64,000 nt of DNA, from contig JACRMT010000023.1 in the NCBI GenBank assembly GCA_016214855.1, positions 19,509 to 83,508 of the forward strand, given 5' to 3'. Of the stretch, positions 1 through 64,000 are shown one piece after another. The notes beneath the pieces were generated by a model, which was given only the letters and a program-made list of their open reading frames with translations, searched no databases and was not told where the DNA came from. Made by a program: the position numbers and the translations under genes. The stretch is from Nitrospirota bacterium. GTDB taxonomy: Bacteria > Nitrospirota > Thermodesulfovibrionia > Thermodesulfovibrionales > UBA6898. Every line of letters begins with the position of its first letter. Position 1 is the first letter of the stretch.

Positions 1-210
1 ATACACGGCCATCATCTCGATGGCACATCAGGCCAGTCCGAACGTCATGGGCCACAGCGATGAGCTTCTTCCCCAGTTGATCAACTTGTCCATCGATGTG
101 ATAAGAATATTCGGCGCGAGAATCTTTACGCCTTCTTCAACTTCGACAAGCGACTGCGAAGGGGTGCTGAGGGTTGTGATCAATCCCATACAAATGCCTC
201 CTTTCTCCAT
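1..210 (-). CDS. nuoB: NADH-quinone oxidoreductase subunit B (NuoB/Nqo6), 5' part only; the gene runs off the left window edge
   Basis: The minus-strand ORF starts at 210. The translation ...[20 protein letters not shown] continues in frame to position 1 as CAIEMMAVY, which is the conserved NuoB N-terminal signature. It overlaps the nuoA stop. Confidence 0.85.
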
Positions 211-551
211 GCGTAGATGTACCCGACCAGCAGGATCACCATGAAGATGACCATCTCTATAAAGGCATAGAGCCCGATCTTGTCGAACACCACTGCCCAG
301 GGATAGAGAAACACCGCTTCAACATCGAACACAACAAACAGCATGGCAATAATATAGAACTTGACGGAAAACCTCATGTGAGGCCCGCCAACAGGAGCGT
401 TCCCGGATTCATAAGGCATAAGCTTCTCCGCATAAGGCCGCCTGAGACGAAGCAGTTCACCGATGAGCAATGAACCTATGCCGAAGGCCGTTGCGACCAT
501 CAGGAAGATGAGAACAGGCAAATATTCTGAAGGCATAAAAGTTCCGGGCAT
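180..551 (-). CDS. nuoA: NADH-quinone oxidoreductase subunit A (NuoA/Nqo7)
   Basis: 123 aa small membrane protein. It carries PYESG...RFSVKFY...[15 protein letters not shown], a typical NuoA pattern, and lies directly upstream of nuoB on the same strand. Confidence 0.9.
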
Positions 552-663
552 AACGGTATAATTTTATAGGACATCCAAACTAATAAGTCAAGTAAAAAAA
601 TGAATCTCCAGCTTTAGGTTTTTTCTTGCTTTAATTGTTGTAAATGATATAAATTTTTTAGCG

Positions 664-2241
664 ATGCTCGTAAATAAATCTCTTAACTCACTGACCGGAA
701 AACTTATCCTGACCATCGGCACGCTCATGATCGCCGGAAGCATGCTCTTCTGGCTGTTCCTTTTCAAATACCAGGAGAAAGAACTCCTGCAGAGTTCCGT
801 AAAATACGGCTATTCCTTCGTTGACTATATCAGAAATACAACAAGATATGGAATGCTCTCTGCGCAGGGCCCGCTCATTCAGCAGACCGTCGAATCGGTC
901 GGTGTTGCAGAGGGCATCCAGAATGTGCGGATCTTCGACAGCAAAGGCAGGGTCGCCTATGCCTCCGACAGAAAGAATATCGACACCGTCCTTGACAAGA
1001 ACTCGCCGCTCTGCCTCAGATGCCATACCGCCTCCGGCCCGACAAAAGATACACCAAGCTGGCGTATTGCCAAAGGAGAAGTGCACCGGGTCCTGAACAT
1101 AGTCCAGCCGATATATAACGAGCCCGCCTGTTACAATGCCTCTTGCCATGTCCATCCTGCGAATCAGCGCATATTGGGCATTGTCGAAGTTGACCTTTCG
1201 CTCGAACTTCTCGATCACAGCATTAAACAGCAGGGCATTGCGATCACGGTCTATGTCCTGGCCTTTTCCATCGTGATCTCCGGCGTTCTCTGCATTATCA
1301 TCTGGAATTTTGTCTCTACTCCGGTATCGATCCTCGCACAGGGCATGAGAAAGGTTGCAGCAGGCGATCTCGACTTTAAAATAACGATCAACAGAAAAGA
1401 TGAGATCGGCGAACTCGCCAACACCTTTAATGCGATGAGCGACGAACTCAGGAAGGCAAAGAAGGAAAGCATGGAGTGGAGCAACACGCTCGAAAAGAAG
1501 GTGGAAGAGAAGACCGAGGCGATCCATCGGGCGCAGCAGCAGCTTATCCATTCGGAAAAGCTTGCATCCCTGGGAAGAATGGCAGCCGGCGTTGCGCATG
1601 AAATTAACAGTCCGCTTACCGGCATTGTGACCTTCGGACATCTCCTTCTGAAGAAGTTCCCGGAGGGCACTGAAGACCGGGAAGATATCGAGGTCATTAT
1701 CGACCAGGCAAACCGTTGCTCCAACATCATCAAAGGGCTTCTGGGGTTTGCCCGCGCAACAACTGCAGATAAGGCTCCGACAAATATCAATGACGTGCTG
1801 AACAGCACACTCAATATTGTCAAGAACAAGGCAGATTTCTTCAATATAAAACTTTCGACAAGTCTGGACCCTTCGCTTGCCATGGTCAAGGCGGACGCAC
1901 CGCAACTTCAGCAGGTCTTCCTGAATATGATCGTAAATGCGGCTGATGCATGCGAAGGAAAGGGTTCTATCACCATAACAACCTCAAATGTAAATGACAG
2001 CGGACAGGATTATGCCCAGATCGAATTCAGAGACACCGGACATGGCATTAAGGACGAAGCCCTCGAAAAGATCTTCGAGCCCTTCTTTACCACAAAACCT
2101 GTCGGCAAAGGCACAGGTCTTGGCCTTGCCGTGAGCCACGGCATCATACAGGACCATGGCGGGAAGATCACGATCAGCACAAAAATTGGTGAGGGCACCA
2201 GTTTCTTTATCTGGCTTCCGGCGCTGAAGGAGACCGCATGA
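664..2241 (+). CDS. Sensor histidine kinase: two TM helices flanking a periplasmic domain with CxxCH and Cx4CH motifs, then HAMP, HisKA and HATPase domains
   Basis: TM1 is LILTIGTLMIAGSMLFWLFLF and TM2 is ITVYVLAFSIVISGVLCIIIW. The HAMP region is (AAGDLDFKI...ELANTFNAM). The H-box is AAGVAHEINSPL, the N-box NMIVNAADA, and the G-boxes DTGHGI and GKGTGLGLAV. Confidence 0.85.
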   Translation: MLVNKSLNSLTGKLILTIGTLMIAGSMLFWLFLFKYQEKELLQSSVKYGYSFVDYIRNTTRYGMLSAQGPLIQQTVESVGVAEGIQNVRIFDSKGRVAYASDRKNIDTVLDKNSPLCLRCHTASGPTKDTPSWRIAKGEVHRVLNIVQPIYNEPACYNASCHVHPANQRILGIVEVDLSLELLDHSIKQQGIAITVYVLAFSIVISGVLCIIIWNFVSTPVSILAQGMRKVAAGDLDFKITINRKDEIGELANTFNAMSDELRKAKKESMEWSNTLEKKVEEKTEAIHRAQQQLIHSEKLASLGRMAAGVAHEINSPLTGIVTFGHLLLKKFPEGTEDREDIEVIIDQANRCSNIIKGLLGFARATTADKAPTNINDVLNSTLNIVKNKADFFNIKLSTSLDPSLAMVKADAPQLQQVFLNMIVNAADACEGKGSITITTSNVNDSGQDYAQIEFRDTGHGIKDEALEKIFEPFFTTKPVGKGTGLGLAVSHGIIQDHGGKITISTKIGEGTSFFIWLPALKETA

Positions 2242-2627
2242 GCAAGGGAAAGATTCTTGTCATAGATGATGAAGACATTGTGCGCTTGAGCTGCAGCCGT
2301 TCTCTTGTTCCCGAAGGATATGAGCTGAAAATGGCGAAGAACGGCCCTGAGGGTCTGAAGTTGCTCGAGGAAGAGACCTTTGATCTTGTGCTCACTGATC
2401 TCAAAATGCCGAACATGGACGGCATAGAGGTGCTGGGGACCATTAAGGAAAAGTGGCCGAAGACTGATGTGGTCATCGTTACCGGGTATCAGACCGTTGA
2501 AACCGCGGTAAAGGCGATCAAGATCGGCGCTTTCGACTATGTCGAAAAGCCCTTCACGCCTGATTCGCTCCTCGCAACCGTTGCAAACGTCTTTCGGACT
2601 CGAAAAGATAAGGGCCTTATTTCGTGA
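2238..2627 (+). CDS. Stand-alone response-regulator receiver (CheY-like)
   Basis: 129 aa. The motifs ILVIDDED...VLTDLKMPNMDG...VIVTGY...VEKPF give a complete phospho-acceptor constellation. The start overlaps the kinase stop (ATGA). Confidence 0.85.
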   Translation: MSKGKILVIDDEDIVRLSCSRSLVPEGYELKMAKNGPEGLKLLEEETFDLVLTDLKMPNMDGIEVLGTIKEKWPKTDVVIVTGYQTVETAVKAIKIGAFDYVEKPFTPDSLLATVANVFRTRKDKGLIS

Positions 2628-2675
2628 ACAGCAGAATAAGCGGAACAGCGCAAGCAGAGATAAAGGAGGGCAGTC

Positions 2676-3443
2676 ATGGAAAGTAAGGGTAAAATTCTGG
2701 TTCTTGACGATGATCCTGTCGTAACCCTGAGCTGCAAGAGGATCCTTGGCGCAGAGGGTTTTAATATCATCACCGTTGATAAGGGAGAAGACGCTATCAA
2801 GAAGGTATCCAATGAAGAGTTCGACCTTCTGATATCAGACGTAAGACTGCCTGACATGAACGGGATTTCGGTGCTGCGCGAAACAAAGATCGTTCAGCCC
2901 AAGCTTGACGTGGTGATCATTACCGGATACCCAACCCTTGATGAAGCAAAAGAGTCCGTCCGTTTAGGCGCCTTTGAATTTATCGAAAAACCGTTCACCC
3001 CTGACTTCATGCTGAATGTTGCACGGAAGGTATTCGATACCCGGGGATGGATACTGAGAAAGGCATTTATCGATGATTTCAGAAACGACATTGTCAATCT
3101 CCGTGACACCCAGAACCCGGTTCTGTTCTATAAGGAAGGCACTTGGGCGCGGCCGCTGAAAGACAACATATGGGAAGTCGGCTGCGATGCGCGCTACTGG
3201 CTCCTCGCCGGTCAGCTCGCATCCATAGAACTTCCTCAGAATCTGCGGACGATCATGGCAGGGGAAAGCTTTGGCAAGATTTTTTCGAGCAGCGGCCAGA
3301 CTGACGATCTGATCGCTCCCATGACAGGAAGAGTGAGAGAAGTCAACCATCATGCAAACACCGCCATGAGCGCACTGGTGCGTGACAACCTGAGCGAAGG
3401 CTGGCTTCTCTGGCTTGCCCGCATAGAACCGATCGCACTGTAA
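2676..3443 (+). CDS. Receiver domain fused to a GcvH-like (glycine cleavage H / lipoyl-domain fold) C-terminal domain that lacks the lipoyl lysine
   Basis: The N-terminal REC reads LVLDDD...LISDVRLPDMNG...IITGY...IEKPF. The C-terminus (YKEGTWARP...VGCDARYWLLAGQLASIELPQ...AGESFGKIFSSSGQTDDLIAPMTGRVREVN...SEGWLLWL) lines up with the GcvH core, but ESVKA is replaced by SSSGQ. Confidence 0.75.
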   Translation: MESKGKILVLDDDPVVTLSCKRILGAEGFNIITVDKGEDAIKKVSNEEFDLLISDVRLPDMNGISVLRETKIVQPKLDVVIITGYPTLDEAKESVRLGAFEFIEKPFTPDFMLNVARKVFDTRGWILRKAFIDDFRNDIVNLRDTQNPVLFYKEGTWARPLKDNIWEVGCDARYWLLAGQLASIELPQNLRTIMAGESFGKIFSSSGQTDDLIAPMTGRVREVNHHANTAMSALVRDNLSEGWLLWLARIEPIAL

Positions 3444-3467
3444 AAGAACTTCACTGAGGAGGATTAT

Positions 3468-4397
3468 ATGGCTGATGAACCCAGGATCCTGGTCGTTGAT
3501 GATGAGATAGTTGTCATCAAGAGCGCTGAACGGGTCCTCAAAAGCGAAGGCTATCAGATAGAGGGAGCTCTCGGAGGACGGGAAGCTATCCTGAAGATGG
3601 AGCAGGGAAATTACGATCTGGTCTTCACCGACCTGAAGATGCCGGAGGTGGATGGTATCACCCTTATTCGCTGGGTCAAAAAGTCCCGGCCGAACACAGG
3701 GATCGTCATCATCACAGGCTATCCGTCACAGGACACCATGAAGGAAGCGCTCGAACTCGGGATCATAGATTATGTGCCAAAGCCTTTTACACCTTCTGTC
3801 CTCCTTGACGTGACAAAAAGAGCCGTAGAGTGGGCTGAAGGAAGAAAACCTGCAGAGGAAAAAGGCCTTGAGGTCTTTCCCCCTGCCATGGCAGCAGAGA
3901 TAGACAGAGTAATCCGTGAATATCGCCATAAGCCGGGCTGCCTCATCCCCGTTCTCCAGAGAGCGCAGGAAATTGTGGGGTTTCTCCCGCCGGTCGTGCA
4001 GAAGAGGATAGCAAAGGGATTGAACGTGCCTCAGGCAGAGGTTCATAGCGTTGTCTCATTCTACTCGTTCTTCACCATGAAGCCCCGAGGCGATCATAAT
4101 ATCAGGGTATGTCTCGGAACAGCATGCTATGTCAAAGGGATTGAGGGCGTTGTCGGGAAGATCAGGGAAACGCTCAAGATCGATATCGGGGAGACAACAG
4201 ACGACAAGAAATTCTCTCTCGAAGGCGTCCGCTGCCTCGGCGCATGCGGCCTTGCACCCGTCATGGTCATAGATGAAGACACCTTCGGCAACATGTCTGC
4301 CAAAAAGGCGATCGAAGTGATCAATCGCTACTCACCTGTTGCAGCAGAAGCAGCTGCAGGCAATGAAGAGGAAGCGCTTGCAGGACAGGAGGAATGA
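3468..4397 (+). CDS. Receiver domain fused to a NuoE-like thioredoxin-fold [2Fe-2S] subunit (NuoE/HoxE/HydC family)
   Basis: The REC reads LVVDDE...VFTDLKMPEVDG...IITGY...VPKPF. The NuoE part reads LIPVLQRAQE...VVSFYSFF...RVCLGTACYVKG...CLGACGLAPVM, which supplies the four Cys ligands. A good RBS (GAGGAGG) precedes it. Confidence 0.85.
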   Translation: MADEPRILVVDDEIVVIKSAERVLKSEGYQIEGALGGREAILKMEQGNYDLVFTDLKMPEVDGITLIRWVKKSRPNTGIVIITGYPSQDTMKEALELGIIDYVPKPFTPSVLLDVTKRAVEWAEGRKPAEEKGLEVFPPAMAAEIDRVIREYRHKPGCLIPVLQRAQEIVGFLPPVVQKRIAKGLNVPQAEVHSVVSFYSFFTMKPRGDHNIRVCLGTACYVKGIEGVVGKIRETLKIDIGETTDDKKFSLEGVRCLGACGLAPVMVIDEDTFGNMSAKKAIEVINRYSPVAAEAAAGNEEEALAGQEE

Positions 4398-6313
4398 CCG
4401 TCATGACTAAACTGAATATAGAAGATCTTACTGCGCTCCATGAGAAGAACAAGGCAGCATTTGGACCTGACAGCGGCAAGTTCAAAACAAAGGTAACCGT
4501 GCATATGGGTACCTGCGGACTTGCGGCAGGAGCAAAGCAGGTTATGGACACGCTTGTCGAAGAGGTGAAGAACAACAGCATCACCGACATCCTGATTGCC
4601 TCATCAGGGTGCGCCGGCCTCTGCGGAAGAGAGCCAATCATGACGGTAGAGCAGCATGGAGCAGAGCCGGTCAAGTATTGCGACCTCAACAGTGAAAAGA
4701 CGCAAAAGATCGTAAAGGAGCATCTTGCCGGAGGTCAGGTGGTAACATCTATGGCCCTGCCTGCCAGGAAAGATATGCCCTTCATGAATCTGCAGGAGCT
4801 CCGTGTTCTCAGGAACACAGGCTTCATGGATCCTGAAAGCATCGATGAATATATTGCACGCGATGGGTACCTTGCAGCTGCAAAAGCCCTCACCAGGATG
4901 ACAACAGAAGATATCGTCAAAACGGTGAAGGACTCCGGCCTAAGAGGAAGGGGCGGTGCCGGCTTCCTTACCGGACTCAAGTGGGAGTTCGCTTCAAGGG
5001 TGCCTTCGGAAACAAAATACATGCTCTGTAACGGTGATGAGGGAGACCCTGGTGCCTTCATGGACAGATCAGTTATGGAGGCTGATCCTCACTCTGTCAT
5101 TGAGGGAATGATCATTGGCGCAAAAGCTATTGGAGCAAATTACGGATATATCTATGTCAGAGCTGAGTATCCGCTTGCGGTCAAGAGGCTGCAGATGGCC
5201 ATTGACAAGGCAACCGAGATGGGTCTTTTAGGCAAGAACATCCTGAATACCGGCTTTGACTTTGAGCTCAGTATCTATCTCGGAGCAGGGGCATTTGTCT
5301 GCGGCGAAGAGACTGCCCTGATGAGATCTCTTGAAGGGAAGCGCGGCATGCCAAGGCCCAGGCCGCCGTTCCCTGCAGTCAAGGGTCTCTGGGACAAGCC
5401 TTCGGTATTGAACAACGTCGAGACCCTGGCGCAGATAGCGCCGATCATTCTGAACGGCCCGGAATGGTACAGGACCGCAGGCACGGAAAAGAGCGCCGGC
5501 ACCAAGGTCTTTGCCCTCACGGGAGCAGTAAACAACGTCGGTCTCGTTGAAGTGCCGATGGGCATCCCGTTAAGACGGATCATATACGACATAGGCGGCG
5601 GAATAACGAAGGGACGGAAGTTTAAGTCTGTTCAGCTTGGCGGACCATCTGGAGGCTGCATACCGGAACATCTTCTCGATATCCCCGTAACATACGAAGA
5701 TATCATGGCTACCGGCGCCATTGTAGGGTCAGGCGGCATGGTTGTCATGGACGACAATACCTGTATGGTCGGGACTGCAAAGTTCTTTCTCGAGTTCACT
5801 GCTGACGAATCCTGCGGCAAGTGCACGCCCTGCAGAGTGGGCACAAAGATTCTCCTCGATATGCTTACAGATATAACAGAAGGCAAGGGCAGTGAGGGAG
5901 ATATAGAAACACTCGAAGATCTGAGCAGGGACATTATCACAACGTCACTCTGCGGTCTTGGACAGACGGCACCTAATCCTGTGCTTTCGACGCTGCGCTA
6001 CTTCAAGGATGAATATGAATCTCATATAAGACATAAGTGGTGCAAGGCAGGGGTATGCAGGAATCTCACTACCTTCATGATCGACGAGAAACTCTGTAAG
6101 GCCTGCGGAGCATGTCTCAGGGCGTGTCCGGCAAAGGCAATAGTCGGAGAGAAGAAGGTGCCGCACAAGATCATCCAGGAACTCTGCGTGCATTGCAGAT
6201 CCTGCTTTGATACGTGCAAGTTCAACTCGATCAGGATCCTGCCGGCCGGCTTTGAAGGCGACCCGACCGAGTTCCTCGAAAAGGCCTCAGCAGGCAATAA
6301 GGAGGTCAAGTAA
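4394..6313 (+). CDS. NuoF-like NADH-binding flavoprotein with an extra N-terminal Trx-like [2Fe-2S] domain and a C-terminal 2x[4Fe-4S] domain (HydB/HndC-type architecture)
   Basis: The FMN/NADH motifs GLRGRGGAGF and GEETALMRSLEG are present. The N3 cluster is CGKCTPCR...LCGLGQTAPNP. The N-terminal 2Fe-2S region reads MGTCGLAAG...CAGLCGREP. The C-terminal motifs are CKACGACLRACP and CVHCRSCFDTC. The start overlaps the upstream stop (ATGA). Confidence 0.9.
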   Translation: MTVMTKLNIEDLTALHEKNKAAFGPDSGKFKTKVTVHMGTCGLAAGAKQVMDTLVEEVKNNSITDILIASSGCAGLCGREPIMTVEQHGAEPVKYCDLNSEKTQKIVKEHLAGGQVVTSMALPARKDMPFMNLQELRVLRNTGFMDPESIDEYIARDGYLAAAKALTRMTTEDIVKTVKDSGLRGRGGAGFLTGLKWEFASRVPSETKYMLCNGDEGDPGAFMDRSVMEADPHSVIEGMIIGAKAIGANYGYIYVRAEYPLAVKRLQMAIDKATEMGLLGKNILNTGFDFELSIYLGAGAFVCGEETALMRSLEGKRGMPRPRPPFPAVKGLWDKPSVLNNVETLAQIAPIILNGPEWYRTAGTEKSAGTKVFALTGAVNNVGLVEVPMGIPLRRIIYDIGGGITKGRKFKSVQLGGPSGGCIPEHLLDIPVTYEDIMATGAIVGSGGMVVMDDNTCMVGTAKFFLEFTADESCGKCTPCRVGTKILLDMLTDITEGKGSEGDIETLEDLSRDIITTSLCGLGQTAPNPVLSTLRYFKDEYESHIRHKWCKAGVCRNLTTFMIDEKLCKACGACLRACPAKAIVGEKKVPHKIIQELCVHCRSCFDTCKFNSIRILPAGFEGDPTEFLEKASAGNKEVK

Positions 6314-8770
6314 ATGATCGAGCTCATCATAGACGACAAGAAAGTATCTGTTGAGGAAAATACAACCATTCTCGCGGCGGCAAAAAAGATCGGCATCAAT
6401 ATACCGAATATGTGCTATGACAAGAGACTCAGACCCTACGGCGGATGCAGGATCTGTGTTGTCGAACAGGAGGGCAATCCGAGGCTGCTCGCATCATGCT
6501 CTACACCGGCAGCAGCGGGCATGGTAATAAAGACCGATACGCCGAAGCTCAGGAAAGTACGGCAGACCGTCCTCGAACTCATGCTCGTACATCATCCTCT
6601 TGACTGCCCGATCTGCGATAAGGCAGGTGAATGCGATCTCCAGGATATGGCTTTTCAGTATGGCAAGCCTGAGGGCCGGTTCATCAGACACAGAAAGGCC
6701 ATGCCTTCTGATGTGAGGGGCCCGCTTGTTGAGCTCACGGCAAACCGGTGTATCCTCTGCGGCAAGTGCGTAAGAATATGTTCCGAGCACCAGGGACGAG
6801 GCGCTCTCGGCTTTATCGGCAGGGGATTCCCTACGGTCGTCCAGCCTGCATTCGGAGAGATCCTTGAATGCGACTACTGCGGCCAATGCATTGACATCTG
6901 CCCCACTGGCGCTCTCCTGAGCAAGCCTATGAAGTTCCAGGCACGTGCCTGGTTCCTCGAAGAAAAAGACACGATATGCCCTTTCTGCGGCTGTGGCTGC
7001 ACACTAACCATAGGAACGCGGGAAGGCAAGATCCTGAGATCTCGGGCAAAAGAGGACAATGGGAGAAGCGAGGGCAATCTCTGCGGCAGGGGAAGGTTCG
7101 GCGTTGATTACATATACAGCGAGAACCGGCTTAAGACTCCTCTCATCAGGAAAGAGGGAGAACTTGTTGCGGTAACATGGGATGAGGCCCTGAAGCATGC
7201 AGGCGACAGCCTGATCCGCATTATCACTGCCCAGGGAAGAGATGCGGTAGGTGCGATCGGCTCTCACCGGTGCTCTAATGAGGACAACTATATGCTCAAG
7301 AAGTTCATGAGCACTGTTGTCGGCTCAGGCAATATTGACTCGTCCGCAGCCTTCGGATACCGGAGAGTCCAGAAAGCCCTGAACATGGCCTTCGGCTCAA
7401 AGTCTCACACGATTGACATGAAATATCCTATAGGGAAAGATGTCATAATGGTTATCGAATCTGACATAAGTGCTACTCACCCGGTGTTTGGCCTGAACAT
7501 ACTGAGAGCAAAGCGTGAAGGCTCAAAACTGATCGTAGCAGATGCCCGGGAAACAAAACTGACCCGCCACAGCAGTTCTCATCTCAGGATGGAAAGCGGC
7601 ACTTCAGTGGCTTTCATAAACGGCCTGATAAAGGTCATCATTGACAAGAACCTTTTCGAAAGGGCAGTGGTCTCAAAAATTGAAGGCTTCGAGGCCTTTG
7701 AAAAAAGTCTTGATGCTTTTACCCCTGACAAGGTCTCAAAGATAACGCAGATCTCTGAAGCAGAGATCGTAGGAACAGCCGAATTACTTGCAAAGGCAAA
7801 AAGCCGCATGATCTCCTTCACCATCAATGCGTCTGAAAATACCAAGGGAATGGACATGGTGCTTGCAGCAGCAAACCTTATAATCCTCCTTGGCGATAAA
7901 CCCGATGCACTCCAGATACCAGCGGAATACGCAAACACTCTCGGCATGGAAAAAATGGCTTTGCACCCGGAGGCAGCGGCGAAAAATATCTTCAATATGC
8001 TTTATGAACAGGGCGCGGTCAAGGGACTATTCATCATGGGTGAAGATCCGGTATCCGCATATCCGTTCAGCTCAAAGATCCTGTCTGTGCTCAAGGCCCT
8101 GGACCTGCTGATCGTGCAGGACATTGCGCTCACCGAGACCGCAAAGCTTGCCCATGTTGTGCTTCCGGCTGCAGGCTGGTCAGAGAAGGATGGGACATTT
8201 ATAAATGCTGAAGGTATCAGCCAGAAACTCCAGAGGATCATTGAGTCGCCGGGCCAGGCCATGCCGGACTGGCAGATATTGAGAAACCTTGCTCTTGCCA
8301 TGGGCAAAGAGATAGGCACGCGAAGCGTTGAGGGGCTGTCTGAAGAGATAAAGAAAACAGTACATGATGAGAAGGATCCGGCTGACAAAAGGACCTTTCA
8401 TGCAGTGCCGTATTCTGCGGGAGAGGCCCCGTCTGCCGAATATCCTCTGGCACTGGTAGTCCGGGATGTGCTTCAGCATTCTGGCAGCATGTCGACACGA
8501 TCCAAGTCCCTCGATCTTGTCGTTTCCGAGGCTTATCTTGAACTCAATGAAGAAGATGCGACCAAACTCGGTGTGTCGGATAACAGTCATGTGAAGGTTT
8601 CCTCAAGGAGGGGCACGATCTATCTGAAAGCCAAGGTGACAGACTCCGTGCCTGCCGGCACTGTTTTTTCGTCAACACATTTTCCGCACGGCCGCGTAAA
8701 CACCCTACTCTATTATCCGGAAAATGGAACGGCCTGTTCCTGCGCCGTAAATGTAGAGTCTACTAAATAG
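6314..8770 (+). CDS. NuoG-like Fe-S subunit with a molybdopterin-oxidoreductase-fold C-terminal domain and no recognisable catalytic Cys/Sec
   Basis: The N-terminal 2Fe-2S motif is CYDKRLRPYGGCRIC..SC. The other motifs are HPLDCPICDKAGECDLQ, CILCGKCVRIC/CGQCIDICP, and the 4Fe-4S motif CPFCGCGCTL...LCGRGR. The gene starts one base after the NuoF-like stop. Confidence 0.85.
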   Translation: MIELIIDDKKVSVEENTTILAAAKKIGINIPNMCYDKRLRPYGGCRICVVEQEGNPRLLASCSTPAAAGMVIKTDTPKLRKVRQTVLELMLVHHPLDCPICDKAGECDLQDMAFQYGKPEGRFIRHRKAMPSDVRGPLVELTANRCILCGKCVRICSEHQGRGALGFIGRGFPTVVQPAFGEILECDYCGQCIDICPTGALLSKPMKFQARAWFLEEKDTICPFCGCGCTLTIGTREGKILRSRAKEDNGRSEGNLCGRGRFGVDYIYSENRLKTPLIRKEGELVAVTWDEALKHAGDSLIRIITAQGRDAVGAIGSHRCSNEDNYMLKKFMSTVVGSGNIDSSAAFGYRRVQKALNMAFGSKSHTIDMKYPIGKDVIMVIESDISATHPVFGLNILRAKREGSKLIVADARETKLTRHSSSHLRMESGTSVAFINGLIKVIIDKNLFERAVVSKIEGFEAFEKSLDAFTPDKVSKITQISEAEIVGTAELLAKAKSRMISFTINASENTKGMDMVLAAANLIILLGDKPDALQIPAEYANTLGMEKMALHPEAAAKNIFNMLYEQGAVKGLFIMGEDPVSAYPFSSKILSVLKALDLLIVQDIALTETAKLAHVVLPAAGWSEKDGTFINAEGISQKLQRIIESPGQAMPDWQILRNLALAMGKEIGTRSVEGLSEEIKKTVHDEKDPADKRTFHAVPYSAGEAPSAEYPLALVVRDVLQHSGSMSTRSKSLDLVVSEAYLELNEEDATKLGVSDNSHVKVSSRRGTIYLKAKVTDSVPAGTVFSSTHFPHGRVNTLLYYPENGTACSCAVNVESTK

Positions 8771-8796
8771 AGCGGACAGACAATCATCTGTCCGCT
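8771..8796 (+). terminator. Candidate stem-loop terminator after the NuoG-like gene
   Basis: AGCGGACAGA-caatca-TCTGTCCGCT is a perfect 10-bp stem beginning 1 nt after the stop codon. There is no clear U-tract, so termination is uncertain. Confidence 0.45.
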
Positions 8797-8934
8797 CTAT
8801 AGTGCTGCCGACATGATCAGTCTATTCTGCACATCAGACATCCCGGATCTTTTTCACGAGCGCAGACCCTGCGGGATTATAGGCATGACCTGCCGCTGTG
8901 GTAATATATAAGCATTCGCAATTACGGGGGAATT

Positions 8935-9303
8935 ATGACTGAAAAATGGTCTGATGAACTGCCAGATGACGCTTTTTTATCGCAGGCTGAAAAAACATAT
9001 ATGCATGCCCTGGCAAAAATACGCGAGGGTCTGGCAAAGGGTTTTGATTTCGTCAGCGCAAGCGCATCAGTCAATATCGATGACCCGTCCCTCAAGCAGA
9101 TTGTGCTTGATGACGTGCTGAAGGTGATCATTGCCGAAGACCATTTTATAAGGCAGATCCCTCTTGAAGAGATCAGCCGGAAATTAACTATGCCCATCGA
9201 TCGTCTTGAAAAGGCCCGCGCAGAGATGCTTGAAGACGTGGAAGAGACCACGATCAAGGCCATGGAAAAGATATCGAAAAAGGAACAGAACACTAACCAC
9301 TAA
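8935..9303 (+). CDS. Hypothetical acidic protein (122 aa)
   Basis: The ORF has an upstream GGGGGAAT RBS-like element. Its stop overlaps the start of the next gene (TAATG). No family recognised. Confidence 0.5.
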   Translation: MTEKWSDELPDDAFLSQAEKTYMHALAKIREGLAKGFDFVSASASVNIDDPSLKQIVLDDVLKVIIAEDHFIRQIPLEEISRKLTMPIDRLEKARAEMLEDVEETTIKAMEKISKKEQNTNH

Positions 9304-10190
9304 TGCCCCCTCAGTTCGTGAAGATGATTGTCTTATTGTTATCTCTACTTCTCCTGCCCGGCATGTCATCGGCGAGCATGATCATCGGCGGCGATACGGT
9401 CTACACAGTAAAAAAGGGGGACACCATCGAGCTTGTTGGAGCTCGCACAGGTGTGTACTGGTGGAAGATCGCCAAGGATAATAATATTGATACAAAAAAA
9501 CGCCTCCAGCCCGGACAGGAACTGAAGATCAATACACGAAAGATCGTTCCGATAGCAATGGACAACGGCATTATCATCAACATCCCGGACAGAACGCTTT
9601 ATTCTTTCAAGAACAGTCAGCTTGTAAGGTCCTTTCCCGTTGGGATGGGTCTTCTTACGTCCAAAACATCTTCAAGCTGGAAAACGCCAATCGGAAAGTT
9701 CAGGGTGATCGCAAAAGAGAAAGACCCGACGTGGCATGTGCCCCCTTCTATACAGGAAGAAATGGAACTTGAAGGCAAAGAGGTCATAACCTCAATCCCG
9801 CCCGGGCCGGACAATCCACTTGGGAAATATGCGATAAAGACCACTCTTCCAGGTATTATGATCCACGCCACGATCAAGCCGGCATCCGTCAACCAGTACA
9901 GAAGCCACGGCTGTATCCGCGTACTTTCCGAAAACATGGAAAAATTCTTCGAAGAAGTTGAGCCGAATGCATCGGGTGAGTTATTATATATGCCTGTCAA
10001 AGCAGCTGTCTCTGACAAGGGGCGGATCTTCCTCGAAGTTCACAAGGATTTCTACGGCAGGATCAAAAACATGAAGGAAGAGACAAAGAGACAACTGGAA
10101 AAAACCGGTGTTGTACATAAGGTTGACTGGCAAAAAGCTGAAAAGGTCCTGAAAGAACGTTCAGGCATTGCCGAGGATGTAACACTATGA
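9303..10190 (+). CDS. LysM domain-containing L,D-transpeptidase (YkuD/ErfK family)
   Basis: It has a signal peptide. The LysM-like segment is YTVKKGDTIELVG...LQPGQELKI. The YkuD catalytic motif is SHGCIRV. Confidence 0.85.
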   Translation: MPPQFVKMIVLLLSLLLLPGMSSASMIIGGDTVYTVKKGDTIELVGARTGVYWWKIAKDNNIDTKKRLQPGQELKINTRKIVPIAMDNGIIINIPDRTLYSFKNSQLVRSFPVGMGLLTSKTSSSWKTPIGKFRVIAKEKDPTWHVPPSIQEEMELEGKEVITSIPPGPDNPLGKYAIKTTLPGIMIHATIKPASVNQYRSHGCIRVLSENMEKFFEEVEPNASGELLYMPVKAAVSDKGRIFLEVHKDFYGRIKNMKEETKRQLEKTGVVHKVDWQKAEKVLKERSGIAEDVTL

Positions 10191-10708
10191 TATCAAGAAG
10201 GACGTTTATACAGGGGTTGGCCGTTGCTGCTGTTCTCTTGCCCTATACAAAGGCATTTGGGAGCACTCCATCGGAAAGGACATTAAGTCTTTATAATGTT
10301 CATACGGACGAGAGTCTCGACGTCACATACTTTTCTGACGGATCATATGACTATGAAGCTCTCGCCAGGATCAATCATCTTATGCGATGCCACCATGCAG
10401 ATGAGGTTAAACCGATCGATACAGGGGTCCTGGATCTGCTGTGCGATATTAAGGACCGGCTCCATAAGGACCGGCGCATTGAGATCGTATCCGGGTACCG
10501 TTCGGCTGAATATAATGAATATCTGAGGACCAGAAGCAGAAAGGTCGCGCGCGACAGTTATCATATGCAGGGGTTGGCAATTGATTTTACTGTCAGCGGG
10601 ATGAGCAAAAAAACTCTCTCAGGGATCGCCAAATCTTTTTATGCAGGCGGCGTGGGAAAATACCGGCAGTTTGTTCATATTGATGTCGGGCCGGTCAGAT
10701 ACTGGTAA
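10187..10708 (+). CDS. DUF882 / peptidase M15A family protein (YcbK/MepK-like murein endopeptidase) with a Tat-type signal
   Basis: The N-terminus is MISRRTFIQGLAVAAV. The motifs SGYRSAEYN...SYHMQGLAIDF...FVHIDVGPVRYW are present. The start overlaps the upstream stop (ATGA). Confidence 0.8.
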   Translation: MISRRTFIQGLAVAAVLLPYTKAFGSTPSERTLSLYNVHTDESLDVTYFSDGSYDYEALARINHLMRCHHADEVKPIDTGVLDLLCDIKDRLHKDRRIEIVSGYRSAEYNEYLRTRSRKVARDSYHMQGLAIDFTVSGMSKKTLSGIAKSFYAGGVGKYRQFVHIDVGPVRYW

Positions 10709-10731
10709 ACTTTTTTATTGAAGGAACAGAC

Positions 10732-11388
10732 ATGGGAAAAGAAGCAAAACAGCTGAAGGAACTTTTTAACGATATCGTTGAGTATGTGCGGGTCAATCAT
10801 ACGGAAGGCATAGACAAGGCGTACAGTTATTTCTGGGATGGGGAAACTCCTGACGAGTTTTTGGGCGGCAGCGCACTGACGCTCGGTTTTCACAATTTTG
10901 AAGACTGGATGATATTTGATCATAAGGTCAATGAAGAAGGCGATACCTATATAGACTTTTTCATAAGTGATAACAAAGATCTTGACGACCAGGCGGTCGC
11001 ACTTCTCCGCAGATCAAAAGATTCTGTCATAAGCCTCTTTGAGGTCACCTCTGTGGCTAAGGATAAGAGGGTCCTGCTTAAAGACATCCTTCTTGACAGG
11101 GATGCTGAACTGAGAGAGAAATATCTCACGCAAAGCCTCAAAAAAGGCGACCTGTTTGCAACGCGGCTTTTCAAGCTCGACAACGTCGATGTTTTAAGCG
11201 CCTGTGTCTATCCCTATAACCGTAGCCAGAAAAAAAAGGTCCTTGCCAATATCGATAAACAGTTCAAGCGCTATATCAGAAATGTGAAGCAGGACGGCAC
11301 CATGCATGACTATCTCAAGGATTATGGTGATGTCTTTAATCTGATATGGATGAGTTTCATCATCGAGCCTCCGAAAAAAACTGCATAG
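10732..11388 (+). CDS. Hypothetical protein (218 aa)
   Basis: This long ORF follows the ldt/mepK pair after a 23-nt gap with the RBS GAAGGAA. No family recognised. Confidence 0.5.
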   Translation: MGKEAKQLKELFNDIVEYVRVNHTEGIDKAYSYFWDGETPDEFLGGSALTLGFHNFEDWMIFDHKVNEEGDTYIDFFISDNKDLDDQAVALLRRSKDSVISLFEVTSVAKDKRVLLKDILLDRDAELREKYLTQSLKKGDLFATRLFKLDNVDVLSACVYPYNRSQKKKVLANIDKQFKRYIRNVKQDGTMHDYLKDYGDVFNLIWMSFIIEPPKKTA

Positions 11389-11460
11389 CGTTTTCGATCT
11401 GCTCGCCGTCTTCTCCCGCAGAAAAATCTCGGGACATTCTCAGCAATTTTCTGATACATT

Positions 11461-12216
11461 ATGGTTATGACGAATTGCGATCAGGCATCCATAAGAACAG
11501 CCGGACTTATCATCATCGGCAATGAGATCCTGTCAGGAAAAACTCAGGACCAGAACTCCTTCTTCCTTGCGGCCGAACTCCGATCCCTTGGTGTAAGCCT
11601 CATCCGCATATCCGTGATACCCGATGACCTTGAGATGATCAGCAGAGAGGCCGCTCTCTTTTCAAAGGCCTTTGATCTCGTTTTTACTACCGGCGGAGTT
11701 GGACCGACGCATGATGACATCACCATGTCGGGCATTGCAAGGGCCTTCGGCGTTCAGCTCGTGCGGAATCCTGTTCTTGAAAAAGCATTTCACAGGCGGT
11801 ATGGGGAAGCGGCAAATGATGCTATTATGAAGATGGCCGAAGTGCCGGAAGGTGCTGAAGTCATGGAGTTTACTACCAATAATTTTCCGCTGGTAGCCTT
11901 CAGGAATATCTATATTTTCCCTGGTATTCCGCGCTATCTGCAGGAGAAGTTCACCCTTGTCAAGGAGAGGTTCAGAACATCAGCTTTTTTCCTGAAACGG
12001 ATCTATCTCAGGGCGAACGAGGCAGACATTGCTGCCATCCTTAACACGGTAGTTGAAAAAAATGCCTGCGTTACATTCGGCTCCTATCCCATCATCGGCA
12101 ATGACGATTATCAGATCATTGTGACTGCAGAGTCAAAAATAGAAGCTGACCTTAAAAGCGCCCTGGAGGAACTCCTTCAGAAACTCCCAGGCGAAATCAT
12201 CGTAAAAGTAGGCTGA
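11461..12216 (+). CDS. Molybdopterin-binding (MoCF/CinA N-terminal-like) domain protein
   Basis: GLIIIGNEILSGKTQDQNS...VFTTGGVGPTHDDIT is typical of the CinA/MoaB/MogA-fold family. Confidence 0.7.
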   Translation: MVMTNCDQASIRTAGLIIIGNEILSGKTQDQNSFFLAAELRSLGVSLIRISVIPDDLEMISREAALFSKAFDLVFTTGGVGPTHDDITMSGIARAFGVQLVRNPVLEKAFHRRYGEAANDAIMKMAEVPEGAEVMEFTTNNFPLVAFRNIYIFPGIPRYLQEKFTLVKERFRTSAFFLKRIYLRANEADIAAILNTVVEKNACVTFGSYPIIGNDDYQIIVTAESKIEADLKSALEELLQKLPGEIIVKVG

Positions 12217-12217
12217 T

Positions 12218-12248
12218 GAAGGACCGGGGCCATCTGCCCCGGTCCTTC
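12218..12248. terminator. Bidirectional stem-loop between convergent genes
   Basis: GAAGGACCGGGGC-catct-GCCCCGGTCCTTC is a perfect 13-bp GC-rich stem located between the stops at 12216 (+) and 12277 (-). Confidence 0.6.
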
Positions 12249-12276
12249 GTTGTATGAGCGTTGGCGGACACCAAAC

Positions 12277-12768
12277 TTATGCGGTCTGAAGCTTCGGGAT
12301 CATCGGTGCCATACCTTCCTGTTTGATGTCTCCTTTTATCCCAATGATCGTTTCGCTGTACGGAATATCTTTTCCTGAGTTCTTGATAGCCTGCTGGGTA
12401 ATATACGCAAGGCCTCCGCAGCAGGGGACTTCCATGCGGACAACACTTACGCTTTTGATCGAGAACTGCTTGAACATCTCGGTCAGGGTCTGAAAATACT
12501 CCTGCGCGTTATCGAGTTTCGGGCATCCGATGATAACCTTTTTCCCCTTGATGAATCTGCTGTGAAAACCAACTGCCGAGAATGCCGTACAGTCGGCGGC
12601 AAGCAGGATGTCAGCATCATTGAGATAGGGTGCTCCCGTCCCTATCAACTTCAGCTGAATAGGCCAGTTCTGAAGCTCAGGACACTCGTCCCCTGCCGTT
12701 GCTGCTGCAGTCTGCTTCTCTGAAAAGTTCACCGGTTTCATACTTGAACATCCGCATCCTTCTGACAT
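12277..12768 (-). CDS. Cys-rich protein of unknown function (probable Fe-S or metal-binding protein)
   Basis: 163 aa with a strong RBS (AAGGAGG). The Cys motifs are CGCSS at the N-terminus, LAADCTAF, IGCPKLD and MEVPCCGGL. I recall this C-terminal module from ferredoxin-domain proteins of anaerobes. Its function is not established. Confidence 0.6.
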   Translation of the reverse strand: MSEGCGCSSMKPVNFSEKQTAAATAGDECPELQNWPIQLKLIGTGAPYLNDADILLAADCTAFSAVGFHSRFIKGKKVIIGCPKLDNAQEYFQTLTEMFKQFSIKSVSVVRMEVPCCGGLAYITQQAIKNSGKDIPYSETIIGIKGDIKQEGMAPMIPKLQTA

Positions 12769-12824
12769 TGTGTTGCCTCCTTTATATTGTTATCTGCCAT
12801 TGCATTGGTCTGGCTTATGGTTAG

Positions 12825-12867
12825 AGTATAAAACAGCCGGTTGAAGTTCGCTATGATTTAAATCATC
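12825..12867 (-). promoter_or_regulatory. Candidate class II CRP/FNR-type promoter for the Cys-rich gene
   Basis: Read on the minus strand: GATGAT-TTAA-ATCATA, then exactly 21 nt, then TATACT. The geometry is the same as the boxes at 56136 and 58498. Confidence 0.55.
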
Positions 12868-12936
12868 CTGCCGATAGCTCAGAAGACAGTAATTATCACA
12901 AGCCGCATACGTTCTCTATTTCTTGGGACTTTGAAA

Positions 12937-14307
12937 TTACATTAAGTCCGCGTGATATTTCTTCAGCTTTCGCTTCAGGGTGGAGAGGGATACGCCGACA
13001 GCTCGTGCTGCCCTGCTGTAATTGCCTGCATGCTCTGCAAAGGCAGAAAGAATGTGATTTTTCTCAACATCATCAAGAGTTACAGATGGGCCTGTTGCAG
13101 GTTTCTGCTCCGTCGTCCTCAACGGCTGTTGCGCCCTCTTTACCGCGACGGCAAGAAGCTCAGCCGGCTGCAGCACTGATCCCTGCTGCAGGATAACAGC
13201 CCGTTCGAGCACATTTCTCAGCTCCCTCACATTGCCGGGCCAGTCGTACTGCATCATCTTTTCGATCTGACCGTCTGCAAGTCTGAGATGTCTTCCTTTT
13301 GCAACTTTAGTTACAAGGACATCACAAAGCGCCGGGATATCATCTCTTCTTTCCCGTAATGGCGGCAGATGCATCTTTATGACACCAAGACGGTAATAGA
13401 GGTCCTCCCTGAATGTTCTGGCCCTTATGGCCTTTTCAACGTCAACGCTTGTGGCAGCAATGACCCTGACCCGTGCATGGAGCAGCGCTGTGCCCCCGAG
13501 CCTGCGGTATGTCCCGTCATCAAGAACACCCAGCAGCTTTGCCTGAAGCGCTATCGGCATCTCACCGATCTCATCAAGAAAGATCGTGCCTCCCTCTGCC
13601 ATCTCGAACATGCCTTTTTTCATGGCAACGGCGCCGGTGAAAGCTCCTTTTTCATAACCAAAGAGCTCAGCCTCGATCAGGCTTTCAGGGAGCGCTGCGC
13701 AGTTGATGCTGATGAACGGGCTATGCCTGAACTGGCCACCGTAATGGATCGAGCGCGCAGCAACGTTCTTGCCCGATCCGGTTTCGCCAGTGATCAGGAC
13801 AGGAGCATCTGCATTGGCAGCAAGGCTGATAAGCCGGTGGATATCTGCTATGCCCCTGCTCTCTCCCACAAATACATGTTCTTCCCGTTCCCTGTCTGAC
13901 CGGTAGTTCTGGAACTGCTCAACCTTCTCAAGATCACCGGTCCTGAGTGCCCGGGTTATGGCAAGTCCAAGTTCTTCAAGCTCAAAGGGTTTTGAGAGAT
14001 AGTCGAAGGCCCCTGCCCTGACCGCTTTTACGGCATTGTCAAAGCTCGGAAAGGCAGTGGTGAAGATGATCTTCGTCTGGCCGTTAAAATCCAGAATTGC
14101 CGGACAGAGAGTATGGCCTTCGCCATCAGGCAGCTGCTGGTCAAGGAGCAGGACATCAATCTGCTTTTTTGAACAGATATCAAGACACTCTTCAGCGGTG
14201 TGCGCGACAGGGGCCTCTGTGTCGTCTGCCTTTACATACTCCTGGACCGACGCACAGAAATTTCTGTCGTCATCAACGACCAGAATGCTCCTCTTTATTT
14301 TATGCAT
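12937..14307 (-). CDS. Sigma-54-dependent response regulator (NtrC family: REC + AAA+ + Fis-type HTH)
   Basis: The REC reads LVVDDD...LLLDQQLPDGEG. Walker A is GETGSGK, and GAFTGA and ELFGYEKGAFTGA are present. The C-terminal HTH reads GNYSRAARAVGVSLSTLKRKLKK. Confidence 0.9.
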   Translation of the reverse strand: MHKIKRSILVVDDDRNFCASVQEYVKADDTEAPVAHTAEECLDICSKKQIDVLLLDQQLPDGEGHTLCPAILDFNGQTKIIFTTAFPSFDNAVKAVRAGAFDYLSKPFELEELGLAITRALRTGDLEKVEQFQNYRSDREREEHVFVGESRGIADIHRLISLAANADAPVLITGETGSGKNVAARSIHYGGQFRHSPFISINCAALPESLIEAELFGYEKGAFTGAVAMKKGMFEMAEGGTIFLDEIGEMPIALQAKLLGVLDDGTYRRLGGTALLHARVRVIAATSVDVEKAIRARTFREDLYYRLGVIKMHLPPLRERRDDIPALCDVLVTKVAKGRHLRLADGQIEKMMQYDWPGNVRELRNVLERAVILQQGSVLQPAELLAVAVKRAQQPLRTTEQKPATGPSVTLDDVEKNHILSAFAEHAGNYSRAARAVGVSLSTLKRKLKKYHADLM

Positions 14308-15406
14308 TGCCGCTGCGACTTACAGGAAGGCTTAAGATGACAATAGTCCCGATCTTCTCCTGGCTCTCGACCTCAACCGTCCCATTCATTTTGAACATCA
14401 TCTTCTTTATGATCACCAGGCCCAGGCCTGTGCCATGACTCTTGGTCGTTGAAAAAGGCTGGAACAGATGCTTTTTCTGCTCATCAGGCATACCGCAGCC
14501 ATTGTCCCTTATCCTGATAATGAGCCTGCTGTCAGACCTGAGCGTGCTGATCATGATCTCAGGCGATTCGATCTCCTGAAGAGCATCCGAGGCATTGGTC
14601 AGGACATTCAGCATTACATGCTGCAGGGCACGCGGGTCGAACAGGCCATATTCAGCATCAGGCCTGAAGAAGGTCTTGATCCTGATCTTGTGGGTGCTGA
14701 AGTCGCGTTCGACCATGGCAAGAAGATTGTTCATGAAGGACGCGATATGGACCTCCCGGCATTCAGGGTTCTCGTACATACTGAAATTCTTGAGGTCTTT
14801 TAGAAGGATTTCTACCCTACCGATGTCCGAAAGCATCCTTTCGAGAAACTCATTGACCGCTTCCTTGGAATAGGTTGAAAGATTCTTCTTGCATACGGCA
14901 AGTGTTGTCTTGATGGAGTTTATCGGATTACCCAGTTCATGCCTTATCCCGGAGAAAATATAGCCAAGATTATCCATGGTATTCACAGCCTCTGCTATGG
15001 CCTGCAGCCTGGTCCGTTCTGTTATGTCGGTCACATAGACCCAGAGATAGGTATCTGAAATAAGATAAATGGTATATCCGATAAACTTGCTGCCGTACCG
15101 AATACTGCGTGGCTCCATAAGGGTGGCAGCCAATAAGGGGATTTCGATGTCCGAGAGGAGGAGCGAGACCAGTGCTTCGTAATCCTTCGGCTTTATCGTG
15201 CCTTTGAATATTTCGACCGCCAGCTTGTTCTGAAAAAATACTTCCTTTTTCGAGATATCAAAGCCGATGATGCCGAGGTTGATATCATCAAGGATGTTCG
15301 CATAGATGCACTCGCCAAGGCACGGTGTCTTGCTGATCGGGCATGACTTTCCCTCTCCCCTGTGGGAGCAGGTGATCGTCTGCTCATTAGCACCCGCGTT
15401 TTTCAT
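14300..15406 (-). CDS. Cytoplasmic sensor histidine kinase with an N-terminal four-Cys motif
   Basis: The H-box is GIRHELGNPIN, the N-box NVLTNASDA, and the G-boxes DNGCGM and GTGLGL. No TM helices are evident. It overlaps the regulator gene by 8 nt. Confidence 0.85.
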   Translation of the reverse strand: MKNAGANEQTITCSHRGEGKSCPISKTPCLGECIYANILDDINLGIIGFDISKKEVFFQNKLAVEIFKGTIKPKDYEALVSLLLSDIEIPLLAATLMEPRSIRYGSKFIGYTIYLISDTYLWVYVTDITERTRLQAIAEAVNTMDNLGYIFSGIRHELGNPINSIKTTLAVCKKNLSTYSKEAVNEFLERMLSDIGRVEILLKDLKNFSMYENPECREVHIASFMNNLLAMVERDFSTHKIRIKTFFRPDAEYGLFDPRALQHVMLNVLTNASDALQEIESPEIMISTLRSDSRLIIRIRDNGCGMPDEQKKHLFQPFSTTKSHGTGLGLVIIKKMMFKMNGTVEVESQEKIGTIVILSLPVSRSGNA

Positions 15407-15424
15407 GAAACCTCGTTTTCGGCC

Positions 15425-16663
15425 TTATTCTTTTTCTCGTGTTATATCAGCACCGATCTTTATCAGCTTCTCTTCGATCTTCTCATACCCCCTGTCCAGG
15501 TGATATATCCTCTTTATTGTTGTTTCTCCCTCTGCAGCAAGAGCAGCCACAATAAGCGAGGCGCTTGCCCTCAGATCAGTTGCCATGAGCGGGGCTCCCT
15601 TTATCTTCTTTACGCCTTTGATCGTGGCAATGCCGCCTTCGGTCGAGATATCCGCACCCATCCTCTTGAGCTCTGCAACATGCATGAACCGGTTCTCGAA
15701 TATCTTCTCGGATATCACACTGGTGCCTTCGGCAATACACATCATCGCCATGAGCTGGGCCTGCATGTCAGTCGGAAATCCCGGATAGGGCATGGTTGTT
15801 GTGCTCACTGCCTTCAGCCTCTGAGGCCCGATGGCCCTGATGCCTGTCTTCACAGGCCTAAAAACAATGCCGGTATCCGCCAGTTTGTTGATCACCGCAT
15901 CGAGATGATCCGGTCTGCAGTTCCTGATCGTAATATCGCCGCCGGTTATGCCTGCTATTGCCATGAACGTGCCTGCTTCTATCCTGTCCGGTATGACCGT
16001 ATGCCTGAGCGGTTTCAGTTTCCTGACCCCTTCGATCTCTATGACACTCTCTCCCGCACCTTTTATCTTTGCCCCCATAGAAATGAGAGCATTCGCAAGG
16101 TCAACCACCTCTGGCTCGCGTGCCGCGTTCTCAATATATGTCCTTCCCTCTGCCAGTGTGGCAGCCATCATCAGGTTCTCGGTGCCGGTCACGGTCGGCA
16201 TATCAAAATAAATATGCGCGCCCTTGAGCTTCTTTGCCTTTGCGATCACATACCCTGAATCGAGCGTTATGGTCGCACCCATCTTTTCAAGGCCCCTCAG
16301 GTGGAGGTTTATGGGACGAGCGCCGATCGCGCATCCGCCGGGAAGAGATACCTTTGCCTTGCCGAGCCGCGCAACAAGCGGACCCAATACAAGCACTGAC
16401 GCGCGCATGGTACTGACCAGGTCATAGGGGGCTTCAAAATTCTTTATTGCCGTGCAGTCAAGAATAGCCTTGTTCTTTTCGAGATGAAAACCTGCACCGA
16501 GATTTGCGAGCAGCCGTCCCATGGTAGAAACATCCCTGAGATGAGGTGCATTTTTGAGGATATGTTCTCCGGGTGCAAGGAGGGTGGCAGCCATGATCGG
16601 AAGCGCAGCATTCTTCGATCCGCTGATCGTAACCGTGCCCTTAAGTCTTTTTCCGCCTCTCAC
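15425..16663 (-). CDS. murA: UDP-N-acetylglucosamine 1-carboxyvinyltransferase
   Basis: [24 protein letters not shown]...[14 protein letters not shown] is the MurA signature. The track start is GTG at 16663. The in-frame upstream LDKLVV with a CTG at 16678, 5 nt after GGGGAGG, suggests the true start may be 16678. Confidence 0.95.
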
Positions 16664-16760
16664 GACGAGCTTGTCCAGATCAGCCTCCCCTTACTTCTTT
16701 TTCGGTATTGTAATACAAAAGCAGTTATTTGGCACAACCGAAATATGGTATATTTCAGAT

Positions 16761-16919
16761 ATGAGAGAATTTGTGATCTACCAGGATGACGACGGGACGT
16801 GGGTTGCCGAGACAAAGGAGCTCCCCGGTGTGCATATGCGGGGCAAGACCCGGAAGGAGGCTCTCGAAAAAATCCAGGCTGCCCTGAAGATATATTATCC
16901 CTGCAGGTGTGAGGACTGA
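16761..16919 (+). CDS. Small HicB-like / UPF0150 family protein (52 aa)
   Basis: MREFVIYQDDDGTWVAETKELPGVHMRGKTRKEALEKIQAALKIY fits the HicB N-terminal (UPF0150) fold pattern. I chose the internal ATG at 16761 because the rest of the track ORF overlaps murA. No hicA partner is present. Confidence 0.5.
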   Translation: MREFVIYQDDDGTWVAETKELPGVHMRGKTRKEALEKIQAALKIYYPCRCED

Positions 16920-17176
16920 TCTGCTGCCCATCTGCAAACAGGCATTCTGACGCCTTATCTGCCCGCAAAAAGTTGACAAAGCCACCCATTCCTGTGTTTA
17001 AATAACTGCACAACAAATCATAAGATCTTCCCTAAAACAACCCGGCTCATCGCGCTTTTTCCCCATATGTTCTCATGCAGCCAATTTAATAATAAACAGG
17101 GGTTTTACAAGGATATAACGTTCAGAACGTTACGGCCCTCTGTAATTGTTTTAAGGGCAGGATTAAGGAGGTATGC

Positions 17177-17800
17177 ATGTCGAAAAAGATGACAATTGAT
17201 GTACAGGCTAAACGGACCTCGCTGATTCCGCACATTTTTCTCGTTCTTATGGCCATGATCACTCTTATACTGGCATTTGCAGCAATTGTACCGGGAGTGC
17301 GACCAAATGCTGAGCTCTTTTCATCGCTCAATATCAACGGTGAGGATGCTGCGAAAAAGAGGATCCTGGACTGGATGGCAGAGAACTCTGCCGTATCAGA
17401 GCAGGTATTATCAAAGATCTACAACGCCGCAGCTGTCACCGGCAACAGGGACCTGATCCTTGCCATCTGCCTCGTGGAATCCAACTTCAACCCGCACGCG
17501 GAAAGCGACAAGGGTGCGATCGGTCTTATGGGGATAATGCCGGGCGTCTGGGTAAAGGAACTGAAGGAACAGGGCATTATACGGGAGAAAGATGATTTGT
17601 ACAAGATATCGGGCAATATAGCTGCCGGTGCTCATGTGCTTGAGACGTATCTGCTGGAAACAAATGACCTCAGGAAAGCACTGGTCCGGTATGTGGGCGG
17701 CGCGTCCTGGTACGCGACTAAGGTCTTACAGGCGCAGCAACAGATCAGGCTGGCACAATATTCAAACCATAAGCCCGGTACGGCAGACTGGCTTAATTAG
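17177..17800 (+). CDS. Lytic transglycosylase (SLT domain) with an N-terminal membrane anchor
   Basis: AICLVESNFNPHAESDKGAIGLMGIMPGVW carries the SLT catalytic-Glu motif. The RBS is AAGGAGG. Confidence 0.8.
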   Translation: MSKKMTIDVQAKRTSLIPHIFLVLMAMITLILAFAAIVPGVRPNAELFSSLNINGEDAAKKRILDWMAENSAVSEQVLSKIYNAAAVTGNRDLILAICLVESNFNPHAESDKGAIGLMGIMPGVWVKELKEQGIIREKDDLYKISGNIAAGAHVLETYLLETNDLRKALVRYVGGASWYATKVLQAQQQIRLAQYSNHKPGTADWLN

Positions 17801-18927
17801 GGGTGGTCGAGCTGTCTGGACTTTGGAACAATACGCTGGTAGTCCTGATACGAGACTGAGGAGCCCCATCTGTCTGTCAGTTTGGCAATAGTGATGCTGC
17901 CGAAAAAGAAGACAATGATGAGGCAGACGAACAGAAGGGGATGCGCTGCCTTTCTCGCGGGAAGAGATATATCGAGCGCACCTTTTGCGGGACAATGACT
18001 TACGCAGGTCAGGCATCCCGTACATTCCGGAGATCTCACCTGAGACAGTGTTTCCACCGGCAGAAGCGAAGGGCAATGTTCAGTGCACTTCCTGCAGTGG
18101 ATGCATGCCTGTTCGTTCCGCCTGATCTTGAGAGGGCTCAGGATGCTCAGCAGACCGAGAAGAGCACCGTAGGGACAGAGATATCTGCACCAGAAGTTCT
18201 TGTAACCCAGGGAAAAGACAAAAAGCAGTGACAGGGAGATCATCGTTGTTCTTGTCATCTCTGTGAAAAAGAAGAGCATTTTCACATCTGCTATTTTGTA
18301 ATAGTCGTTCTCAAGAAAGCGGAATATCACAAACGCAGGCATCTTCAGAACAATCACGTAGATAAAGAATGCCATAAGCAGATACTTCACTGATCTCAGG
18401 CCATAGTCTGCATAGCGGGGGATAGCGAAGTTCCTGCCAAAGATCTTCTTGCCGAGTTTCCATACGCCGTCAGAGAAAGCGCCCACAGGGCATATCCATC
18501 CGCAGAATCCTTTTTTCAGGACAACGGCCAGGACAATGGCTGCGACAAAGATGACAAGACCTGCGGGATGAATGCGGTCGAATACGCCTTCCATGATCCA
18601 GAGCTTAAGGCCCATAAGCGCGCCGATCGGCAGAAAACCTTCAACTCCAGGGAACCGGTTCTTCAGCACCTCTTCTTCACCTCCCGCCGGCAACGCTTCC
18701 CTGCTGAGAAAGTGGTCAGTGAAGATGAAGAAGTGGTACCCGGCATAAAGCAGGAAGAGAACTATTCCCCACTGCATTGTGTAGCGCAGATAGCGCACGT
18801 ACGCCCGGTCTATATTTCCCATGCTTATTAGTGTAAAGAAAACAGGCTGAAGAATAGTATGATTTAGGACATATGGCCTGGAGCGTCGGCTGCAGGCTGC
18901 ACTTTCTGTTGCAATGCCGATCGCCAC
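17797..18927 (-). CDS. NapH/MauN-type membrane polyferredoxin (4Fe-4S binding)
   Basis: It has multiple TM helices. The motifs are CGWICPVG and CRYLCPYG, plus two CxxCxxCxxxCP clusters (CIHCRKCTEHCP and CTGCLTCVSHCP). The start is uncertain; the internal MGNIDR... is possible. Confidence 0.75.
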   Translation of the reverse strand: MAIGIATESAACSRRSRPYVLNHTILQPVFFTLISMGNIDRAYVRYLRYTMQWGIVLFLLYAGYHFFIFTDHFLSREALPAGGEEEVLKNRFPGVEGFLPIGALMGLKLWIMEGVFDRIHPAGLVIFVAAIVLAVVLKKGFCGWICPVGAFSDGVWKLGKKIFGRNFAIPRYADYGLRSVKYLLMAFFIYVIVLKMPAFVIFRFLENDYYKIADVKMLFFFTEMTRTTMISLSLLFVFSLGYKNFWCRYLCPYGALLGLLSILSPLKIRRNEQACIHCRKCTEHCPSLLPVETLSQVRSPECTGCLTCVSHCPAKGALDISLPARKAAHPLLFVCLIIVFFFGSITIAKLTDRWGSSVSYQDYQRIVPKSRQLDHP

Positions 18928-18957
18928 ACTACGCTATGACGTCGTACCGTAAGGACC

Positions 18958-19383
18958 CTATCGGGAGAGCAGAATACCGATCACTTCTGACATCTTTGTT
19001 GCGCCAGGAGCAACAGAATGAGCAATTCCTGCAGCTGCAACTGTCATAAAGAACACGATCGCAAAGGGGATAACCGTAGTTCCCAAGACACTGCCCACCC
19101 AGTCGGGATTGGCCATGCGCCTCATACTCTTCACAAGACCGGTGGCAAGGAGAAAATCAAAGGCAGCCTCTCCCAGTATGGCAGGCGCTGCATAGACAAG
19201 ATAGAAGGCAGCTCCGAAGACAACGGCAAGAAGCAGTGCGAGGATGAGAAGGACTATGCCGGCATCCTCAACATCAACTATCCCTGATGCTGCATCCCCT
19301 GCAGCGCTGGCTGCGCTGCTTCCTGCGGACTCAGCTGCTGAGGAAACCGCATCCGGCAGTGTCTCCTGAACAGATGTTGCCCC
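18958..19383 (-). other. Start-less open frame (141 codons, 3 TM helices) in phase with the upstream ORF across a TAG
   Basis: My translation is GATSVQETLPDAVSSAAESAGSSAASAAGDAASGIVDVEDAGIVLLILALLLAVVFGAAFYLVYAAPAILGEAAFDFLLATGLVKSMRRMANPDWVGSVLGTTVIPFAIVFFMTVAAAGIAHSVAPGATKMSEVIGILLSR*. There is no ATG, GTG or TTG before the last ~58 codons. Confidence 0.5.
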
Positions 19384-19794
19384 CTAGTCAAAGAAAGCTG
19401 ATGCCCCGCCCCCCTGGAATTGACCTCCGCCGCTTCCAAACGGCAGACTGTCCGGAAAGGAGCCTCCGCCGCCCGGAAAGACATCCGGAACGATATTAAC
19501 GGCATCAGCATTCTCAATGAAGCTGTCTGCATTATTTTTGCTGCTGCCGGAGGACGTCATATGGAGGAGCCAGAACTTGATGAAACCGAAGAAGGAGAGA
19601 TAAGAACAGATCACTGCTATGGGATACCTGATGAGCATGCTGCCAACGTGCAGATGCAGCAAGGTCCAACTCACGAGAAGACCGGAAAGAGCTGTGCCGA
19701 TGAGAATAAGTGACATATGGAAGCGGAGAAAGAACCGCTTTTTGAGAAATCTCACAAACCTTTCCCGCCTGTGCAGCTGCTTGGCTATTTCCAT
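19384..19794 (-). CDS. Membrane protein with a Gly-rich tail (136 aa); the frame continues beyond an in-frame TAG
   Basis: There are two predicted TM helices followed by GGGGSFPDSLPFGSGGGQFQGGG. The stop TAG at 19384-19386 is followed by a 141-codon open frame in the same phase. Confidence 0.6.
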   Translation of the reverse strand: MEIAKQLHRRERFVRFLKKRFFLRFHMSLILIGTALSGLLVSWTLLHLHVGSMLIRYPIAVICSYLSFFGFIKFWLLHMTSSGSSKNNADSFIENADAVNIVPDVFPGGGGSFPDSLPFGSGGGQFQGGGASAFFD

Positions 19795-19869
19795 AAGTCA
19801 GGAAACTATATCATTCCCGTCCGGCGCTATAGCAAGTATTCCGTCTCCCCGGGAGAGGCAGATAGTTCA

Positions 19870-20367
19870 CTATGCTGCGTGCAGAACCTTGATCGTCTTT
19901 TTGTCGTCTGCGGTCCTGATCACACAGGTTGCGGTCTTTCCGGAACTGGTCGTGGAATAAAAATAGTAGATATTGATACCGGCATCCGCGATGATCTCTG
20001 ATATCCTCTCGAGCGCTCCCACCTTGTTTGCCATTTCCACCAGAATAACTGACGACTCCTGTATGTCATCAGCTCCGATCTTGTCGAGGGCCTTCTCTGC
20101 TTTTACCAGATCGTCCACGATCAGGGTAAATGTTGCCCTGCGGCTCATGCCGCTGGCCGAATAGCCGGTGCCGGCAAGTATGTTCACGTTCTCTGCTGCA
20201 AGCGCTGCTGCCACTTTTGCGGTCAATCCCGTGCTGTCGAGAAACGTTGCGGTGATCTCTTTTGCAGGCCTGGCAGTGAATGCCGGAACTGCGGATGCCT
20301 TCGCCGTCGGTTTTGCTGCGGCTTTCTTCACAATCTTCGGGGTCACATTCTTAGCTGCTTTAGCCAT
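19870..20367 (-). CDS. Tandem ACT-domain protein with a Lys/Ala-rich N-terminal tail
   Basis: I chose the start at the ATG at 20367, 6 nt after AAGGAGA. There are two ACT-like repeats (GLTAKVAAALAAENVNI... and NKVGALERISEIIADAGINI...). Confidence 0.7.
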   Translation of the reverse strand: MAKAAKNVTPKIVKKAAAKPTAKASAVPAFTARPAKEITATFLDSTGLTAKVAAALAAENVNILAGTGYSASGMSRRATFTLIVDDLVKAEKALDKIGADDIQESSVILVEMANKVGALERISEIIADAGINIYYFYSTTSSGKTATCVIRTADDKKTIKVLHAA

Positions 20368-20648
20368 GACTCGTCTCCTTGAGATGTATTCCTGCCACCC
20401 AGGGATGCCAGGGGAAAAACTGTTTGACCGATCTTTCTGTTGCTGCATGAAATGACTTTAATTTACAACATCATGAGACTGCAGGACAAGCTCAGAGTAT
20501 GCCGAACACATGCATCAGGCAGACTGAAAGAGATCTTGTATCAAAGCTGCCACTCAATGTGCGCCCCTGCTCCTTGCAGCCTGTCCTCTTTCCCTCTATA
20601 GTAATGCTGGCATGAAGTGTGGATTTTGTGTCTCAATCCTGTTCCTTT

Positions 20649-22031
20649 TTATTTCCCTATGCAGAAACTGTTGAAGATTTTCATGAGAATTTCGTCGGTT
20701 GTGATGGTCCCTGTAATCTCTCCGATCCGGTCAAGGCTTCCCCTCATCTCAATAGAGAACAGTTCAAGGGGGTCATCCCCTGACAGGAGAACGCCTGCCC
20801 TGTTAAGCGATTCTGCGGCACCGTCGAGTGCAGCCTTGTGCCGGATGTTCGTGATCACCACACCCTCCCTCTCCTCTTGCCAGCCACGAAGGTTTGATTC
20901 GAAGATAACTGACTTGAGCCTCTCGATCCCTTCGCCGGTGACTGCGGAGATACAAAGAGATCCCTTCCCTTCAGCCGCGCTGTTTTCAAAGGATATTTTC
21001 TGAGGCAGGTCAGCCTTGCTAATGACCATCAGGGCATTCTTGTCTCTGATAAGGGCAAGGAGGTCATGGTCCTCCTGCCCAAAGGGCTCGCTGCCGTCGA
21101 ACAGGGCAACGATGAAATCAGCATGTTCTATCGCCTGCATACTCCTTCTGATACCTTCCTGCTCAACGATCTGATCAGAGCTTCGTATGCCTGCAGTATC
21201 CATGATCCTGACCGGCAGGCCATGGATATTCAGATAGTCTTCGATGAGATCACGCGTTGTGCCCGGCAGATCGGTAACAATGGCACGGTCCTTCTGAAGC
21301 AGGGCATTCAGCAGAGATGACTTGCCGACATTCGGCCTTCCCACGATCGCGATAGAGAGACCCTCCCTGAAGAACCTCGCCTCATTGAACGTATCTGACA
21401 GTTTCAGGATCTCTGCAGTTGTGTCCGACAGTTTTCTTTCGATCTCATTTTTTGACGTTGCCTCGATCTCATCCTCAGGGAAGTCGATATGCGCCTCAAC
21501 AAAAGCAGTTATCTCTATAAGCTGCTCTCGTATTGCGGAGAGTTTCTCTGTCAGTCCGCCTCTGAGCTGCTCACTGGCTATTCTCATGCTTTCCTCAGTC
21601 TTTGCATTAATGATGTCGAGGACTGCCTCTGCCTGGCTGAGATCTATTCTGCCATGCAGGAATGCGCGCTTTGTAAACTCTCCGGGCTCTGCAACCCTGA
21701 CTCCCTGTCTGAGCGCAAGCTCAAGTATCTGCCTTACTGAGAGCATGCTGCCATGGCAGTTGATCTCAACAACATCCTCCCGGGTATATGAGTTCGGTGC
21801 ATGCATTACCGCAAGGAGAACCTCATCCACAACGTGTTCGTCATCAGGGTCGACAATATGACCGTAGAGCATTTTATGGGACGGAGCATCTGAAGGCCTC
21901 TCATTATTCTTTGAACAGAAGATCCCTTCAGCGATCGCAACAGCATCAGGCCCGCTCAGGCGGACAATGCCGATCCCTCCCTGACCTACAGGGGTTGATA
22001 TGGCAGCTATGGTGTCATCAGGATAGTTCAT
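20649..22031 (-). CDS. mnmE: tRNA modification GTPase MnmE (TrmE)
   Basis: The motifs IVGRPNVGKSSLLNAL, DTAGIR and ISKADL are present, along with the C-terminal CIGK motif. Confidence 0.95.
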   Translation of the reverse strand: MNYPDDTIAAISTPVGQGGIGIVRLSGPDAVAIAEGIFCSKNNERPSDAPSHKMLYGHIVDPDDEHVVDEVLLAVMHAPNSYTREDVVEINCHGSMLSVRQILELALRQGVRVAEPGEFTKRAFLHGRIDLSQAEAVLDIINAKTEESMRIASEQLRGGLTEKLSAIREQLIEITAFVEAHIDFPEDEIEATSKNEIERKLSDTTAEILKLSDTFNEARFFREGLSIAIVGRPNVGKSSLLNALLQKDRAIVTDLPGTTRDLIEDYLNIHGLPVRIMDTAGIRSSDQIVEQEGIRRSMQAIEHADFIVALFDGSEPFGQEDHDLLALIRDKNALMVISKADLPQKISFENSAAEGKGSLCISAVTGEGIERLKSVIFESNLRGWQEEREGVVITNIRHKAALDGAAESLNRAGVLLSGDDPLELFSIEMRGSLDRIGEITGTITTDEILMKIFNSFCIGK

Positions 22032-22081
22032 AACTTTTGACTCATAAGTATAAAGACTCTCAATTATAAAATCCCTCCTGC

Positions 22082-22130
22082 CCTCCCTTTGCCAAAGGGA
22101 GGATAACTGCCCCTCTTTGGCAAAGAGGGG
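22082..22130. repeat. Two adjacent near-identical palindromic hairpins (REP-like element)
   Basis: The hairpins are CCTCCCTTT-gcc-AAAGGGAGG (22082-22102) and CCCCTCTTT-ggc-AAAGAGGGG (22110-22130). They lie between yidC and mnmE. Confidence 0.6.
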
Positions 22131-22251
22131 TAAGGGGAGATTTATTGGGGATTAAATATACGCAATGCACTTATTAGAAACTCCCGGCTTGATAGACATA
22201 CCTGTATTATATGAAATTAAAGGGAAAAGTCTGAAGGCAATGCGTGATAAG

Positions 22252-23838
22252 CTAATGTGCTGGTTCGTTTGCGAGGCTTCTATTGACGAAGAACTGCTGG
22301 ATAATACCAAGCACATTGCCGATAAGCCAGTACAGGACCAGGCCTGAGGCCATATTCAGGAAAACAAAGGTGAAGACGATCGGCATCATCAGCATCATCT
22401 TTGCCTGCGTCGGGTCCATGCTTGACGGTGTCATCTTCTGCTGAATGAACATGGTTGCACCCATGAGGATCGGCAGAGGACCTAAGGCAAAGCCTCCGAT
22501 AAGCGGCAGGACTGCCGGGATATGGCCAAAGAGCGTGTCAGGACCGGAGAGGTCCGTGATCCAGAGCATGAACGGTGCACCTCTCAGTTCTATAGCTCTC
22601 AGCAGGACCTGATAAAGGGCAAGGAAGACCGGTATCTGAAGAAGCATCGGCAGACAGCCTCCAAAAGGGCTGACCTTGTGTTTTTTGTAAAGCCCCATCA
22701 TTTCCGCCTGCTGCTTCTGGGGATCCTTCTTGTATTTCTCCTTGATCTCATTCATCAAAGGCTGGATCTCCTGGAGCTTCTTCATGGACTTCTGGCTTTT
22801 TGTCATGAGCGGGACAAAGGGGATCCTTGTGACAATGGTAATAAGAATGATGGCCCAGCCATAGTTGCCCAGGAACTGATAAAAGAACTTGAGTATCCAG
22901 AAGAGCGGTCTCGCAATGATCGAGAAGAACCCGAAATCTATGACATGCTCAAGCCCAATGTTAAGCGCCTCAAGCCTGTCATTCTCTTTTGGCCCTGCGT
23001 ACAGATGGAACTTGTTCGAACCGCTTTTTGCCTTGAATGCCACGACAGGGGAATCCTGCACCAATAATGCCTTTGCCTCCTCAACAGGGGTTGCAGGCAC
23101 AAGCGCTGCGAAAAAATACTTGTCCTGCTGCGCAATCCATTTGAGGTTATCATGAAACACCTTCGGTTCTTTCAAATCCCCTGCTTTCAGGTCCTTAAGG
23201 TCGCTGCCGGTCAGAACGGTCGGCCCGACATGAATTGAGTCATCCTTCTCAACAATGCCGAAATCGCTCCCCAGCGTGATCCAGTATTCAGGAACGCCGG
23301 AAACCTCATCCGTAAGTTCAACCAGGTATGACGCATCTGAAAAGGTATAGGTTCTTTTAACCGACCTGCCATCCTTTGCATATTCAAACACAAGACTGCC
23401 TGTCTTGTTCTTATTATCCAGCTTCAGGTCTCTGCCAAGGACAGAGAAATTGACGTTTGCAAGATCAAAGGAACTACTGGTTCCGATCCCGACAGCAGGG
23501 ACAACGCCCGGTTTTTTGAGAAGAAGAACATCCTTGCCTGTCTTGTCCTTATACGGTTTAATGGTCCAGGACTTGATCGTGCCGCCGCGCGAGGTAAATA
23601 CCGCGGCAAAAAGATCATTCTCCACGGTGATTTCCTTCTCATCCGCAACAACCGTTTCAGCAATGGCTTTCGGGGCTTCAGCCTTTTGGGTCGGATCTTT
23701 TTTTGCTGCCTCTGGTGCGGGCTGCTGTTCAGCAGGTTTCTGCACAGGGGCTTTCTGGGACTCGCCCGGAAAAAGGTATTGAGATCCCACGATCACAAGA
23801 AATGAAAGCACAACGGCTATAACGGTTCTGTTATCCAT
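22252..23838 (-). CDS. yidC: Membrane protein insertase YidC
   Basis: 528 aa. It has an N-terminal TM helix, a large periplasmic domain and the conserved C-terminal 5-TM core (...GCLPMLLQIPVFLALY...). Synteny with yidD, rnpA and rpmH supports the call. Confidence 0.95.
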   Translation of the reverse strand: MDNRTVIAVVLSFLVIVGSQYLFPGESQKAPVQKPAEQQPAPEAAKKDPTQKAEAPKAIAETVVADEKEITVENDLFAAVFTSRGGTIKSWTIKPYKDKTGKDVLLLKKPGVVPAVGIGTSSSFDLANVNFSVLGRDLKLDNKNKTGSLVFEYAKDGRSVKRTYTFSDASYLVELTDEVSGVPEYWITLGSDFGIVEKDDSIHVGPTVLTGSDLKDLKAGDLKEPKVFHDNLKWIAQQDKYFFAALVPATPVEEAKALLVQDSPVVAFKAKSGSNKFHLYAGPKENDRLEALNIGLEHVIDFGFFSIIARPLFWILKFFYQFLGNYGWAIILITIVTRIPFVPLMTKSQKSMKKLQEIQPLMNEIKEKYKKDPQKQQAEMMGLYKKHKVSPFGGCLPMLLQIPVFLALYQVLLRAIELRGAPFMLWITDLSGPDTLFGHIPAVLPLIGGFALGPLPILMGATMFIQQKMTPSSMDPTQAKMMLMMPIVFTFVFLNMASGLVLYWLIGNVLGIIQQFFVNRSLANEPAH

Positions 23839-23840
23839 AG

Positions 23841-24050
23841 TTATTTGACCGGATCAAATCCGCCCTCTTGAAAAGGATTACATCTGAGAATCCTGCGTGC
23901 GGCAAGGGCCGAGCCTTTCAAGGCGCCATACTTCCTGACCGCATCAATCGCGTAATCAGAACAGGATGGTATGAACCTGCAACTGGAGGGGAAAAGGGGT
24001 GATATCATATATTTATAGAGCCTGATGATCGCTATGAATAGTATTCTCAT
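23841..24050 (-). CDS. yidD: Membrane protein insertion efficiency factor YidD
   Basis: 69 aa. [23 protein letters not shown] is the YidD signature. Confidence 0.9.
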
Positions 24051-24381
24051 GCTTTAATCCTGCAACGACCCTGCATATGCTCCTGTCAAGGTCAAGAAAC
24101 TCGGCCTCCGCAGCTGTGCTCCGTGCAACCACAACAATATCACAGCAGAGGGGATTTCCTGTCAGCAACTTTCTGAAGATCTCCCGGAGACGCCGCTTGA
24201 TTCTGTTTCTCGTAACCGCATTCCCGACCTTTCTGCTCACCACAAAGCCGAGCCTGCTCTGTTCGAGGCCATTAGGATGCACATAGAGAATAAGGTGACG
24301 GGAAGGAAATTTACGGCCCTGCTCAAAGACGTGATTGAATTCTCCTCTTCGAGTCAGCGTCTGAAGAAGGCTTCTCTTCAA
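24013..24381 (-). CDS. rnpA: Ribonuclease P protein component
   Basis: [26 protein letters not shown]...[16 protein letters not shown] is the RNase P protein motif. The probable TTG start at 24381 overlaps the rpmH stop. The longer 239-aa track ORF runs through rpmH in another frame. Confidence 0.8.
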
Positions 24382-24518
24382 ACAGCCAGTCTTTTCCGTC
24401 CTTTTTTCCTTCTCCTCTTGATCACGTTGCGGCCGCCGACCGTGCTCATTCTTACGAGAAAGCCGTGCGTCCTCTTCTGTTTCTTGTTGTGTGGATGAAA
24501 TGTTGTATATGTTCCCAT
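24378..24518 (-). CDS. rpmH: 50S ribosomal protein L34
   Basis: It is not in the ORF track because it is only 46 aa. My translation is [46 protein letters not shown]. The KRTHGF..RM.T..GR.V...RR.KGR..L core is L34. Confidence 0.9.
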
Positions 24519-24825
24519 AGTTTTTTCCTGAGCGAGAATTATAACCATAGGTTTTTAAGAATGTCAAGAGGCAAGGCCGGGATAAAGCATTTTCCGTTAA
24601 ATTCGCAGAAATATCAAATAGAGGGGAAATACGAGACAGGTTTGAAAAAAGCTCCATGGCAAGGCGCGCAAGAAACAGGGAATGCGGCATAATTGAGAAT
24701 TGCGTACCGTAATGAGTTTCGAAGCGCAACACAGCATGCGGACTTTATGCAAACCAGTCAATTCTTGATAAAAGTAATATAAAGAAGGTATATTATCAGA
24801 CTAATTTTTCGTATGGAGGTCTCTC

Positions 24826-25152
24826 ATGTTTACAAACTTGGCTTATGCAATGGGCACAAACCCTCAGGCAGGACAGGGACAGGGCGGGGGACTTATGGGA
24901 TTCCTTCCTCTTATCCTTATATTTGTCATTTTTTATTTCATGCTCATCAGACCCCAGCAGAAAAGGGCAAAAGAGACAAAGGCCATGATCGAGAACCTGA
25001 AAAAAGGGGACAAGGTCATCACCTCTGGCGGCGAATATGGTGTTGTCGAAGAGGTCAAGCCGACCACCGTCATTGTCAAGATAGCTGAAAACGTTAAAGT
25101 AAAGTACGGCAAGGGCTTTATCGCTTCGGTAAGGACAGAAGAAGACGAATAG
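24826..25152 (+). CDS. yajC: Preprotein translocase subunit YajC
   Basis: PLILIFVIFYFMLIRPQQKRAKE...LKKGDKVITSGG is the YajC signature. It lies upstream of secDF. Confidence 0.9.
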   Translation: MFTNLAYAMGTNPQAGQGQGGGLMGFLPLILIFVIFYFMLIRPQQKRAKETKAMIENLKKGDKVITSGGEYGVVEEVKPTTVIVKIAENVKVKYGKGFIASVRTEEDE

Positions 25153-25230
25153 TCCATAGTAATCAGTCAGTTTCTTCACTGGTCATCATTGCAGAAAAAT
25201 CATTTGAGTTTATTTCGCGGAGGTTATTAG

Positions 25231-26853
25231 ATGAATAAGAGCATTTTCTGGAGATTCCTTTTTATCGGGATAGCTGTTGTTGCTGCAGTTGTCTTTTTTC
25301 TGCCCAATACTCCCGTATTCAAGAGTATGCCGGAGTGGTGGCAGAAGAACATGCCGAACAAGGGCATAGTGCTCGGCCTCGATCTTCAGGGCGGCCTGCA
25401 TCTTGTCTATGAGGTAGAAGCAGACAAGGCAGTCGAGTCCACAATCGAGCGTTACGCTTTCACCATAAAGGAAATGCTTCAGAAGAGGAAACTCCAGGCA
25501 GAAGTAAAAAAGAACAACCTGAACATTGAGGTAACACCCGCTTCTCAGGACATCATGAAAGCGCTCAGGGAAGGGTATAACAACCTCGACATATCCGAGT
25601 CCGGACAGATGGTCACTCTCAGGCTGAACGAAAAAGAAAGATCGTTCATTAAGGACAATGCGGCAAACCAGGCGCTCGAGACGATCAGGAACAGGATAGA
25701 CCAGTTCGGCGTTGCTGAACCTACGATCCACAGACAGGGGCAGAATGAGATCGTGGTGCAGTTACCCGGAGTAAAAGACCCTCAACGGGCGAGAGATCTG
25801 ATCGGCAGAACTGCGCTGCTTGAGTTTAAGATCGTAAACGATGAAGCGCCGCTTGCTTCTCAGCTGCCTTCTTCCATAACACCAGGCGACGAGGAGAAGA
25901 TACTGAGCCAATTTGCTGACAAGATACCTGCTGACAGCCAGATCCTTTTTGAGAAGAAGGTGAACAAGGAAACCGGTGCTGTGACGAAGTTCCCCATTCT
26001 TGTGAAAAAAGACGCTATGCTCACCGGCGCACTCCTGAGCGAGGCAAAGGTCACCCTTGATACGCAGTTCAGCACACCCCATGTATCCATTACCTTCAAT
26101 CCCGAAGGCGCGAAAAGGTTCGAGGAAGTGACCGGTGCAAATGTAAAGAAGCGACTTGCTATCATTCTTGACAACACGGTCTATTCAGCACCGGTGATCC
26201 AGGAGAAAATCGGGGGAGGCAGCGCCCAGATAACCGGAAGCTATGGCATGGAAGAGGCTAAAGACCTGAGCATCGTTCTCAAGGCTGGAGCACTTCCTGC
26301 TCCGCTCAAGATGCTTCAAAACGTGACCGTCGGACCATCGTTAGGCAGCGACTCGATCGAGGCAGGCAAAATGGCAGGCATTGCAGGAACGATTGCCGTG
26401 GCATTGTTTATGATCTTCTACTACAGGCTGTCAGGCGTTATCGCTGACTTTGCCCTGACCCTTAATATTATCCTGCTCTTCGGTGCCATGGCATCCCTGA
26501 ACGCAACGCTCAGTCTGCCGGGCATCGCAGGCATCATTCTGGCGATCGGTATGGCTGTTGACTCCAACGTGCTGATGTTCGAACGAATGAGGGACGAACT
26601 GCGCGCAGGCAAGACCCCGCGGTCTGCGGTTGATTCAGGCTACAAGAAGGCGTTCTGGACCATCTTTGACTCTCACATTACAACCTTGATCACCGCTGCT
26701 GTTCTCTACCAGTTCGGCACCGGGCCGATCAAAGGTTTTGCGGTCACACTGGGCCTCGGCGTTATGATCAACCTTTATACAGCGCTGATCGGGACCAAGT
26801 CCGTCTTCGATCTGATAAATTCCAACAGCGACGTCAAGAAGCTGAGCATATAG
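25231..26853 (+). CDS. secD: Protein translocase subunit SecD
   Basis: LGLDLQGG..., [12 protein letters not shown] and the C-terminal 6-TM domain are present. Position next to secF supports the call. Confidence 0.95.
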
Positions 26854-26861
26854 GAGAGACC

Positions 26862-27776
26862 ATGTTTGAACTCGTTAAAAATACAAAGATAGATTTTTTG
26901 GGGAAAAAATATATTGCCTTTGTCCTGTCCGGCCTCATCTCGATCATCGGCCTTTTCGCGATATATCAGATCGCACACGGCAGGGCAAACCTCGGCATAG
27001 ACTTTGCGGGCGGCACATCCGTGCAGCTCAAGTTCGAAAAACCAACAAAGGTTCATGACATCAGAAAAGCGCTTGAGGATGGCGGCATCAAGGACTTTGA
27101 CCTCCAGGAACTGACCGGTGAGAACAAGATACTTATCCGGGCAAAGAACATCGAGATACAGCTGGGCAAGGTGTCAGAACAGATCACCAGCGTTATCAGT
27201 CAGAAGTTTCCGGAAAACAAGTTTGTTGTGGATTCGACAACTGAGATCGGCCCCAAGGTCGGCGGCAAGCTTCGCGCAGATGCGGGCATGGCGATCGTCG
27301 TATCAACGATCGGCATTCTTATCTATATTGCGATCAGGTTCAAGCTCAACTTTGCGGTCGGCGCTACCGTTGCAACATTTCACGATGTAACCGCAGTGTT
27401 AGGCATCTTCTTCCTGTTAGGCAAGGAGATCAATCTCATCCTTGTAACCGCGCTGCTGACCATCGCCGGCTATTCGCTGACCGACACGGTCGTTGTTTTT
27501 GACAGGATCAGGGAAAACCTCCGCACGCGGCTTAAGGACCCGGTTGAAGGCGTAATGAACCTGAGCATCAATGAGGTACTGTCGAGGACCATCGTTACAT
27601 CGTTCACGGTTCTCCTTACGTCGATCGCTCTCTTCTTTTTCGGCGGGGAGGTGCTCCACGACTTCAGTCTGGCAATGATCCTGGGCGTTCTGGTCGGCAC
27701 CTATTCATCGATCTTTGTTGCAAGCCCGATCGTGCTCCTCTGGGGCGGCAACAAGGCCTTTGCAAAGAAATCGTGA
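26862..27776 (+). CDS. secF: Protein translocase subunit SecF
   Basis: NLGIDFAGGT... and the C-terminal TM bundle with DTVVVFDRIREN are present. Confidence 0.95.
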   Translation: MFELVKNTKIDFLGKKYIAFVLSGLISIIGLFAIYQIAHGRANLGIDFAGGTSVQLKFEKPTKVHDIRKALEDGGIKDFDLQELTGENKILIRAKNIEIQLGKVSEQITSVISQKFPENKFVVDSTTEIGPKVGGKLRADAGMAIVVSTIGILIYIAIRFKLNFAVGATVATFHDVTAVLGIFFLLGKEINLILVTALLTIAGYSLTDTVVVFDRIRENLRTRLKDPVEGVMNLSINEVLSRTIVTSFTVLLTSIALFFFGGEVLHDFSLAMILGVLVGTYSSIFVASPIVLLWGGNKAFAKKS

Positions 27777-27800
27777 TGTGTGATGAGTAAAGAGTAATGC
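27773..27800. repeat. Heptanucleotide tandem repeat (4 units)
   Basis: The units are GTGATGT GTGATGA GTAAAGA GTAATGC, starting inside the secF stop codon. It belongs to the same family, in reverse orientation, as the arrays at 27864, 28474 and 43788. Confidence 0.6.
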
Positions 27801-27826
27801 ATAAAGACGAGAGGATTGCGTCTTTA
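27801..27826 (+). terminator. Candidate intrinsic terminator after secF
   Basis: ATAAAGACG-agaggatt-CGTCTTTAT is followed by TTAAT. The 9-bp stem is AT-rich, so the call is moderate. Confidence 0.45.
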
Positions 27827-27863
27827 TTTAATCGGCCACAGTCTCTTTTGTTTCATTCTCACA

Positions 27864-27894
27864 CTGATTACGCATTACAGATCACGCGTTACGG
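27864..27894. repeat. Heptanucleotide tandem repeat (4.4 units)
   Basis: The units are CTGATTA CGCATTA CAGATCA CGCGTTA CGG, immediately upstream of the recJ ATG. Confidence 0.6.
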
Positions 27895-27899
27895 CCTCT

Positions 27900-29687
27900 A
27901 TGCATAGGCGCTGGCTCCTTAACAAGACCAACGCTGAATTCATTTCCTATCTTTCCCGTGCAGCTTCGATCTCCCCGGTATTCTCCCAGATCCTTATCAA
28001 TCGCGGCATAAAGACAGCAGCCGAAGTGCAGGACTTTCTGCACCCTCGGGTTACCGGTCTATCAGACCCCTTTGACCTTCACAATGTAAGGCCGGCAATT
28101 GAGCGGATCAAGGCTGCGCGCAAACAGGGGGAGCGGGTCTTTGTTCACGGCGACTATGATGCAGACGGCCTGACAGCCACAGCTATCATGGTGAGTGCGC
28201 TCAGGACAGCAGGTCTGGACGTCCACTACTTTATTCCCAGCAGGATGACCCATGGTTACGGGTTTAATATCATAGGCGTGGAAACAGCCCAAAAGGCCGG
28301 CGCAAGATTGATCATAACCGTAGACTGCGGCATCAGTTCTTTTGAAGCTGCAGCTCATGCGCAAAGCCTGGGGATCGACCTGATCATCACTGACCACCAC
28401 GAGCCGACACGGAAAGAAGGGACAAAGAACAAGGGGCAAGGGGCAGAGGATTCCAGTGACGGTCAAGAACTGGTTACGCATCACGCGTCACGCATCACGG
28501 ATTTTATGATTCCTCATGCCGTGGCAGTCATCAATCCAAAGTGTTCTCCTGATGGTTCACGCCTCACGGTCCTCTGCGGCGCCGGCATTGCCTTTAAGCT
28601 TGCCCAGGCAATGGCAATAGATAACGACATCACCTTTTCAGAAGATGACCTTATGCCGCTCCTGGACCTTGCTGCCCTCGGCACGATTGCAGATGTCGTT
28701 CCCCTTATCGGCGAGAACAGGATCATTGTCAGGGAGGCCATGCAGCATATTCAGGATGGGAACAGGCTCGGCATGAGGGCGCTGAAGCAGGCCGCGGGAC
28801 TGGACAATAAACAGCTGAGAACCGGCCTTCTTGCCTTCACCCTGGTCCCGAGGATCAATGCCGCAGGCAGGGTCGGCGATGCACAGGACGTGGTGAAGCT
28901 TTTTCTCTCTGATGCTGAGCAGGAGGCCTACGATCTTGCAGCGTGGCTTGACCGGACAAACAGCGAACGCAGGAAGATCGAGGAGATCGTTTATCAGGAT
29001 GCGCTGTCAGAACTAAGAGGAATTGATCCGGCAGCGGTAATCATGCTTGCCAAAGAAGGATGGCATCCCGGCGTGTTAGGCATTGCGGCATCAAAGATTG
29101 CGGACTCCTTTAATCTCCCTGCCTTTATTTTCACGATCGAGAACGGCATCGCCAAGGGCTCCAGCCGCAGCATTCCGGCATTTGATATCTGTGCCGGGCT
29201 TTCAGAATGCAGGGATCTTCTTATCGCTTTTGGCGGCCACAAGCAGGCTGCAGGGGTAAGACTCAGGGCAGACAACCTCCCTGCCTTTGAACAGCGGCTG
29301 CGGCAGATCATTCAAAGAGACGTCTCCCCGGAAGACCTTGTCCCCACCCTTGAGATACATGCCTCTGTTCTGCTCAACCAGCTGGACACACAACTCATGC
29401 ATGAGATCGAACTGCTCGAACCTTTTGGCCATGGCAACCCGGAACCTCTCCTTGGCGCCAGGGAGCTCGAGATCATGTATCCAAAAGTGCTCAAGGACCG
29501 CCACCTGAAAATGAAGCTCAAAAAAAGCGCATCGTATATTGATGCCATAGGCTGGGACATGGGCCACCTGCTTGAAGATCTCGGCCAGGCAGCTATCTTT
29601 GACGCTGTCTTTACGCCCTCGTATAACGACTGGAACGGCAACAGGAGCATCCAGCTTGTCCTCAAGGGACTTCGCCCCTCTGCGTAG
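27900..29687 (+). CDS. recJ: Single-stranded-DNA-specific exonuclease RecJ
   Basis: The DHH-family motifs HGDYDADG, TVDCG and ITDHHEP are present, with the DHHA1 region ...FGGHKQAAG. I chose the ATG at 27900 (MHRRWLL...). The track ORF begins at 27816 inside the repeat region. Confidence 0.9.
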   Translation: MHRRWLLNKTNAEFISYLSRAASISPVFSQILINRGIKTAAEVQDFLHPRVTGLSDPFDLHNVRPAIERIKAARKQGERVFVHGDYDADGLTATAIMVSALRTAGLDVHYFIPSRMTHGYGFNIIGVETAQKAGARLIITVDCGISSFEAAAHAQSLGIDLIITDHHEPTRKEGTKNKGQGAEDSSDGQELVTHHASRITDFMIPHAVAVINPKCSPDGSRLTVLCGAGIAFKLAQAMAIDNDITFSEDDLMPLLDLAALGTIADVVPLIGENRIIVREAMQHIQDGNRLGMRALKQAAGLDNKQLRTGLLAFTLVPRINAAGRVGDAQDVVKLFLSDAEQEAYDLAAWLDRTNSERRKIEEIVYQDALSELRGIDPAAVIMLAKEGWHPGVLGIAASKIADSFNLPAFIFTIENGIAKGSSRSIPAFDICAGLSECRDLLIAFGGHKQAAGVRLRADNLPAFEQRLRQIIQRDVSPEDLVPTLEIHASVLLNQLDTQLMHEIELLEPFGHGNPEPLLGARELEIMYPKVLKDRHLKMKLKKSASYIDAIGWDMGHLLEDLGQAAIFDAVFTPSYNDWNGNRSIQLVLKGLRPSA

Positions 29688-29858
29688 CAAAAGCCGTTCA
29701 AGGGGTCGTCCCGACGAGTTGGGATCAGCTCCACCATTTATTCCCTGTCCAAATCCGTTATGCAATAGCGCATCATCTTTACATTCTTCCGATAGATCTG
29801 CCCAAACTTCTGCTATAATTTGACAAGTTTGTTGCCGTAAGGTAATGGGGGACGTGAA

Positions 29859-30183
29859 ATGAAGAGCGACAAAGAACAGAATAATCATATCGCCCTGTTT
29901 AAGGGCAAGGCGATCAGAAAGACCCTGCATAACAAGGAGTGGTGGTTTTCGGTCGTTGATGTAATTGCCGTGCTGACGGATAGTCCTACTCCCAGGCAAT
30001 ACTGGGGCAAGGTTAAGCAGCGCGAGTTTCTGGATCTTCAGTTGTCCCCAGTTTGGATACAACTGAAATTGGAAAGCGCAGACGGTAAAAAAATATGAAA
30101 CCGACTGCGCCAATACCGAAGGCATGTTCCGCATTATCCAGTCTATCCCCTCACCTAAGGCTGAGCCTGCATGCCATCATTGA
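29859..30183 (+). pseudogene. Bro-N / antirepressor-like gene fragment, frameshifted in an A7 run and 3'-truncated
   Basis: The track ORF ends ...ESADGKKI*. Dropping one A from the A7 run at 30087-30093 continues it as YETDCANTEGMFRIIQSIPSPKAEP, a motif I recognise from Bro-N family proteins. It then ends abruptly (ACHH*). Confidence 0.6.
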
Positions 30184-30248
30184 TGGCAATGCCATATTGG
30201 CTACTTGCAAATAAATTAGGGAATTATTGGGTTTATGATATTTTATGC

Positions 30249-30300
30249 GAACATGGCCCAAATAACTTGAATCTATGTGAATAGTATTTGGTCCATGTTC
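30249..30300. repeat. 16-bp inverted repeat with a 20-nt spacer
   Basis: GAACATGGCCCAAATA ... TATTTGGTCCATGTTC has one mismatch. It sits in the AT-rich spacer upstream of the first TPR gene. Confidence 0.55.
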
Positions 30301-30369
30301 TATTCCATATCTCCATTAAAGCAATGAAACTGAAGTATAAGGAGGGCTGCATAAATACTGGGAGACGGG

Positions 30370-31536
30370 ATGAAGGTCACGAGTGACAAAGCTAAGCTAT
30401 TCCTCGCTGTAACGATATTGCTTCTTGTTGTGCAGACAGCAATTGCCGAAGATCTGCTTTCATACCATGAAAAAACTGGAACTTTGGAAATTATCTTGGC
30501 CAAGTTGTCCCAAGCTGAGCCCACGTTTTTTGTTCCGATAACTGCACAGGACTACTTTAATCGAGCTGAAAAATATCATAAGGAAGATCAGATAGACCGT
30601 GCTCTCCTTGACTATGACAAGGCCCTTGATATTGATCCGGCAATGGTAATGGCATATGAGAGGCGGGGTTCAATCTATGCCCGAGAGGAGAAATATGAGC
30701 GTGCAGTCGCCGACTTTAACCGGGCCATAGGGCTTAATCTGCACACAGCTTCCGTATTTGCAATGAGGGGCGCTGCATATAGCGACCTCAAGGAGTATGA
30801 ACTTGCCATTGATGACCTTTCCCGGTCGATCAAAATGGATAGCAAGCGTGCCGATACTTATCGTCTCAGGGGAGAAGCATATAGTGTTCTGCACGATTAT
30901 GGTATGGCTGCGGCTGACATGAAGAAATCTATTGAACTAAATCCGAAAGCCTGCTGTGAATTTCATATGCTTGGTGATTATCTCATGCAACAGGGAGAAA
31001 CAGAGCAGGCCATTATACAGTACACAAAGGCCACTGAGTGTGAGCCAAACCACGACACCGCATATATCCATAGAGGTCTTGTATACTATCGCACCGGGCG
31101 ATTTGCGAATGCTTTTGCGGACTTTACATCGGTCACTGACAAGGCAAGGACCTACGATTATGTTCTTCTTTATGCGCACATTGCTGGTCGAAAAAGCAAT
31201 ATCCAAGGACTCGATGACTTTACTCATATGCTATCTGTCCTCTTCTCCAAAAAATCCGCTGATCAATGGATAGTGCAGCTCGCAGGCTATCTTCTTGGAG
31301 ACAGCATGAATGAGGGAAAGCTGATAGAAGAGGCGAAAAAGGGTAAAGATACCGATGACATCAACGGGCGGCTCTGCGAGGCATATTATTTCATCGCCGA
31401 AAAGCTTCTTTTGCAGGGAGCTACCGGAATGGCAGAAGAGTACTTCAGGAAAAGCATTGACACCGGCGTGCAGGATTTCATGGAACCGGAAACTTCAAAG
31501 GCCATGCTGAGGATGTTAGATGGCAATGAAAAATAG
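30370..31536 (+). CDS. Secreted TPR-repeat protein
   Basis: It has a signal peptide (LFLAVTILLLVVQTAIA). There are multiple 34-residue TPR units (AL.DYDKALDIDP, AVADFNRAIGLN, AIDDLSRSIKMD, ...). Confidence 0.8.
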   Translation: MKVTSDKAKLFLAVTILLLVVQTAIAEDLLSYHEKTGTLEIILAKLSQAEPTFFVPITAQDYFNRAEKYHKEDQIDRALLDYDKALDIDPAMVMAYERRGSIYAREEKYERAVADFNRAIGLNLHTASVFAMRGAAYSDLKEYELAIDDLSRSIKMDSKRADTYRLRGEAYSVLHDYGMAAADMKKSIELNPKACCEFHMLGDYLMQQGETEQAIIQYTKATECEPNHDTAYIHRGLVYYRTGRFANAFADFTSVTDKARTYDYVLLYAHIAGRKSNIQGLDDFTHMLSVLFSKKSADQWIVQLAGYLLGDSMNEGKLIEEAKKGKDTDDINGRLCEAYYFIAEKLLLQGATGMAEEYFRKSIDTGVQDFMEPETSKAMLRMLDGNEK

Positions 31537-31576
31537 TGCCTCGAAAACTATAAGCAAGGGAAGTGGAGGAGATACT

Positions 31577-32734
31577 ATGGAGAAATACTTCAAAATCATA
31601 GCAATGGTATTGATTATCGCCAGTGTTTCCATGCTGAATATGAATGAAGCATCTGCTGCAGAAAAGCCAAAATTCGCTGATGCGGACAAAGTCAACGCGC
31701 TGTATCTTTCTGGTGAAACGAAAAAGGCCAAAGAGTTGATGCTCAAGGCCCCTGAGAACCAGCGGGACATAGGCTGGTACGGCTTTATGATTCACCTGCA
31801 GATAAGACTCGGTGAATCGAAGGATGCAGAAATAACCGCTAAGGCAAGTATTTCACGATACCCTAAAGAGTCTTCCCTATACCTAAGCCTGGCCTCTGCC
31901 TATTCAGCGCAGAAGGAATATGAAAAGGCCCTGGAGACTATAGAGCAGGCAAGAGCTTTTGCGGCTCAAGACAAAAAGGAACGCGGCTGGGTACTGGACG
32001 AAAAGGCCCGCATCTACAAATCCATGGGTGAGTATGAGAAGGCTAAGAAAACCTACGATGAACTTTTACAATTTGACGCAGGTAATATCAATTACATTCT
32101 CAACTCCATGATGATAGAATCTGCGCTTGGCAACTATTCAATATGTAGTGCACGCTTTGAAAAAGCAAAGGCTGATGGGATCAGCCCATATGGCGAGAAC
32201 GTGGGAATCCAGTTTCTCAGTATTGCAGCTTACCACAGCGGGAATAATGAAGACGCGAAGAAACATACCAGGCAGCTTCGGATGAAAAATACCGGAACGT
32301 TCAACAGCGAGATTGCGTTTATGAGTTTCGTTCTTGACTATGAAGCTGATGCCGTCATTGAAATGCTCAGAGGCACCCAGCCGCCGGGAGGAGATACAAC
32401 CTCTATCTACTATGCGGGGTTGAAGGCGAGAAAGGGCGATGAAGCTATGCTGAACAATATACTTGCAAAGTGGAGCGAGCTTACCGCTGGAGAACTGGAA
32501 GCGCTTGCGATTGTGCTTGTCCACCTGAAGTATCAGGAAGCTCTTGTTGTCGCACAAAACCTCTATGAGAAGAATCCGCGAGATCCAGATTATAATTATC
32601 TGCTTGCATTTGCCCACAAGAATAGCGGTAAAGACTATCGGAAATACTCCGAGTATGCCATCAGTAAGGCACCGAACAATAAGGTGTATGGGGCACTATT
32701 GAAAGGAGGTAACGATACCGGGCAGCGGCAGTGA
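31577..32734 (+). CDS. Secreted TPR-repeat protein
   Basis: I chose the ATG at 31577, 5 nt after GGAGGAG (MEKYFKIIAMVLIIASVSMLNMNEASA signal). TPR-like repeats run throughout. Confidence 0.8.
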   Translation: MEKYFKIIAMVLIIASVSMLNMNEASAAEKPKFADADKVNALYLSGETKKAKELMLKAPENQRDIGWYGFMIHLQIRLGESKDAEITAKASISRYPKESSLYLSLASAYSAQKEYEKALETIEQARAFAAQDKKERGWVLDEKARIYKSMGEYEKAKKTYDELLQFDAGNINYILNSMMIESALGNYSICSARFEKAKADGISPYGENVGIQFLSIAAYHSGNNEDAKKHTRQLRMKNTGTFNSEIAFMSFVLDYEADAVIEMLRGTQPPGGDTTSIYYAGLKARKGDEAMLNNILAKWSELTAGELEALAIVLVHLKYQEALVVAQNLYEKNPRDPDYNYLLAFAHKNSGKDYRKYSEYAISKAPNNKVYGALLKGGNDTGQRQ

Positions 32735-32862
32735 TAGCATGAAACTTCTCACCGGAGAGAACGGCATGCCTGAGTGGTAAAACCGCATACAGCCTACGGC
32801 ATTGAGATGACGAAGGCTTTGCTCTGAAAAGCAAATACAAAAAAACCATTGAACGGGAGGTA

Positions 32863-33384
32863 ATGATGAAATACTTATCGGTCATTGTTGGTCTTGTGCT
32901 ATCTGTTTTGGCTGGTCTTGTCGTGGCGCATAATGCTAACGCAGGAGAATCCTACTCGGCCGACATAGTAGAGTTTGGCGTATATAAAGCTGGTAACTTG
33001 AAGCAGGTAGAAGACGAACCAAGCCCAACAGGAACGCGCAATAAGGTAACAGGCCTTCAACTCGTTGAGCAGACAGAAAGGATACCGGGAAAACTCAACA
33101 ATCGTTTTGGAGTCAAATGGAAAATCAATGGCCCCGTGAAGGACGAAAACATCGAATACATCAGAATGGTTAAATTTCCGCGACCCATGAAAAAAGCTGA
33201 TGGCTCAACGCAGGAAGTTTATCGTTCTACAAAGCCTGCCAAGGTCGGGCAAATAACCTATGACGGATATGGCTTTGACAACGAATGGGAAATAATCCCC
33301 GGTATATGGACATTTGAAATCTGGGTGCAGGGCAAGAAACTGGCTGAAAAGTCCTTAACTGTCTACGCGCCGACCACAGAGTGA
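32863..33384 (+). CDS. Secreted protein, DUF3859-like
   Basis: It has a signal peptide. The pattern EFGVY...IP.KLN..FGV.W...G...W.F.I is paralogous to the next gene. The family assignment is from memory. The start may be 32866. Confidence 0.55.
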   Translation: MMKYLSVIVGLVLSVLAGLVVAHNANAGESYSADIVEFGVYKAGNLKQVEDEPSPTGTRNKVTGLQLVEQTERIPGKLNNRFGVKWKINGPVKDENIEYIRMVKFPRPMKKADGSTQEVYRSTKPAKVGQITYDGYGFDNEWEIIPGIWTFEIWVQGKKLAEKSLTVYAPTTE

Positions 33385-33403
33385 ATAGTTGAGCTATGCG
33401 GCA

Positions 33404-33919
33404 CTATTTTATAATATCAAAGGTCATCGAAGCGACTTCCACGTCGTCAATGTAGATCTTCCTGGTCCATTTCCCTGGGACTAATTCATATTCATAGCCT
33501 TTAACAAAAGACCAGGTAAAATGGCCTGAAGGATCATTACCTGCACTAACTATACGATCACGAACGCTTGTGGTAAGGGTCTCACCATTTGGCTGCTTTA
33601 TCGGCGGGTGATGCATGACGTTTTTCAACTTGAAGGGCCTGTCCGCCGGCAGATTCTGAAATTTTACCGTAACGCCCCAAATTTCATTCAGCCTGCAGGG
33701 AATAACTGCAGTTGTTTCAAAATGCTCGACATTTTTTCTCTTAATAATTACCCCGCCGCTGGTTTTATCACTGGTGGGGACTTCAGATGTCAACTCACCA
33801 GTATAGCGGCCATACGCTGTGATAGATGCAGTTGTTGGCTCTGCAGCGCAAAACGCTACAGTGTAAAGCAGGCTGCAACATAGCAATATGGCTACTATCC
33901 AACAGTTCCGGGACGTCAC
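33404..33919 (-). CDS. Secreted protein, DUF3859-like (paralogue, convergent)
   Basis: It has a signal peptide and the same core pattern (AYGRY...IPCRLNEIWGVTVKF...PGKWTRKIYID). Confidence 0.55.
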   Translation of the reverse strand: MTSRNCWIVAILLCCSLLYTVAFCAAEPTTASITAYGRYTGELTSEVPTSDKTSGGVIIKRKNVEHFETTAVIPCRLNEIWGVTVKFQNLPADRPFKLKNVMHHPPIKQPNGETLTTSVRDRIVSAGNDPSGHFTWSFVKGYEYELVPGKWTRKIYIDDVEVASMTFDIIK

Positions 33920-34105
33920 ATAAATATGTTAGCACATTTTGTTGTAGTAGATTTCCGGGCGCTTGGCCGAGCATTGCTGAAGCTCTCAGCCCTTGCAAGG
34001 CGCAAGGACAAGCTCGGATACGTCGCAGTGTCGAGCGCAACACAGTATACGGCCTTTTTCAAAGCTGAACTGTTCACTCTTCGCGGTTTAGCAGTATAAT
34101 AGGCT

Positions 34106-36235
34106 ATGTCTGAGACATTATCCCTAACCGGGCTCATCGACAAGGTCCGCTCTTATAGCCAGGATGCTGATTTTAATTCTGTTCAGCGGGCATATCATTT
34201 CTCGCGCGAGGCCCATTGCAGCCAAAAGAGAAGCGAAGGCTCGCCGTATATTAATCATCCCCTTGCTGTTGCCTATATCCTTGCTGACATGAGGATGGAC
34301 ACGCTTTCAATCGCATCCGGCCTGCTCCACGATACGGTTGAAGATGCTGAAGTTACGATGGATGACATCAAGGTCATCTTCGGCAAAGAGATAGCCTTTA
34401 TTGTAAAGGGCCTCACAAAGCTCGCCAAGGTCGAGTTCAGAACAAAGCAGGAGGCGCAGGCTGAAAACTTCAGAAAGATGCTGCTGGCCATGTCAGAGGA
34501 CATCCGCGTCATGCTCATCAAGTTCGCTGACAGGCTCCATAACATGCGGACACTTCAGTTTCTGCCTGAGGCCAAGCAGCAGCGTATCGCAGCTGAGACG
34601 CTTGAGATCTATGCGCCGATAGCGAACAGGCTTGGTATCGGATGGCTTAAGACCGAGCTTGAGGACCTGAGCTTCAAATATCTCATGCCCCAGCTATACG
34701 ATGATCTGGTCAGGAAAGTCGCAAAGCGCAGAGAAGAGCAGGAGGGGTATATAAAAGAGGTCGTTGCCCTGATCGAACAGCAGCTGAAAGAAGAGGAACT
34801 CCCGGGCAGGGTCAAAGGGCGGGTAAAACACTTTTACGGCATCTACCAGAAGATGCAGAAGCAGAGGATCACCTTTGATGAGATCCATGATGTCATAGGC
34901 GTCAGGATCATTACAGACACCAATGCCAATTGCTACGCTATCCTCGGCATTATTCACTCTCTCTGGACACCCATTCCGGGCAAATTCAAGGACTATATCG
35001 GCGTGCCCAAGTCGAACATGTACCAATCCCTTCATACTACGGTCATAGGCCCGAAAGGGGAGCGTGTCGAGTTTCAGATACGAACTGACGAGATGAATAA
35101 GGTTGCAGAACAAGGCATCGCCTCTCACTGGAAATATAAGGAAAAGGGAACCATTGACGAAAACAACAACAAGTATATTACCTGGCTCAGGGAATTGGTG
35201 CAGGTGCAGAAAGATGAACCGAATGCAGTCGATTTTCTGGAGGCCCTCAAGGGAGAGGTTGTGCCTGAGGTGGTCTATGTCTTCACTCCCAAAGGAGAGG
35301 TAAAAGAGATGCCACTCGGTTCAACACCGGTTGATCTTGCATACAGCATCCACACCCAGATAGGTCACAAGTGCGTCGGCGCAAGGATCAACGGCAAGAT
35401 CGTGCCTCTGAAATACAAGATGAGAAACGGCGATACGGTCGAGATCATCACCTCGCCTGCACATGGCCCGAGCAGGGACTGGCTCAAGTTTGTTGTCACA
35501 CAAAGGGCAAAGGCACGAATAAAACAGTGGATCAAGGCAGAAGAACGCACACAGAGCGTTGAACTCGGCATCAAGCTGCTTGAGAATGACTTCAGAAAAC
35601 ACGGCATGAGCCACGCGCTGATGAAATCAGATGAGATACTGGATGTAGCCAAGGCATTAGGCGTAGGCAATCTTGAAGAACTCTTTGTGGCTGTCGGCTT
35701 CGGCAAGATCACGCCGCATCAGGTGATCAACCGGCTCAGGCCGGAAAAAGAGGTTACCGAAGAAGAGGCAGTAAAGATCCGGAGGCCGGCAAAAGAACAT
35801 AAAGGCATCAGCATCAAGGGCATTGATGATATTCTCTACCATACGGGCAAGTGCTGTTTCCCTGTACCGGGCGACAGCCTTGTAGGCTTTGTCACGATCG
35901 GCAAAGGAGTTACGATCCACCGAAAGGACTGCCTGAACCTTGAAAGGCTTGCCATCGAAAATGCACGGCTCGTGGATGTTGAATGGCAGCCGTCAGCCCA
36001 AAGTATGGCAAACACCAAGCTTTATGTCGAGACCGTTGACAAGCCCGGCATTCTCGCAAATCTCAGCGTCCTCATCTCGTCACTCAATATCAATATCGTG
36101 CATCTTGAGGCATCATCGACCCAGGACAAGAAAGGCCATATAACCCTTGTCATTGAGGTTAAGGACCTTACGCAGCTCAAGTCGCTCATGCACAAGATCA
36201 CCCAGATGGAAGGCATTCTCCGGATCAGAAGATAG
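34106..36235 (+). CDS. relA: Bifunctional (p)ppGpp synthetase/hydrolase (RelA/SpoT homologue)
   Basis: The HD hydrolase motif is HPLAVAYILA...LLHDTVED. The synthetase motif is YQSLHTTV. TGS and ACT C-terminal domains are present. Confidence 0.95.
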   Translation: MSETLSLTGLIDKVRSYSQDADFNSVQRAYHFSREAHCSQKRSEGSPYINHPLAVAYILADMRMDTLSIASGLLHDTVEDAEVTMDDIKVIFGKEIAFIVKGLTKLAKVEFRTKQEAQAENFRKMLLAMSEDIRVMLIKFADRLHNMRTLQFLPEAKQQRIAAETLEIYAPIANRLGIGWLKTELEDLSFKYLMPQLYDDLVRKVAKRREEQEGYIKEVVALIEQQLKEEELPGRVKGRVKHFYGIYQKMQKQRITFDEIHDVIGVRIITDTNANCYAILGIIHSLWTPIPGKFKDYIGVPKSNMYQSLHTTVIGPKGERVEFQIRTDEMNKVAEQGIASHWKYKEKGTIDENNNKYITWLRELVQVQKDEPNAVDFLEALKGEVVPEVVYVFTPKGEVKEMPLGSTPVDLAYSIHTQIGHKCVGARINGKIVPLKYKMRNGDTVEIITSPAHGPSRDWLKFVVTQRAKARIKQWIKAEERTQSVELGIKLLENDFRKHGMSHALMKSDEILDVAKALGVGNLEELFVAVGFGKITPHQVINRLRPEKEVTEEEAVKIRRPAKEHKGISIKGIDDILYHTGKCCFPVPGDSLVGFVTIGKGVTIHRKDCLNLERLAIENARLVDVEWQPSAQSMANTKLYVETVDKPGILANLSVLISSLNINIVHLEASSTQDKKGHITLVIEVKDLTQLKSLMHKITQMEGILRIRR

Positions 36236-36249
36236 GCTTTTATTTTCCC

Positions 36250-36639
36250 CTAATTGCTGCTGTATTTTTTGAGCCAAATAACAGCCTGGTCAAAGTATGA
36301 TTTATTGGTTGCCAATTCGAGAGTGAAGTCTACGAGTCCCCTCTGTGAGGCTTTTAACACATGGCCGTTCATCTGCAGAAAAACTGCGGTTGATGTTATC
36401 GCTGTTCTCTTGTTCCCGTCAAGGAACGAATGGTTTTTTATAAGAGACTCGGCCAGGGCTGAGGCTTTATGGAATATAGTGGAATATAACTCCTCATTGT
36501 TAAAAACTGCCTGTGGCCGGGACACTGCAGATTCAAGAGTCAGTGAAGAAATGGGCAGTTATCGCAGGGCTGCGCCTTCTGCTCGTGCCTTTCTACGGCC
36601 TCGCGATTATCTTGGTAACCTTGCTATTTTGAGGGCCAT
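36250..36639 (-). pseudogene. Doc/Fic-family (death-on-curing) toxin frame with two in-frame TAA codons; the intact distal ORF is 36250-36525
   Basis: The distal ORF (GTG start) contains SRPQAVF...KASALAESLIKNHSFLDGNKRTA, the Fic/Doc motif. The same frame extends upstream to an ATG at 36639 but crosses TAA codons at 36559-36561 and 36607-36609. Confidence 0.6.
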
Positions 36640-36655
36640 CTGATAATTTTCCTTA

Positions 36656-37387
36656 ATGTATATCAATATGGGCAGATGGACTGAAAACGAACTGGACCGA
36701 AACATTTGCGAGGCAGCAAGAATTGCTGATCCCGAAGAGCGCATCGCCCTTCTTTCAGAATATTTTCTCAACACCCCCTATCAGGAATCGACTCTTATCG
36801 GCAGCGAGCGGGTTGAAGAGAAGCTTGTTGTGGACCTCAGCGGACTGGACTGCTTCACCTTTCTCGATTATGTTGAGGCGATGAGATTATCAAGGTCATT
36901 TTCAGACTTTCAGGATACACTTAAGCAGGTTAGATACAGAGGGGGCCTTGTCTCATACAGAACAAGGCACCATTTTTTTACTGACTGGGCTGCATACCGC
37001 TCTGCCTTTGTGAAAGATGCAACCATAGAGACAGGGCTGAATCAGGCTAAGAAAGTCCAAAAGACGCTGAATCGAGAAGATGACGGCACTCTTTTTCTGC
37101 AAGGCATAGATCCTGTTGAAAGAACAATTGCCTATATCCCCACAGACAAAATTGATGCGCCAATAATACAGAACCTGAAAACAGGAGACTATGCAGGCAT
37201 CTATTCAGACAAAGTTGGGCTCGATGTGTCTCATGTCGGGATCATTTTCAGGGCCGGCGCTTCTCTTTTCCTGCGGCATGCTTCCTCATCAACTGATCTT
37301 CGTAAAATAGTCGATCAGGATTTCATGCAGTATATGAAGGGCAAGCCTGGGCTGATCGTGCTGAGACCGTTACCGGAAAAAGCATGA
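36656..37387 (+). CDS. DUF1460 family protein (N-acetylmuramoyl-L-alanine amidase-like)
   Basis: LDCFTFLDYVEAM... and ...SHVGII... fit my recollection of the DUF1460 family. It is convergent with ampG. Confidence 0.6.
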   Translation: MYINMGRWTENELDRNICEAARIADPEERIALLSEYFLNTPYQESTLIGSERVEEKLVVDLSGLDCFTFLDYVEAMRLSRSFSDFQDTLKQVRYRGGLVSYRTRHHFFTDWAAYRSAFVKDATIETGLNQAKKVQKTLNREDDGTLFLQGIDPVERTIAYIPTDKIDAPIIQNLKTGDYAGIYSDKVGLDVSHVGIIFRAGASLFLRHASSSTDLRKIVDQDFMQYMKGKPGLIVLRPLPEKA

Positions 37388-37393
37388 ATATCT

Positions 37394-38635
37394 TCACGTT
37401 GCTATATGTGTGATTTCCTTCTTCAGGGCTATCAGCATTATGAGTCCGGGCACTGCGGTCAGCGTTGCTATGATGAAAAAAAGCGGCCAGCCGACCGATG
37501 CGGCAAGAAATCCTGAGGTCGGCGCAATAAAGATCCGGCCGAGGGATGCAAGAGATGACAGAAGCGCGTACTGTGTTGCACTGAACCGCTGATTGCAGAG
37601 TGCCATGAGAAGGGCAACAAAGGCTGCGGTTCCCATGCCGCCGGTAATATTTTCGAGGCCTACTGCCAGGATCATCACAACATAATTCTTGCCCATCCAT
37701 GCAAGAACGGTCATCGACAGGATCGAGACTGCCTGGAGGATGCCAAAATAAAGAAGCGAGCGAAACTGACCGAGCCTTACCATCAGCGCTCCCCCGAAGG
37801 TTGCGCCGATAATGAGAGCCACAAGCCCGAATCCTTTATTCACCGTGCCTACTTCCCCTGCAGTGAAGCCCATTCCCCTGATCAGAAAGACGGTTGTCAT
37901 GCTTCCTGCGTATGCGTCGCAGAGTTTGTATAACACAATGAGCAGCAGAAGCAGGAGTGCAGAGCGCCTTGCAAAAAAATCTTTCAGGGGGCCCCAGACA
38001 GCCTCTATAATGCTCCTTGGCGGGAGGATCTTCACTTCAGGTTCAGGGGCGAAAAGCGAGGTGAGCATGCCAATAACCATGAGGCTTGCCATCAACAGAT
38101 ATGTTGATCGCCATCCGATGCGTTCCGAAAGGATCATGGCAAGGGCGCCTGATACAAGCATGGCTACCCTGTACCCCGTGACAAAAACTGCTGCACCGAC
38201 ACCACGCTCCTGTTCTTTCAGAATATCTGTCCGGTATGCATCTACGACAACGTCCTGAGACGCAGACGTGAAGGCAACCCAGACAGCAAGAGCAGCGACA
38301 ATAACGGGGGAATCCTTTGGCGATAGAAAAGCCATTGCAGCTATGCCGAGCATAAGGAGAAACTGTGTTGTTATGATCCAGCCGCGGCGCCTGCCGAGCC
38401 AAGGCGGCACAAAGCGGTCCATAAAAGGAGACCAGAGAAATTTTATGGCGTACGGGGTACCGACAAGGGCAAAGATGCCGATGGTCTTAAGATCAACGCC
38501 TTCCACCGCCATCCATGCCTGGAGGGTTCCGCTGATAAGAGCAAGGGGAAGGCCTGATGAGAAGCCCAACAGCAGCATTATGCCGATTCGTCTGTTCTTG
38601 AAGACCTGAAGGTACTCTGAAAAACCTGCGCTCAT
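37394..38635 (-). CDS. ampG: AmpG-family muropeptide MFS permease
   Basis: MSAGFSEYLQVFKNRRIGIMLLLGFSSGLPLALISGTLQAWM matches the AmpG N-terminus, so I chose the ATG at 38635. The track ORF extends to 38797. Confidence 0.85.
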   Translation of the reverse strand: MSAGFSEYLQVFKNRRIGIMLLLGFSSGLPLALISGTLQAWMAVEGVDLKTIGIFALVGTPYAIKFLWSPFMDRFVPPWLGRRRGWIITTQFLLMLGIAAMAFLSPKDSPVIVAALAVWVAFTSASQDVVVDAYRTDILKEQERGVGAAVFVTGYRVAMLVSGALAMILSERIGWRSTYLLMASLMVIGMLTSLFAPEPEVKILPPRSIIEAVWGPLKDFFARRSALLLLLLIVLYKLCDAYAGSMTTVFLIRGMGFTAGEVGTVNKGFGLVALIIGATFGGALMVRLGQFRSLLYFGILQAVSILSMTVLAWMGKNYVVMILAVGLENITGGMGTAAFVALLMALCNQRFSATQYALLSSLASLGRIFIAPTSGFLAASVGWPLFFIIATLTAVPGLIMLIALKKEITHIAT

Positions 38636-38701
38636 GGCCTTTATATTATCAGGGATTCTTTTTTTCGTCTGCAGCGCACGCGCCATTCCGATGCAACCGC
38701 T

Positions 38702-40456
38702 ATGCATATTAGAGTCCCCGGCATTTGCGCGGGTAGCGCCAATGCGACTATGTGCTTGCAAAATAATGAAAAGCATGAGAATATCTATGTTATCCAACGA
38801 GTTACGAACGGGGAGGGTATATCACGATTGGTCAAGTCTAATCTACTGAGGGGAATTCTCCTGATATCACTCTGTTCGGTAGTGTTCCTTCCCGTCTATA
38901 CCCTCTTTTTTCTATATCCGTCCTTTGACAGGCTCCTGACCGAAAGGACAGAAGAAGAGGCTGCCCGTTTTGCAGCACATCTTGCTTCCCGGCTGATCCC
39001 CGTCAACAGCGGATTGACCAGAGAGGTGATAACTCCTGCCTTCAGGCAGGCGATAGAGCAGAGTGCAAAGGATATGCAGTTGGTAAAAGTGAAGGTATTT
39101 GCTCCCTCAGGAGAGATCATCTACTCCACCGATCCCAAAGACATCGGCGAGATAAACCGCAAGAAATATTTTATAGAGATCGTTGCCAGGGGCAGCAGCT
39201 ATACGCAGGTGGTGAAAAAGTCGTCGCAGTCTCTCGAGGGCCAGGTGATGAACACTGATGTTGTAGAGACCTATGTGCCTCTTATGGACGGACAACAGTT
39301 TGATGGCGCCTTTGAGCTCTACTACGATATAACGAAAAGCAGGGAAAAACTTGGCCGCCTTATTTCAAGGTCATCAGCAGTTGTGTTCGTTGTTGCCCTT
39401 TGTCTCCTGGTGGGGGTTGTTCTCAGTGCCGTAAATGCAAACCGAAGCATTCGCTCACGTGACAGCGCTGAAGAAGAACTGAGAAGACATCAGGATGATC
39501 TTGAGAAGCTTGTTGAAGAGAGGACCCGGGAGATCGTGAGGGCGCACCAGGAGATCGAAAAAGAGATGTTTGAGAAAAAGCAGGTGGAGGGCTATCTCCA
39601 GGACACTGAGGCAAAGTATCAATCGCTTGTGGAATCGACCGAGGATTCGATCTATCTCGTTGATAAGAGCTGTCGTTATCTTTTTATCAACAAGAAGCAT
39701 CTGAATCGGATGGGCCTGCTCCCTGATCAGGTCCTTGGCCATGATTACCAAGAATTTCACTCGCCTGAAGAGACATCAAAGTTCATGGAACATGTTAATC
39801 GGGTCTTTGAGACCGGAGATTCCGTCCAGAGCGAACACATGAGCAAGCGCGACAATAAATACTTTCTGCAGACCCTGAGCCCGGTAAAAGACCTATCCGG
39901 CAGCATTGTTGCCATAACGGTCATTTCGAAGGACATCAGTGACCGCAAGCGTATGGAAGAAGAGCTGCTGTCGCTGTCGCTGACCGATGAGCTTACCGGA
40001 CTGTATAACCGCAGAGGATTTCTTGCTCTGGCTGACCAGTATCTGAAGATCGTCAACCGCATGAAAAATAAAATATCGATCCTCTATGCCGACCTCGATG
40101 ATCTCAAGACCATCAACGATGTTTTTGGTCACAAGGAAGGCGACAGGGCAATAATCGAGGCAGCAGGTATTCTGCGGGAAACCTTCCGCGAATCTGACGT
40201 TGCTGCCAGGATCGGCGGCGACGAGTTCGTGGTCATGCCTGCGGTGATCAGCAATGCGTCGCTTGGGACAATCCTGGCGCGCCTGCATAACAATATCGCC
40301 CTGGTCAATGCCCGGGCCGGCAGAAGCTATCAGATTTCCATAAGTTATGGCATTGCGTATTATGATCCTGAAGAACCCTGCACGATCGAGGAACTTCTGG
40401 ATCGGGGTGACCGGATGATGTATGAGAACAAAAAAAGCAAGAACCACAGGGTCTGA
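38702..40456 (+). CDS. Diguanylate cyclase: membrane-anchored sensor region, PAS and GGDEF domains
   Basis: The GGDEF active site is RIGGDEF with the upstream DELTGLYNRRGF. A coiled-coil and a PAS domain precede it. The true start is probably internal, for example the TTG at 38828 after GGAGGG and before the TM helix LLRGILLISLCSVVFL. Confidence 0.85.
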   Translation: MHIRVPGICAGSANATMCLQNNEKHENIYVIQRVTNGEGISRLVKSNLLRGILLISLCSVVFLPVYTLFFLYPSFDRLLTERTEEEAARFAAHLASRLIPVNSGLTREVITPAFRQAIEQSAKDMQLVKVKVFAPSGEIIYSTDPKDIGEINRKKYFIEIVARGSSYTQVVKKSSQSLEGQVMNTDVVETYVPLMDGQQFDGAFELYYDITKSREKLGRLISRSSAVVFVVALCLLVGVVLSAVNANRSIRSRDSAEEELRRHQDDLEKLVEERTREIVRAHQEIEKEMFEKKQVEGYLQDTEAKYQSLVESTEDSIYLVDKSCRYLFINKKHLNRMGLLPDQVLGHDYQEFHSPEETSKFMEHVNRVFETGDSVQSEHMSKRDNKYFLQTLSPVKDLSGSIVAITVISKDISDRKRMEEELLSLSLTDELTGLYNRRGFLALADQYLKIVNRMKNKISILYADLDDLKTINDVFGHKEGDRAIIEAAGILRETFRESDVAARIGGDEFVVMPAVISNASLGTILARLHNNIALVNARAGRSYQISISYGIAYYDPEEPCTIEELLDRGDRMMYENKKSKNHRV

Positions 40457-40610
40457 TCGTCCGAACCCGGGTTATCTCTGCTGTGGTAATGCCCCCCTGA
40501 GTCGTTCACTCCTTATATCTTTTCATTGCTGCGGGATATGATCCAGCTCATTTTCTCCTGCTGTCGGACATGAGATACTATGGCAAAAGTGAAACTGTGG
40601 GGAGGGAACA

Positions 40611-41312
40611 TTGCATAAATATTTCCTGAAAGAATACGGGTCGTGGGGTGTCATGACGATGGCCTACCTGTCCGGACTTATCGCCGCCCGTCATATCAAC
40701 ATTAATGCGTTGGCAGGTTTTCTTTCCCTTGCGCTTTTGATCAATGCCAAACAGGCTGTTACGATCTGGATGAGAACAGCGGCAAAAGAGAGAATTGAGC
40801 CGGGGACTATCGTTATCATGCATATCCTTTGTGCTTCCGTTCTCCTCTACCCGCTCTATAACAATCACGGACTTCTTCAGCTTCTCCCTTATGCTGCCTT
40901 TCCTGCGGCTTATCTTCTGTCTCTGCGATTTCTGGGAGAACATGCCATCGCTACCGAGGTGCTCGGCTTTATCCTTCTGTCACTCGCTGCCCTGGTTGCA
41001 AAGGCCATTGTCGGCAGCGGTCTTGATCCGAGCCTCTTTATCGTTGTTGCGGTCTTCTTTGTTGCAGGGGTCTTCCGCGTGCGCTTACAGCTCAAGAAAA
41101 AAATGCTTTACCGGATACTCCTGTTCTGTTACGTTGGGACTGCAGCCGTGCTTTTTTATCGTGTGGGATATCGCATATTCGTACTCCTGCCGCTCATCGA
41201 TAATATGGTCTTTGCCTTGACCATGTACCGGGTTGGACTGCAGACGACCGGATGGATCGAGATGGCAAAAGGCTTTCTGTTCCTGCTGCTCCTGACTGTC
41301 TTCGGCTACTGA
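40611..41312 (+). CDS. YwiC-like integral membrane protein
   Basis: It has a TTG start after GGGGAGGGA. The N-terminal KEYGSWGVMTMAYLSGL resembles the YwiC family motif, and there are about 8 TM helices. The assignment is from memory. Confidence 0.5.
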   Translation: MHKYFLKEYGSWGVMTMAYLSGLIAARHININALAGFLSLALLINAKQAVTIWMRTAAKERIEPGTIVIMHILCASVLLYPLYNNHGLLQLLPYAAFPAAYLLSLRFLGEHAIATEVLGFILLSLAALVAKAIVGSGLDPSLFIVVAVFFVAGVFRVRLQLKKKMLYRILLFCYVGTAAVLFYRVGYRIFVLLPLIDNMVFALTMYRVGLQTTGWIEMAKGFLFLLLLTVFGY

Positions 41313-41950
41313 TAAACAGCAGCGGTGATCTCTTTCTGCGGGATTATCCCCTGCCGCATAATCCTGATCTCCGAACCGGTCACATCAACAATGGTGGAAG
41401 GAATATGCCCGGGTGTCTTTCCAGCATCGACGACTGCGCATATCGAGTTGCCAAAATAGTCCATGATCCTGTCGGCAGTTTCCGCAGGAGGCATACCGGT
41501 GATATTAGCGCTTGTTGCGGTGATAGGGTAGTCGAGATGTCTGGCAAGGTCAAGAGCAAAGGACTTACCCGGGACGCGGACGGCTACCTTGCCGGTGCCG
41601 GCGGTAATATAAGGAGAGAGATTGCCGCAAGCCTCAAAAATAAGGGTGAGGGGACCAGGCCAGAATTTTCCCATGAGCCTTTCCGCGGCAGACGATATTG
41701 CAGGGGTAAGAAGAGTCAGAAGCCCGGTTCTGCCGATAATGAGCGGCATAGCCTTGTCCCGGGGCCGCTGCTTTATATGGTAAAGCCTTTCAAGAGCTTC
41801 TCCCTGATCATATTTTACTCCCAGACCGTAAAAAGTCTCGGTAGGATAGGCGATGATCTCTGCACTATCCAGCAGTTGTCGCAGACGCACGACGGCGTTA
41901 TCCATGCCTGATTCAGATAACCTGATGATCTCCATGGGAGATGGTAGCAC
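41306..41950 (-). CDS. tsaC: L-threonylcarbamoyladenylate synthase (TsaC/YrdC/Sua5 domain)
   Basis: IIAYPTETFYGLGV...IKQRPRDKAMPLII...WPGPLTLI is the family signature. Confidence 0.9.
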   Translation of the reverse strand: MLPSPMEIIRLSESGMDNAVVRLRQLLDSAEIIAYPTETFYGLGVKYDQGEALERLYHIKQRPRDKAMPLIIGRTGLLTLLTPAISSAAERLMGKFWPGPLTLIFEACGNLSPYITAGTGKVAVRVPGKSFALDLARHLDYPITATSANITGMPPAETADRIMDYFGNSICAVVDAGKTPGHIPSTIVDVTGSEIRIMRQGIIPQKEITAAVYQ

Positions 41951-41986
41951 AGCCCTGTCATCTTTAGGAAGTTCCGCAATAATTCC

Positions 41987-42015
41987 TTGACAAAAGCTCG
42001 GGCATTAGGCATATT
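41987..42015 (+). promoter_or_regulatory. Candidate sigma-70 promoter of the RRM protein gene
   Basis: TTGACA, then 17 nt, then CATATT. This leaves a leader of roughly 55 nt before the ATG at 42076. Confidence 0.45.
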
Positions 42016-42075
42016 TAGGCTATCCTGTGACAGCATCTGTTGGTGCTCAGGAGGTTTATATCGTTAGGAGGAAGC

Positions 42076-42387
42076 ATGGGTACGAGACTGTATGTTGGGA
42101 ACATCTCATTCAGGGCGACAGAGGAAGACCTGCAGAACCATTTTGCGCAGGCAGGTGAAGTGGCAAACGTAAAATTGATCAAGGACAATGCCACAGGCAG
42201 GCTGAGAGGGTTCGGCTTTGTTGAGATGGTCTCTGATGAGGACGGCCAGAAGGCGATCTCCATGTTCAATGGTCAGCAGTTCATGGAGCGTGCAATCGTC
42301 GTGAACGAGGCAAAGCCTATGGAGAAAAGAGAAGGCGGATTCAGGCAGAGGTCCGGCGGCAGAGGCGGCTCAAGAGACAGAGACTAG
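42076..42387 (+). CDS. RRM-type RNA-binding protein with an Arg/Gly-rich tail
   Basis: RNP2 is LYVGNI and RNP1 is RGFGFVEM. The C-terminus is GGFRQRSGGRGGSRDRD. I chose the ATG at 42076 after AGGAGGAAG. Confidence 0.9.
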   Translation: MGTRLYVGNISFRATEEDLQNHFAQAGEVANVKLIKDNATGRLRGFGFVEMVSDEDGQKAISMFNGQQFMERAIVVNEAKPMEKREGGFRQRSGGRGGSRDRD

Positions 42388-42430
42388 ACCATCCGGGCAG
42401 TATCAGAGTTAAGGCAGCCTGATCAGCTCT

Positions 42431-43276
42431 TCAGGATCTTCTGAAGAGCATAGAGCAGACCGGAAGTTCCAATTCCCTGGAAATCACGTCGCATTTTGAC
42501 TGAAAGAGGAAGTAAGTCCTTTTTGCAGTTCCAAAGAGCGTTTCAAAATTTCCCTGTCCTTTGCTGATAATAAGCTCTGCTCTCTCAAATTCCTTTTGGA
42601 AACCCGATGATGTCCAGGGAAGTATGGTGCCGATCGCGTCAGAGCCGTTGTCGATGACCTCGCATAGGGTATCAAGACCGACCTGGACAGCATCTTCCCG
42701 TGTAACGTCATTCAACACTGCCGAGCCCTTTACGACAGCCTTGACCCGCTTACCCCTAAGTCTGAGCTCCTCGATCAGGAGTCTGTCAAAAACGATCTCA
42801 CCGGCATTATCCAGCAGATAAAGGATCTCCTGAACAGAGGAAAGGTCCTGCATAAAGGCACCATAGTCATCTACTGCTATCTCTGATCTCAAGGACTGCT
42901 CAACTGATTTTTCGATATCAATGCTGGTGAATATGCCGAAGTCTATGATGTTGCCTGCAATGGCGAGCCGTGATGCGGTCTTTACCGGATCAGGACTGTT
43001 TTTTACCTGTTCCCGGAGTTTTGGGTACAGAGAGAGCGCGATGTCATTGTACTCCCGCTTGATCTTCTCGAACGGATCTCCTGCAATGCCCTTGCGTATG
43101 GCCCTATGGATCAGTGTCGTGGTATACGCAGGAGGTTTGCTCATGTCTGTATCCTGCATGATCGAAAGCACATCCCTGAAGACGGCCTGCTGGGTCTTTT
43201 CATCGCATCCATACTGCGTCAAGGCGATGACCGTCTGCCTCAAAAAGCAGGGCAGACAGTCCATGAAGGTCTTCAT
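42431..43276 (-). CDS. DUF89 (ARMT1-like damage-control phosphatase) family protein
   Basis: The N-terminal motif is CLPCFLRQ. The motifs DNAGEIVFD and SKGQGNFETL are present. Confidence 0.8.
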   Translation of the reverse strand: MKTFMDCLPCFLRQTVIALTQYGCDEKTQQAVFRDVLSIMQDTDMSKPPAYTTTLIHRAIRKGIAGDPFEKIKREYNDIALSLYPKLREQVKNSPDPVKTASRLAIAGNIIDFGIFTSIDIEKSVEQSLRSEIAVDDYGAFMQDLSSVQEILYLLDNAGEIVFDRLLIEELRLRGKRVKAVVKGSAVLNDVTREDAVQVGLDTLCEVIDNGSDAIGTILPWTSSGFQKEFERAELIISKGQGNFETLFGTAKRTYFLFQSKCDVISRELELPVCSMLFRRS

Positions 43277-43773
43277 TATCTCTTTTTTTCTACCTTTTCT
43301 GCTTTTTTCTCCACTTCTATTGCCATCATCTTTCTGTGTTCAAGCAGTTTTTTGGTCAGCTTTGGATCTTTTCTGGCAATGATCTGTGCAGCAAGGATAG
43401 CGGCGTTCTTTGCGCCTGCCTTGCCGATCGAGACCGTTGCTACCGGTATTCCTGGAGGCATCTGCACAATGCTGAGAAGGGCATCCATGCCGTTGAGCGA
43501 AGATGCATCGAGCGGCACGCCGATCACCGGCAGCACGGTATGGGATGCGATCACTCCGGGCAGATGAGCTGCCATGCCTGCTGCACCGATAATAACGTCA
43601 ACGCCTTTTTTTTCAGCATTCTTTATGACGCTGACCGTCCTCTGAGGTGTCCTGTGAGCAGAGGCAACAGTCATAGAGCAGGGAATATTGAAATCAGCGA
43701 GGACTTTTGCAGCCTCTTCCATAACAGGCAGATCAGAGTCGCTTCCCATGATGATCAGGACTTTTGGCTTCAT
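43276..43773 (-). CDS. purE: 5-(carboxyamino)imidazole ribonucleotide mutase
   Basis: IIMGSDSDLPVM...ASAHRTP...GAGMAAHLPGV is the PurE signature. Confidence 0.95.
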   Translation of the reverse strand: MKPKVLIIMGSDSDLPVMEEAAKVLADFNIPCSMTVASAHRTPQRTVSVIKNAEKKGVDVIIGAAGMAAHLPGVIASHTVLPVIGVPLDASSLNGMDALLSIVQMPPGIPVATVSIGKAGAKNAAILAAQIIARKDPKLTKKLLEHRKMMAIEVEKKAEKVEKKR

Positions 43774-43787
43774 AGTTTTCCTCCCTA

Positions 43788-43872
43788 AATCAGTGATGAG
43801 TAATCAGTAATGAGTGATGAGAAAAAAGGATCAGGGCAGTTCGTGTTTATTTCTGACTCATTACTCTTCACC
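43788..43872. repeat. Heptamer/14-mer tandem repeat plus an inverted partial copy
   Basis: AATCAGTGATGAGT AATCAGTAATGAGT GATGAG occupies 43788-43821. CTGACTCATTACT at 43854-43866 is complementary to AGTAATGAGT. Confidence 0.6.
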
Positions 43873-43874
43873 CT

Positions 43875-45149
43875 TTAATGCCTTTTCAATGCCCTGTCGG
43901 CGATATCTTTACGGTAATGCATGCCATCGAAATGGATCTTCTGGACAGCCTCATAGGCCAGTGATTTTGCTGTCGCAATATCCTGCCCGGTCGCTGTTAC
44001 GCCAAGGACTCTTCCGCCTGAAGTGACGATTTTATTATCCTTAAATGCAGTGCCGGCGTGGAAGACCTGGACGCCTTCGAGCCTGTTTGCCTCATCAATG
44101 CCGGTGATAACGTCGCCTTTACGGTAATTCCCGGGATATCCCCCTGATGAGACCACAACACAGACTGCCGGATCAGGCATCCACTCGATATCAATATCAG
44201 CGAGCCGCTCTTCAGCAATGGCCATGGCGATCTCCATGAAATCGGTCTTGAGGCGCGAAAGCACCGGCTGTGTTTCCGGATCGCCAAGCCTGCAGTTGTA
44301 CTCAAGCACCGATGGCATGCCGTTGTGGATCATAAGACCTGCATAGAGAATGCCCTTATAGGTAATGCCTTCTGATCGGAGCGCCTTGATTGTGGGCTCA
44401 AGGATCTTAGTCATGACGATCTTTTCCATTTCCGGCGTTATGATCGGCGCAGGGCTGTAAGCTCCCATGCCGCCGGTGTTCAGTCCCTTGTCATCGTCAA
44501 AGATCCTCTTGTGGTCCTGGGAGCTTACCATCGGCACGATGGTCTTGCCGTCCGTAAATGCCATGTAAGAAGCTTCTTCGCCCTGCAGGCATTCTTCGAT
44601 GATCACTCTTTCACCGGCTTCTCCAAAAGCCTTGTCCTTCATGATAACCTTGAGGGCGTCAAGGGCTTCCTCCACGGTAGAGGCAATAAAAACGCCTTTG
44701 CCTGCAGCAAGGCCGTCAGCTTTTATCACGATAGGGGCGCCTTTGAAGCGCACATGCTCTTCTGCATGGATATAGGATGTGAAGGCTTTGTACTCAGCCG
44801 TTGGTATGCCGTGGGACCTCAAAAGGTCCTTGCAGAAGACCTTGCTCGATTCCAGCTGCGCAGCCGCCTTTGTCGGCCCGAGGATCCTCCGCCCCTCTTT
44901 TTCGAAGAGATCTACAATGCCTCTTGAGAGGGGGTCTTCCGGCCCGACGATCGTGAGATCGATCCATTCATACTTGACGAAATCAAGAAGAGCCTGAAAA
45001 TCGTTTTGATTGACCGAAATACATTCTGCTATCTCTGCAATACCGGCATTGCCGGGGCAGCAGTAGATCTTGTCCACTGACCTGCTCTGGGAGAGCTTCC
45101 AGCAGATCGCATGTTCCCGTCCCCCGCTGCCGATCACCAGTACTTTCAT
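43875..45149 (-). CDS. purD: Phosphoribosylamine--glycine ligase
   Basis: MKVLVIGSGGREHA..., ATP-grasp motifs and a conserved C-terminal domain are present. Confidence 0.95.
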   Translation of the reverse strand: MKVLVIGSGGREHAICWKLSQSRSVDKIYCCPGNAGIAEIAECISVNQNDFQALLDFVKYEWIDLTIVGPEDPLSRGIVDLFEKEGRRILGPTKAAAQLESSKVFCKDLLRSHGIPTAEYKAFTSYIHAEEHVRFKGAPIVIKADGLAAGKGVFIASTVEEALDALKVIMKDKAFGEAGERVIIEECLQGEEASYMAFTDGKTIVPMVSSQDHKRIFDDDKGLNTGGMGAYSPAPIITPEMEKIVMTKILEPTIKALRSEGITYKGILYAGLMIHNGMPSVLEYNCRLGDPETQPVLSRLKTDFMEIAMAIAEERLADIDIEWMPDPAVCVVVSSGGYPGNYRKGDVITGIDEANRLEGVQVFHAGTAFKDNKIVTSGGRVLGVTATGQDIATAKSLAYEAVQKIHFDGMHYRKDIADRALKRH

Positions 45150-45164
45150 AATAATACCCCCATC

Positions 45165-45263
45165 CGAGAATTCAGGATCCAGAATTCAGAAGACAGAATA
45201 TGAAGAATATGCGTTTTGACTGCCAAGGAATTATTCTGACCACTGACCACTGAATGCTGACTA
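45165..45263. repeat. Two heptanucleotide tandem arrays in the purD-radC spacer
   Basis: The first array (45165-45213) reads CGAGAAT TCAGGAT CCAGAAT TCAGAAG ACAGAAT ATGAAGA ATATGCG. The second (45236-45263) reads CTGACCA CTGACCA CTGAATG CTGACTA. Confidence 0.6.
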
Positions 45264-45270
45264 TTATACT

Positions 45271-45546
45271 TTATCCTGCCTTCAAATAGCCTTTTTCGAG
45301 CATGCTGGTGTACCCGTTTTCAGCGACAATGCTGTGGTCCAGGACCTCTATGCCGACAATATCGCCGGCGCCGGCAAGCCTCTCGGTGATGAGGATATCT
45401 TCGCGGCTGGGAGAGGGGTTGCCGCTTGGATGATTATGGACAAAGATGAGCAACTGAGCGTCCGACATGCTTGCCGCCCCGTGTCTGAGCAGCCGCTCGC
45501 GCGGTCTTTCGTTCTCCGGCCATTCCTTGATGCTCTTATGGGTCAT
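45271..45546 (-). pseudogene. radC: radC-like (JAB/MPN domain) gene with a large in-frame internal deletion
   Basis: The 91-aa product joins the RadC N-terminus (IKEWPENERPRERLLRHGAASMSDAQLL) directly to the JAMM motif region (IFVHNHPSGNPSPSREDILIT...LDH). The central ~130 residues expected in RadC are absent. Confidence 0.6.
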
Positions 45547-45679
45547 GGAGAAGGATTGTATCATCACTGGTGACAACAGGTAAAGGACCTCTGCAAATGC
45601 AGAACAGAGTGTCGATATCATGAAATTGCATGCTATAATCAGCCTGTCGTTCATAGCAGAATGATAGAGCAGAAATACT

Positions 45680-47842
45680 ATGCCAGAAGAAAAACAGGAA
45701 AAACTTCCGCTTGATGCAAAGCTGCTTTCAGACGCTGTTATTGAGCTGAATATTTCGCGGCGCAGTGTCGGTTTGTACCCGCCTGAACATCCCATTGTCA
45801 GGACCTCCATCGAAAGGGCTTTCGAGCATCTGCAGATGCTTTTTGAGATAAGGGCCGAGATCACCCTCGGCATTGCCCGGGACGCGCTTATTGTTGATGA
45901 ATTCACCCTTGACCGCAGAAATCCGGTCTTCCGGGAGTTTGCCCAGACGCTGCATACAAAGGGCATTGCTGCGGTTACGTTTTCGACCGGCCTGAACCAG
46001 AGAGACCTGACGCGGCTCCACGAGCTCATTTCAGCGCAGGATACACCCATTGGCAAGGACCTCGTTGCGTTGGCAGAAAAGGAGATCTCCCGCATAAGAC
46101 TCAGCGCTATTGACCTCGTGAATTTCTGTTTTGTTGAAGGCACACAGAGGTCCGCCTCGGCCTGCGGAGATCTCTGGGAAGACTATGTGTATGGCCTGCT
46201 TGAGGGAAAACTGGGGGAAGGAGGCGACCTTCAGGACATCCTTTCGATCCCGCCGGATATAGTAGCTGACATGGTCAATGCAGCCTTGCCGGAGAGCGCC
46301 GGCACTGAGTCTTATGACAGGGTGATAACTGCGTACATCAAGAAAAAGAGCGAATCAAAGATCAGCAGGGAGGCGTTCAATAAATTCTTTGCTTTTATAG
46401 ACAGGCTCAGGCCTGAGATAAAGCGGCAGTTTCTCTCGCGGGCAGGAGCTCGGCTTACCGAAGATATCGGGGATGTCGAGAGCATCATCAACGGCATGAC
46501 CCCTGAGGGTTTTGAAAAGATCGCGGAGCTCCTGACCGAGAATTCTTCGATCATTCCGGTAACCCTGAAAAATCTGATTGATAAGCTTTCCTCTATCAAG
46601 GAGGGGAAACGGGGGCACTTTGATTTCTTCTATAACGATACCGCGGTCCTGCATGATATCGAGCTTGGCGATGAAGTGATCAAGCTCTTCGGCGAGGACC
46701 ATTTCCACTCCTATGTGGGGAAGGATTACCAGAGAGAGCTCGATCGCATGCTCGGGGTCAAGGCAGAGGACAATACCCGGTTCATCCGCTTCAGGAAGGA
46801 ATGCGAGGAAGAGGCTATTGACAGGGAAGCTCTCGATATCATGCTCGAACTCCTGCATGAGGACTACCTGAAGTCCGAAGACTACCTGACGCTCATAACC
46901 AAGCTCTCCGAGTTCATGAACGTTTTTACCGAGACCGGCCGTTTTGAGGAGATCCTGGATACGTACAACACACTCATTACCCATGTTCTGAGCGGAAGGT
47001 TCAGAAACGAGGCATCCAGCATTGTGGACTATTTCTTTCACTCTGAGGAGTTCATCGCCAGGCTTGTCGACGCCTTCAGGCTCTGGGGAAGAAAGGACCG
47101 CGACGGAGCGTTCAGACTTGCCAGGGCCTTGCGGCGTACCATCGTTACCCCGCTTTTCGATGTCCTCGACGAAGAGAAGGATGCAAGTATGAGAAAGTTC
47201 CTGATCTCGATGCTTGAGGCGATCGGAAGCGATGTGATCCCGTTTGCGCTCAAGAGGCTCAATGACAACCGCTGGTTTGTCGTGAGGAATATGATCTGTA
47301 TTATCCGTGACTGCAATGCAACGCAGCAGACCGAAAAGATCCGCAAATTCCTAAAACATGAGAATGGGCATGTCCGCATGGAGGCATTGCGTACGCTGCT
47401 GCATTTCAGGACGCCGGATGCCATACCCCAGCTGCGGTCATGCCTCCAGAGCGAGGAGCAGGATATCCGGACCGGCGCCATACGCCTAGCCGGCAGCTAC
47501 CGGGTGAAAGAATCTGTGCCGTATCTCATAAAGTATCTGGAGAAGCGGGATCTCTTTGGGACCGAGGCGTATTATAAAACAGACCTGGTCAGGGCGCTCG
47601 GAGAGATAGGCGATGTCAGGGCAATGGAAGCGCTCGAAAAGATCTGTCATGCGCGGGCACTCTTTTACCGGGGCGACCTGGAGGGGTTGAAGGTGGAGAT
47701 ATTCAGATCTCTCGAAAACTATCCCCTGGAGTCTGTCAGAAAGCTTATCGAGTTCGGTCTTGGATCGCGCAATGACGAGATCCATGCCTTGAGTGAGAAG
47801 CTCCTCGTGGCCTTGCATACGGGGGAGCATAGAGGAAAATGA
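45680..47842 (+). CDS. HEAT-repeat protein with an N-terminal module shared with the downstream HD-GYP protein
   Basis: The C-terminal PBS-lyase-type HEAT repeats are (...RMEALRTLLHF, IRTGAIRLAGS, DLVRALGEIGDVRAMEALE). 720 aa. Confidence 0.7.
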   Translation: MPEEKQEKLPLDAKLLSDAVIELNISRRSVGLYPPEHPIVRTSIERAFEHLQMLFEIRAEITLGIARDALIVDEFTLDRRNPVFREFAQTLHTKGIAAVTFSTGLNQRDLTRLHELISAQDTPIGKDLVALAEKEISRIRLSAIDLVNFCFVEGTQRSASACGDLWEDYVYGLLEGKLGEGGDLQDILSIPPDIVADMVNAALPESAGTESYDRVITAYIKKKSESKISREAFNKFFAFIDRLRPEIKRQFLSRAGARLTEDIGDVESIINGMTPEGFEKIAELLTENSSIIPVTLKNLIDKLSSIKEGKRGHFDFFYNDTAVLHDIELGDEVIKLFGEDHFHSYVGKDYQRELDRMLGVKAEDNTRFIRFRKECEEEAIDREALDIMLELLHEDYLKSEDYLTLITKLSEFMNVFTETGRFEEILDTYNTLITHVLSGRFRNEASSIVDYFFHSEEFIARLVDAFRLWGRKDRDGAFRLARALRRTIVTPLFDVLDEEKDASMRKFLISMLEAIGSDVIPFALKRLNDNRWFVVRNMICIIRDCNATQQTEKIRKFLKHENGHVRMEALRTLLHFRTPDAIPQLRSCLQSEEQDIRTGAIRLAGSYRVKESVPYLIKYLEKRDLFGTEAYYKTDLVRALGEIGDVRAMEALEKICHARALFYRGDLEGLKVEIFRSLENYPLESVRKLIEFGLGSRNDEIHALSEKLLVALHTGEHRGK

Positions 47843-47845
47843 CCG

Positions 47846-48946
47846 ATGTCTGAAAAGATCATTTCATTTCTATCGGATATCATGGTAGCGATGTCGAACT
47901 GCTCTCTTTACAGCAAGGAGCATCCGGCTGTCATGTATCTTTCCGAAAAGGCTGCGGCTGCTCTTGACACCCTCTTTATTGAGGAGAAGTTCAGTATGGC
48001 CCTTTTGGGTGACAGCATTATCATTAACGAACAGTCCCTGCCGGCCAGACATATGCACGTGAGCAGCTGCATAAAAAAGCTTAAGAGAAAAGGGATCGAT
48101 AAGATCGTGATCTCCCGGGGAGTGACAGCAGCTGAGCTGAAGGACTTCATATCCGAGATCGCCCTTTCTGATAGGATCACCGGCTCCTATCCCCATATTA
48201 CGTCAGGCATTATCGAGGTGAAGCTTGGCGGAGGAGGTGGTGGCGACATCGGGGCTGTGATGACCGAGAATATCGAAAAGGTGAAGAGTGTCTATCATGG
48301 GGTTTCCCGGTTCAAACGGCTCGACATGATTGGGCTTGAGGATGTGGTGGTCAGCTTCATAACAACGCTCAAGCAGGAGGCAAATGTCCTGAATGTTGTA
48401 AGTCCGATCAAAGCTCACAGCGAATATACTTATGCGCACAATACCAATGTGGCTGTGCTCTCTATCTTCCAGGCAGAGACCCTTGGCGTAAAACATGACC
48501 TTCTCCACGATATTGGCATGGCAGGCCTTCTCCATGATATCGGCAAGATGTTTGTTCCGGCCGAGGTACTCGAAAAGGAGGCAAAGCTGAATGAGGAGGA
48601 ATGGGTAGAGATGAAGAAGCACCCTGTCTATGGAGCCATGTATCTTGCCACGCTCCCTGACATTCCCAAATATGCCCTTGTCGCCACCTACGAGCACCAC
48701 ATGAAGTTCAATGGCCAGGGATATCCGGCAACGAGGAGAAAGGGCAGGACACAGCATATCATAAGCCAGATTATTGCCATATCAGATTTCTTTGACGCGC
48801 TCAGGACAGACCGTCCGTACAGGAAGGCTCTTGATGTCCCGGTCATTATCGGGCTTATGAACGACTCCTCTGGAAAGGACTTTAATCCCCTTCTTGTGGA
48901 GAATTTCATCCGGTCGTTGAAAAAGGTGAACGTCTTCAGTTCCTGA
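47846..48946 (+). CDS. HD-GYP domain protein (probable c-di-GMP phosphodiesterase)
   Basis: HDIGKMFVP...HPVYGA...HHMKFNGQGYP is the HD-GYP signature. It starts 3 nt after the HEAT protein stop. Confidence 0.85.
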   Translation: MSEKIISFLSDIMVAMSNCSLYSKEHPAVMYLSEKAAAALDTLFIEEKFSMALLGDSIIINEQSLPARHMHVSSCIKKLKRKGIDKIVISRGVTAAELKDFISEIALSDRITGSYPHITSGIIEVKLGGGGGGDIGAVMTENIEKVKSVYHGVSRFKRLDMIGLEDVVVSFITTLKQEANVLNVVSPIKAHSEYTYAHNTNVAVLSIFQAETLGVKHDLLHDIGMAGLLHDIGKMFVPAEVLEKEAKLNEEEWVEMKKHPVYGAMYLATLPDIPKYALVATYEHHMKFNGQGYPATRRKGRTQHIISQIIAISDFFDALRTDRPYRKALDVPVIIGLMNDSSGKDFNPLLVENFIRSLKKVNVFSS

Positions 48947-49038
48947 TAAAAAAACAGGCGGTTCATGATAGTCATGGACAGGTTCACACATACTTCCCTT
49001 GAAAACAGAGCCCCGAATGGTGTATATTCTTCTTTACT

Positions 49039-49123
49039 GCCGAAGTGGTGGAACTGGTAGACACGCACGTTTGAGGGGCGTGTGGAGAAATCCATGCGGG
49101 TTCGAGTCCCGCCTTCGGCACCA
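49039..49123 (+). tRNA. tRNA-Leu (anticodon GAG)
   Basis: I folded the cloverleaf by hand. The acceptor is GCCGAAG/CTTCGGC, the anticodon stem CACGT/GCGTG and the loop TTGAGGG. The long variable arm is TGGA-gaaa-TCCA and the T-arm GCGGG-TTCGAGT-CCCGC. The 3' end is ACCA. Confidence 0.9.
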
Positions 49124-49435
49124 TCTCTCTCTTTTGAGCATCAAGCAGCTGTCTTGCTAAATGCCTCAAGTACGCCCGCCAAATGCTTCCCTGCTTGCAG
49201 CGCATCTGCAGCTCTGATTATCTATAGGATGCAGCTCTCCCGCTCGGAATTGTATCGGACTGAATAGGTCAAAATGCATTAGTCAGTCTGCATTAGCTGC
49301 AATACCCCGATGGAGGTGACAGGGGAAGATGCCTTGATACGTAACTCCTTGATATTTCGCCTTTCATCGTCCCCAACTCCAACTTCAGGAGTTATCTTTC
49401 CTCCTGGCATGACCATTGCTTTTATTAAAAGCACT

Positions 49436-50632
49436 ATGGAAAAAAACGGGAAAATGAAAAATGTGCTGATCGTTGATGACGAGAAATCATTTCTCCTGAG
49501 TCTGCTCCAGGGGCTTGATGCGTACGCAGCGGATTTCAATACCCTGACTGCGCAGAACGGCAAGGCAGCTGTGGATGTGCTCAGTTCAACCAAAGTTGAT
49601 CTTGTGGTCTCTGACCTGAAGATGCCGGAAATGGACGGTTTTGGCCTTCTTTCGCATATGAGCAAGAAACATCCGAATATCCCGGTCATCATGATGAGCG
49701 CGTACTGCACTCCTGAGATCAAGGCAAGACTGAAGAGCCTCGGCGCCTTTACGATCCTTGAGAAGCCGATCGATTTTCAGGAGTTCGTTGATAATATTTT
49801 TGCAGAGCTGAATGCGGTCTCAAAAGGATATATCCAGGGCATCACGCTGCCGGCGTTCCTGCAGCTTGTCGAGATGGAGAAGAAGACCTGCACGCTCAGG
49901 ATCGGTTCTCACGGGAGGAACGGATTCCTTTATTTTCAGGAGGGCGTGCTGATCGACGCTGATAATGGCAGTGACGAGCATGAGAAGGCTGCGCTGGACA
50001 TCGTATGCTGGGATGATCCCGAGATAGAGATCGAAAGCATCTGCAGAAAAAAGACCCGGAACATCCAGCCTCCGCTGACCTATATTTTGATGGAAGGGTA
50101 CCGGATCAGGGATGAAAAAATGAAGGCAGCGGCGGTGCAATCCTCGATCCACGCACAGGCAAAGGAGGTCGGGCCTGATTCAGTGGATTTTGGCACGTTC
50201 CTCAAAGAGATAAACGAAGAAGACGCTGCTCAGACAAAACAGACACCAAAAGCAATTACAAAGGAGGATAAGATGGCAACAACAAAGGAGATACTCAACG
50301 AACTCGCAAAGATCCAGAGCGTTGACGCAGTGTGCCTCGTGGCGCGGGACGGCTTTCTGTTGGACAGCATTGCGCGCACAGGGATCGACACAGAAATGGT
50401 CGGCGCGATCGCATCCAGCGGATTTGGAGCATCAGAGTCCATGGGCAAACAGCTCGGCAAGGGAAATATGGCGATCAGCATGATCGAATTCGAGAAGGGG
50501 CCGGTGATGCTGTCCCCGGTAGGTGATGATGCGTTCCTCGTCATCATTGCGGATAAGGACGCAAACCTCGGCATGATCAGACTGAAGCTGAAAAAGCACT
50601 GCGGCGAGCTTGCTGTCGCAGCATCAATTTAG
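49436..50632 (+). CDS. Response regulator: REC + DUF4388 (PATAN) + Roadblock/LC7 (MglB-like) domains
   Basis: The REC reads LIVDDE...VVSDLKMPEMDG...MMSAY...LEKP. The DUF4388-like part reads GITLPAFLQLVEMEKKTCTLRI...GFLYFQEGVLIDA. The Roadblock-like C-terminus reads VDAVCLVARDGFLLDS...FLVIIADKDANLGMIR. The start is the ATG at 49436 or 49454. Confidence 0.7.
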   Translation: MEKNGKMKNVLIVDDEKSFLLSLLQGLDAYAADFNTLTAQNGKAAVDVLSSTKVDLVVSDLKMPEMDGFGLLSHMSKKHPNIPVIMMSAYCTPEIKARLKSLGAFTILEKPIDFQEFVDNIFAELNAVSKGYIQGITLPAFLQLVEMEKKTCTLRIGSHGRNGFLYFQEGVLIDADNGSDEHEKAALDIVCWDDPEIEIESICRKKTRNIQPPLTYILMEGYRIRDEKMKAAAVQSSIHAQAKEVGPDSVDFGTFLKEINEEDAAQTKQTPKAITKEDKMATTKEILNELAKIQSVDAVCLVARDGFLLDSIARTGIDTEMVGAIASSGFGASESMGKQLGKGNMAISMIEFEKGPVMLSPVGDDAFLVIIADKDANLGMIRLKLKKHCGELAVAASI

Positions 50633-50647
50633 GTCAAGGGGCAAGTC

Positions 50648-51271
50648 ATGGCTGAAGAAGGAAAGATACTCGATATAGCACATGTCAGTTTCCTGGACAT
50701 GATCAAGATCATGATAACCCTGAGCGGAGCAGCAAGCGCAAAGGGAACTCTCATCAGGAATGCTATCAAGACTGCGGAGAGGATCTCCGAGGTGGACTAT
50801 CCGGCCTTTGAGGACTATCTTGCTGCAATAGAGAACGCTACAAACCCTATCACCATGATCGAGGGCAAGGCGACCCATGCAGGCAATTTTGTTTTCGGTC
50901 TTCAATACTGTCCCTTTGGTCCGTCCATAAAGAATTACACCCAGGTCTTTGAGAAACTGCCTGACGGGTTCGCGGATTTTACGGCTGAGTTCAACAAGCC
51001 GAGCAATATCACAGACCAGTTCCGGGTTGGCGAGGGAGCAGGCGTGAGCCCCTTCTGTTCGGTACATCAGCCGATGCGGAGCGCCTTTGCCGAGAAGATC
51101 ACCATTGGCGGGAAGAAGATAAAGATCACGCAGCTTGGCTGCAAGGCCGGCTCAGGCAAAAAGGGTTTTGCGGAAAAATGGCTGGCTGAAAGCGGCGTGC
51201 CACGGGATCTTGTGGACAAGATCCTCGACAATCATATGTGCTGTTATTCCCTGAAGATCCTGGATGCGTAA
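50648..51271 (+). CDS. Hypothetical Cys-containing protein (207 aa)
   Basis: The ORF has an AAGGGG RBS and lies 15 nt after the regulator gene. It carries conserved-looking Cys (YCPFGP, PFCSVHQP, LGCKAG, HMCCY). It may be a V4R-like ligand-binding protein, but I cannot support that. Confidence 0.5.
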   Translation: MAEEGKILDIAHVSFLDMIKIMITLSGAASAKGTLIRNAIKTAERISEVDYPAFEDYLAAIENATNPITMIEGKATHAGNFVFGLQYCPFGPSIKNYTQVFEKLPDGFADFTAEFNKPSNITDQFRVGEGAGVSPFCSVHQPMRSAFAEKITIGGKKIKITQLGCKAGSGKKGFAEKWLAESGVPRDLVDKILDNHMCCYSLKILDA

Positions 51272-51277
51272 CCGACG

Positions 51278-51748
51278 CTAAATATTTTCGAAGTTCTTAT
51301 ATGACTCCATGACATAGTCGGGGATAATCTTCAATGCCTCCGTTGCATCACGCAGCCGCCTGCAGAGGGTCCTGATGATCGACCGGTAGATCTTGTTTGC
51401 AAGTTCCTTGTCGTGCGCCAAAACCTGTTCGAACTTGTCTGATGCCAGCTTTATCAGGGCTGCATCGGTGGCTGCAACAAGAGTGGCAGAGCGCGGACCT
51501 TTGTCGATAAAGGCTATCTCGCCAAGCGGTTCCCCTGCCTCAACGGTTTCGAGATGGGCGCCGCTTTTCATGATTCTGACCGCTCCTGATTTTACGATAT
51601 AGATCGCATCACAGGGAGACCCTTCCCGCATGATCTCCTCCCCCTCTGCAAAAGATACATTCTCGGTAATGATATTGACCTTGATCAGCTCTCCGGTAGA
51701 AAGGTCTTTCAGAAAAGAGATATTTCTCAGAAGGTCCATGTTTTCCAT
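51278..51748 (-). CDS. Cyclic-nucleotide-binding domain protein (no DNA-binding domain)
   Basis: FAEGEEIMREGSPCDAIYIVKSGAV...GEPLGEIAFID..PRSATLVA is the cNMP-binding fold. It is only 156 aa. Confidence 0.85.
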   Translation of the reverse strand: MENMDLLRNISFLKDLSTGELIKVNIITENVSFAEGEEIMREGSPCDAIYIVKSGAVRIMKSGAHLETVEAGEPLGEIAFIDKGPRSATLVAATDAALIKLASDKFEQVLAHDKELANKIYRSIIRTLCRRLRDATEALKIIPDYVMESYKNFENI

Positions 51749-51757
51749 ATATTCACC

Positions 51758-53737
51758 TCATGTTTTTGGTGCGGTTGCACCGCTCTGTTTTATCTCAGAA
51801 TATTTATTCAGATATTCCCGCACCACAGCGATGTACGTGCCGTGGCTCCAGGTCAAGGGAGAGACCGAAAGGGGCTCGTTGGTGTTCGGATTGACCTGCT
51901 CTGCAAGCACGCCGCTCGGCAGGGCATGCTGTTCCACCCAGTGCATGATCGCCAACGCCTTTTGCAGTTCATCCTGATCCTTTGCCGCAGCGATGTAATA
52001 CTGGGCCAGCCAGAGCGTTGCCACAAACCAGGGATTTCCGGGCCCATCATCATTGACACGATAGTATTGATCATGTTCATAGCGCGCCAGGCCGCCTACA
52101 CCGGTTCTGCACCACAAGATATCATAAACCTGCTCCATCGTATGTATTACTCTCTGATCGTCAGAAGCATAGGCGCCAAATGCAAATATCCCGTATAGGC
52201 TGGCATCCACCGTTGCGTCAATGTCCAGAGTGCCGTCTTTTCTGAAATTGATCATACGGGCAAAGCGCTTTTCTTTCTCGAGATAAAGATATCTGTCCAT
52301 TGCCTGACGCATCTGTTTTGCCCCTTCGCGATATTCCTGCGCCAGATCGGTCTCGCCAAAGGCCTCAGTAAAATTCGCCGCTGCCATTAGGCCGCCGTAT
52401 ACTGCAGAAACGGTAAAGGTAAGTATGCCCTGCCGCTCTTCCCAGAGGTCATAACTGGGCAGGGGAAGTCCGGTTCTTGTGTCCCGGTAATTCATCATAA
52501 AATCCGCCGCATTCTTTATCAGAGGCTTATAAAGCGGCTTGATAAATTCTATATCCCTATACATATTATAGTGATTCCATAACGCCCAGATCACGAGCGC
52601 TGTCTCATCTTCCTGAATGGGAAGCTGCGGCTTACCGTCTTTCAGCCAGGGATGCCAGGAGCTTGCCAGGGATCCGGACGGCGTGTATTTGTGAAGGAAG
52701 TAACCGTCCCTTTCAATCAGCTTTGCAGAGAAGGCAAAGAAATTTCTGGACAGTTCGAAATGTCCTGCCAGATCGAGGGCATAAGCAACCAAGGCTGCGT
52801 CACGGGGCCATACATAGCTGTAGGTATCGCGGTTATATTGGATGACATCAGAGTCGTTTGCCGCAATAATGCTGCCGCAGTTGTTTATTTGGCTGCGGCA
52901 GATCAGAAGGCTTCTCTGATAAAGACGTTTTATATTCTCCGGCAGAAGGCTGTCATGCAGGTCTTCCTTATTTGCCCAGAGCTTCCAGTAATCTACGGTG
53001 CGTTTTATGAAGATCTCAGGCTTCCTCTTAGTGACCTGACTGTTGAGACTGTTCACCTCATTCCAGTTCTTTCCGGCGCATATCCAGTAATAGATCGTCT
53101 CCTGCTCTCCTGCCTTAAGCCTCAGATGTATGGCGATCACCGAATCCACAGAGCCCTGTGCGATCGGGTTGCCGCCGAGCAGACCGTCTTCAGCATCTCT
53201 CCAGGTCCCTACGTCATTATTGAATTCCTTGTTGCCGGTAGCGAAATGATCTATGCCAAATTTCTTGTTGGCATAGGCATTGATCAGGAAATGACGTTCG
53301 CCTTTATAGTGATGTATGCCGCCTGCCTCAGGCCGGTACGCAGCAGTATTGCCGAATTCATTGTTGTAGATATGAAGATCGTGCGACAGGAACAGGCGCA
53401 CCTCTCTGTCCTCATCCGCGAGGTTCTCGACGACCAGCTTTTTGAAGTATATGTTCTCATGAAAATCGACGAGGTCAAGGGCAACAATGCGCAGCGTTAA
53501 CGCATCATTGATCAGCTCTACGCTGGAGGCCAGCGAATCATCAAGATAATCCATCCTTATCTTCCAGCCATGAGGGACCCAGCTGAATCTGTTGTCTGTC
53601 CAAACGCCGAGCCGAAAGGGTTCTCCCCTGGTGTGGTTTTCTTCGCCGACATGGGGATAATGAAACTCACGCAGCTGGTAATTCTTATCAAAAGCGATCA
53701 GGATGTTCCCGTTGCCTATGGGGATGTCTCTTGGCAT
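51758..53737 (-). CDS. Glycoside hydrolase family 15 (glucoamylase/glucodextranase-like)
   Basis: 659 aa. Typical bacterial/archaeal GH15 motifs are present (IAANDSD..., YSYVWPRDAA, LWEER.G..TFT, WFVATLWLAQYY). Confidence 0.8.
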   Translation of the reverse strand: MPRDIPIGNGNILIAFDKNYQLREFHYPHVGEENHTRGEPFRLGVWTDNRFSWVPHGWKIRMDYLDDSLASSVELINDALTLRIVALDLVDFHENIYFKKLVVENLADEDREVRLFLSHDLHIYNNEFGNTAAYRPEAGGIHHYKGERHFLINAYANKKFGIDHFATGNKEFNNDVGTWRDAEDGLLGGNPIAQGSVDSVIAIHLRLKAGEQETIYYWICAGKNWNEVNSLNSQVTKRKPEIFIKRTVDYWKLWANKEDLHDSLLPENIKRLYQRSLLICRSQINNCGSIIAANDSDVIQYNRDTYSYVWPRDAALVAYALDLAGHFELSRNFFAFSAKLIERDGYFLHKYTPSGSLASSWHPWLKDGKPQLPIQEDETALVIWALWNHYNMYRDIEFIKPLYKPLIKNAADFMMNYRDTRTGLPLPSYDLWEERQGILTFTVSAVYGGLMAAANFTEAFGETDLAQEYREGAKQMRQAMDRYLYLEKEKRFARMINFRKDGTLDIDATVDASLYGIFAFGAYASDDQRVIHTMEQVYDILWCRTGVGGLARYEHDQYYRVNDDGPGNPWFVATLWLAQYYIAAAKDQDELQKALAIMHWVEQHALPSGVLAEQVNPNTNEPLSVSPLTWSHGTYIAVVREYLNKYSEIKQSGATAPKT

Positions 53738-53764
53738 GGTCTGGCTTATTCTCCTCTCTGCGTG

Positions 53765-54388
53765 CTAAAACCGAATTGCGAGCGCCTTTGCCGTTTCCCG
53801 CGCCCCGGCAATGGCCTTTTCCTGAAGCTCAGCCCCCAGATCGGTCGGTTGGGCCGTGATAAATTCGATATCTTTAATCCCCACATAACCGAATATCATG
53901 CGCAGATACGGCTCCTGATAATCAAAAGGCCGCATCTCGTCTGAAGCGTATTCACCCCCGCGGCTCGTGATCACGACCATCTTCCGGTTCGGGGCGAGAC
54001 CCTCGACACCCGTCTCTGTATAACGGAAAAGATATCGGGGCTGAACAATAATATCAATATAGTGTTTCAGCATATAGGGGATGCTGAAGTTCCACATGGG
54101 CGTACTGATAAGATAGGCGTCAGCCGACAGGAACCGCTCGATATGCGATATGATCTCCTGCCATGCCTCCCTTAACTCGCCGTATAGCTCATTGCCTCCG
54201 AGCAGCACGTATTTGCCATCCACTCTCTTTGTATTGAGGGAGGGAAGCTCTTCTGCTGCCAGGTTCAATTCTTCCATTACCCAGTCAGGATGTGTTGTGC
54301 GGAATGATTCGAGAAATGCCTCTGATACACGTAATGTGCGGGAATCGTCGCCCCGGGGTGTGGCAATAATGTGCAACAGTTTTTTCAT
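53765..54388 (-). CDS. azoR: FMN-dependent NADH-azoreductase
   Basis: The N-terminus is MKKLLHIIATPRGDDSRT. ...STPMWNFSIPYMLKHYID... is the AzoR/flavodoxin-like signature. Confidence 0.85.
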   Translation of the reverse strand: MKKLLHIIATPRGDDSRTLRVSEAFLESFRTTHPDWVMEELNLAAEELPSLNTKRVDGKYVLLGGNELYGELREAWQEIISHIERFLSADAYLISTPMWNFSIPYMLKHYIDIIVQPRYLFRYTETGVEGLAPNRKMVVITSRGGEYASDEMRPFDYQEPYLRMIFGYVGIKDIEFITAQPTDLGAELQEKAIAGARETAKALAIRF

Positions 54389-54567
54389 GATCTGCTCTCT
54401 TGTTGAAGGATATCGTTCTCTGTTTTAGATTATACGTCATTGAGGACGTATTGCATAGATAGTGAGGGTTATTTGACCTCGAAGGTAACAACATCTCGTG
54501 AACATCACGTAACTGGTAAGATATAAGGGAGGAAAATTGGGGGCGCCTGTACGCTGAGGAGATAGAC

Positions 54568-54750
54568 ATGGCTATTGACGCGAAAATTGAAGGAACCAGG
54601 CTCATTATCACGTGCGACCTGGAGGAGCCTAAACCGAGCGCATCAGGAAAAACACTTGTTGTGGTCAGTACAAGAGGCAATATGAAGACAGACTGCATGG
54701 TAAACGGCAAACCCCTGACAATCGGATTGAACGCATATATCTCCAAATAG
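54568..54750 (+). CDS. Small hypothetical protein (60 aa)
   Basis: The ORF is preceded by GAGGAGA 6 nt upstream. No family recognised. Confidence 0.4.
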   Translation: MAIDAKIEGTRLIITCDLEEPKPSASGKTLVVVSTRGNMKTDCMVNGKPLTIGLNAYISK

Positions 54751-54863
54751 ACAGATGCAATAAAGACGAGGTGGAGATCAAAAAGGGAATTAGTCTATGT
54801 GATAGTTCGGTTGCGCTGTTATTGAAGACATTAAGAAATGAACCAACTGATCAATAGAAAAGT

Positions 54864-54950
54864 TGGTGCCGAAGGGGGGACTCGAACCCCCACAGCGTTT
54901 CCACCACCAGAACCTGAATCTGGCGCGTCTGCCAATTCCGCCACTTCGGC
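54864..54950 (-). tRNA. tRNA-Leu (anticodon CAG)
   Basis: The reverse complement folds as follows. The acceptor is GCCGAAG/CTTCGGC, the anticodon stem CCAGA/TCTGG and the loop TTCAGGT. It has a long variable arm, the T-arm GGGGG-TTCGAGT-CCCCC and a 3' ACCA. Confidence 0.9.
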
Positions 54951-55023
54951 ACGAAGGTTACTATATTAATCTCCAAAAGGGATCTTGTCAACCTGGGGAA
55001 AGCTCATAACTTACGGTGCGGAT

Positions 55024-55974
55024 TCATTCTGTAATGATGATCTGCTCTTTATTGCAAGGCCGGGAAGAACAGTTACCCTGAGACTCCCGGCACTCTTCAG
55101 CTGAGTTCTTTTCTCCAGACTGAAAATGAAATAGCCCTTTGCCCTCGCCCAGTTCCTTATGGCATGCCGCAATACAGGCCCCGCAGTTCACGCAGGAGAT
55201 GTCGCGTTTGTTCATTCTCGGCAGAACATTCATAAAACATGCCTTTTCACAGCCCTTGCAGTTCGTGCATTCATCGGCGCGTTCATTGTTCATCCTCACC
55301 CGCAGGGAAACAGGACTTGTCCAGCCAAAAAGCATCTGCATAAGCCCGGCAGCACAAATATATTTGCAGAGTGAATGGCGCACCAGGATCGATGTGACCA
55401 GCATATAGATAGAAACACCAATAATACCGGCCTTTACGCCGAAGGTAAAGTTCCAGCTCATGATCTGGGCCCAGATGGTCTTGGGAGCAACAAGATAACC
55501 CGTAAGCGCCACTCCGCCGATCAACGGAAGAACAACCATGCTCAGGAGGGCAATGAGCACATAGAGAAATTTCCTCTCTCCTGATACCTCTGGATCATTC
55601 GGCCTCTTCACAAAAAGGCTTCTGCGTCCGAGAAACTTGAGCGTAAGATTGTCGGCCAGCTCAAAAAGCGTTCCCTCAGGGCAGAACCAGCCGCAGAAGA
55701 ACCTGCCGCTCAGAAACCCCAGAAGAGGAAAGATAGCCAGAAACACGATCCAGGGCAGGATAGCCTTCAGAAATATCTGAAAAGCAACATGGCCTGCTGC
55801 GCGAACACTGTGGTCAGCATAGAACGCCTCTTTCAATCCAAGGCTCCAAACCTGTCCGAAAATGATCAGTTCTTTTGTGGCAGTGTCATACCTGAATATA
55901 TTCAGCACAGGCATAAGGAAAACGAGCAGGATAAAGGCTATCTGGGTTGTTCTTCTGTAAACGGTAATGTTCAT
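55024..55974 (-). CDS. NapH/NosH-type membrane polyferredoxin (4Fe-4S binding)
   Basis: It has TM helices. The motifs are CGWFCPEG and CKYICAAG, plus CTNCKGCEKAC and CVNCGACIAAC. Confidence 0.75.
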   Translation of the reverse strand: MNITVYRRTTQIAFILLVFLMPVLNIFRYDTATKELIIFGQVWSLGLKEAFYADHSVRAAGHVAFQIFLKAILPWIVFLAIFPLLGFLSGRFFCGWFCPEGTLFELADNLTLKFLGRRSLFVKRPNDPEVSGERKFLYVLIALLSMVVLPLIGGVALTGYLVAPKTIWAQIMSWNFTFGVKAGIIGVSIYMLVTSILVRHSLCKYICAAGLMQMLFGWTSPVSLRVRMNNERADECTNCKGCEKACFMNVLPRMNKRDISCVNCGACIAACHKELGEGKGLFHFQSGEKNSAEECRESQGNCSSRPCNKEQIIITE

Positions 55975-56021
55975 GATGTAACTCTACCACTGAAGCCGGA
56001 GCACTGCCATGATTTACGTCA

Positions 56022-56088
56022 TACAGAACAAAAAGATAGGAAAAGGGGGAGGCTGCCCCGGTTTATTGGAGGGGACAGGGGCAGCCTC
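56022..56088 (-). promoter_or_regulatory. Leader stem-loop plus T-rich tract (possible attenuator) upstream of the NapH-like gene
   Basis: On the minus strand: GAGGCTGCCCC, an 18-nt loop, GGGGCAGCCTC (11-bp stem), then CCCCTTTTCCTATCTTTTTGTT. It lies between the predicted promoter and the ATG at 55974. Confidence 0.45.
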
Positions 56089-56108
56089 TGGGGACAATAA
56101 TATTATAT

Positions 56109-56151
56109 ATCGTACTATGATTTTTTAATAGGGGATATGATGTAAATCATA
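56109..56151 (-). promoter_or_regulatory. Candidate class II CRP/FNR-type promoter upstream of the NapH-like gene
   Basis: TATGAT-TTAC-ATCATA on the minus strand is a perfect palindrome, extended to ATATGAT/ATCATAT. Exactly 21 nt follow, then TACGAT. Confidence 0.55.
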
Positions 56152-56312
56152 TTTTCTTGATAAGTTATGCCCGGCGTACCAGAGCTCTGACAAAGACGAC
56201 CAGGGGGGGGACCGGATTCATGCGGGCAAGAAAATAAAATATCCTTTTATGAAAGGGGGTTACGTCTTTTTTATAAGATTCAGGCTCCGAGGCATGTCGA
56301 ATCAGAATAATC

Positions 56313-56340
56313 CAGGGGGGCAGATGCAACCGCCCCCCTG
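56313..56340 (-). terminator. Candidate intrinsic terminator after norB
   Basis: On the minus strand: CAGGGGGGC-ggttgcatct-GCCCCCCTG, followed by GATTATTCTGATT. It starts 24 nt after the norB stop. Confidence 0.55.
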
Positions 56341-56364
56341 ATTGATAAGAGCTGATAAAAAATG

Positions 56365-57756
56365 TTACGCCCTTTCCGGCGCGGCTGATACTGCCGGAGC
56401 AGGTCCCTTGCCGAGTCTGAAGAAGTCAATTACAAAGATACCAACACCGATCAGGAAGCCTACACCAAAGATCGCGCGCAGGACCCAGAACCAGAGGTTA
56501 TAGTTTGCCTTTACCGCCACATAGTCAAGACCCATCAGCCTTTCCATATAGACCTGAACCATGCCGGCCCCTGTGATCGTCAGAACGATAAAGACCATAG
56601 AGATGGTCATCCACCAAAAAGATGTAAAGGCGCGGGATGCGTCAAACGACTTCACACCGCGTATTGCAGGAAGCGTTATATAGATCATGGCCATGACAAG
56701 CAGGACATATGCGCCATAAAATGCAAGATGGCCGTGCGCGGTCGTGATCTGGGTCCCATGCGTCCACTTGTTGATCTGGGGAAGCGTGTGGATGATCCCC
56801 CACAACCCTGCTCCCACAAAGTTAAAGATAGCATGGGCAACCGTATAGTACAAGCCTGCCTTGTTCTCTACGTTCCTGGCCTCTCTTGTAGTTCTGAATG
56901 CATCCCAGACCATGAAGAGCAACGGAAGAGGTTCAAGCGAGCTGAAGATACCGCCGACCCAGAGCCAGTAGCTTGGGGTGCCGATCCAGTAATAATGATG
57001 GCCTGTGCCGAGGATGCCGGTGAACATAACGAACCCCACCTCGATATACATCCATTTCTCGACAACCTCTCTCTTGGCGCCTACAACCTTCATAAGCATA
57101 AAGGCAAGAAGAGCACCGGCGATGACCTCCCATGCACCTTCAACCCAGAGATGGATGACCCACCACCACCAGAACTGGTCCTTTACCATACTTTTGCTGT
57201 AGAACATGCCCGGCAGATACATCAGGGCAAGCACCAGAAGGCCGCCGACAAGCGTGCCCTGTATGCCGGTCCATTTCTTTGTCTTCATCATGGTCATGAA
57301 ATTAATAAATAGAAAGAGCAGGACCGAAATAACGATCAGCGCGTCTGCCCAGCGCGGGGCCTCGATATATTCCCTGCCCTCATTCAGCGGATTAATGCCC
57401 ATGATCGGACTGTTGGCCTGGGGATTCAGCCCCATCCAGATATAGCCCAGCACAACAGCAGTGATCGCCACGACCGTTGCCCAGAATTGGAGCTTTGCAA
57501 GGGGCAGGCTCCAGAGCTCTGTCTCAGACTCCTCAGGCACAACATAGTATGTTGCTCCCATCAGGCCGCTAAGAAGCCAGACAACAAGGGCGTTGATATG
57601 CAGGGTCCTGATCGTGTTGAAGTTCAGGATAAAGAAACTCGGCCAGATGAACTGGAGAGCTGCGATGATCCCGACCAGCACCTGGACCAGGAACAGGACG
57701 ACCGCAAAGGTATAGAAGTATTCTGCTATCTTTTGACTTTGATATTTCACACTCAT
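56365..57756 (-). CDS. norB: Nitric oxide reductase large subunit NorB (cNOR-type heme-copper oxidase family)
   Basis: The N-terminus is KYQSQKIAEYFY. The motifs WWWWVIHLWVEGAWE and GTGHHYYWIG are present, with 12 TM helices. It lies directly downstream of norC. Confidence 0.9.
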   Translation of the reverse strand: MSVKYQSQKIAEYFYTFAVVLFLVQVLVGIIAALQFIWPSFFILNFNTIRTLHINALVVWLLSGLMGATYYVVPEESETELWSLPLAKLQFWATVVAITAVVLGYIWMGLNPQANSPIMGINPLNEGREYIEAPRWADALIVISVLLFLFINFMTMMKTKKWTGIQGTLVGGLLVLALMYLPGMFYSKSMVKDQFWWWWVIHLWVEGAWEVIAGALLAFMLMKVVGAKREVVEKWMYIEVGFVMFTGILGTGHHYYWIGTPSYWLWVGGIFSSLEPLPLLFMVWDAFRTTREARNVENKAGLYYTVAHAIFNFVGAGLWGIIHTLPQINKWTHGTQITTAHGHLAFYGAYVLLVMAMIYITLPAIRGVKSFDASRAFTSFWWMTISMVFIVLTITGAGMVQVYMERLMGLDYVAVKANYNLWFWVLRAIFGVGFLIGVGIFVIDFFRLGKGPAPAVSAAPERA

Positions 57757-57767
57757 GGTATCACCTC

Positions 57768-58439
57768 CTATTTCAATGTAAGCATGTAATCGGTTAATTT
57801 TTCGATCTCAGACTCAGGCGCCTCAACCTTTGGCATGGCCGAGTTTTTAACAAAAGCGGCAGGGTCCTTGAAGTGGCCGACGAGCCACGTCCTGTCGTGC
57901 TTTGCACCGACCCTGGTAAGATCAGGTCCTGTTGTGCCGCCGATGCCGTTGATCGTATGGCATGCAGAGCATCCATGGGACTGATAGAGCTTCTGGCCTT
58001 CTGTAAGCTCCCTGCCTGCGACCCCTCCTGCTGCTGCCAGGATCGGTTTTGGCGGCCATCCGTTGGTATCAACCTTGGAAGTCCAGTCCAGGAAGACGAT
58101 AAGATCATCAGCCTCCTCAGACCTGATACCGAGCTTTGGCATGGATGCGTTGGGGTTTGCAGATTTCGGGTCCATCAGGAACTGCTTGAGATAGCTTTTC
58201 GGCTTGTTCAACGTTGTCTTGGTCAGATCAGGTGCGAAATACGATCCGTTCCCGAAGATCGTATGGCAGCCGATGCAGTCATACTTGTGCCAGACCATCT
58301 TTCCGGCGTTCACCTTCTCCGTGATTTCAGGGGCCCTCTTATCCAGCTTTCCCATGGTGTCATAGGTCAGCCCTAAAAAGATCGCAAAGAAAAAGAGACT
58401 GCCGAGAATGAAAAGATTTCTTGCTGCTTTGTTGCTCAT
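57768..58439 (-). CDS. norC: NorC-like membrane-anchored cytochrome c fused to a second class I cytochrome c domain (two CxxCH)
   Basis: The TM anchor is ARNLFILGSLFFFAIFLGL. The NorC-type motif is MVWHKYDCIGCHTIFGNGSYFAPDL and the second heme motif is GCSACHTINGIGGTTGPDL...MPK. I chose the ATG at 58439 after AAGGAGGTG. Confidence 0.85.
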   Translation of the reverse strand: MSNKAARNLFILGSLFFFAIFLGLTYDTMGKLDKRAPEITEKVNAGKMVWHKYDCIGCHTIFGNGSYFAPDLTKTTLNKPKSYLKQFLMDPKSANPNASMPKLGIRSEEADDLIVFLDWTSKVDTNGWPPKPILAAAGGVAGRELTEGQKLYQSHGCSACHTINGIGGTTGPDLTRVGAKHDRTWLVGHFKDPAAFVKNSAMPKVEAPESEIEKLTDYMLTLK

Positions 58440-58470
58440 GAGGAACACCTCCTTTGTTTTTTCTGCTTTT

Positions 58471-58540
58471 ACCATAGCAGGCAGCGCCGCATACTGGTAT
58501 GATGCTAATCATATGCATCTGACTCATAAGCAGGTAGGGT
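58471..58540. promoter_or_regulatory. Candidate bidirectional class II CRP/FNR-type promoter (norCB and CBS-HPP)
   Basis: The box TATGAT-GCTA-ATCATA occupies 58498-58513. Exactly 21 nt away on the minus side is TATGGT (58471-58476), and exactly 21 nt away on the plus side is TAGGGT (58535-58540). Confidence 0.6.
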
Positions 58541-58585
58541 AAAAGTAAAAGATTTACGGTAAAAACAGCGTGAGGCATAGAGACA

Positions 58586-59212
58586 ATGTCACCTGATGAA
58601 CAAACACCCATGCAGAAAAAAGATGTAGTGGTTCCCCTGGAAGTTTCTGACGCTGACATCTATGAGGCGATGAAGGATATCCCCGGATATCTCGACATCA
58701 CTCCTGCTGACCTGAAAGAGATATTCCGCTTTGCATACCGCCATGCAATCGACCGGCTCAGCCGCTCAGTAAGAGCCGCGGAGATCATGACAAGGGCCGT
58801 GTACTTTGTAAAGACACATACCCCGCTCAGGGATGTTGCAGAGATCATGGCAGAAAAGAGAATCTCCGGTGTACCTGTCCTTGACGAGACAGGGAGCGTT
58901 ACCGGGATCATCTCGGAAAAAGATTTTCTGGTCTCTATGGGCAGCTCAGATACAGAACATGTAATGGGCATCATTTCTGCGTGCCTGGATGGAAAGGGAT
59001 GTTTGGCAGCCCCGATCCGCAGCAAAAAAGCCTCTGACATCATGGCGTCACCAGCAATAACCGTTCAGGAGGAAAGCTCAGCCTTTGAGATCATAGACCT
59101 CTTCAATAAGAAGAATATCAACCGGGTGCCGGTTGTTGACGGTTCAGGCAAACTGACAGGCATTGTTTCGCGAGCCGATATCCTGAAGGCTCAGCTGATC
59201 AGGCGGCAATAA
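58586..59212 (+). CDS. CBS-domain pair protein
   Basis: It has two CBS repeats (IMTRAVYFV...ISGVPVLD... and IMASPAITV...INRVPVVD...). Confidence 0.85.
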   Translation: MSPDEQTPMQKKDVVVPLEVSDADIYEAMKDIPGYLDITPADLKEIFRFAYRHAIDRLSRSVRAAEIMTRAVYFVKTHTPLRDVAEIMAEKRISGVPVLDETGSVTGIISEKDFLVSMGSSDTEHVMGIISACLDGKGCLAAPIRSKKASDIMASPAITVQEESSAFEIIDLFNKKNINRVPVVDGSGKLTGIVSRADILKAQLIRRQ

Positions 59213-59213
59213 C

Positions 59214-59756
59214 GTGCTGAAGGCTTATTTTGAAAAGATGAAGGGTACGACCAAGAGCCCTCCCCGCGTCAGTCTATCGGAGATCGCCTGGTCCTGGCTC
59301 GGAGCGTTCCTCGGCATCGGATTTATATCTTTTGCCAATTACCATATTTTTGAAAAAATAGATCTGCTGATGATCGTGGGCTCCTTTGGCGCCTCTGCAG
59401 TGCTGATCTATGGAGCGATCAAGAGTCCTCTTGCGCAGCCAAGAAACCTCATAGGAGGCCATCTCTTTTCAGCGATCGCAGGTGTAGCATCATACCAGGT
59501 CTTTCACAGCCATATCTGGCTCGCAGCAGCAGTCGCTGTTGCCACGGCAATAGCGGTCATGCATGCAACGAAAACGCTCCATCCGCCGGGCGGTGCAACC
59601 GCGCTCATTGCGGTCATCGGAGGGGAGAAGATCCATAATCTCGGGTTCATGTATGCGATCTTCCCGGTTGGCGGAGGCGTGCTGATCATGCTGATCATCG
59701 CCCTGCTGGTGAATAACATCTCGAAGAACAGACGCTATCCGGAGTTCTGGCTTTAA
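59214..59756 (+). CDS. HPP family membrane protein
   Basis: It has four TM helices and the signature HPPGGATAL. It starts 1 nt after the stop of the CBS gene. Confidence 0.85.
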   Translation: MLKAYFEKMKGTTKSPPRVSLSEIAWSWLGAFLGIGFISFANYHIFEKIDLLMIVGSFGASAVLIYGAIKSPLAQPRNLIGGHLFSAIAGVASYQVFHSHIWLAAAVAVATAIAVMHATKTLHPPGGATALIAVIGGEKIHNLGFMYAIFPVGGGVLIMLIIALLVNNISKNRRYPEFWL

Positions 59757-59790
59757 TCGATACGTCAGCAGTGTTTTTCCAATCAGGCGA

Positions 59791-60126
59791 TCAGCTTCTC
59801 TCTGACTGCTGCAAGGCCCGGACAGCTTCACTGCAGGATCTGCAGGCGAGGAGTTTTGTTGTTATAGCATCAAGAGGATGATCGACCTTCTTACCTGACT
59901 TGTCTGCAAACAACGAGATCAGTTTCGCAGGACCATCCGTCACTCCCTCTGGCAGGCTGAATTCCCATACGGTCTTATAGGGAATGATACCAGCTAACAG
60001 TTTTATTACCTTGATGCTATGGACAGGGTGGTTTGCAACAGAGATGAGAATCCGTTCTCTGCTGTCAAACCTGATCTGACTAAAACAATGCCGGGCCGTG
60101 TTCTGATATGCAATAACCTTGCTCAT
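59791..60126 (-). CDS. Hypothetical protein (111 aa)
   Basis: Only an ORF of reasonable length is available as evidence. No family recognised. Confidence 0.4.
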   Translation of the reverse strand: MSKVIAYQNTARHCFSQIRFDSRERILISVANHPVHSIKVIKLLAGIIPYKTVWEFSLPEGVTDGPAKLISLFADKSGKKVDHPLDAITTKLLACRSCSEAVRALQQSERS

Positions 60127-60196
60127 CTATTATTTTATCAAAATCACCTGACATCTTCCAATCCCTAAGAACCTACGAAGCCATCAATAAAAACTG

Positions 60197-60703
60197 CTAC
60201 AGTTCGCAGATGCCGTCTTTCTGGCATCTGTCCTCTTTTGCCTTCTGATCGAGCCGCATCTTCTTCCGTGTGAGGGCCTCCTGGTTTCTCCGCCTCTCGT
60301 CGTCAGTTTCAAAGATCAGAGGAGGCACTGCCCGAGGCCTGCAGTTTTCGTCAAGGGCAACAAAGGTCAGATAGGCTGACGAGGTATGTCTGACCTCTCC
60401 GGTAATGAAGTTTTCTGCCTCCACCCTTACGCCGACCTCCATGGAAGTTCTGCCGGCCATGTTGATGCTCGCCTTCAGGAAGACCAGGTCTCCCACGAAG
60501 ACAGGATGGTGAAAATCAAGCCGGTCAAGAGAGGCGGTAACCGTGTTTGAGCGGGCATGCCTGCTTGCCACGACTGCGGCAGCCGTGTCAATGAGCTTCA
60601 TGATCACGCCTCCATGCACATTACCGGCCGGGTTCGCATCCTGGGGCAGCATCACCTGCGCCATGGTGACACTTGTTTCCCTGACTGTCTTACCGTTCGT
60701 CAC
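60197..60703 (-). CDS. Acyl-CoA thioesterase (hotdog fold, YciA-like)
   Basis: LPQDANPAGNVHGGVIMKLIDTAA...SLDRLDFHHPV.VGD fits the YciA/Acot-type pattern. Confidence 0.85.
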   Translation of the reverse strand: MTNGKTVRETSVTMAQVMLPQDANPAGNVHGGVIMKLIDTAAAVVASRHARSNTVTASLDRLDFHHPVFVGDLVFLKASINMAGRTSMEVGVRVEAENFITGEVRHTSSAYLTFVALDENCRPRAVPPLIFETDDERRRNQEALTRKKMRLDQKAKEDRCQKDGICEL

Positions 60704-61176
60704 TATTTCTTGTCCTTCTTTGGCCCAGCCGGTTTGATCGAAAATCTGCCGAAAGAAATGCCGAGGTCAATGCCTTTGCCTGTTCCGGCAAGAGCAAGAG
60801 AGACCTCTCCCTTAGTGAGCACCTGTGCACCGGCAGACTTTACAACTCCTGCATGCGCTTCTGCCTTTGCATAGGCGCCATAGAGCTCCGAGATATCAGA
60901 TACGCCGGAGAACGTGCCTGTACCTTTCAGGCTGGATTTCCCTGCCGTGAGTCCTCCGCCTTTTGTATCGATCACTACCTTTGCTGACTGTCCGTTGTCG
61001 CAGGTGATAGTGGCCGCTCCTGTGGCAGTCTGATAAATGGCTGACCATCCGCGAAGACTGAAATGCATCTTGCATTTCGTCTCAGCGGCTTCAGCCGCAG
61101 AACTGCCGAGGGACAACCCGGATCCGACAAATATCCAAAAAATTAAAAAAACGGGAAGAATCTTTCTTTTTATCAT
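60703..61176 (-). CDS. Secreted hypothetical protein (Gly/Ala/Lys-rich)
   Basis: I chose the ATG at 61176 after AAAGGAGA. The signal peptide is MIKRKILPVFLIFWIFVGSGLSLGSSAA. Confidence 0.55.
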   Translation of the reverse strand: MIKRKILPVFLIFWIFVGSGLSLGSSAAEAAETKCKMHFSLRGWSAIYQTATGAATITCDNGQSAKVVIDTKGGGLTAGKSSLKGTGTFSGVSDISELYGAYAKAEAHAGVVKSAGAQVLTKGEVSLALAGTGKGIDLGISFGRFSIKPAGPKKDKK

Positions 61177-61212
61177 GACATCTCCTTTCCTCAATAAAAT
61201 CGAGGGCAGCTT

Positions 61213-61467
61213 TCAGCCGGCCTGGCCGAAATTATTTATGAACTGGCCTACCTGCATACCGAGATAGACGCATTTTATGCCGTCCATGCATTCATCTGCA
61301 TCCTTTTTTTCGAGGTGCGTGGTGAGTTCATGGCTGCCCTTTTTAAACTTCAGTATATAGGCATTCTTTTCGCTGCTGAAATCGAGACTCGTTGATATTC
61401 CATACTTCTCGATCTCCGGAAACATCTCCATGATCTTATCTTTGAGCGCCACATTCGTATATCCCAT
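61213..61467 (-). CDS. Small hypothetical protein (84 aa)
   Basis: The ORF has the RBS GAAGGAGGAAAT. No family recognised. Confidence 0.5.
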   Translation of the reverse strand: MGYTNVALKDKIMEMFPEIEKYGISTSLDFSSEKNAYILKFKKGSHELTTHLEKKDADECMDGIKCVYLGMQVGQFINNFGQAG

Positions 61468-61493
61468 ATTTCCTCCTTCTCACTTCTCAAAAT

Positions 61494-61679
61494 TTATTCT
61501 TGCCAGCTGATCGCCTGAACAGGGCAGACATCGATCGCCTCCTGGCAATTGCAGGCAGCGCATTTTTCCGCACCAACAACCCACGCCTTGTCATCCCTCA
61601 TCTGAAAGACCTCAGGACAGATCTCCGGGCATGACCCGCAGCCGATGCATGCTTCATAGTCAACAACCGGTTTTTTCAT
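61494..61679 (-). CDS. Small ferredoxin (single-cluster type)
   Basis: 61 aa. [12 protein letters not shown] ... C..C.C......CP is typical of small [3Fe-4S]/[4Fe-4S] ferredoxins. The RBS is ACAGGAGG. Confidence 0.85.
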
Positions 61680-61747
61680 GAGATATGCCTCCTGTAATTG
61701 TCAGTATATCACTGCAGCGCCAAAAACGATCCGTCTTTTTTGCATCA

Positions 61748-62662
61748 TCACCACCATCTCCAGAGGGAGATGATAAAAACGATCGAAAAGATAAGAAAAA
61801 GGTTCATGTAAGCAAAGAAGTAAAAGATCCTTATCTGGAGCGGTGTTTTCTTCTCAGCCCCCTGAATCAGCTTCCCAATAACAGGCATGTTGAGGATCTT
61901 GTCTTCCTGGTGCGGCGCTGTTTTCAGAACATCAGTCATGTCGATCCCCGCAGCATGCTTTCTGAAATGGCTGCCATCCTTCCAGAGTCTGCTTGCAGAG
62001 ACATCATAGATAGTGCCCTGATATGCCACATACGCAGGCCGCCCCTCTTTCCCGTCGAACGGTGAGAGCTGATCATGGGTAAGGTCCTGCGGGCTCTGTT
62101 TAAGTTCACTCTGTTTCTTCCTGCGCAGCCTCGGTCCCACAACAAAGGTAACAAATACGGCTGTTGATACCATTATGAGAAAGAGGATGACCTTGATCGT
62201 CAAAAGAATGCCGAACCGCGTATGGAAGAGCATCTGCCAGGTCGGCACCCGGGCGATCGAAAGAAGGGTGCCGGTCACTGCCATAATTATGATCGATCCC
62301 CAGCCGAGCATCAATTCTCCTCTGGGCAGTCCTCCTGCAGCATAGGCCGGCTTCAGGACAATATGAACATAGATAATGGTTCCGAACCAGACAATAGCTG
62401 TCATGGTATGGAGATAGCCAATGATGAACCGGATCACGTGCTGGGCCGGATTAAGCACCCGGTACTGTCCTTTTATCCTGAGATCATCCTTGAATGACTC
62501 TCCCTTCTGCGTGAGTTTTCCGCCGCCTGTGGGATCGACATGGCAGTCACTGCATATCCTGCCGGTCTGTCCCGCATACTCGGTAGTGCAGAAACCGCTT
62601 GTTGGAGAGAAGATAATAATAGACAGGAATATGAGCACCACTACATTACGACGGATTATCAT
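61748..62662 (-). CDS. Membrane protein combining an N-terminal CxxCH heme c motif, a 4-5 TM core and a cytochrome b5-like heme/steroid-binding domain
   Basis: The heme c motif region is TEYAGQTGRICSDCHVDPTGGGKLT, followed by TM helices. The b5-like part reads FDGKEGRPAYVAYQGTIYDVSASRLWKDGSHF..H.AG.D.T. A final TM helix closes the protein. Confidence 0.7.
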   Translation of the reverse strand: MIIRRNVVVLIFLSIIIFSPTSGFCTTEYAGQTGRICSDCHVDPTGGGKLTQKGESFKDDLRIKGQYRVLNPAQHVIRFIIGYLHTMTAIVWFGTIIYVHIVLKPAYAAGGLPRGELMLGWGSIIIMAVTGTLLSIARVPTWQMLFHTRFGILLTIKVILFLIMVSTAVFVTFVVGPRLRRKKQSELKQSPQDLTHDQLSPFDGKEGRPAYVAYQGTIYDVSASRLWKDGSHFRKHAAGIDMTDVLKTAPHQEDKILNMPVIGKLIQGAEKKTPLQIRIFYFFAYMNLFLIFSIVFIISLWRWW

Positions 62663-62721
62663 TCACCCTTATCTCCTCTGCATGACATATGCAAGCGTAT
62701 ATCTGATATCAGAGGCGAATT

Positions 62722-63987
62722 TCAGTCCCAGGAGAGAAGCCGTCTTTCTCCTGTCAGGGCACGTATTTCTGTCACATCCTGGCTCACCTCAAGGGTGCCG
62801 CGGTATTTGCCTTTTGTATCGCGCACGGCAAAATACCTGATCAGAATGAACCTGCCGCGCATCTGTATCCAGAAGTCAGCATCGTCTTTTTCCCCTCGTT
62901 TGAAGGCTTCGAGGATCTTTTCGACAATATCAACGCTCCTGGGCGGATGGCAGTTCTGGACCTTCCTGCCGATGATGCCGGGACTCCTCGGGAAAATACG
63001 GTCCTGCGTAGCAGAGTAATAGACCACTTCATCGTTTTCGTTCACAAATGATACATCAACCGGCAGATGGGTCAGCAAGAGATTTACCTGCTCAGGCGTG
63101 ATCTGGCCCGTATCAAGGTTAATGCTGCCAACCTTTTCTTCAGCGAGCGCCAACCCGGACATGCCGGATGGTACCCACTCATCCACCTTATCAAGCCAGG
63201 CAAAACCTATCTCCTCTTCGCCCTTTTTGACCTTGAACCAGTCCTCATCGCTCAGTGTTTCGAGCGCCATGGGATAGAGAATATGTTCTTCCTTGTAGAT
63301 CATGTCATTGATCATGGTAATAAGTGTCTTGATCTCCAGGTCTTTGACTGTCTTGTCAACTGCTCCTGCTTTTACATGTCTGAGCATGTCGCGTATGTCG
63401 TCATGAAGCGCCCACATGACCTTGGACGGTCCGGTAATGCCCTTTGTCTCAAGGATCGGAAAGAGCTGATTTTCCTTCCTTGCATAATGTTTTTCTATCG
63501 GAGAGAGCTTTTCGATAAGGTGCGGCAGGCCGGCCTTATCTTTGAGCCCTTCCAGCTCCTGCGTGATGGACTCAGTGTGACGGTTTTCGAGCATAAGGGT
63601 ATGGACAGGATGACCCACAGGCAGGCCGGGTAGGGTCTTTTTTTCAAGAGACTCCTTGAAGACCTCGACATGGACGCTGCAGAGCTGTTTCACCTCCTGC
63701 TCAGGCATGCCCTCGCTTATCAGTTTCTGCTCCATCTGAGCGATCTCATAGGGCGACACGTCCTTGATCAATTCCAGGAATCTCTTTTTCAGGATCCCGA
63801 TATCAACGCCCTTATGGATATCCCTGATGATCCCCTTCAGGATCTCTTCCCTGTTTTCAGGCGATGTTTCATCGCTCTTAATTGATATGATCTCGTTGGT
63901 CATCTTTCGGATCTCCCCGGCAATACCCTGCATGAGAGCATCGAGATCAACGCCGCCCACAAGGGCAGCCTGATTCAGCGTCGCCAT
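62722..63987 (-). CDS. DUF438 / hemerythrin-like / PAS domain protein
   Basis: The N-terminal DUF438-like part reads LKKRFLELIKDVSPYEIAQMEQKLI. The hemerythrin-type helices are HYARKENQLFPILE...MWALHDDIR. The C-terminal PAS domain is (FVNENDEVVYY...FWIQMRGRFILIRYFAVRD). Confidence 0.7.
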   Translation of the reverse strand: MATLNQAALVGGVDLDALMQGIAGEIRKMTNEIISIKSDETSPENREEILKGIIRDIHKGVDIGILKKRFLELIKDVSPYEIAQMEQKLISEGMPEQEVKQLCSVHVEVFKESLEKKTLPGLPVGHPVHTLMLENRHTESITQELEGLKDKAGLPHLIEKLSPIEKHYARKENQLFPILETKGITGPSKVMWALHDDIRDMLRHVKAGAVDKTVKDLEIKTLITMINDMIYKEEHILYPMALETLSDEDWFKVKKGEEEIGFAWLDKVDEWVPSGMSGLALAEEKVGSINLDTGQITPEQVNLLLTHLPVDVSFVNENDEVVYYSATQDRIFPRSPGIIGRKVQNCHPPRSVDIVEKILEAFKRGEKDDADFWIQMRGRFILIRYFAVRDTKGKYRGTLEVSQDVTEIRALTGERRLLSWD

Positions 63988-64000
63988 TCTGCCGAGGGTA

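What the first reader, a model, noticed from the sequence alone, without database searches (positions are those of the whole stretch)
664..8770. Two-component phosphorelay wired into a stand-alone NuoEFG-type NADH-dehydrogenase module
Seen in the sequence:
- Six plus-strand genes are translationally coupled. ATGA overlaps occur at 2238/2241 and 4394/4397, and the stop at 6313 abuts the start at 6314.
- They encode a periplasmic-sensing HAMP histidine kinase, a lone receiver, a receiver fused to a GcvH-like domain, a receiver fused to NuoE, a NuoF-like subunit and a NuoG-like subunit.
- The NuoF-like subunit has an extra N-terminal [2Fe-2S] domain and a C-terminal 2x[4Fe-4S] domain.
- All three receivers keep the full phospho-acceptor set: DD, D in xxTDLKMP or SDVRLP, T in TGY, and K in KPF.
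- The operon is divergent from nuoA-nuoB, whose operon starts 112 nt away.

Established knowledge: the NuoF domain arrangement is that of HydB/HndC-type subunits of NAD(P)H-linked and flavin-based electron-bifurcating enzymes.

Inference: the NADH-oxidising module is detached from the membrane arm of complex I. It is physically fused to phosphotransfer domains, which implies post-translational (phosphorylation) control of an electron-input module, or its use as a redox-sensing output. I do not know of a characterised example.
Basis: partly seen in the sequence, partly recalled or inferred. Interest (0 to 1): 0.8.

Follow-up and report, generated by a model that had tools for sequence, protein, structure and literature searches.

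The report
Phosphorylation-controlled second input for complex I
An uncultured Nitrospirota bacterium has a six-gene operon encoding a membrane sensor kinase, three phospho-receiver proteins and a ferredoxin/NADH "bifurcating-type" electron-input module; it sits beside (and, in relatives, inside) the complex I operon, so it looks like a second, signal-switched way to feed electrons into complex I, not a detached copy of the ordinary input module.

Summary
The six genes, their domains, the ATGA overlaps and the 112-nt divergent gap to nuoA are all real. All three receivers keep every phospho-acceptor residue in 44–80 orthologs.

The "NuoEFG" proteins are not the ordinary N-module. NuoF and NuoE match the BfuB/BfuC (HydB/HydC) subunits of electron-bifurcating enzymes far better than complex I. 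The alpha subunit is NuoG-like and has lost the formate dehydrogenase active site (Cys-His is Gly-Tyr).

In relatives 90–94% identical, the divergent operon is nuoABCDEFG, with its own conventional nuoEFG.

The link to complex I is still strong and survives rearrangement. The cluster is divergent from nuo in 29 loci. It replaces nuoEFG between nuoD and nuoH in L034. It sits beside nuoEFG within one operon in L052. It faces an 11-subunit nuo operon lacking nuoEFG in L049, L050 and L055.

Best reading: a Bfu-type (NADH plus ferredoxin) alternative input module for complex I, controlled post-translationally by a periplasmic PAS-like kinase with two heme-c motifs. This matches the predicted, uncharacterised "Nuo-Bfu" class. 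The receiver fusions appear undescribed.

Side observation: nuoB has an in-frame TGA at a cluster-N2 cysteine.

The parts
1..189 (-). 5' part of nuoB (runs off the window). It carries an in-frame TGA at 28-30, at the first Cys of the tandem-Cys cluster-N2 motif.
   Evidence: Translation and comparison with L006, L086 and L034. TGA occurs in 14 of 30 orthologs and Cys codons in 16.
180..551 (-). nuoA, first gene of the divergent complex I operon.
   Evidence: Pfam Oxidored_q4 E 1e-36. NCBIfam NuoA E 8.5e-40, below its curated cutoff.
552..663 (.). 112-nt AT-rich divergent intergenic region between nuoA and the kinase gene.
   Evidence: Sequence. No above-chance sigma-70 match was called there.
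664..2241 (+). Sensor histidine kinase: TM1, periplasmic PAS/sCache-like domain, TM2, HAMP, HisKA (phospho-His H312, nt 1597-1599), HATPase_c.
   Evidence: Pfam. Hydropathy. AF2 model pLDDT 78.6. Foldseek matches to WalK/CitA/DcuS/DctB sensor domains and to GSU0935. H312 is conserved in 38/39 orthologs.
1012..1026 (+). CLRCH (C117-x2-C120-H121): candidate heme-c attachment motif in the periplasmic domain.
   Evidence: Conserved in 37-38/39 orthologs. Kept in homologs at 29-31% identity.
1129..1155 (+). CYNASCHVH (C156-x4-C161-H162-x-H164): second candidate heme-c or metal motif.
   Evidence: Conserved in 38/39 orthologs. Kept as PIYNEPxCx4CHxH in distant homologs.
2238..2627 (+). Stand-alone receiver (REC1); phospho-Asp D54 (nt 2397-2399).
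   Evidence: Pfam Response_reg E 5.4e-32. D10, D11, D54 and K104 conserved 44/44; T82 43/44.
2676..3443 (+). Receiver (D55, nt 2838-2840) fused to a GcvH-fold domain (about residues 140-255) that lacks the lipoyl-lysine.
   Evidence: Pfam. Foldseek matches to H-proteins, TM about 0.6 and rmsd 3.5 A. Gly at the lipoyl-Lys position in 65/66 orthologs; receiver residues D11, D12, D55, K105 66/66 and T83 65/66.
3468..4397 (+). Receiver (D55, nt 3630-3632) fused to a NuoE/HydC-type [2Fe-2S] subunit (BfuC; residues about 142-288).
   Evidence: Pfam. Best PDB matches are HydC of bifurcating hydrogenases, E 1.4e-41, against 1e-21 to 1e-28 for complex I NuoE. Receiver residues and the four cluster Cys are conserved 80/80.
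4394..6313 (+). BfuB/HydB-type flavoprotein: HydD/HndB-like thioredoxin-fold domain (residues 1-122), then the NuoF core (FMN, NADH, [4Fe-4S]) with the B2-site ligands, then a C-terminal 2x[4Fe-4S] domain.
   Evidence: Pfam. Full-length match to A. mobile HydB 7t2r_B, E 5.6e-222, and to other bifurcating BfuB subunits. Ligand conservation and N-terminal domain type.
6314..8770 (+). BfuA, a NuoG-like subunit: [2Fe-2S], His/Cys [4Fe-4S], 2x[4Fe-4S], pterin-domain [4Fe-4S], and a molybdopterin-like domain whose Cys-His is replaced by G348-Y349 (nt 7355-7360).
   Evidence: Pfam and NCBIfam (TIGR01973 NuoG 475 bits against a cutoff of 470.05). Alignment to FdsA 6tg9/9wxb. Gly 60/60, Tyr 56/60 and Fe-S Cys 60/60. 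Same motifs in canonical NuoG.
8770..8797 (+). Perfect 10-bp inverted repeat (GAGCGGACAG-8 nt-CTGTCCGCTC) overlapping the stop codon. No U-tract. Probable 3' end or stabiliser of the operon transcript.
   Evidence: Sequence. The consensus scan did not call it a canonical terminator.

Best explanation
The operon encodes a two-component-controlled BfuABC module of the electron-bifurcating HydABC type.

Shown by sequence:
- BfuB carries the FMN/NADH site, the B2 signature ligands and the ferredoxin-facing 2x[4Fe-4S] domain.
- BfuC carries the mobile [2Fe-2S] cluster and an N-terminal receiver.
- BfuA is a NuoG-type wire of five Fe-S clusters with no catalytic metal site.

Inferred from gene neighbourhoods:
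- The module's 'third substrate' is the quinone-reducing arm of complex I.
- It would then be an alternative N-module that feeds complex I from NADH plus reduced ferredoxin (the predicted 'Nuo-Bfu').
- In this lineage it would coexist with the ordinary NADH-only NuoEFG.

Inferred mechanism of control:
1. The kinase reads periplasmic redox state through one or two c-type hemes in a PAS-like domain.
2. It autophosphorylates on H312.
3. It transfers phosphate to D54 or D55 of the three receivers.
4. Phosphorylation of the receiver on BfuC would gate the BfuC cluster-domain movement that switches the bifurcating core, or would gate docking or oligomerisation of the module.
5. The receiver-GcvH-like protein would act as a phospho-dependent adaptor, and the lone receiver as a phosphate sink or connector.

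No transcriptional output domain is present, so control is post-translational.
For: Enzyme type:
- BfuB is a full-length match to structurally characterised bifurcating subunits: 7t2r_B 5.6e-222, 8oh5_B, 7q4v_B, 9n5u_B. Non-bifurcating NuoF and FdsB score 1e-122 or weaker.
- The B2 ligands C457, T495, H544, C550 and C555 and all C-terminal cluster Cys are conserved in 66-67/67 orthologs (Thr in 54/67).
- The BfuC domain matches HydC best.
- BfuA has five conserved Fe-S motifs. It shares the Gly at the former Mo-ligand position with canonical NuoG. It passes the NuoG NCBIfam cutoff.

Link to complex I:
- nuoA is adjacent in 32/63 loci.
- The arrangements differ: divergent from nuoABCDEFG (23 loci), divergent from nuoABCD-HIJK lacking nuoEFG (L049, L050, L055), replacing nuoEFG between nuoD and nuoH (L034), placed between nuoD and nuoE (L052), and upstream of nuoA (L046).
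- 31 of the 32 nuo-adjacent loci carry the kinase.
- Schut et al. 2022 independently predicted a Nuo-Bfu class in Nitrospirae.

Signalling:
- The phospho-His and all receiver residues are conserved.
- The sensor has a PAS/sCache fold and two conserved Cys-His motifs. A heme-c PAS sensor precedent (GSU0935, 3b42) appears among the structural matches.
- None of the receiver proteins has a DNA-binding domain.
- Receiver-BfuC fusions recur in other Bfu clusters that have their own kinases (L087, L088).
Against: - There is no experimental evidence of any kind. Nuo-Bfu itself is only a prediction.
- About half of the loci (31/63) have no nuo gene within 10 kb, and many of these lack the kinase. The module can therefore exist unlinked.
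- By sequence, BfuA is somewhat closer to solved FdsA (E 1e-114) than to solved NuoG (1e-81).
- With a canonical NuoEFG present, two N-modules would compete for one docking site, and nothing shows that they do.
- The canonical four-Cys N-terminal [2Fe-2S] site of BfuB is altered in the window's lineage. Schut et al. describe that site as conserved in all Bfu enzymes.
- Heme attachment is unverified, and the Cys/His motifs could bind a metal instead.
- The AF2 model of the receiver-GcvH protein gives no defined inter-domain geometry: pTM 0.48, linker pLDDT below 50.
- The presence of nuoEFG in the window's own genome is inferred from relatives.
Confidence: 0.5

Rival explanations
1. It is a soluble, self-contained Bfu-type oxidoreductase whose third substrate or partner is encoded elsewhere or is unknown. 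Adjacency to nuo would reflect only co-regulation of energy-metabolism genes. The receivers would tune a cytoplasmic NADH/ferredoxin balancing enzyme.
For: - 31/63 loci have no nuo within 10 kb.
- In L080 the flanks are unrelated: HATPase-only protein, lone receiver, glycosyltransferase, DsrE, Suf.
- The core REC-GcvH / REC-BfuC / BfuB / BfuA is conserved regardless of nuo linkage.
- Cultured Thermodesulfovibrio species are described as having 11-subunit Nuo complexes fed by ferredoxin, without an N-module (PMC5165239).
Against: - BfuA has no catalytic site of its own (Gly-Tyr for Cys-His), and no catalytic subunit lies in or next to the operon. A BfuABC without a third substrate has no thermodynamic rationale.
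- Five independent arrangements tie the cluster to nuo, including replacement of nuoEFG in L034.
Confidence: 0.25
2. The Bfu-like proteins form a cytoplasmic redox sensor or signalling hub rather than a flux-carrying enzyme. They would read the NADH/ferredoxin state and modulate the phosphorelay through their fused receivers, as sensory hydrogenases do.
For: - There are three receivers with no classical output.
- A GcvH-like domain stripped of its lipoyl-lysine looks like a protein-interaction module.
- Bfu clusters elsewhere are accompanied by sensory hydrogenase-kinase fusions and HisK-like ATPases.
Against: - Every cofactor ligand of a working BfuABC electron path is invariant over 60-80 orthologs down to about 50% identity. 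That includes the FMN/NADH core, the ferredoxin-side clusters and five clusters in BfuA, and it fits a catalytic electron wire.
- Phosphate flows from kinase to receiver, so the receivers are inputs to the Bfu proteins rather than outputs from them.
Confidence: 0.1
3. It is an NAD(+)/ferredoxin-dependent formate dehydrogenase of the FdsABG or Fdh-Bfu type.
For: - The best solved-structure matches of the alpha subunit are FdsA from Rhodobacter-type enzymes, E 1e-112 to 1e-114.
- NCBIfam Fdh-alpha scores 449.8 bits.
- Molybdopterin and Molydop_binding domains are present.
Against: - The Mo-ligand Cys/Sec and the adjacent His align to Gly (60/60) and Tyr (56/60). The Arg-bearing loop is absent from the alignment.
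- The Fdh-alpha score is far below its cutoff of 666.25, while the NuoG model passes its cutoff.
- Canonical NuoG has the same Gly.
Confidence: 0.03

Closest known systems
'Nuo-Bfu', the predicted 14-subunit complex I with BfuABC as input module (Schut et al. 2022, Front Microbiol, PMC9304861; BfuB clades 38 and 39, the latter in Planctomycetes and Nitrospirae)
   Same: - BfuB/BfuC core with the bifurcation-type clusters.
- NuoG-like BfuA with five clusters and no catalytic site.
- Genomic linkage to nuo genes.
- In relative L034 the cluster sits exactly between nuoD and nuoH, as in that class.
   Different: - In the window the cluster is a separate divergent operon. The nuo operon of close relatives keeps canonical nuoEFG, so Bfu adds to the ordinary N-module instead of replacing it.
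- The operon includes a sensor kinase and three receivers, two of them fused to subunits or partners. The paper does not mention these (0 hits for 'receiver' or 'response regulator').
- The class itself has never been characterised.
Electron-bifurcating HydABC / NiFe-HydABCSL / NfnABC / StnABC enzymes with solved structures (7t2r, 7q4v, 8a6t, 7p5h, 9n5u, 8oh5)
   Same: - BfuB aligns end to end (E 1e-181 to 1e-222), including the B2 ligands and the C-terminal ferredoxin domain.
- BfuC matches HydC best.
- The N-terminal half of BfuA matches HydA.
- A HydD/HndB-like element is present.
   Different: - There is no hydrogenase, GltD or other catalytic domain or subunit.
- BfuC carries an N-terminal receiver that is absent from every solved homolog.
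- The standard N-terminal [2Fe-2S] domain of BfuB is replaced by a HydD-like domain with His + 3 Cys in this lineage.
Canonical complex I N-module NuoEFG
   Same: - Same three-subunit logic.
- BfuA passes the NuoG model cutoff. It shares all Fe-S motifs and the degenerate pterin site with the neighbouring canonical NuoG.
   Different: - These are deep paralogs: 34%, 45% and 33% identity to the canonical NuoE, NuoF and NuoG of L006.
- The NuoF and NuoE NCBIfam scores fall below their cutoffs.
- There are extra N- and C-terminal cluster domains.
- Canonical NuoF (about 420 aa) lacks these domains and two of the B2 ligands.
NAD-dependent formate dehydrogenase FdsABG (Rhodobacter capsulatus, 6tg9)
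   Same: The alpha subunit has the same overall domain order, and FdsA is its best solved-sequence match.
   Different: The catalytic Cys-His is Gly-Tyr and the Arg loop is missing. The beta subunit here is of the bifurcating type, whereas FdsB is not.
Regulatory genes in hydrogenase/Bfu clusters: sensory [FeFe] hydrogenases (HydS, group C) fused to PAS or kinase domains, and HisK-like ATPase / DRTGG / PHP accessory genes
   Same: Signalling components are embedded in Bfu gene clusters. L034 carries DRTGG/HATPase/PHP genes next to BfuA. L088 has a sensory-hydrogenase-HisKA-HATPase fusion upstream of REC-BfuC. Kinase-fused group C3 hydrogenases next to BfuABC are reported in PMC11406978.
   Different: - The sensor here is a periplasmic PAS-like domain with heme-c motifs, not a cytoplasmic H-cluster domain.
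- The phospho-acceptor is fused directly to the enzyme subunit.
Periplasmic heme-c PAS sensor domains of Geobacter GSU0935 and GSU0582 (3b42)
   Same: Extracytoplasmic PAS-like fold between two TM helices, with a CXXCH motif. 3b42 appears among the Foldseek matches.
   Different: - No detectable sequence similarity.
- There are two motifs here (CXXCH and CX4CH-x-H).
- The output is a HAMP histidine kinase, not a chemoreceptor.
- Heme binding is untested.

Membership tests
Bfu family (BfuABC; Schut et al. 2022) | BfuB has the FMN/NADH-binding NuoF core with the [4Fe-4S] cluster B1 | tested here: met
   Pfam Complex1_51K E 6.8e-46 and NADH_4Fe-4S E 3.3e-34. C474, C477, C480 and C520 are conserved 67/67.
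Bfu family (BfuABC; Schut et al. 2022) | B2 site: Cys, Cys/Thr, His, Cys, Cys (A. mobile C438, C476, H525, C531, C536), with the His as the signature of bifurcating members | tested here: met
   C457, T495, H544, C550 and C555 align to these residues. They are conserved 67/67, with Thr in 54/67. Caveat: the neighbouring canonical NuoF also keeps the His and two of the Cys, so the His alone does not discriminate here.
Bfu family (BfuABC; Schut et al. 2022) | C-terminal 2x[4Fe-4S] ferredoxin-like domain in BfuB (B3, B4) | tested here: met
   Fer4 family hits at residues 562-613. Eight Cys are conserved 66-67/67.
Bfu family (BfuABC; Schut et al. 2022) | N-terminal thioredoxin-like [2Fe-2S] domain in BfuB (B5) with four Cys | tested here: inconclusive
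   The window has H37-x3-C41...C73-x3-C77, and its Pfam score of 18.3 is below the 24.8 cutoff. This is a HydD/HndB-type domain, seen in 10/67 orthologs. The other 57 have C-x4-C...C-x3-C and a separate HydD-like ORF. Whether the His/3-Cys site binds a cluster cannot be told from sequence.
Bfu family (BfuABC; Schut et al. 2022) | BfuC (NuoE/HydC-like) with [2Fe-2S] cluster C1 | tested here: met
   Pfam 2Fe-2S_thioredx E 3.5e-48. C215, C220, C256 and C260 are conserved 80/80. Best PDB matches are HydC.
Bfu family (BfuABC; Schut et al. 2022) | Couples NAD(H), ferredoxin and a third substrate (electron bifurcation or confurcation) | not testable with these tools
   Requires enzymology.
Nuo-Bfu class (predicted; Schut et al. 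2022) | bfuABC genes lie in the middle of the nuo cluster and replace nuoEFG | tested here: not met
   In the window the cluster is a divergent operon 112 nt from nuoA. Relatives at 90-94% identity have nuoEFG in the nuo operon. The feature is met in relative L034. It is partly met in L052, where both sets are present.
Nuo-Bfu class (predicted; Schut et al. 2022) | BfuA of the five-cluster (A1-A5) type without a catalytic domain of its own | tested here: met
   Five Fe-S motifs are conserved 60/60, and the Cys-His of the pterin site is Gly-Tyr.
Nuo-Bfu class (predicted; Schut et al. 2022) | Physical attachment to NuoB/C/D/I and menaquinone as third substrate | not testable with these tools
   Only gene neighbourhood is available.
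Canonical complex I N-module (NuoE, NuoF, NuoG) | Each subunit reaches the curated NCBIfam family cutoff | tested here: not met
   NuoF TIGR01959 scores 505.6 against 558.65. nuoE_fam TIGR01958 scores 122.6 against 142.4. Only NuoG TIGR01973 passes, at 475 against 470.05.
Canonical complex I N-module (NuoE, NuoF, NuoG) | Encoded between nuoD and nuoH of the nuo operon, as the only such set | tested here: not met
   It is a separate operon on the opposite strand. A distinct canonical set is present in close relatives.
NAD-dependent formate dehydrogenase alpha subunit (FdsA/FdhA) | Mo/W-ligating Cys or Sec followed by His, and the catalytic Arg | tested here: not met
   FdsA ...ARVCHS... aligns to ...AAFGYR..., and the Arg-bearing loop is not aligned. 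Gly is found in 60/60 and Tyr in 56/60 orthologs. TIGR01591 scores 449.8 against a cutoff of 666.25.
Two-component phosphotransfer system | Kinase with H-box His and HATPase domain; receivers with the acidic pair, phospho-Asp, Thr/Ser and Lys | tested here: met
   Pfam. H312 is conserved 38/39. In all three receiver types the acidic pair, phospho-Asp and Lys are invariant (44/44, 66/66, 80/80), and the Thr is conserved 43/44, 65/66 and 80/80.
Two-component phosphotransfer system | Phosphotransfer from this kinase to these receivers | not testable with these tools
   Inferred only from operon membership and co-occurrence. The kinase is present in 39/65 loci and the lone receiver in 41/65.
Glycine cleavage system H protein | H-protein fold | tested here: met
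   Pfam GCV_H 32.4 bits against 22.2. Foldseek matches to 1onl, 2ka7, 1htp and 3a7a, with TM 0.57-0.64 and rmsd about 3.5 A. The C-terminal domain has pLDDT about 70-94.
Glycine cleavage system H protein | Lipoyl-lysine in the hairpin | tested here: not met
   The position is Gly in 65/66 orthologs. The register was set by eye against the E. coli ESVKAASD motif, which rests on my own knowledge.
Heme-c periplasmic PAS sensors (GSU0935/GSU0582 type) | Extracytoplasmic PAS-like fold carrying a CXXCH motif | tested here: met
   AF2 model pLDDT 78.6. Foldseek matches to WalK, CitA, DcuS and DctB, and to 3b42. The motifs are conserved.
Heme-c periplasmic PAS sensors (GSU0935/GSU0582 type) | Covalently bound heme | not testable with these tools
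   There is no sequence similarity to solved examples. Testing needs expression and heme staining.

The most novel reading that the evidence does not exclude
Some anaerobic Nitrospirota would run complex I with two interchangeable electron-input modules. One is the ordinary NADH-only NuoEFG. The other is a confurcating NADH + ferredoxin BfuABC. The choice, or the activity of the second, would be set post-translationally. A periplasmic heme-based redox-sensing kinase would phosphorylate a receiver domain built into the BfuC subunit and a receiver-GcvH-like adaptor. This would be the first case of two-component phosphorylation acting directly on a respiratory or bifurcating redox enzyme, and the first regulated N-module exchange in complex I.
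Probability: 0.2. Interest if true: 0.85.

Novelty: new variant of a known kind. Interest (0 to 1): 0.62.

Why it matters
Electron-bifurcating Bfu enzymes and complex I are central to anaerobic energy conservation. Their short-term regulation is essentially unknown.

A receiver domain is fused to the very subunit (BfuC) whose cluster-domain movement is proposed to switch the bifurcating core. That gives a concrete, testable handle on regulation by phosphorylation.

The varied arrangements are the best genomic evidence so far that the predicted Nuo-Bfu is real. The Bfu cluster replaces the canonical nuoEFG, joins it, or faces it. They also suggest that complex I input modules can be alternatives within one organism.

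The family is abundant in groundwater, sediment and subsurface Thermodesulfovibrionia (more than 570 genome stretches). Its role therefore affects how energy budgets of these sulfur-cycling bacteria are modelled. Published reconstructions state that cultured Thermodesulfovibrio lack an NADH module.

Tried and rejected
**1. Extending the window leftward.**
- Exact-protein look-ups of REC-NuoE and nuoA returned only short Logan contigs. The best, L086, ends inside nuoD.
- An exact-match scan of metagenome contigs with the first 50 nt found nothing.
- nuoEFG in the window's own genome therefore stays an inference from relatives at 90-94% identity.

**2. Formate dehydrogenase reading.** Rejected on active-site residues.

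**3. Pseudo-receiver reading.** Rejected, because all catalytic residues are invariant.

**4. Rosetta-stone test.** I asked whether the 578-aa representative P0121 fuses REC-GcvH to REC-NuoE. It does not. It is a tandem (REC-truncated NuoE)+(REC-NuoE).

**5. Kinase sensor.**
- Pfam gave only sub-threshold Cache hits.
- The PDB sequence search gave nothing.
- Only the predicted fold was informative.

**6. REC-GcvH model.** The AF2 model is too uncertain in the receiver and linker (pTM 0.48) to say how the domains interact.

**7. Promoter and terminator scan.** It found nothing above chance in the intergenic region. It did not call the hairpin after the alpha-subunit gene a terminator.

**8. Literature.** Searches for a receiver fused to NuoE/HydC, and for Nuo-Bfu experiments, found no description. 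The library is limited to open-access papers, so absence is not proof.

**9. SECIS test for the nuoB TGA.** Hairpins exist, but they are equally present in Cys-encoding orthologs. There is no tRNA-Sec and no other in-frame-TGA gene in the window.

**10. Taxonomic reach.** The named members of all full-length REC-NuoE clusters are Nitrospirota. The two divergent contigs L087 and L088 have no taxonomic label.

Full report

Six + strand ORFs occupy 664-8770.
- The ATGA overlaps at 2238-2241 and 4394-4397 and the TAA|ATG abutment at 6311-6316 are as stated.
- The two remaining junctions are 48- and 24-nt gaps with strong Shine-Dalgarno sequences.
- The gap to the divergent nuoA (180-551, minus strand) is 112 nt.

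Pfam confirms every domain call:
- HAMP-HisKA-HATPase kinase.
- A lone receiver.
- Receiver + GCV_H.
- Receiver + NuoE-type [2Fe-2S].
- A NuoF core with a C-terminal 2x[4Fe-4S] domain.
- A NuoG/FdhA-like 818-aa protein.

A perfect 10-bp inverted repeat overlaps the last stop codon (8770-8797). The genes downstream are unrelated: an L,D-transpeptidase, an M15 peptidase, a CinA-like protein and a separate sigma-54 two-component pair.

**Organism and distribution**

The REC-NuoE protein is 100% identical to one from a 'Nitrospirae bacterium' MAG. Its 120 best relatives (77-100% identity) all combine PF00072 and PF01257. Where named, they come from Nitrospirota/Thermodesulfovibrionales.

A scan of one genome per species found more than 570 matching stretches. 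The 80 best are all Nitrospirota-type MAGs, including Candidatus Sulfobium and Thermodesulfovibrio, down to 52% identity.

**What the enzyme part is**

- **NuoF-like subunit.** It is a full-length match to the BfuB/HydB subunits of structurally characterised bifurcating enzymes: A. mobile NiFe-HydB 7t2r_B at E 5.6e-222, then StnB, A. woodii HydB and NfnB. Non-bifurcating FdsB and NuoF score 1e-122 or weaker.
- **B2 ligands.** Schut et al. 2022 (PMC9304861) treat these as the signature of bifurcating members. They are present (C457, T495, H544, C550, C555) and invariant. The eight Cys of the ferredoxin-side domain are invariant too.
- **NuoE domain.** It matches HydC best: 1.4e-41 against 1e-21 to 1e-28 for complex I NuoE. 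No solved homolog carries a receiver.
- **Alpha subunit.** Its best solved matches are FdsA formate dehydrogenases. However, the Mo-ligand Cys and the adjacent His align to Gly-Tyr, in 60/60 and 56/60 orthologs, while all five Fe-S motifs are invariant.
  - The canonical NuoG next door has the same motifs and the same Gly.
  - The protein passes the NCBIfam NuoG cutoff but not the Fdh-alpha cutoff.
  - It is therefore a NuoG-type electron wire, not a formate dehydrogenase.
The N-terminal thioredoxin-like domain of the flavoprotein has His + 3 Cys.
  - In 57/67 orthologs the flavoprotein has the standard four-Cys domain, and a separate HydD/HndB-like ORF precedes it.
  - In the window's lineage that HydD-like domain is fused on and replaces the standard domain.

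The window ends inside nuoB, so I used relatives.
- In L006 (94% identical REC-NuoE, same synteny) the divergent operon is nuoA, B, C, D, then a 154-aa NuoE, a 421-aa NuoF and a NuoG of at least 854 aa.
- L005 and L007 (93% and 90%) show the same.
- Of 25 divergent loci with room beyond nuoD, 23 have canonical nuoE.
- The two sets are deep paralogs: 34%, 45% and 33% identity.
- The canonical NuoF lacks the extra domains.

The module is therefore not complex I's own N-module moved elsewhere. It is a second module of a different type. A contig from the same sample series confirms only nuoA-D. My attempts to extend further failed.

**The link to complex I is nevertheless strong**

Counts across the 80 loci:

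| Feature | Count |
|---|---|
| BfuB follows REC-NuoE | 68/69 |
| BfuA follows | 59/62 |
| REC-GcvH precedes | 65/77 |
| Kinase present | 39/65 |
| nuoA adjacent | 32/63 |

The arrangement relative to nuo differs between lineages:
- **Divergent from nuoABCDEFG:** the window type.
- **Divergent from nuoABCD-nuoHIJK with no nuoEFG:** L049, L050, L055.
- **Replacing nuoEFG:** in L034 one strand carries nuoABCD - kinase - REC - REC-NuoE - HydD - BfuB - BfuA - DRTGG/HATPase/PHP accessory genes - nuoHIJK.
- **Both sets in one operon:** in L052 the cluster lies between nuoD and nuoE, and nuoH follows nuoG.
- **Directly upstream of nuoA:** L046.

Linkage that survives this much rearrangement argues for function with complex I, and L034 shows occupation of the nuoEFG slot. 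Schut et al. predicted exactly such a 'Nuo-Bfu' with menaquinone as third substrate, including a Nitrospirae clade. That paper does not mention receivers. It is also the only paper in the library that uses the term.

Against this, about half of the loci are unlinked to nuo. In one of them, L080, the flanks offer no alternative catalytic partner. Cultured Thermodesulfovibrio are described as having only 11-subunit Nuo complexes without an NADH module (PMC5165239). A Thermodesulfovibrio MAG, L067, nevertheless carries the Bfu core.

**The signalling part**

- **Receivers.** All three receiver types keep the acidic pair, the phospho-Asp and the Lys in every ortholog (44, 66 and 80 sequences). The Thr is replaced in one stand-alone receiver and falls in an alignment gap in one REC-GcvH sequence. 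The kinase phospho-His is conserved 38/39. They are not pseudo-receivers, and none has a DNA-binding output.
- **Kinase sensor.** The periplasmic region has no Pfam family above threshold. It folds as a PAS/sCache domain (pLDDT 78.6).
  - Its closest structural matches are the WalK, CitA, DcuS and DctB sensors.
  - The matches also include the heme-c sensor of Geobacter GSU0935.
- **Heme motifs.** The sensor carries CXXCH and CX4CH-x-H motifs. They are conserved in 37-38/39 orthologs and in homologs at about 30% identity. The motif loops are the low-confidence parts of the model, as expected if a cofactor is missing. Heme binding, and hence redox sensing, is an inference.
- **GcvH-like domain.** Its C-terminal domain has a true H-protein fold, but Gly replaces the lipoyl-lysine in 65/66 orthologs. 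It cannot act as a lipoyl carrier, so I read it as an interaction module.

**The fusion is a wider theme**

The representative-library search found about a dozen 50%-identity clusters of full-length REC-NuoE proteins. Their named members are all Nitrospirota.

Two divergent, unlabelled contigs show the fusion in other Bfu clusters:
- **L087:** Cache-HAMP kinase, sigma-54 regulator, REC-REC, REC-NuoE, BfuB and a HydA-like protein, with a sensory-hydrogenase-like gene nearby.
- **L088:** a sensory-hydrogenase domain fused to HisKA-HATPase, a sigma-54 regulator, REC-NuoE, BfuB, and a receiver fused to a BfuA-like N-terminal protein.

Kinase-fused sensory hydrogenases next to BfuABC have been noted in Hydrogenedentota. 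That paper does not mention receivers on the enzyme subunits.

**Mechanism**

Shown: a complete, conserved BfuABC electron path lacking a catalytic third site; a complete, conserved phosphotransfer set; no transcriptional output; repeated genomic coupling to nuo.

Inferred:
1. The module feeds the complex I Q-module from NADH plus reduced ferredoxin.
2. The kinase reports periplasmic redox state.
3. Phosphorylation of the receiver on BfuC gates the core or controls docking or oligomerisation. BfuC is the subunit whose cluster domain is proposed to move between FMN and the B2 site.
4. REC-GcvH acts as an adaptor and the lone receiver as a sink.

From my own knowledge, some HydABC structural papers interpret the B2 site as a Zn site and not as a [2Fe-2S] cluster. 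The conserved ligands are a family signature under either interpretation.

**Verdict**

This is a new variant of a known kind. It is a Bfu-family module of the predicted Nuo-Bfu type. Here it is an accessory to a complete nuo operon and not a replacement. It also has undescribed receiver fusions and a dedicated heme-motif kinase. Interest is moderate to high for specialists in bioenergetics and signalling, but everything beyond anatomy is inference.

**Side observation**

nuoB at the window's left edge has an in-frame TGA at the first Cys of the tandem-Cys cluster-N2 motif.
- The same TGA is present in 14 of 30 orthologs from independent assemblies. The rest have Cys codons.
- This is the classic selenoprotein pattern.
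- The SECIS test was inconclusive, and I found no prior report.

Noticed in passing
window 28-30 (minus strand), within nuoB (window 1-189, minus); also L006 6561, L086 1629 and 11 other loci: nuoB has an in-frame TGA at exactly the first Cys of the conserved tandem-Cys motif that ligates Fe-S cluster N2 (TFGLA*CAIEMM here, TFGLACCGIEMM in L034). Of 30 orthologs, 14 have TGA and 16 have TGC or TGT, and the two forms are interleaved among close relatives. The frame continues intact, and TGA is a normal stop elsewhere in the operon. This makes a selenocysteine ligand of N2 in complex I a candidate. The SECIS hairpin test was inconclusive, because the same hairpins occur in the Cys forms. There is no tRNA-Sec in the window, and I found no literature report. 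Gene callers split the gene into 60 + 118 aa.
   Followed up: partly
window 1012-1026 and 1129-1155 (+), kinase periplasmic domain: CLRCH and CYNASCHVH are conserved in 37-38/39 orthologs and in homologs at about 30% identity. They look like one CXXCH and one CX4CH heme-c attachment motif inside a PAS/sCache-like fold.
   Followed up: yes
window 4394-4759 (+); compare L052 10728-11111 and L080 10868-11251: In most relatives a separate HydD/HndB-like ORF of about 125 aa lies between REC-NuoE and BfuB, and BfuB has a standard four-Cys N-terminal [2Fe-2S] domain. In the window and 9 other loci the HydD-like domain (His + 3 Cys) is fused to BfuB and the standard domain is gone. This is a lineage-specific gene fusion with domain replacement.
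   Followed up: yes
L088 6538-13905 and L087 4983-20664: REC-NuoE fusions also occur in other, unlabelled Bfu clusters. L088 has a sensory-hydrogenase domain fused to HisKA-HATPase, a sigma-54 regulator, REC-NuoE, BfuB and a receiver fused to a BfuA-like N-terminal Fe-S protein. L087 has a Cache-HAMP kinase, a sigma-54 regulator, a REC-REC protein, REC-NuoE, BfuB and a HydA-like protein, with a HydS-like gene nearby.
   Followed up: partly
L050 2572-3066 (minus), between nuoD and nuoH: In the 11-subunit-type nuo operon that faces the Bfu cluster, a stand-alone cyclic-nucleotide-binding domain protein (Pfam cNMP_binding, E 1.3e-19) occupies the slot where nuoEFG would lie. This is another regulatory element embedded in a nuo operon.
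   Followed up: partly
L049, L050, L053 (REC-NuoE match about 1.37 kb long); protein P0121: A 578-aa protein consists of a tandem duplication. The first half is a receiver plus a NuoE-like part that aligns only up to residue 231 of the 309-aa window protein. The second half is a complete receiver-NuoE. These loci lack REC-GcvH.
   Followed up: partly
L005-L063, canonical nuoF (for example L006 2565-3830, minus): The roughly 420-aa canonical NuoF of the neighbouring operon keeps the 'bifurcation signature' His (18/19) and two of the B2-site Cys, and it ends four residues after the second. It looks like a truncated relative of a Bfu-type subunit, and the His alone does not separate the two types here.
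   Followed up: partly
L034 15692-18103 (+): Between BfuA and nuoH lie DRTGG, HATPase_c, DRTGG, PHP and HATPase_c genes. This is the accessory set often seen in HydABC hydrogenase clusters, here embedded in a nuo operon.
   Followed up: no
L044 (DRDE01000082.1): Two consecutive BfuB-BfuA pairs follow a single REC-NuoE, at 62%/57% and 69%/61% identity to the window proteins.
   Followed up: no
window 12937-15406 (minus): A second, conventional two-component pair lies 4 kb downstream on the opposite strand: a receiver-sigma54-activator-HTH_8 regulator (456 aa) and a HisKA-HATPase kinase (368 aa). It could be considered as a transcriptional regulator of the region, but I did not test any link.
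   Followed up: no
window 8935-9303 (+): A 122-aa ORF directly after the operon has no Pfam or NCBIfam family. Among the 80 loci it is conserved only in L009 (70% identity). An antisense ORF of the same size overlaps it.
   Followed up: no

Follow-up and report, generated by a model that had tools for sequence, protein, structure and literature searches.

The divergent spacer between the norCB genes and a gene pair encoding a CBS-pair protein and an HPP-family membrane protein contains an inverted repeat, which raises the question of the protein that reads this site and the genes that it controls. The spacer lies in the window, the whole stretch of 64,000 nucleotides that was analysed, and the initial annotation had described it as a bidirectional class II promoter of the CRP/FNR type. 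In our study, comparative sequence analysis indicated that the repeat is probably a CRP/FNR-type class II activator site for both gene sets, run by a regulator with the recognition helix TVETSIR. The spacer and the genes on its two sides contained the following features.

58498-58513, shared box TATGAT-GCTA-ATCATA, reading TATGATGCTAATCATA, centre 58505.5, weight-matrix score 20.6
58471-58476, minus strand, -10-like hexamer TATGGT (ACCATA on the plus strand) of the putative norCB promoter, 21 nt from the box
58535-58540, plus strand, -10-like hexamer TAGGGT of the putative CBS-HPP promoter, 21 nt from the box
57768-58439, minus strand, norC-like gene for a dihaem cytochrome c of 223 aa (Pfam FixO, NorB_cytochrome_c-like and Cytochrom_C)
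56365-57756, minus strand, norB, catalytic subunit of the cytochrome c-dependent nitric oxide reductase (Pfam COX1)
58586-59212, plus strand, CBS-pair protein, first gene of the divergent operon (Pfam CBS, E 5.6e-34)
59214-59756, plus strand, HPP-family membrane protein (Pfam TM_HPP, E 4.2e-62)

The description of the box as a perfect 16-bp palindrome holds for its two arms of six nucleotides, which form a perfect inverted repeat, but the central GCTA is itself non-palindromic. The hexamer on each side, TATGGT on the minus strand and TAGGGT on the plus strand, was found at exactly 21 nt from the 16-bp box, and the spacer measured 146 nt, from the norC ATG at 58439 to the CBS ATG at 58586, both as annotated initially. 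The two hexamers are weak -10 matches, and a scan of the spacer for a sigma-70 -35/-10 pair found none. The true start of norC is the ATG at 58439 and not that at 58475; the homologues are 223 aa long and share the N-terminus MSNKAARNLF. Transcription of norC is predicted to start near 58464, so that the 5' UTR would be ~25 nt long and include GGAGG at 58452..58448, and that of CBS-HPP is predicted to start near 58547. The best NorC matches all belonged to Nitrospirota/Thermodesulfovibrionales, with 94% identity to a groundwater MAG and 76-77% to Sulfobium and Dissulfurispira. The identical NorC was absent from the public assemblies searched, and the identical NorB occurred only on two short metagenome contigs. 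NorB showed full-length homology (residues 2-451, E 3.6e-115) to the NorB of the P. aeruginosa cNOR (3O0R_B). The HPP family is known to include nitrite transporters.

Recurrence of the box with the same spacing at 56136 and 12852, which had been claimed earlier, was borne out by TATGATGTAAATCATA at 56136-56151, with TACGAT on the minus strand after 21 nt, and by TATGATTTAAATCATC at 12852-12867, with TATACT on the minus strand after 21 nt. The sites at 56008 and 18858 had been overlooked. The features at these places are listed here.

56136-56151, distal box, weight-matrix score 24.9, the top site of the window
56109-56114, minus strand, -10-like TACGAT, 21 nt from the distal box
56023-56103, minus strand, candidate small RNA of ~75 nt, behind the distal box and its -10-like hexamer
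56008-56023, proximal box of the NapH-like gene, cATGACGTAAATCATg in the minus-strand reading, score 21.2
55981-55986, minus strand, -10-like TAGAGT, 6 nt before the ATG of the NapH-like gene
55024-55974, minus strand, NapH/NosR/CcoG-like membrane iron-sulfur protein (Pfam Fer4_5; NCBIfam NapH/MauN below the curated cut-off)
18858-18873, possible weaker box with one mismatch, ATGTC-CTAA-ATCAT in the minus-strand reading, score 14.8, with a TACACT hexamer
17797-18822, minus strand, second NapH-like gene (Pfam Fer4_5)
12852-12867, box upstream of the PF27217-domain gene, score 19.1
12825-12830, minus strand, -10-like TATACT, 21 nt from the box at 12852
12277-12768, minus strand, protein of 163 aa consisting of a PF27217 domain (precomputed PF27217 label)

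On the minus strand at the proximal box, ATGACGTAAATCAT was followed after 22 nt by TAGAGT and after a further 6 nt by the ATG at 55974. The centre of this box (56009-56022) and the A of the ATG downstream are 41.5 nt apart, and no Shine-Dalgarno sequence precedes the NapH-like gene, so that its mRNA is predicted to be leaderless. The one-mismatch box (18859-18872) has its centre 43.5 nt upstream of the ATG at 18822, where the second NapH-like gene begins. The 163-aa protein gave no match to solved structures or to the Pfam and NCBIfam copies searched; in many of its homologues, of ~250 aa, the PF27217 domain is fused to a 2x[4Fe-4S] ferredoxin. This fusion recalls FrdX of the HcpR regulon. 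In the window, ATGATNNNNATCAT occurred 4 times against 0.21 expected, and the relaxed pattern ATGAYNNNNRTCAT occurred 5 times against 0.48 expected, a number reached in 0 of 100 shuffles. One of the matches, at 50699, was set aside as probably a chance occurrence; it lies inside a gene, scores poorly on the weight matrix and lacks both the T/A flanks and a -10 at 21 nt.

When one genome of each GTDB species was scanned, 80 norC loci were obtained, of which 77 had usable upstream sequence, giving 78 regions with the window. In 73 of the 78 regions (72 species genomes and the window), ATGAY-N4-RTCAT was present in the 300 nt before norC, whereas the sequences flanking it were unconserved. The T at position -1 of the box was kept in 71 of the 72 promoters profiled, though it lies outside the search pattern, and the position profile showed a preference for TTAA at the box centre. 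From 191 distinct sites the consensus T-ATGAY-N4-RTCAT-A was obtained, with the optimum TATGATTTAAATCATA and an invariant TGA-N6-TCA core. In the 846 kb of the loci and the window there were 141 boxes against 3.2 expected, an enrichment of ~44-fold. A random or mostly intragenic distribution had been named at the outset as the outcome to check for; 116 of the 141 boxes were intergenic by a crude ORF call over the same sequence, and several of the "intragenic" ones were artefacts of spurious ORFs upstream of norC. When the outermost bases of the half-sites were varied in these 846 kb, the A..T form gave the 141 boxes, whereas T..A (the FNR type), C..G and G..C occurred 3, 4 and 3 times, which is the chance level. 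In some genomes two boxes directly abut upstream of norC, and a simple class II model with one dimer does not account for these.

The box stood 62-123 nt from the norC ATG (258 nt in one outlier), so that it is the distance between box and -10 which is constrained. In 38 of the 73 norC promoters TAnnnT stood exactly 21 nt past the 16-bp box, against 0-7 at other offsets. Among 215 non-redundant boxes from both sets of loci (centred on norC and on the regulator gene described below), TAnnnT was found at the 21-nt gap 146 times and at most other offsets 4-12 times, with lesser maxima of 24-31 at gaps 22, 23 and 26; it was missing at exactly 21 nt from about a third of the boxes. The position profile of the norC promoters contained no -35-like (TTGACA-like) hexamer. 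A transcription start set 7 nt downstream of the hexamer puts the box centre at -41.5.

An anchor that does not depend on the hexamer was provided by 17 genes whose start codons lie 40-42 nt from the box centre and have no Shine-Dalgarno sequence. They fall into four unrelated families, of which one is NapH-like, one RseC/MucC-like, one a membrane protein similar to COX1 and one an iron-sulfur protein. The NapH-like orthologues keep the order box, 22 nt, TAnnnT, 6 nt, ATG, and the N-terminus M-x-I-T-x-Y-R is conserved from that ATG. The mRNAs of the 17 genes look leaderless. If so, transcription would begin at the A of the ATG, which places the box at -41.5 without assuming any -10. The fixed gap to TAnnnT and the 17 ATGs of the leaderless type, as predicted starts, thus agree with the class II position near -41.5 that had been proposed for the box. 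Leaderless class II promoters of this kind allow unusually precise predictions of the transcription start.

The bidirectional reading of the spacer held good for the window and its closer relatives. A CBS gene divergent from norC with an intervening box was found in 8 species loci besides the window, and 10 of the 16 other CBS/HPP-facing boxes listed had TAnnnT at 21 nt, indicating that the bidirectional layout is conserved among the closer relatives. The CBS-side hexamers at 21 nt included TAAGGT (L003), TAAAGT (L004), TAGCGT (L005), TAAGCT (L007 and L009), TATCCT (L011) and TATTTT (L018).

The genes adjacent to boxes were found to be genes of nitrogen-oxide reduction and detoxification, in line with the dedicated regulon suggested earlier. 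They comprised norCB, CBS-HPP, NapH-like genes, an NrfA-like cytochrome c552 and a multihaem cytochrome, as well as a cytochrome b5/CopD-like membrane protein, hemerythrin, cupin, RseC/MucC-like and DUF6448 genes; a Fur-family gene was box-adjacent in only 3 loci, and no hcp gene was seen among the box-adjacent genes. From this content, with an NO reductase, NrfA-like and multihaem cytochromes, HPP, hemerythrin and NapH-like proteins, we infer that the signal is NO or nitrite stress. Literature searches on the motif, on HcpR in Thermodesulfovibrio and on CRP/FNR regulators in Nitrospirota returned no description of the ATGAY motif. A Nitrospira metatranscriptome paper assigns an NnrR homologue by borrowed matrices, and the ATGAY motif is not described there (PMC8510549). 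A nitrogen-oxide regulon of Nitrospirota with an altered half-site and a cognate CRP/FNR subfamily has apparently been undescribed so far.

A tblastn search of the window found no CRP/FNR gene with an HTH, as had been noted. The only CRP-like match, a cNMP-binding protein of 156 aa at 51278-51748, was rejected as the regulator because it has no HTH. A search for CRP/FNR-family genes outside the window, proposed in the initial annotation, revealed a conserved family beside box-controlled genes in other genomes. In a phmmer search among the norC loci, CRP/FNR genes were found in L023 and L067, each beside an orthologue of the window gene at 12277-12768. Their homologues, 223-225 aa long, make up a tight Nitrospirota family that carries the Pfam domains PF00027, PF13545 and PF00325, and in 14 aligned members, which are 67-93% identical overall to the first of them, the HTH LTKQDIAEMVGTTVETSIRTMSK was invariant. 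No NCBIfam equivalog cut-off was reached by the candidate. In a PDB profile search, mycobacterial Crp, NtcA and CooA ranked above DNR, and the DNR and FNR structures were distant, with E about 1e-16.

The recognition helix of the candidate is TVETSIR, against TVETISR in E. coli FNR, so that the Glu and the Arg are kept and Ser212 is replaced with Ile. The Ser212 position of FNR is known from FNR/CRP specificity-swap work to read the outermost base of the half-site, and this is the base in which the present half-site differs from that of FNR sites. The N-terminal Cys cluster of FNR is absent; aligned with E. coli FNR, the candidate begins past this cluster, and only Cys121 and Cys224 are conserved.

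The linkage of the regulator gene to the boxes was examined in a metagenome scan centred on this gene, which gave 80 loci of 460 kb in total with 91 boxes. A box was present within 1.3 kb downstream of the regulator gene in 29 of the 43 loci with room for one, against about 0.2 expected, and upstream of it in 0 of 45 loci. The boxes of these loci, usually paired, precede a 135-aa membrane protein resembling a COX1 fragment (33 loci); in five of the 33 loci (L083 and four close relatives) the PF27217 gene was found on the other side of the box pair. This gene linkage is strong evidence and, together with the family-typical geometry of the site, suggests that the regulator is most likely the Nitrospirota-specific TVETSIR orthologue group, encoded outside the window. 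Other regulator-sized genes behind boxes were discarded: L003 1479-2165 is a DUF6448 gene, and L010 5108-5770, for which no family was recognisable, is perhaps not a genuine gene. Neither these two nor L067 1755-2411 matched E. coli CRP or FNR. A response regulator at L041 2283-2981 was a weak false match.

A class II site of the CRP/FNR family could be genuine and still be bound by a paralogue outside the TVETSIR family. The TVETSIR assignment rests on synteny, the window holds no regulator gene, and several CRP/FNR paralogues are usual in Nitrospirota genomes, with two in one Nitrospira genome (PMC8510549). However, chance placement would put a box within 1.3 kb of the TVETSIR gene in about 0.2 loci and not in 29 of 43, and the invariant HTH is matched by an invariant half-site. 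The substitution at the Ser212 position, moreover, concerns the reader of the outermost base, the one that differs. Control by another paralogue is considered unlikely on this evidence, and even less probability is given to a repressor operator, at which a negatively acting CRP/FNR protein or an Rrf2/NsrR-type NO sensor would block both -35 regions until it is released by NO. The site does cover the would-be -35, an inverted repeat alone cannot separate an activator from a repressor, and repression by NsrR-type proteins is common for nor and hmp genes (PMC1274295). Against repression stands the finding that no -35-like hexamer accompanies the -10, so that transcription from these promoters should need an activator. 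The strict spacing of 21 nt is a face-of-helix demand typical of class II activation and not of occlusion, and the TGA-N6-TCA core and the linkage to a CRP/FNR gene likewise point to an activator; no Rrf2 gene was seen linked to boxes, and the Fur-family gene was next to a box in only the 3 loci given above.

The palindrome might also be no protein-binding site at all but an RNA hairpin or a repeat, whether dispersed or due to chance, which we consider extremely improbable. Short AT-rich palindromes do arise by chance, and one of the five matches in the window, that at 50699, is intragenic. The 44-fold enrichment, the conservation at orthologous positions in 72 species genomes and the window, and the outer-base control all speak against chance. 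As to a hairpin, position 4 is C in 22 of the 72 sites but position 9 is G in only 9 of the 72; the changes in the half-sites are not compensatory, which argues against an RNA structure, and a box that precedes both predicted starts would not be transcribed. The favoured reading is that of an activator site bound by the TVETSIR regulator.

The core of the box is of the FNR/CRP kind with differing outermost bases, as had been recognised; TGA-N6-TCA is common to CRP and FNR sites, and the outer base is A, not T. The likeness to Dnr, NnrR or HcpR drawn at the same time is supported by the nitrogen-oxide regulon and the predicted class II working mode but fails at the DNA motif, the half-site being ATGAY. 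Rodionov et al. (2005) gave the FNR/DNR motif as TTGATnnnnATCAA, the HcpR1 motif as wyTTGACnnnnGTCAArw, the HcpR2 motif as GTAACnnnnGTTAC and the NssR motif as TTAACnnnnGTTAA (PMC1274295), and ATGAY occurs in none of the four. With the FNR/ANR/DNR boxes (TTGAT-N4-ATCAA) the present boxes share a 14-bp dyad, the TGA-N6-TCA core, a centre (predicted here) at -41.5, the lack of a recognisable -35 and a place upstream of nor genes, and the proteins share the CRP/FNR fold and a V-E-x-x-x-R recognition helix. They differ in the outermost half-site base, which is A here (141 boxes against 3 with T in the 846 kb), and the candidate differs from FNR in the Ile at the Ser212 position and in having no N-terminal Cys cluster. 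For FNR proper, the O2 sensor, neither feature was found, as TTGAY-N4-RTCAA stayed at its chance number of 3 in the 846 kb and the cluster is missing.

HcpR1 of delta-proteobacteria and cyanobacteria resembles the present system in its predicted nitrosative-stress regulon of strict anaerobes, with nrfA and ferredoxin-like genes (PMC1274295), and in half-sites that end in GAC/GAT. The HcpR1 gene of Synechocystis is divergent from norB (PMC1274295), whereas the regulator gene here is mostly not adjacent to nor; the first half-site base is A here and T there, and hcp is not among the box-adjacent genes here. NssR of Campylobacter and HcpR2 are likewise CRP/FNR activators of the nitrosative-stress response, in which half-site changes go along with changes of the recognition helix (PMC1274295); the TGA core is missing from their sites, whereas it is kept here. 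A single CRP site serves divergent promoters in 11 natural cases in E. coli (PMC3105977), the model study of such activation being that of El-Robh and Busby (2002), as cited in that paper. As there, one dimer between two back-to-back promoters would activate both; the regulator and the signal are different here, and the site is symmetric, at an inferred -41.5 from both promoters. The malX/malI pair was dropped as a single-site precedent, as it is regulated by different CRP molecules (PMC3105977).

The mechanism that we propose is that a dimeric CRP/FNR-family activator binds the 16-bp inverted repeat, replaces the -35 element from its position at -41.5 and recruits an RNA polymerase of the sigma-70 type to a weak -10 of the form TAnnnT. 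Between norC and the CBS gene, one dimer would stand at -41.5 from two back-to-back promoters, so that norCB on the left and CBS-HPP on the right would be switched on together. The same activator would drive the NapH-like gene at 55974, by way of a leaderless mRNA, the PF27217 gene at 12768 and possibly the second NapH-like gene at 18822, and from the distal box at 56136 it would drive the short C-rich RNA. We give an even chance to a wider proposal that joins these parts. In it, Thermodesulfovibrionia and related Nitrospirota would possess an undescribed NO/nitrite-responsive CRP/FNR branch in which the change from Ser to Ile re-targeted the regulator from TTGAT to ATGAT and insulated its regulon from canonical FNR-type regulators, and strict -41.5 sites would drive ordinary mRNAs, leaderless mRNAs and, in the nor locus, a C-rich anti-Shine-Dalgarno small RNA.

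Aquifers and sediments harbour abundant Thermodesulfovibrionia and related Nitrospirota, which carry NO reductases. To our knowledge, almost none of these bacteria has been cultured, and we know of no account of the role and control of their NO reductases. A sharply defined motif gives a sequence-only readout of the genes deployed against nitrogen oxides, and this takes in uncharacterised genes, namely the CBS-HPP pair, the NapH-like genes, the PF27217 protein and the 135-aa oxidase-fragment-like membrane protein. The change from Ser to Ile in the regulator and from T to A in the site makes a clean and testable case of co-evolution of regulator and target specificity.

We know of no RNA-based regulation in Nitrospirota, and the candidate small RNA behind the distal box is a concrete lead in this direction; if the proposal is true, it would give the nitrogen-oxide response a post-transcriptional arm. 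The element may be a NO-induced anti-Shine-Dalgarno small RNA. RoxS/RsaE of Firmicutes is a short RNA with C-rich unpaired motifs that pair with Shine-Dalgarno sequences, under NO- or redox-responsive control. The candidate resembles it as a short RNA with unpaired C-rich motifs that might pair with Shine-Dalgarno sequences, and in its putative NO-responsive control, but has no sequence or Rfam relationship to it, forms a single hairpin and occurs only in nor loci of Nitrospirota. No Rfam family matched the element. It contained GUCCCC at the 5' end, followed by a GC-rich stem of 11 bp with an invariant GCUGCC/GGCAGC core, a loop with CCCCUCC, and a tail that is first C-rich and then U-rich and ends at the proximal box. 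The 13 instances that a covariance model detected all lie between a NapH-like gene and either norB or the b5/CopD gene; in the regulator loci there were 0. Compensatory changes were found in 6 of the 12 stem pairs. An exact or one-mismatch box was present before 11 of the 13 elements, whereas L005 had a two-mismatch box and L008 no recognisable one. In 10 of these 11, TAnnnT was found upstream of the element at the 21-nt gap.

The interval between norB and the NapH-like gene was found to contain a conserved hairpin of about 75 nucleotides, which was preceded by its own box and -10 hexamer. The hairpin carried unpaired C-rich motifs at the 5' side (GUCCCC), in the loop (CCCCUCC), and at the 3' side (CCCCC), and no Rfam family was found for this RNA of the nor locus. 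The element may be a small RNA of the anti-Shine-Dalgarno type that is regulated by NO.

Candidate hairpin RNA in the window and in related norC loci (L) of other Nitrospirota genomes
Window 56023-56103, minus strand, conserved element
L003 8309-8379
L004 9125-9195
L005 9110-9189
L007 4062-4137
L008 8109-8174
L009 9108-9182
L013 5553-5632
L018 6389-6455
L037 7105-7170
L041 9230-9294
L048 3282-3353
L070 3317-3387

In the start region of the NapH-like gene (window 55972-56023), the ATG was found 6 nucleotides past the -10 hexamer, and no Shine-Dalgarno sequence was present ahead of the gene. From this layout, a class II promoter producing a leaderless NapH-like mRNA is predicted. RseC/MucC-like and other genes of related loci were found to be arranged likewise. 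A second paralogue in the window was also preceded by a box.

17797-18822, minus strand, second NapH/Fer4_5 paralogue
18858-18873, one-mismatch box upstream of this paralogue

The geometry of this box was of the leaderless type, with 43.5 nucleotides to the ATG; the GTG at 18927 that is listed as the start of the gene is probably incorrect.

Two directly adjoining boxes, whose centres are separated by 14 bp, as in ATGATATAAATCAT-ATGATGTAAATCAT, were present upstream of norC in L065, L066, L075-L078, L081, and L082. Such pairs are not accounted for by the class II model, in which one dimer is placed at -41.5. An exact ATGATCAAGATCAT was found at window 50699-50712, within a 207-aa ORF that has no family assignment. 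This match contained neither the flanking T/A nor a -10 hexamer at 21 nucleotides, its weight-matrix score was low, and it probably arose by chance.

51278-51748, minus strand, stand-alone cyclic-nucleotide-binding domain protein, 156 aa

This protein was rejected as the regulator of the boxes because it contained no DNA-binding domain. Among the metagenome loci centred on the candidate regulator gene (L083-L162), a four-helix membrane protein of 135 aa was encoded about 0.5 kb downstream of that gene; the protein was also present in L020 and L023. With 33 loci, no other box-controlled neighbour of the regulator gene was as constant. The protein resembled subunit I of haem-copper oxidases in its C-terminal portion (positions 310-425 of Pfam COX1).

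57768-58439, minus strand, NorC, 223 aa
61748-63987, minus strand, DUF438-hemerythrin-PAS protein (421 aa), then cytochrome b5/CopD-like membrane protein
12277-12768, minus strand, box-controlled 163-aa protein, bare PF27217 domain

NorC contained a FixO/NorC-like domain fused to a second cytochrome c domain, and this dihaem form was kept throughout the Nitrospirota homologues. The promoter of the DUF438-hemerythrin-PAS and cytochrome b5/CopD-like pair lies past the window end; in 35 other genomes the cytochrome b5/CopD-like protein was encoded within the nor locus, often immediately after norB. Many homologues of the 163-aa PF27217 protein contained an N-terminal 2x[4Fe-4S] ferredoxin domain, and therefore both short and fused forms are present in Nitrospirota.
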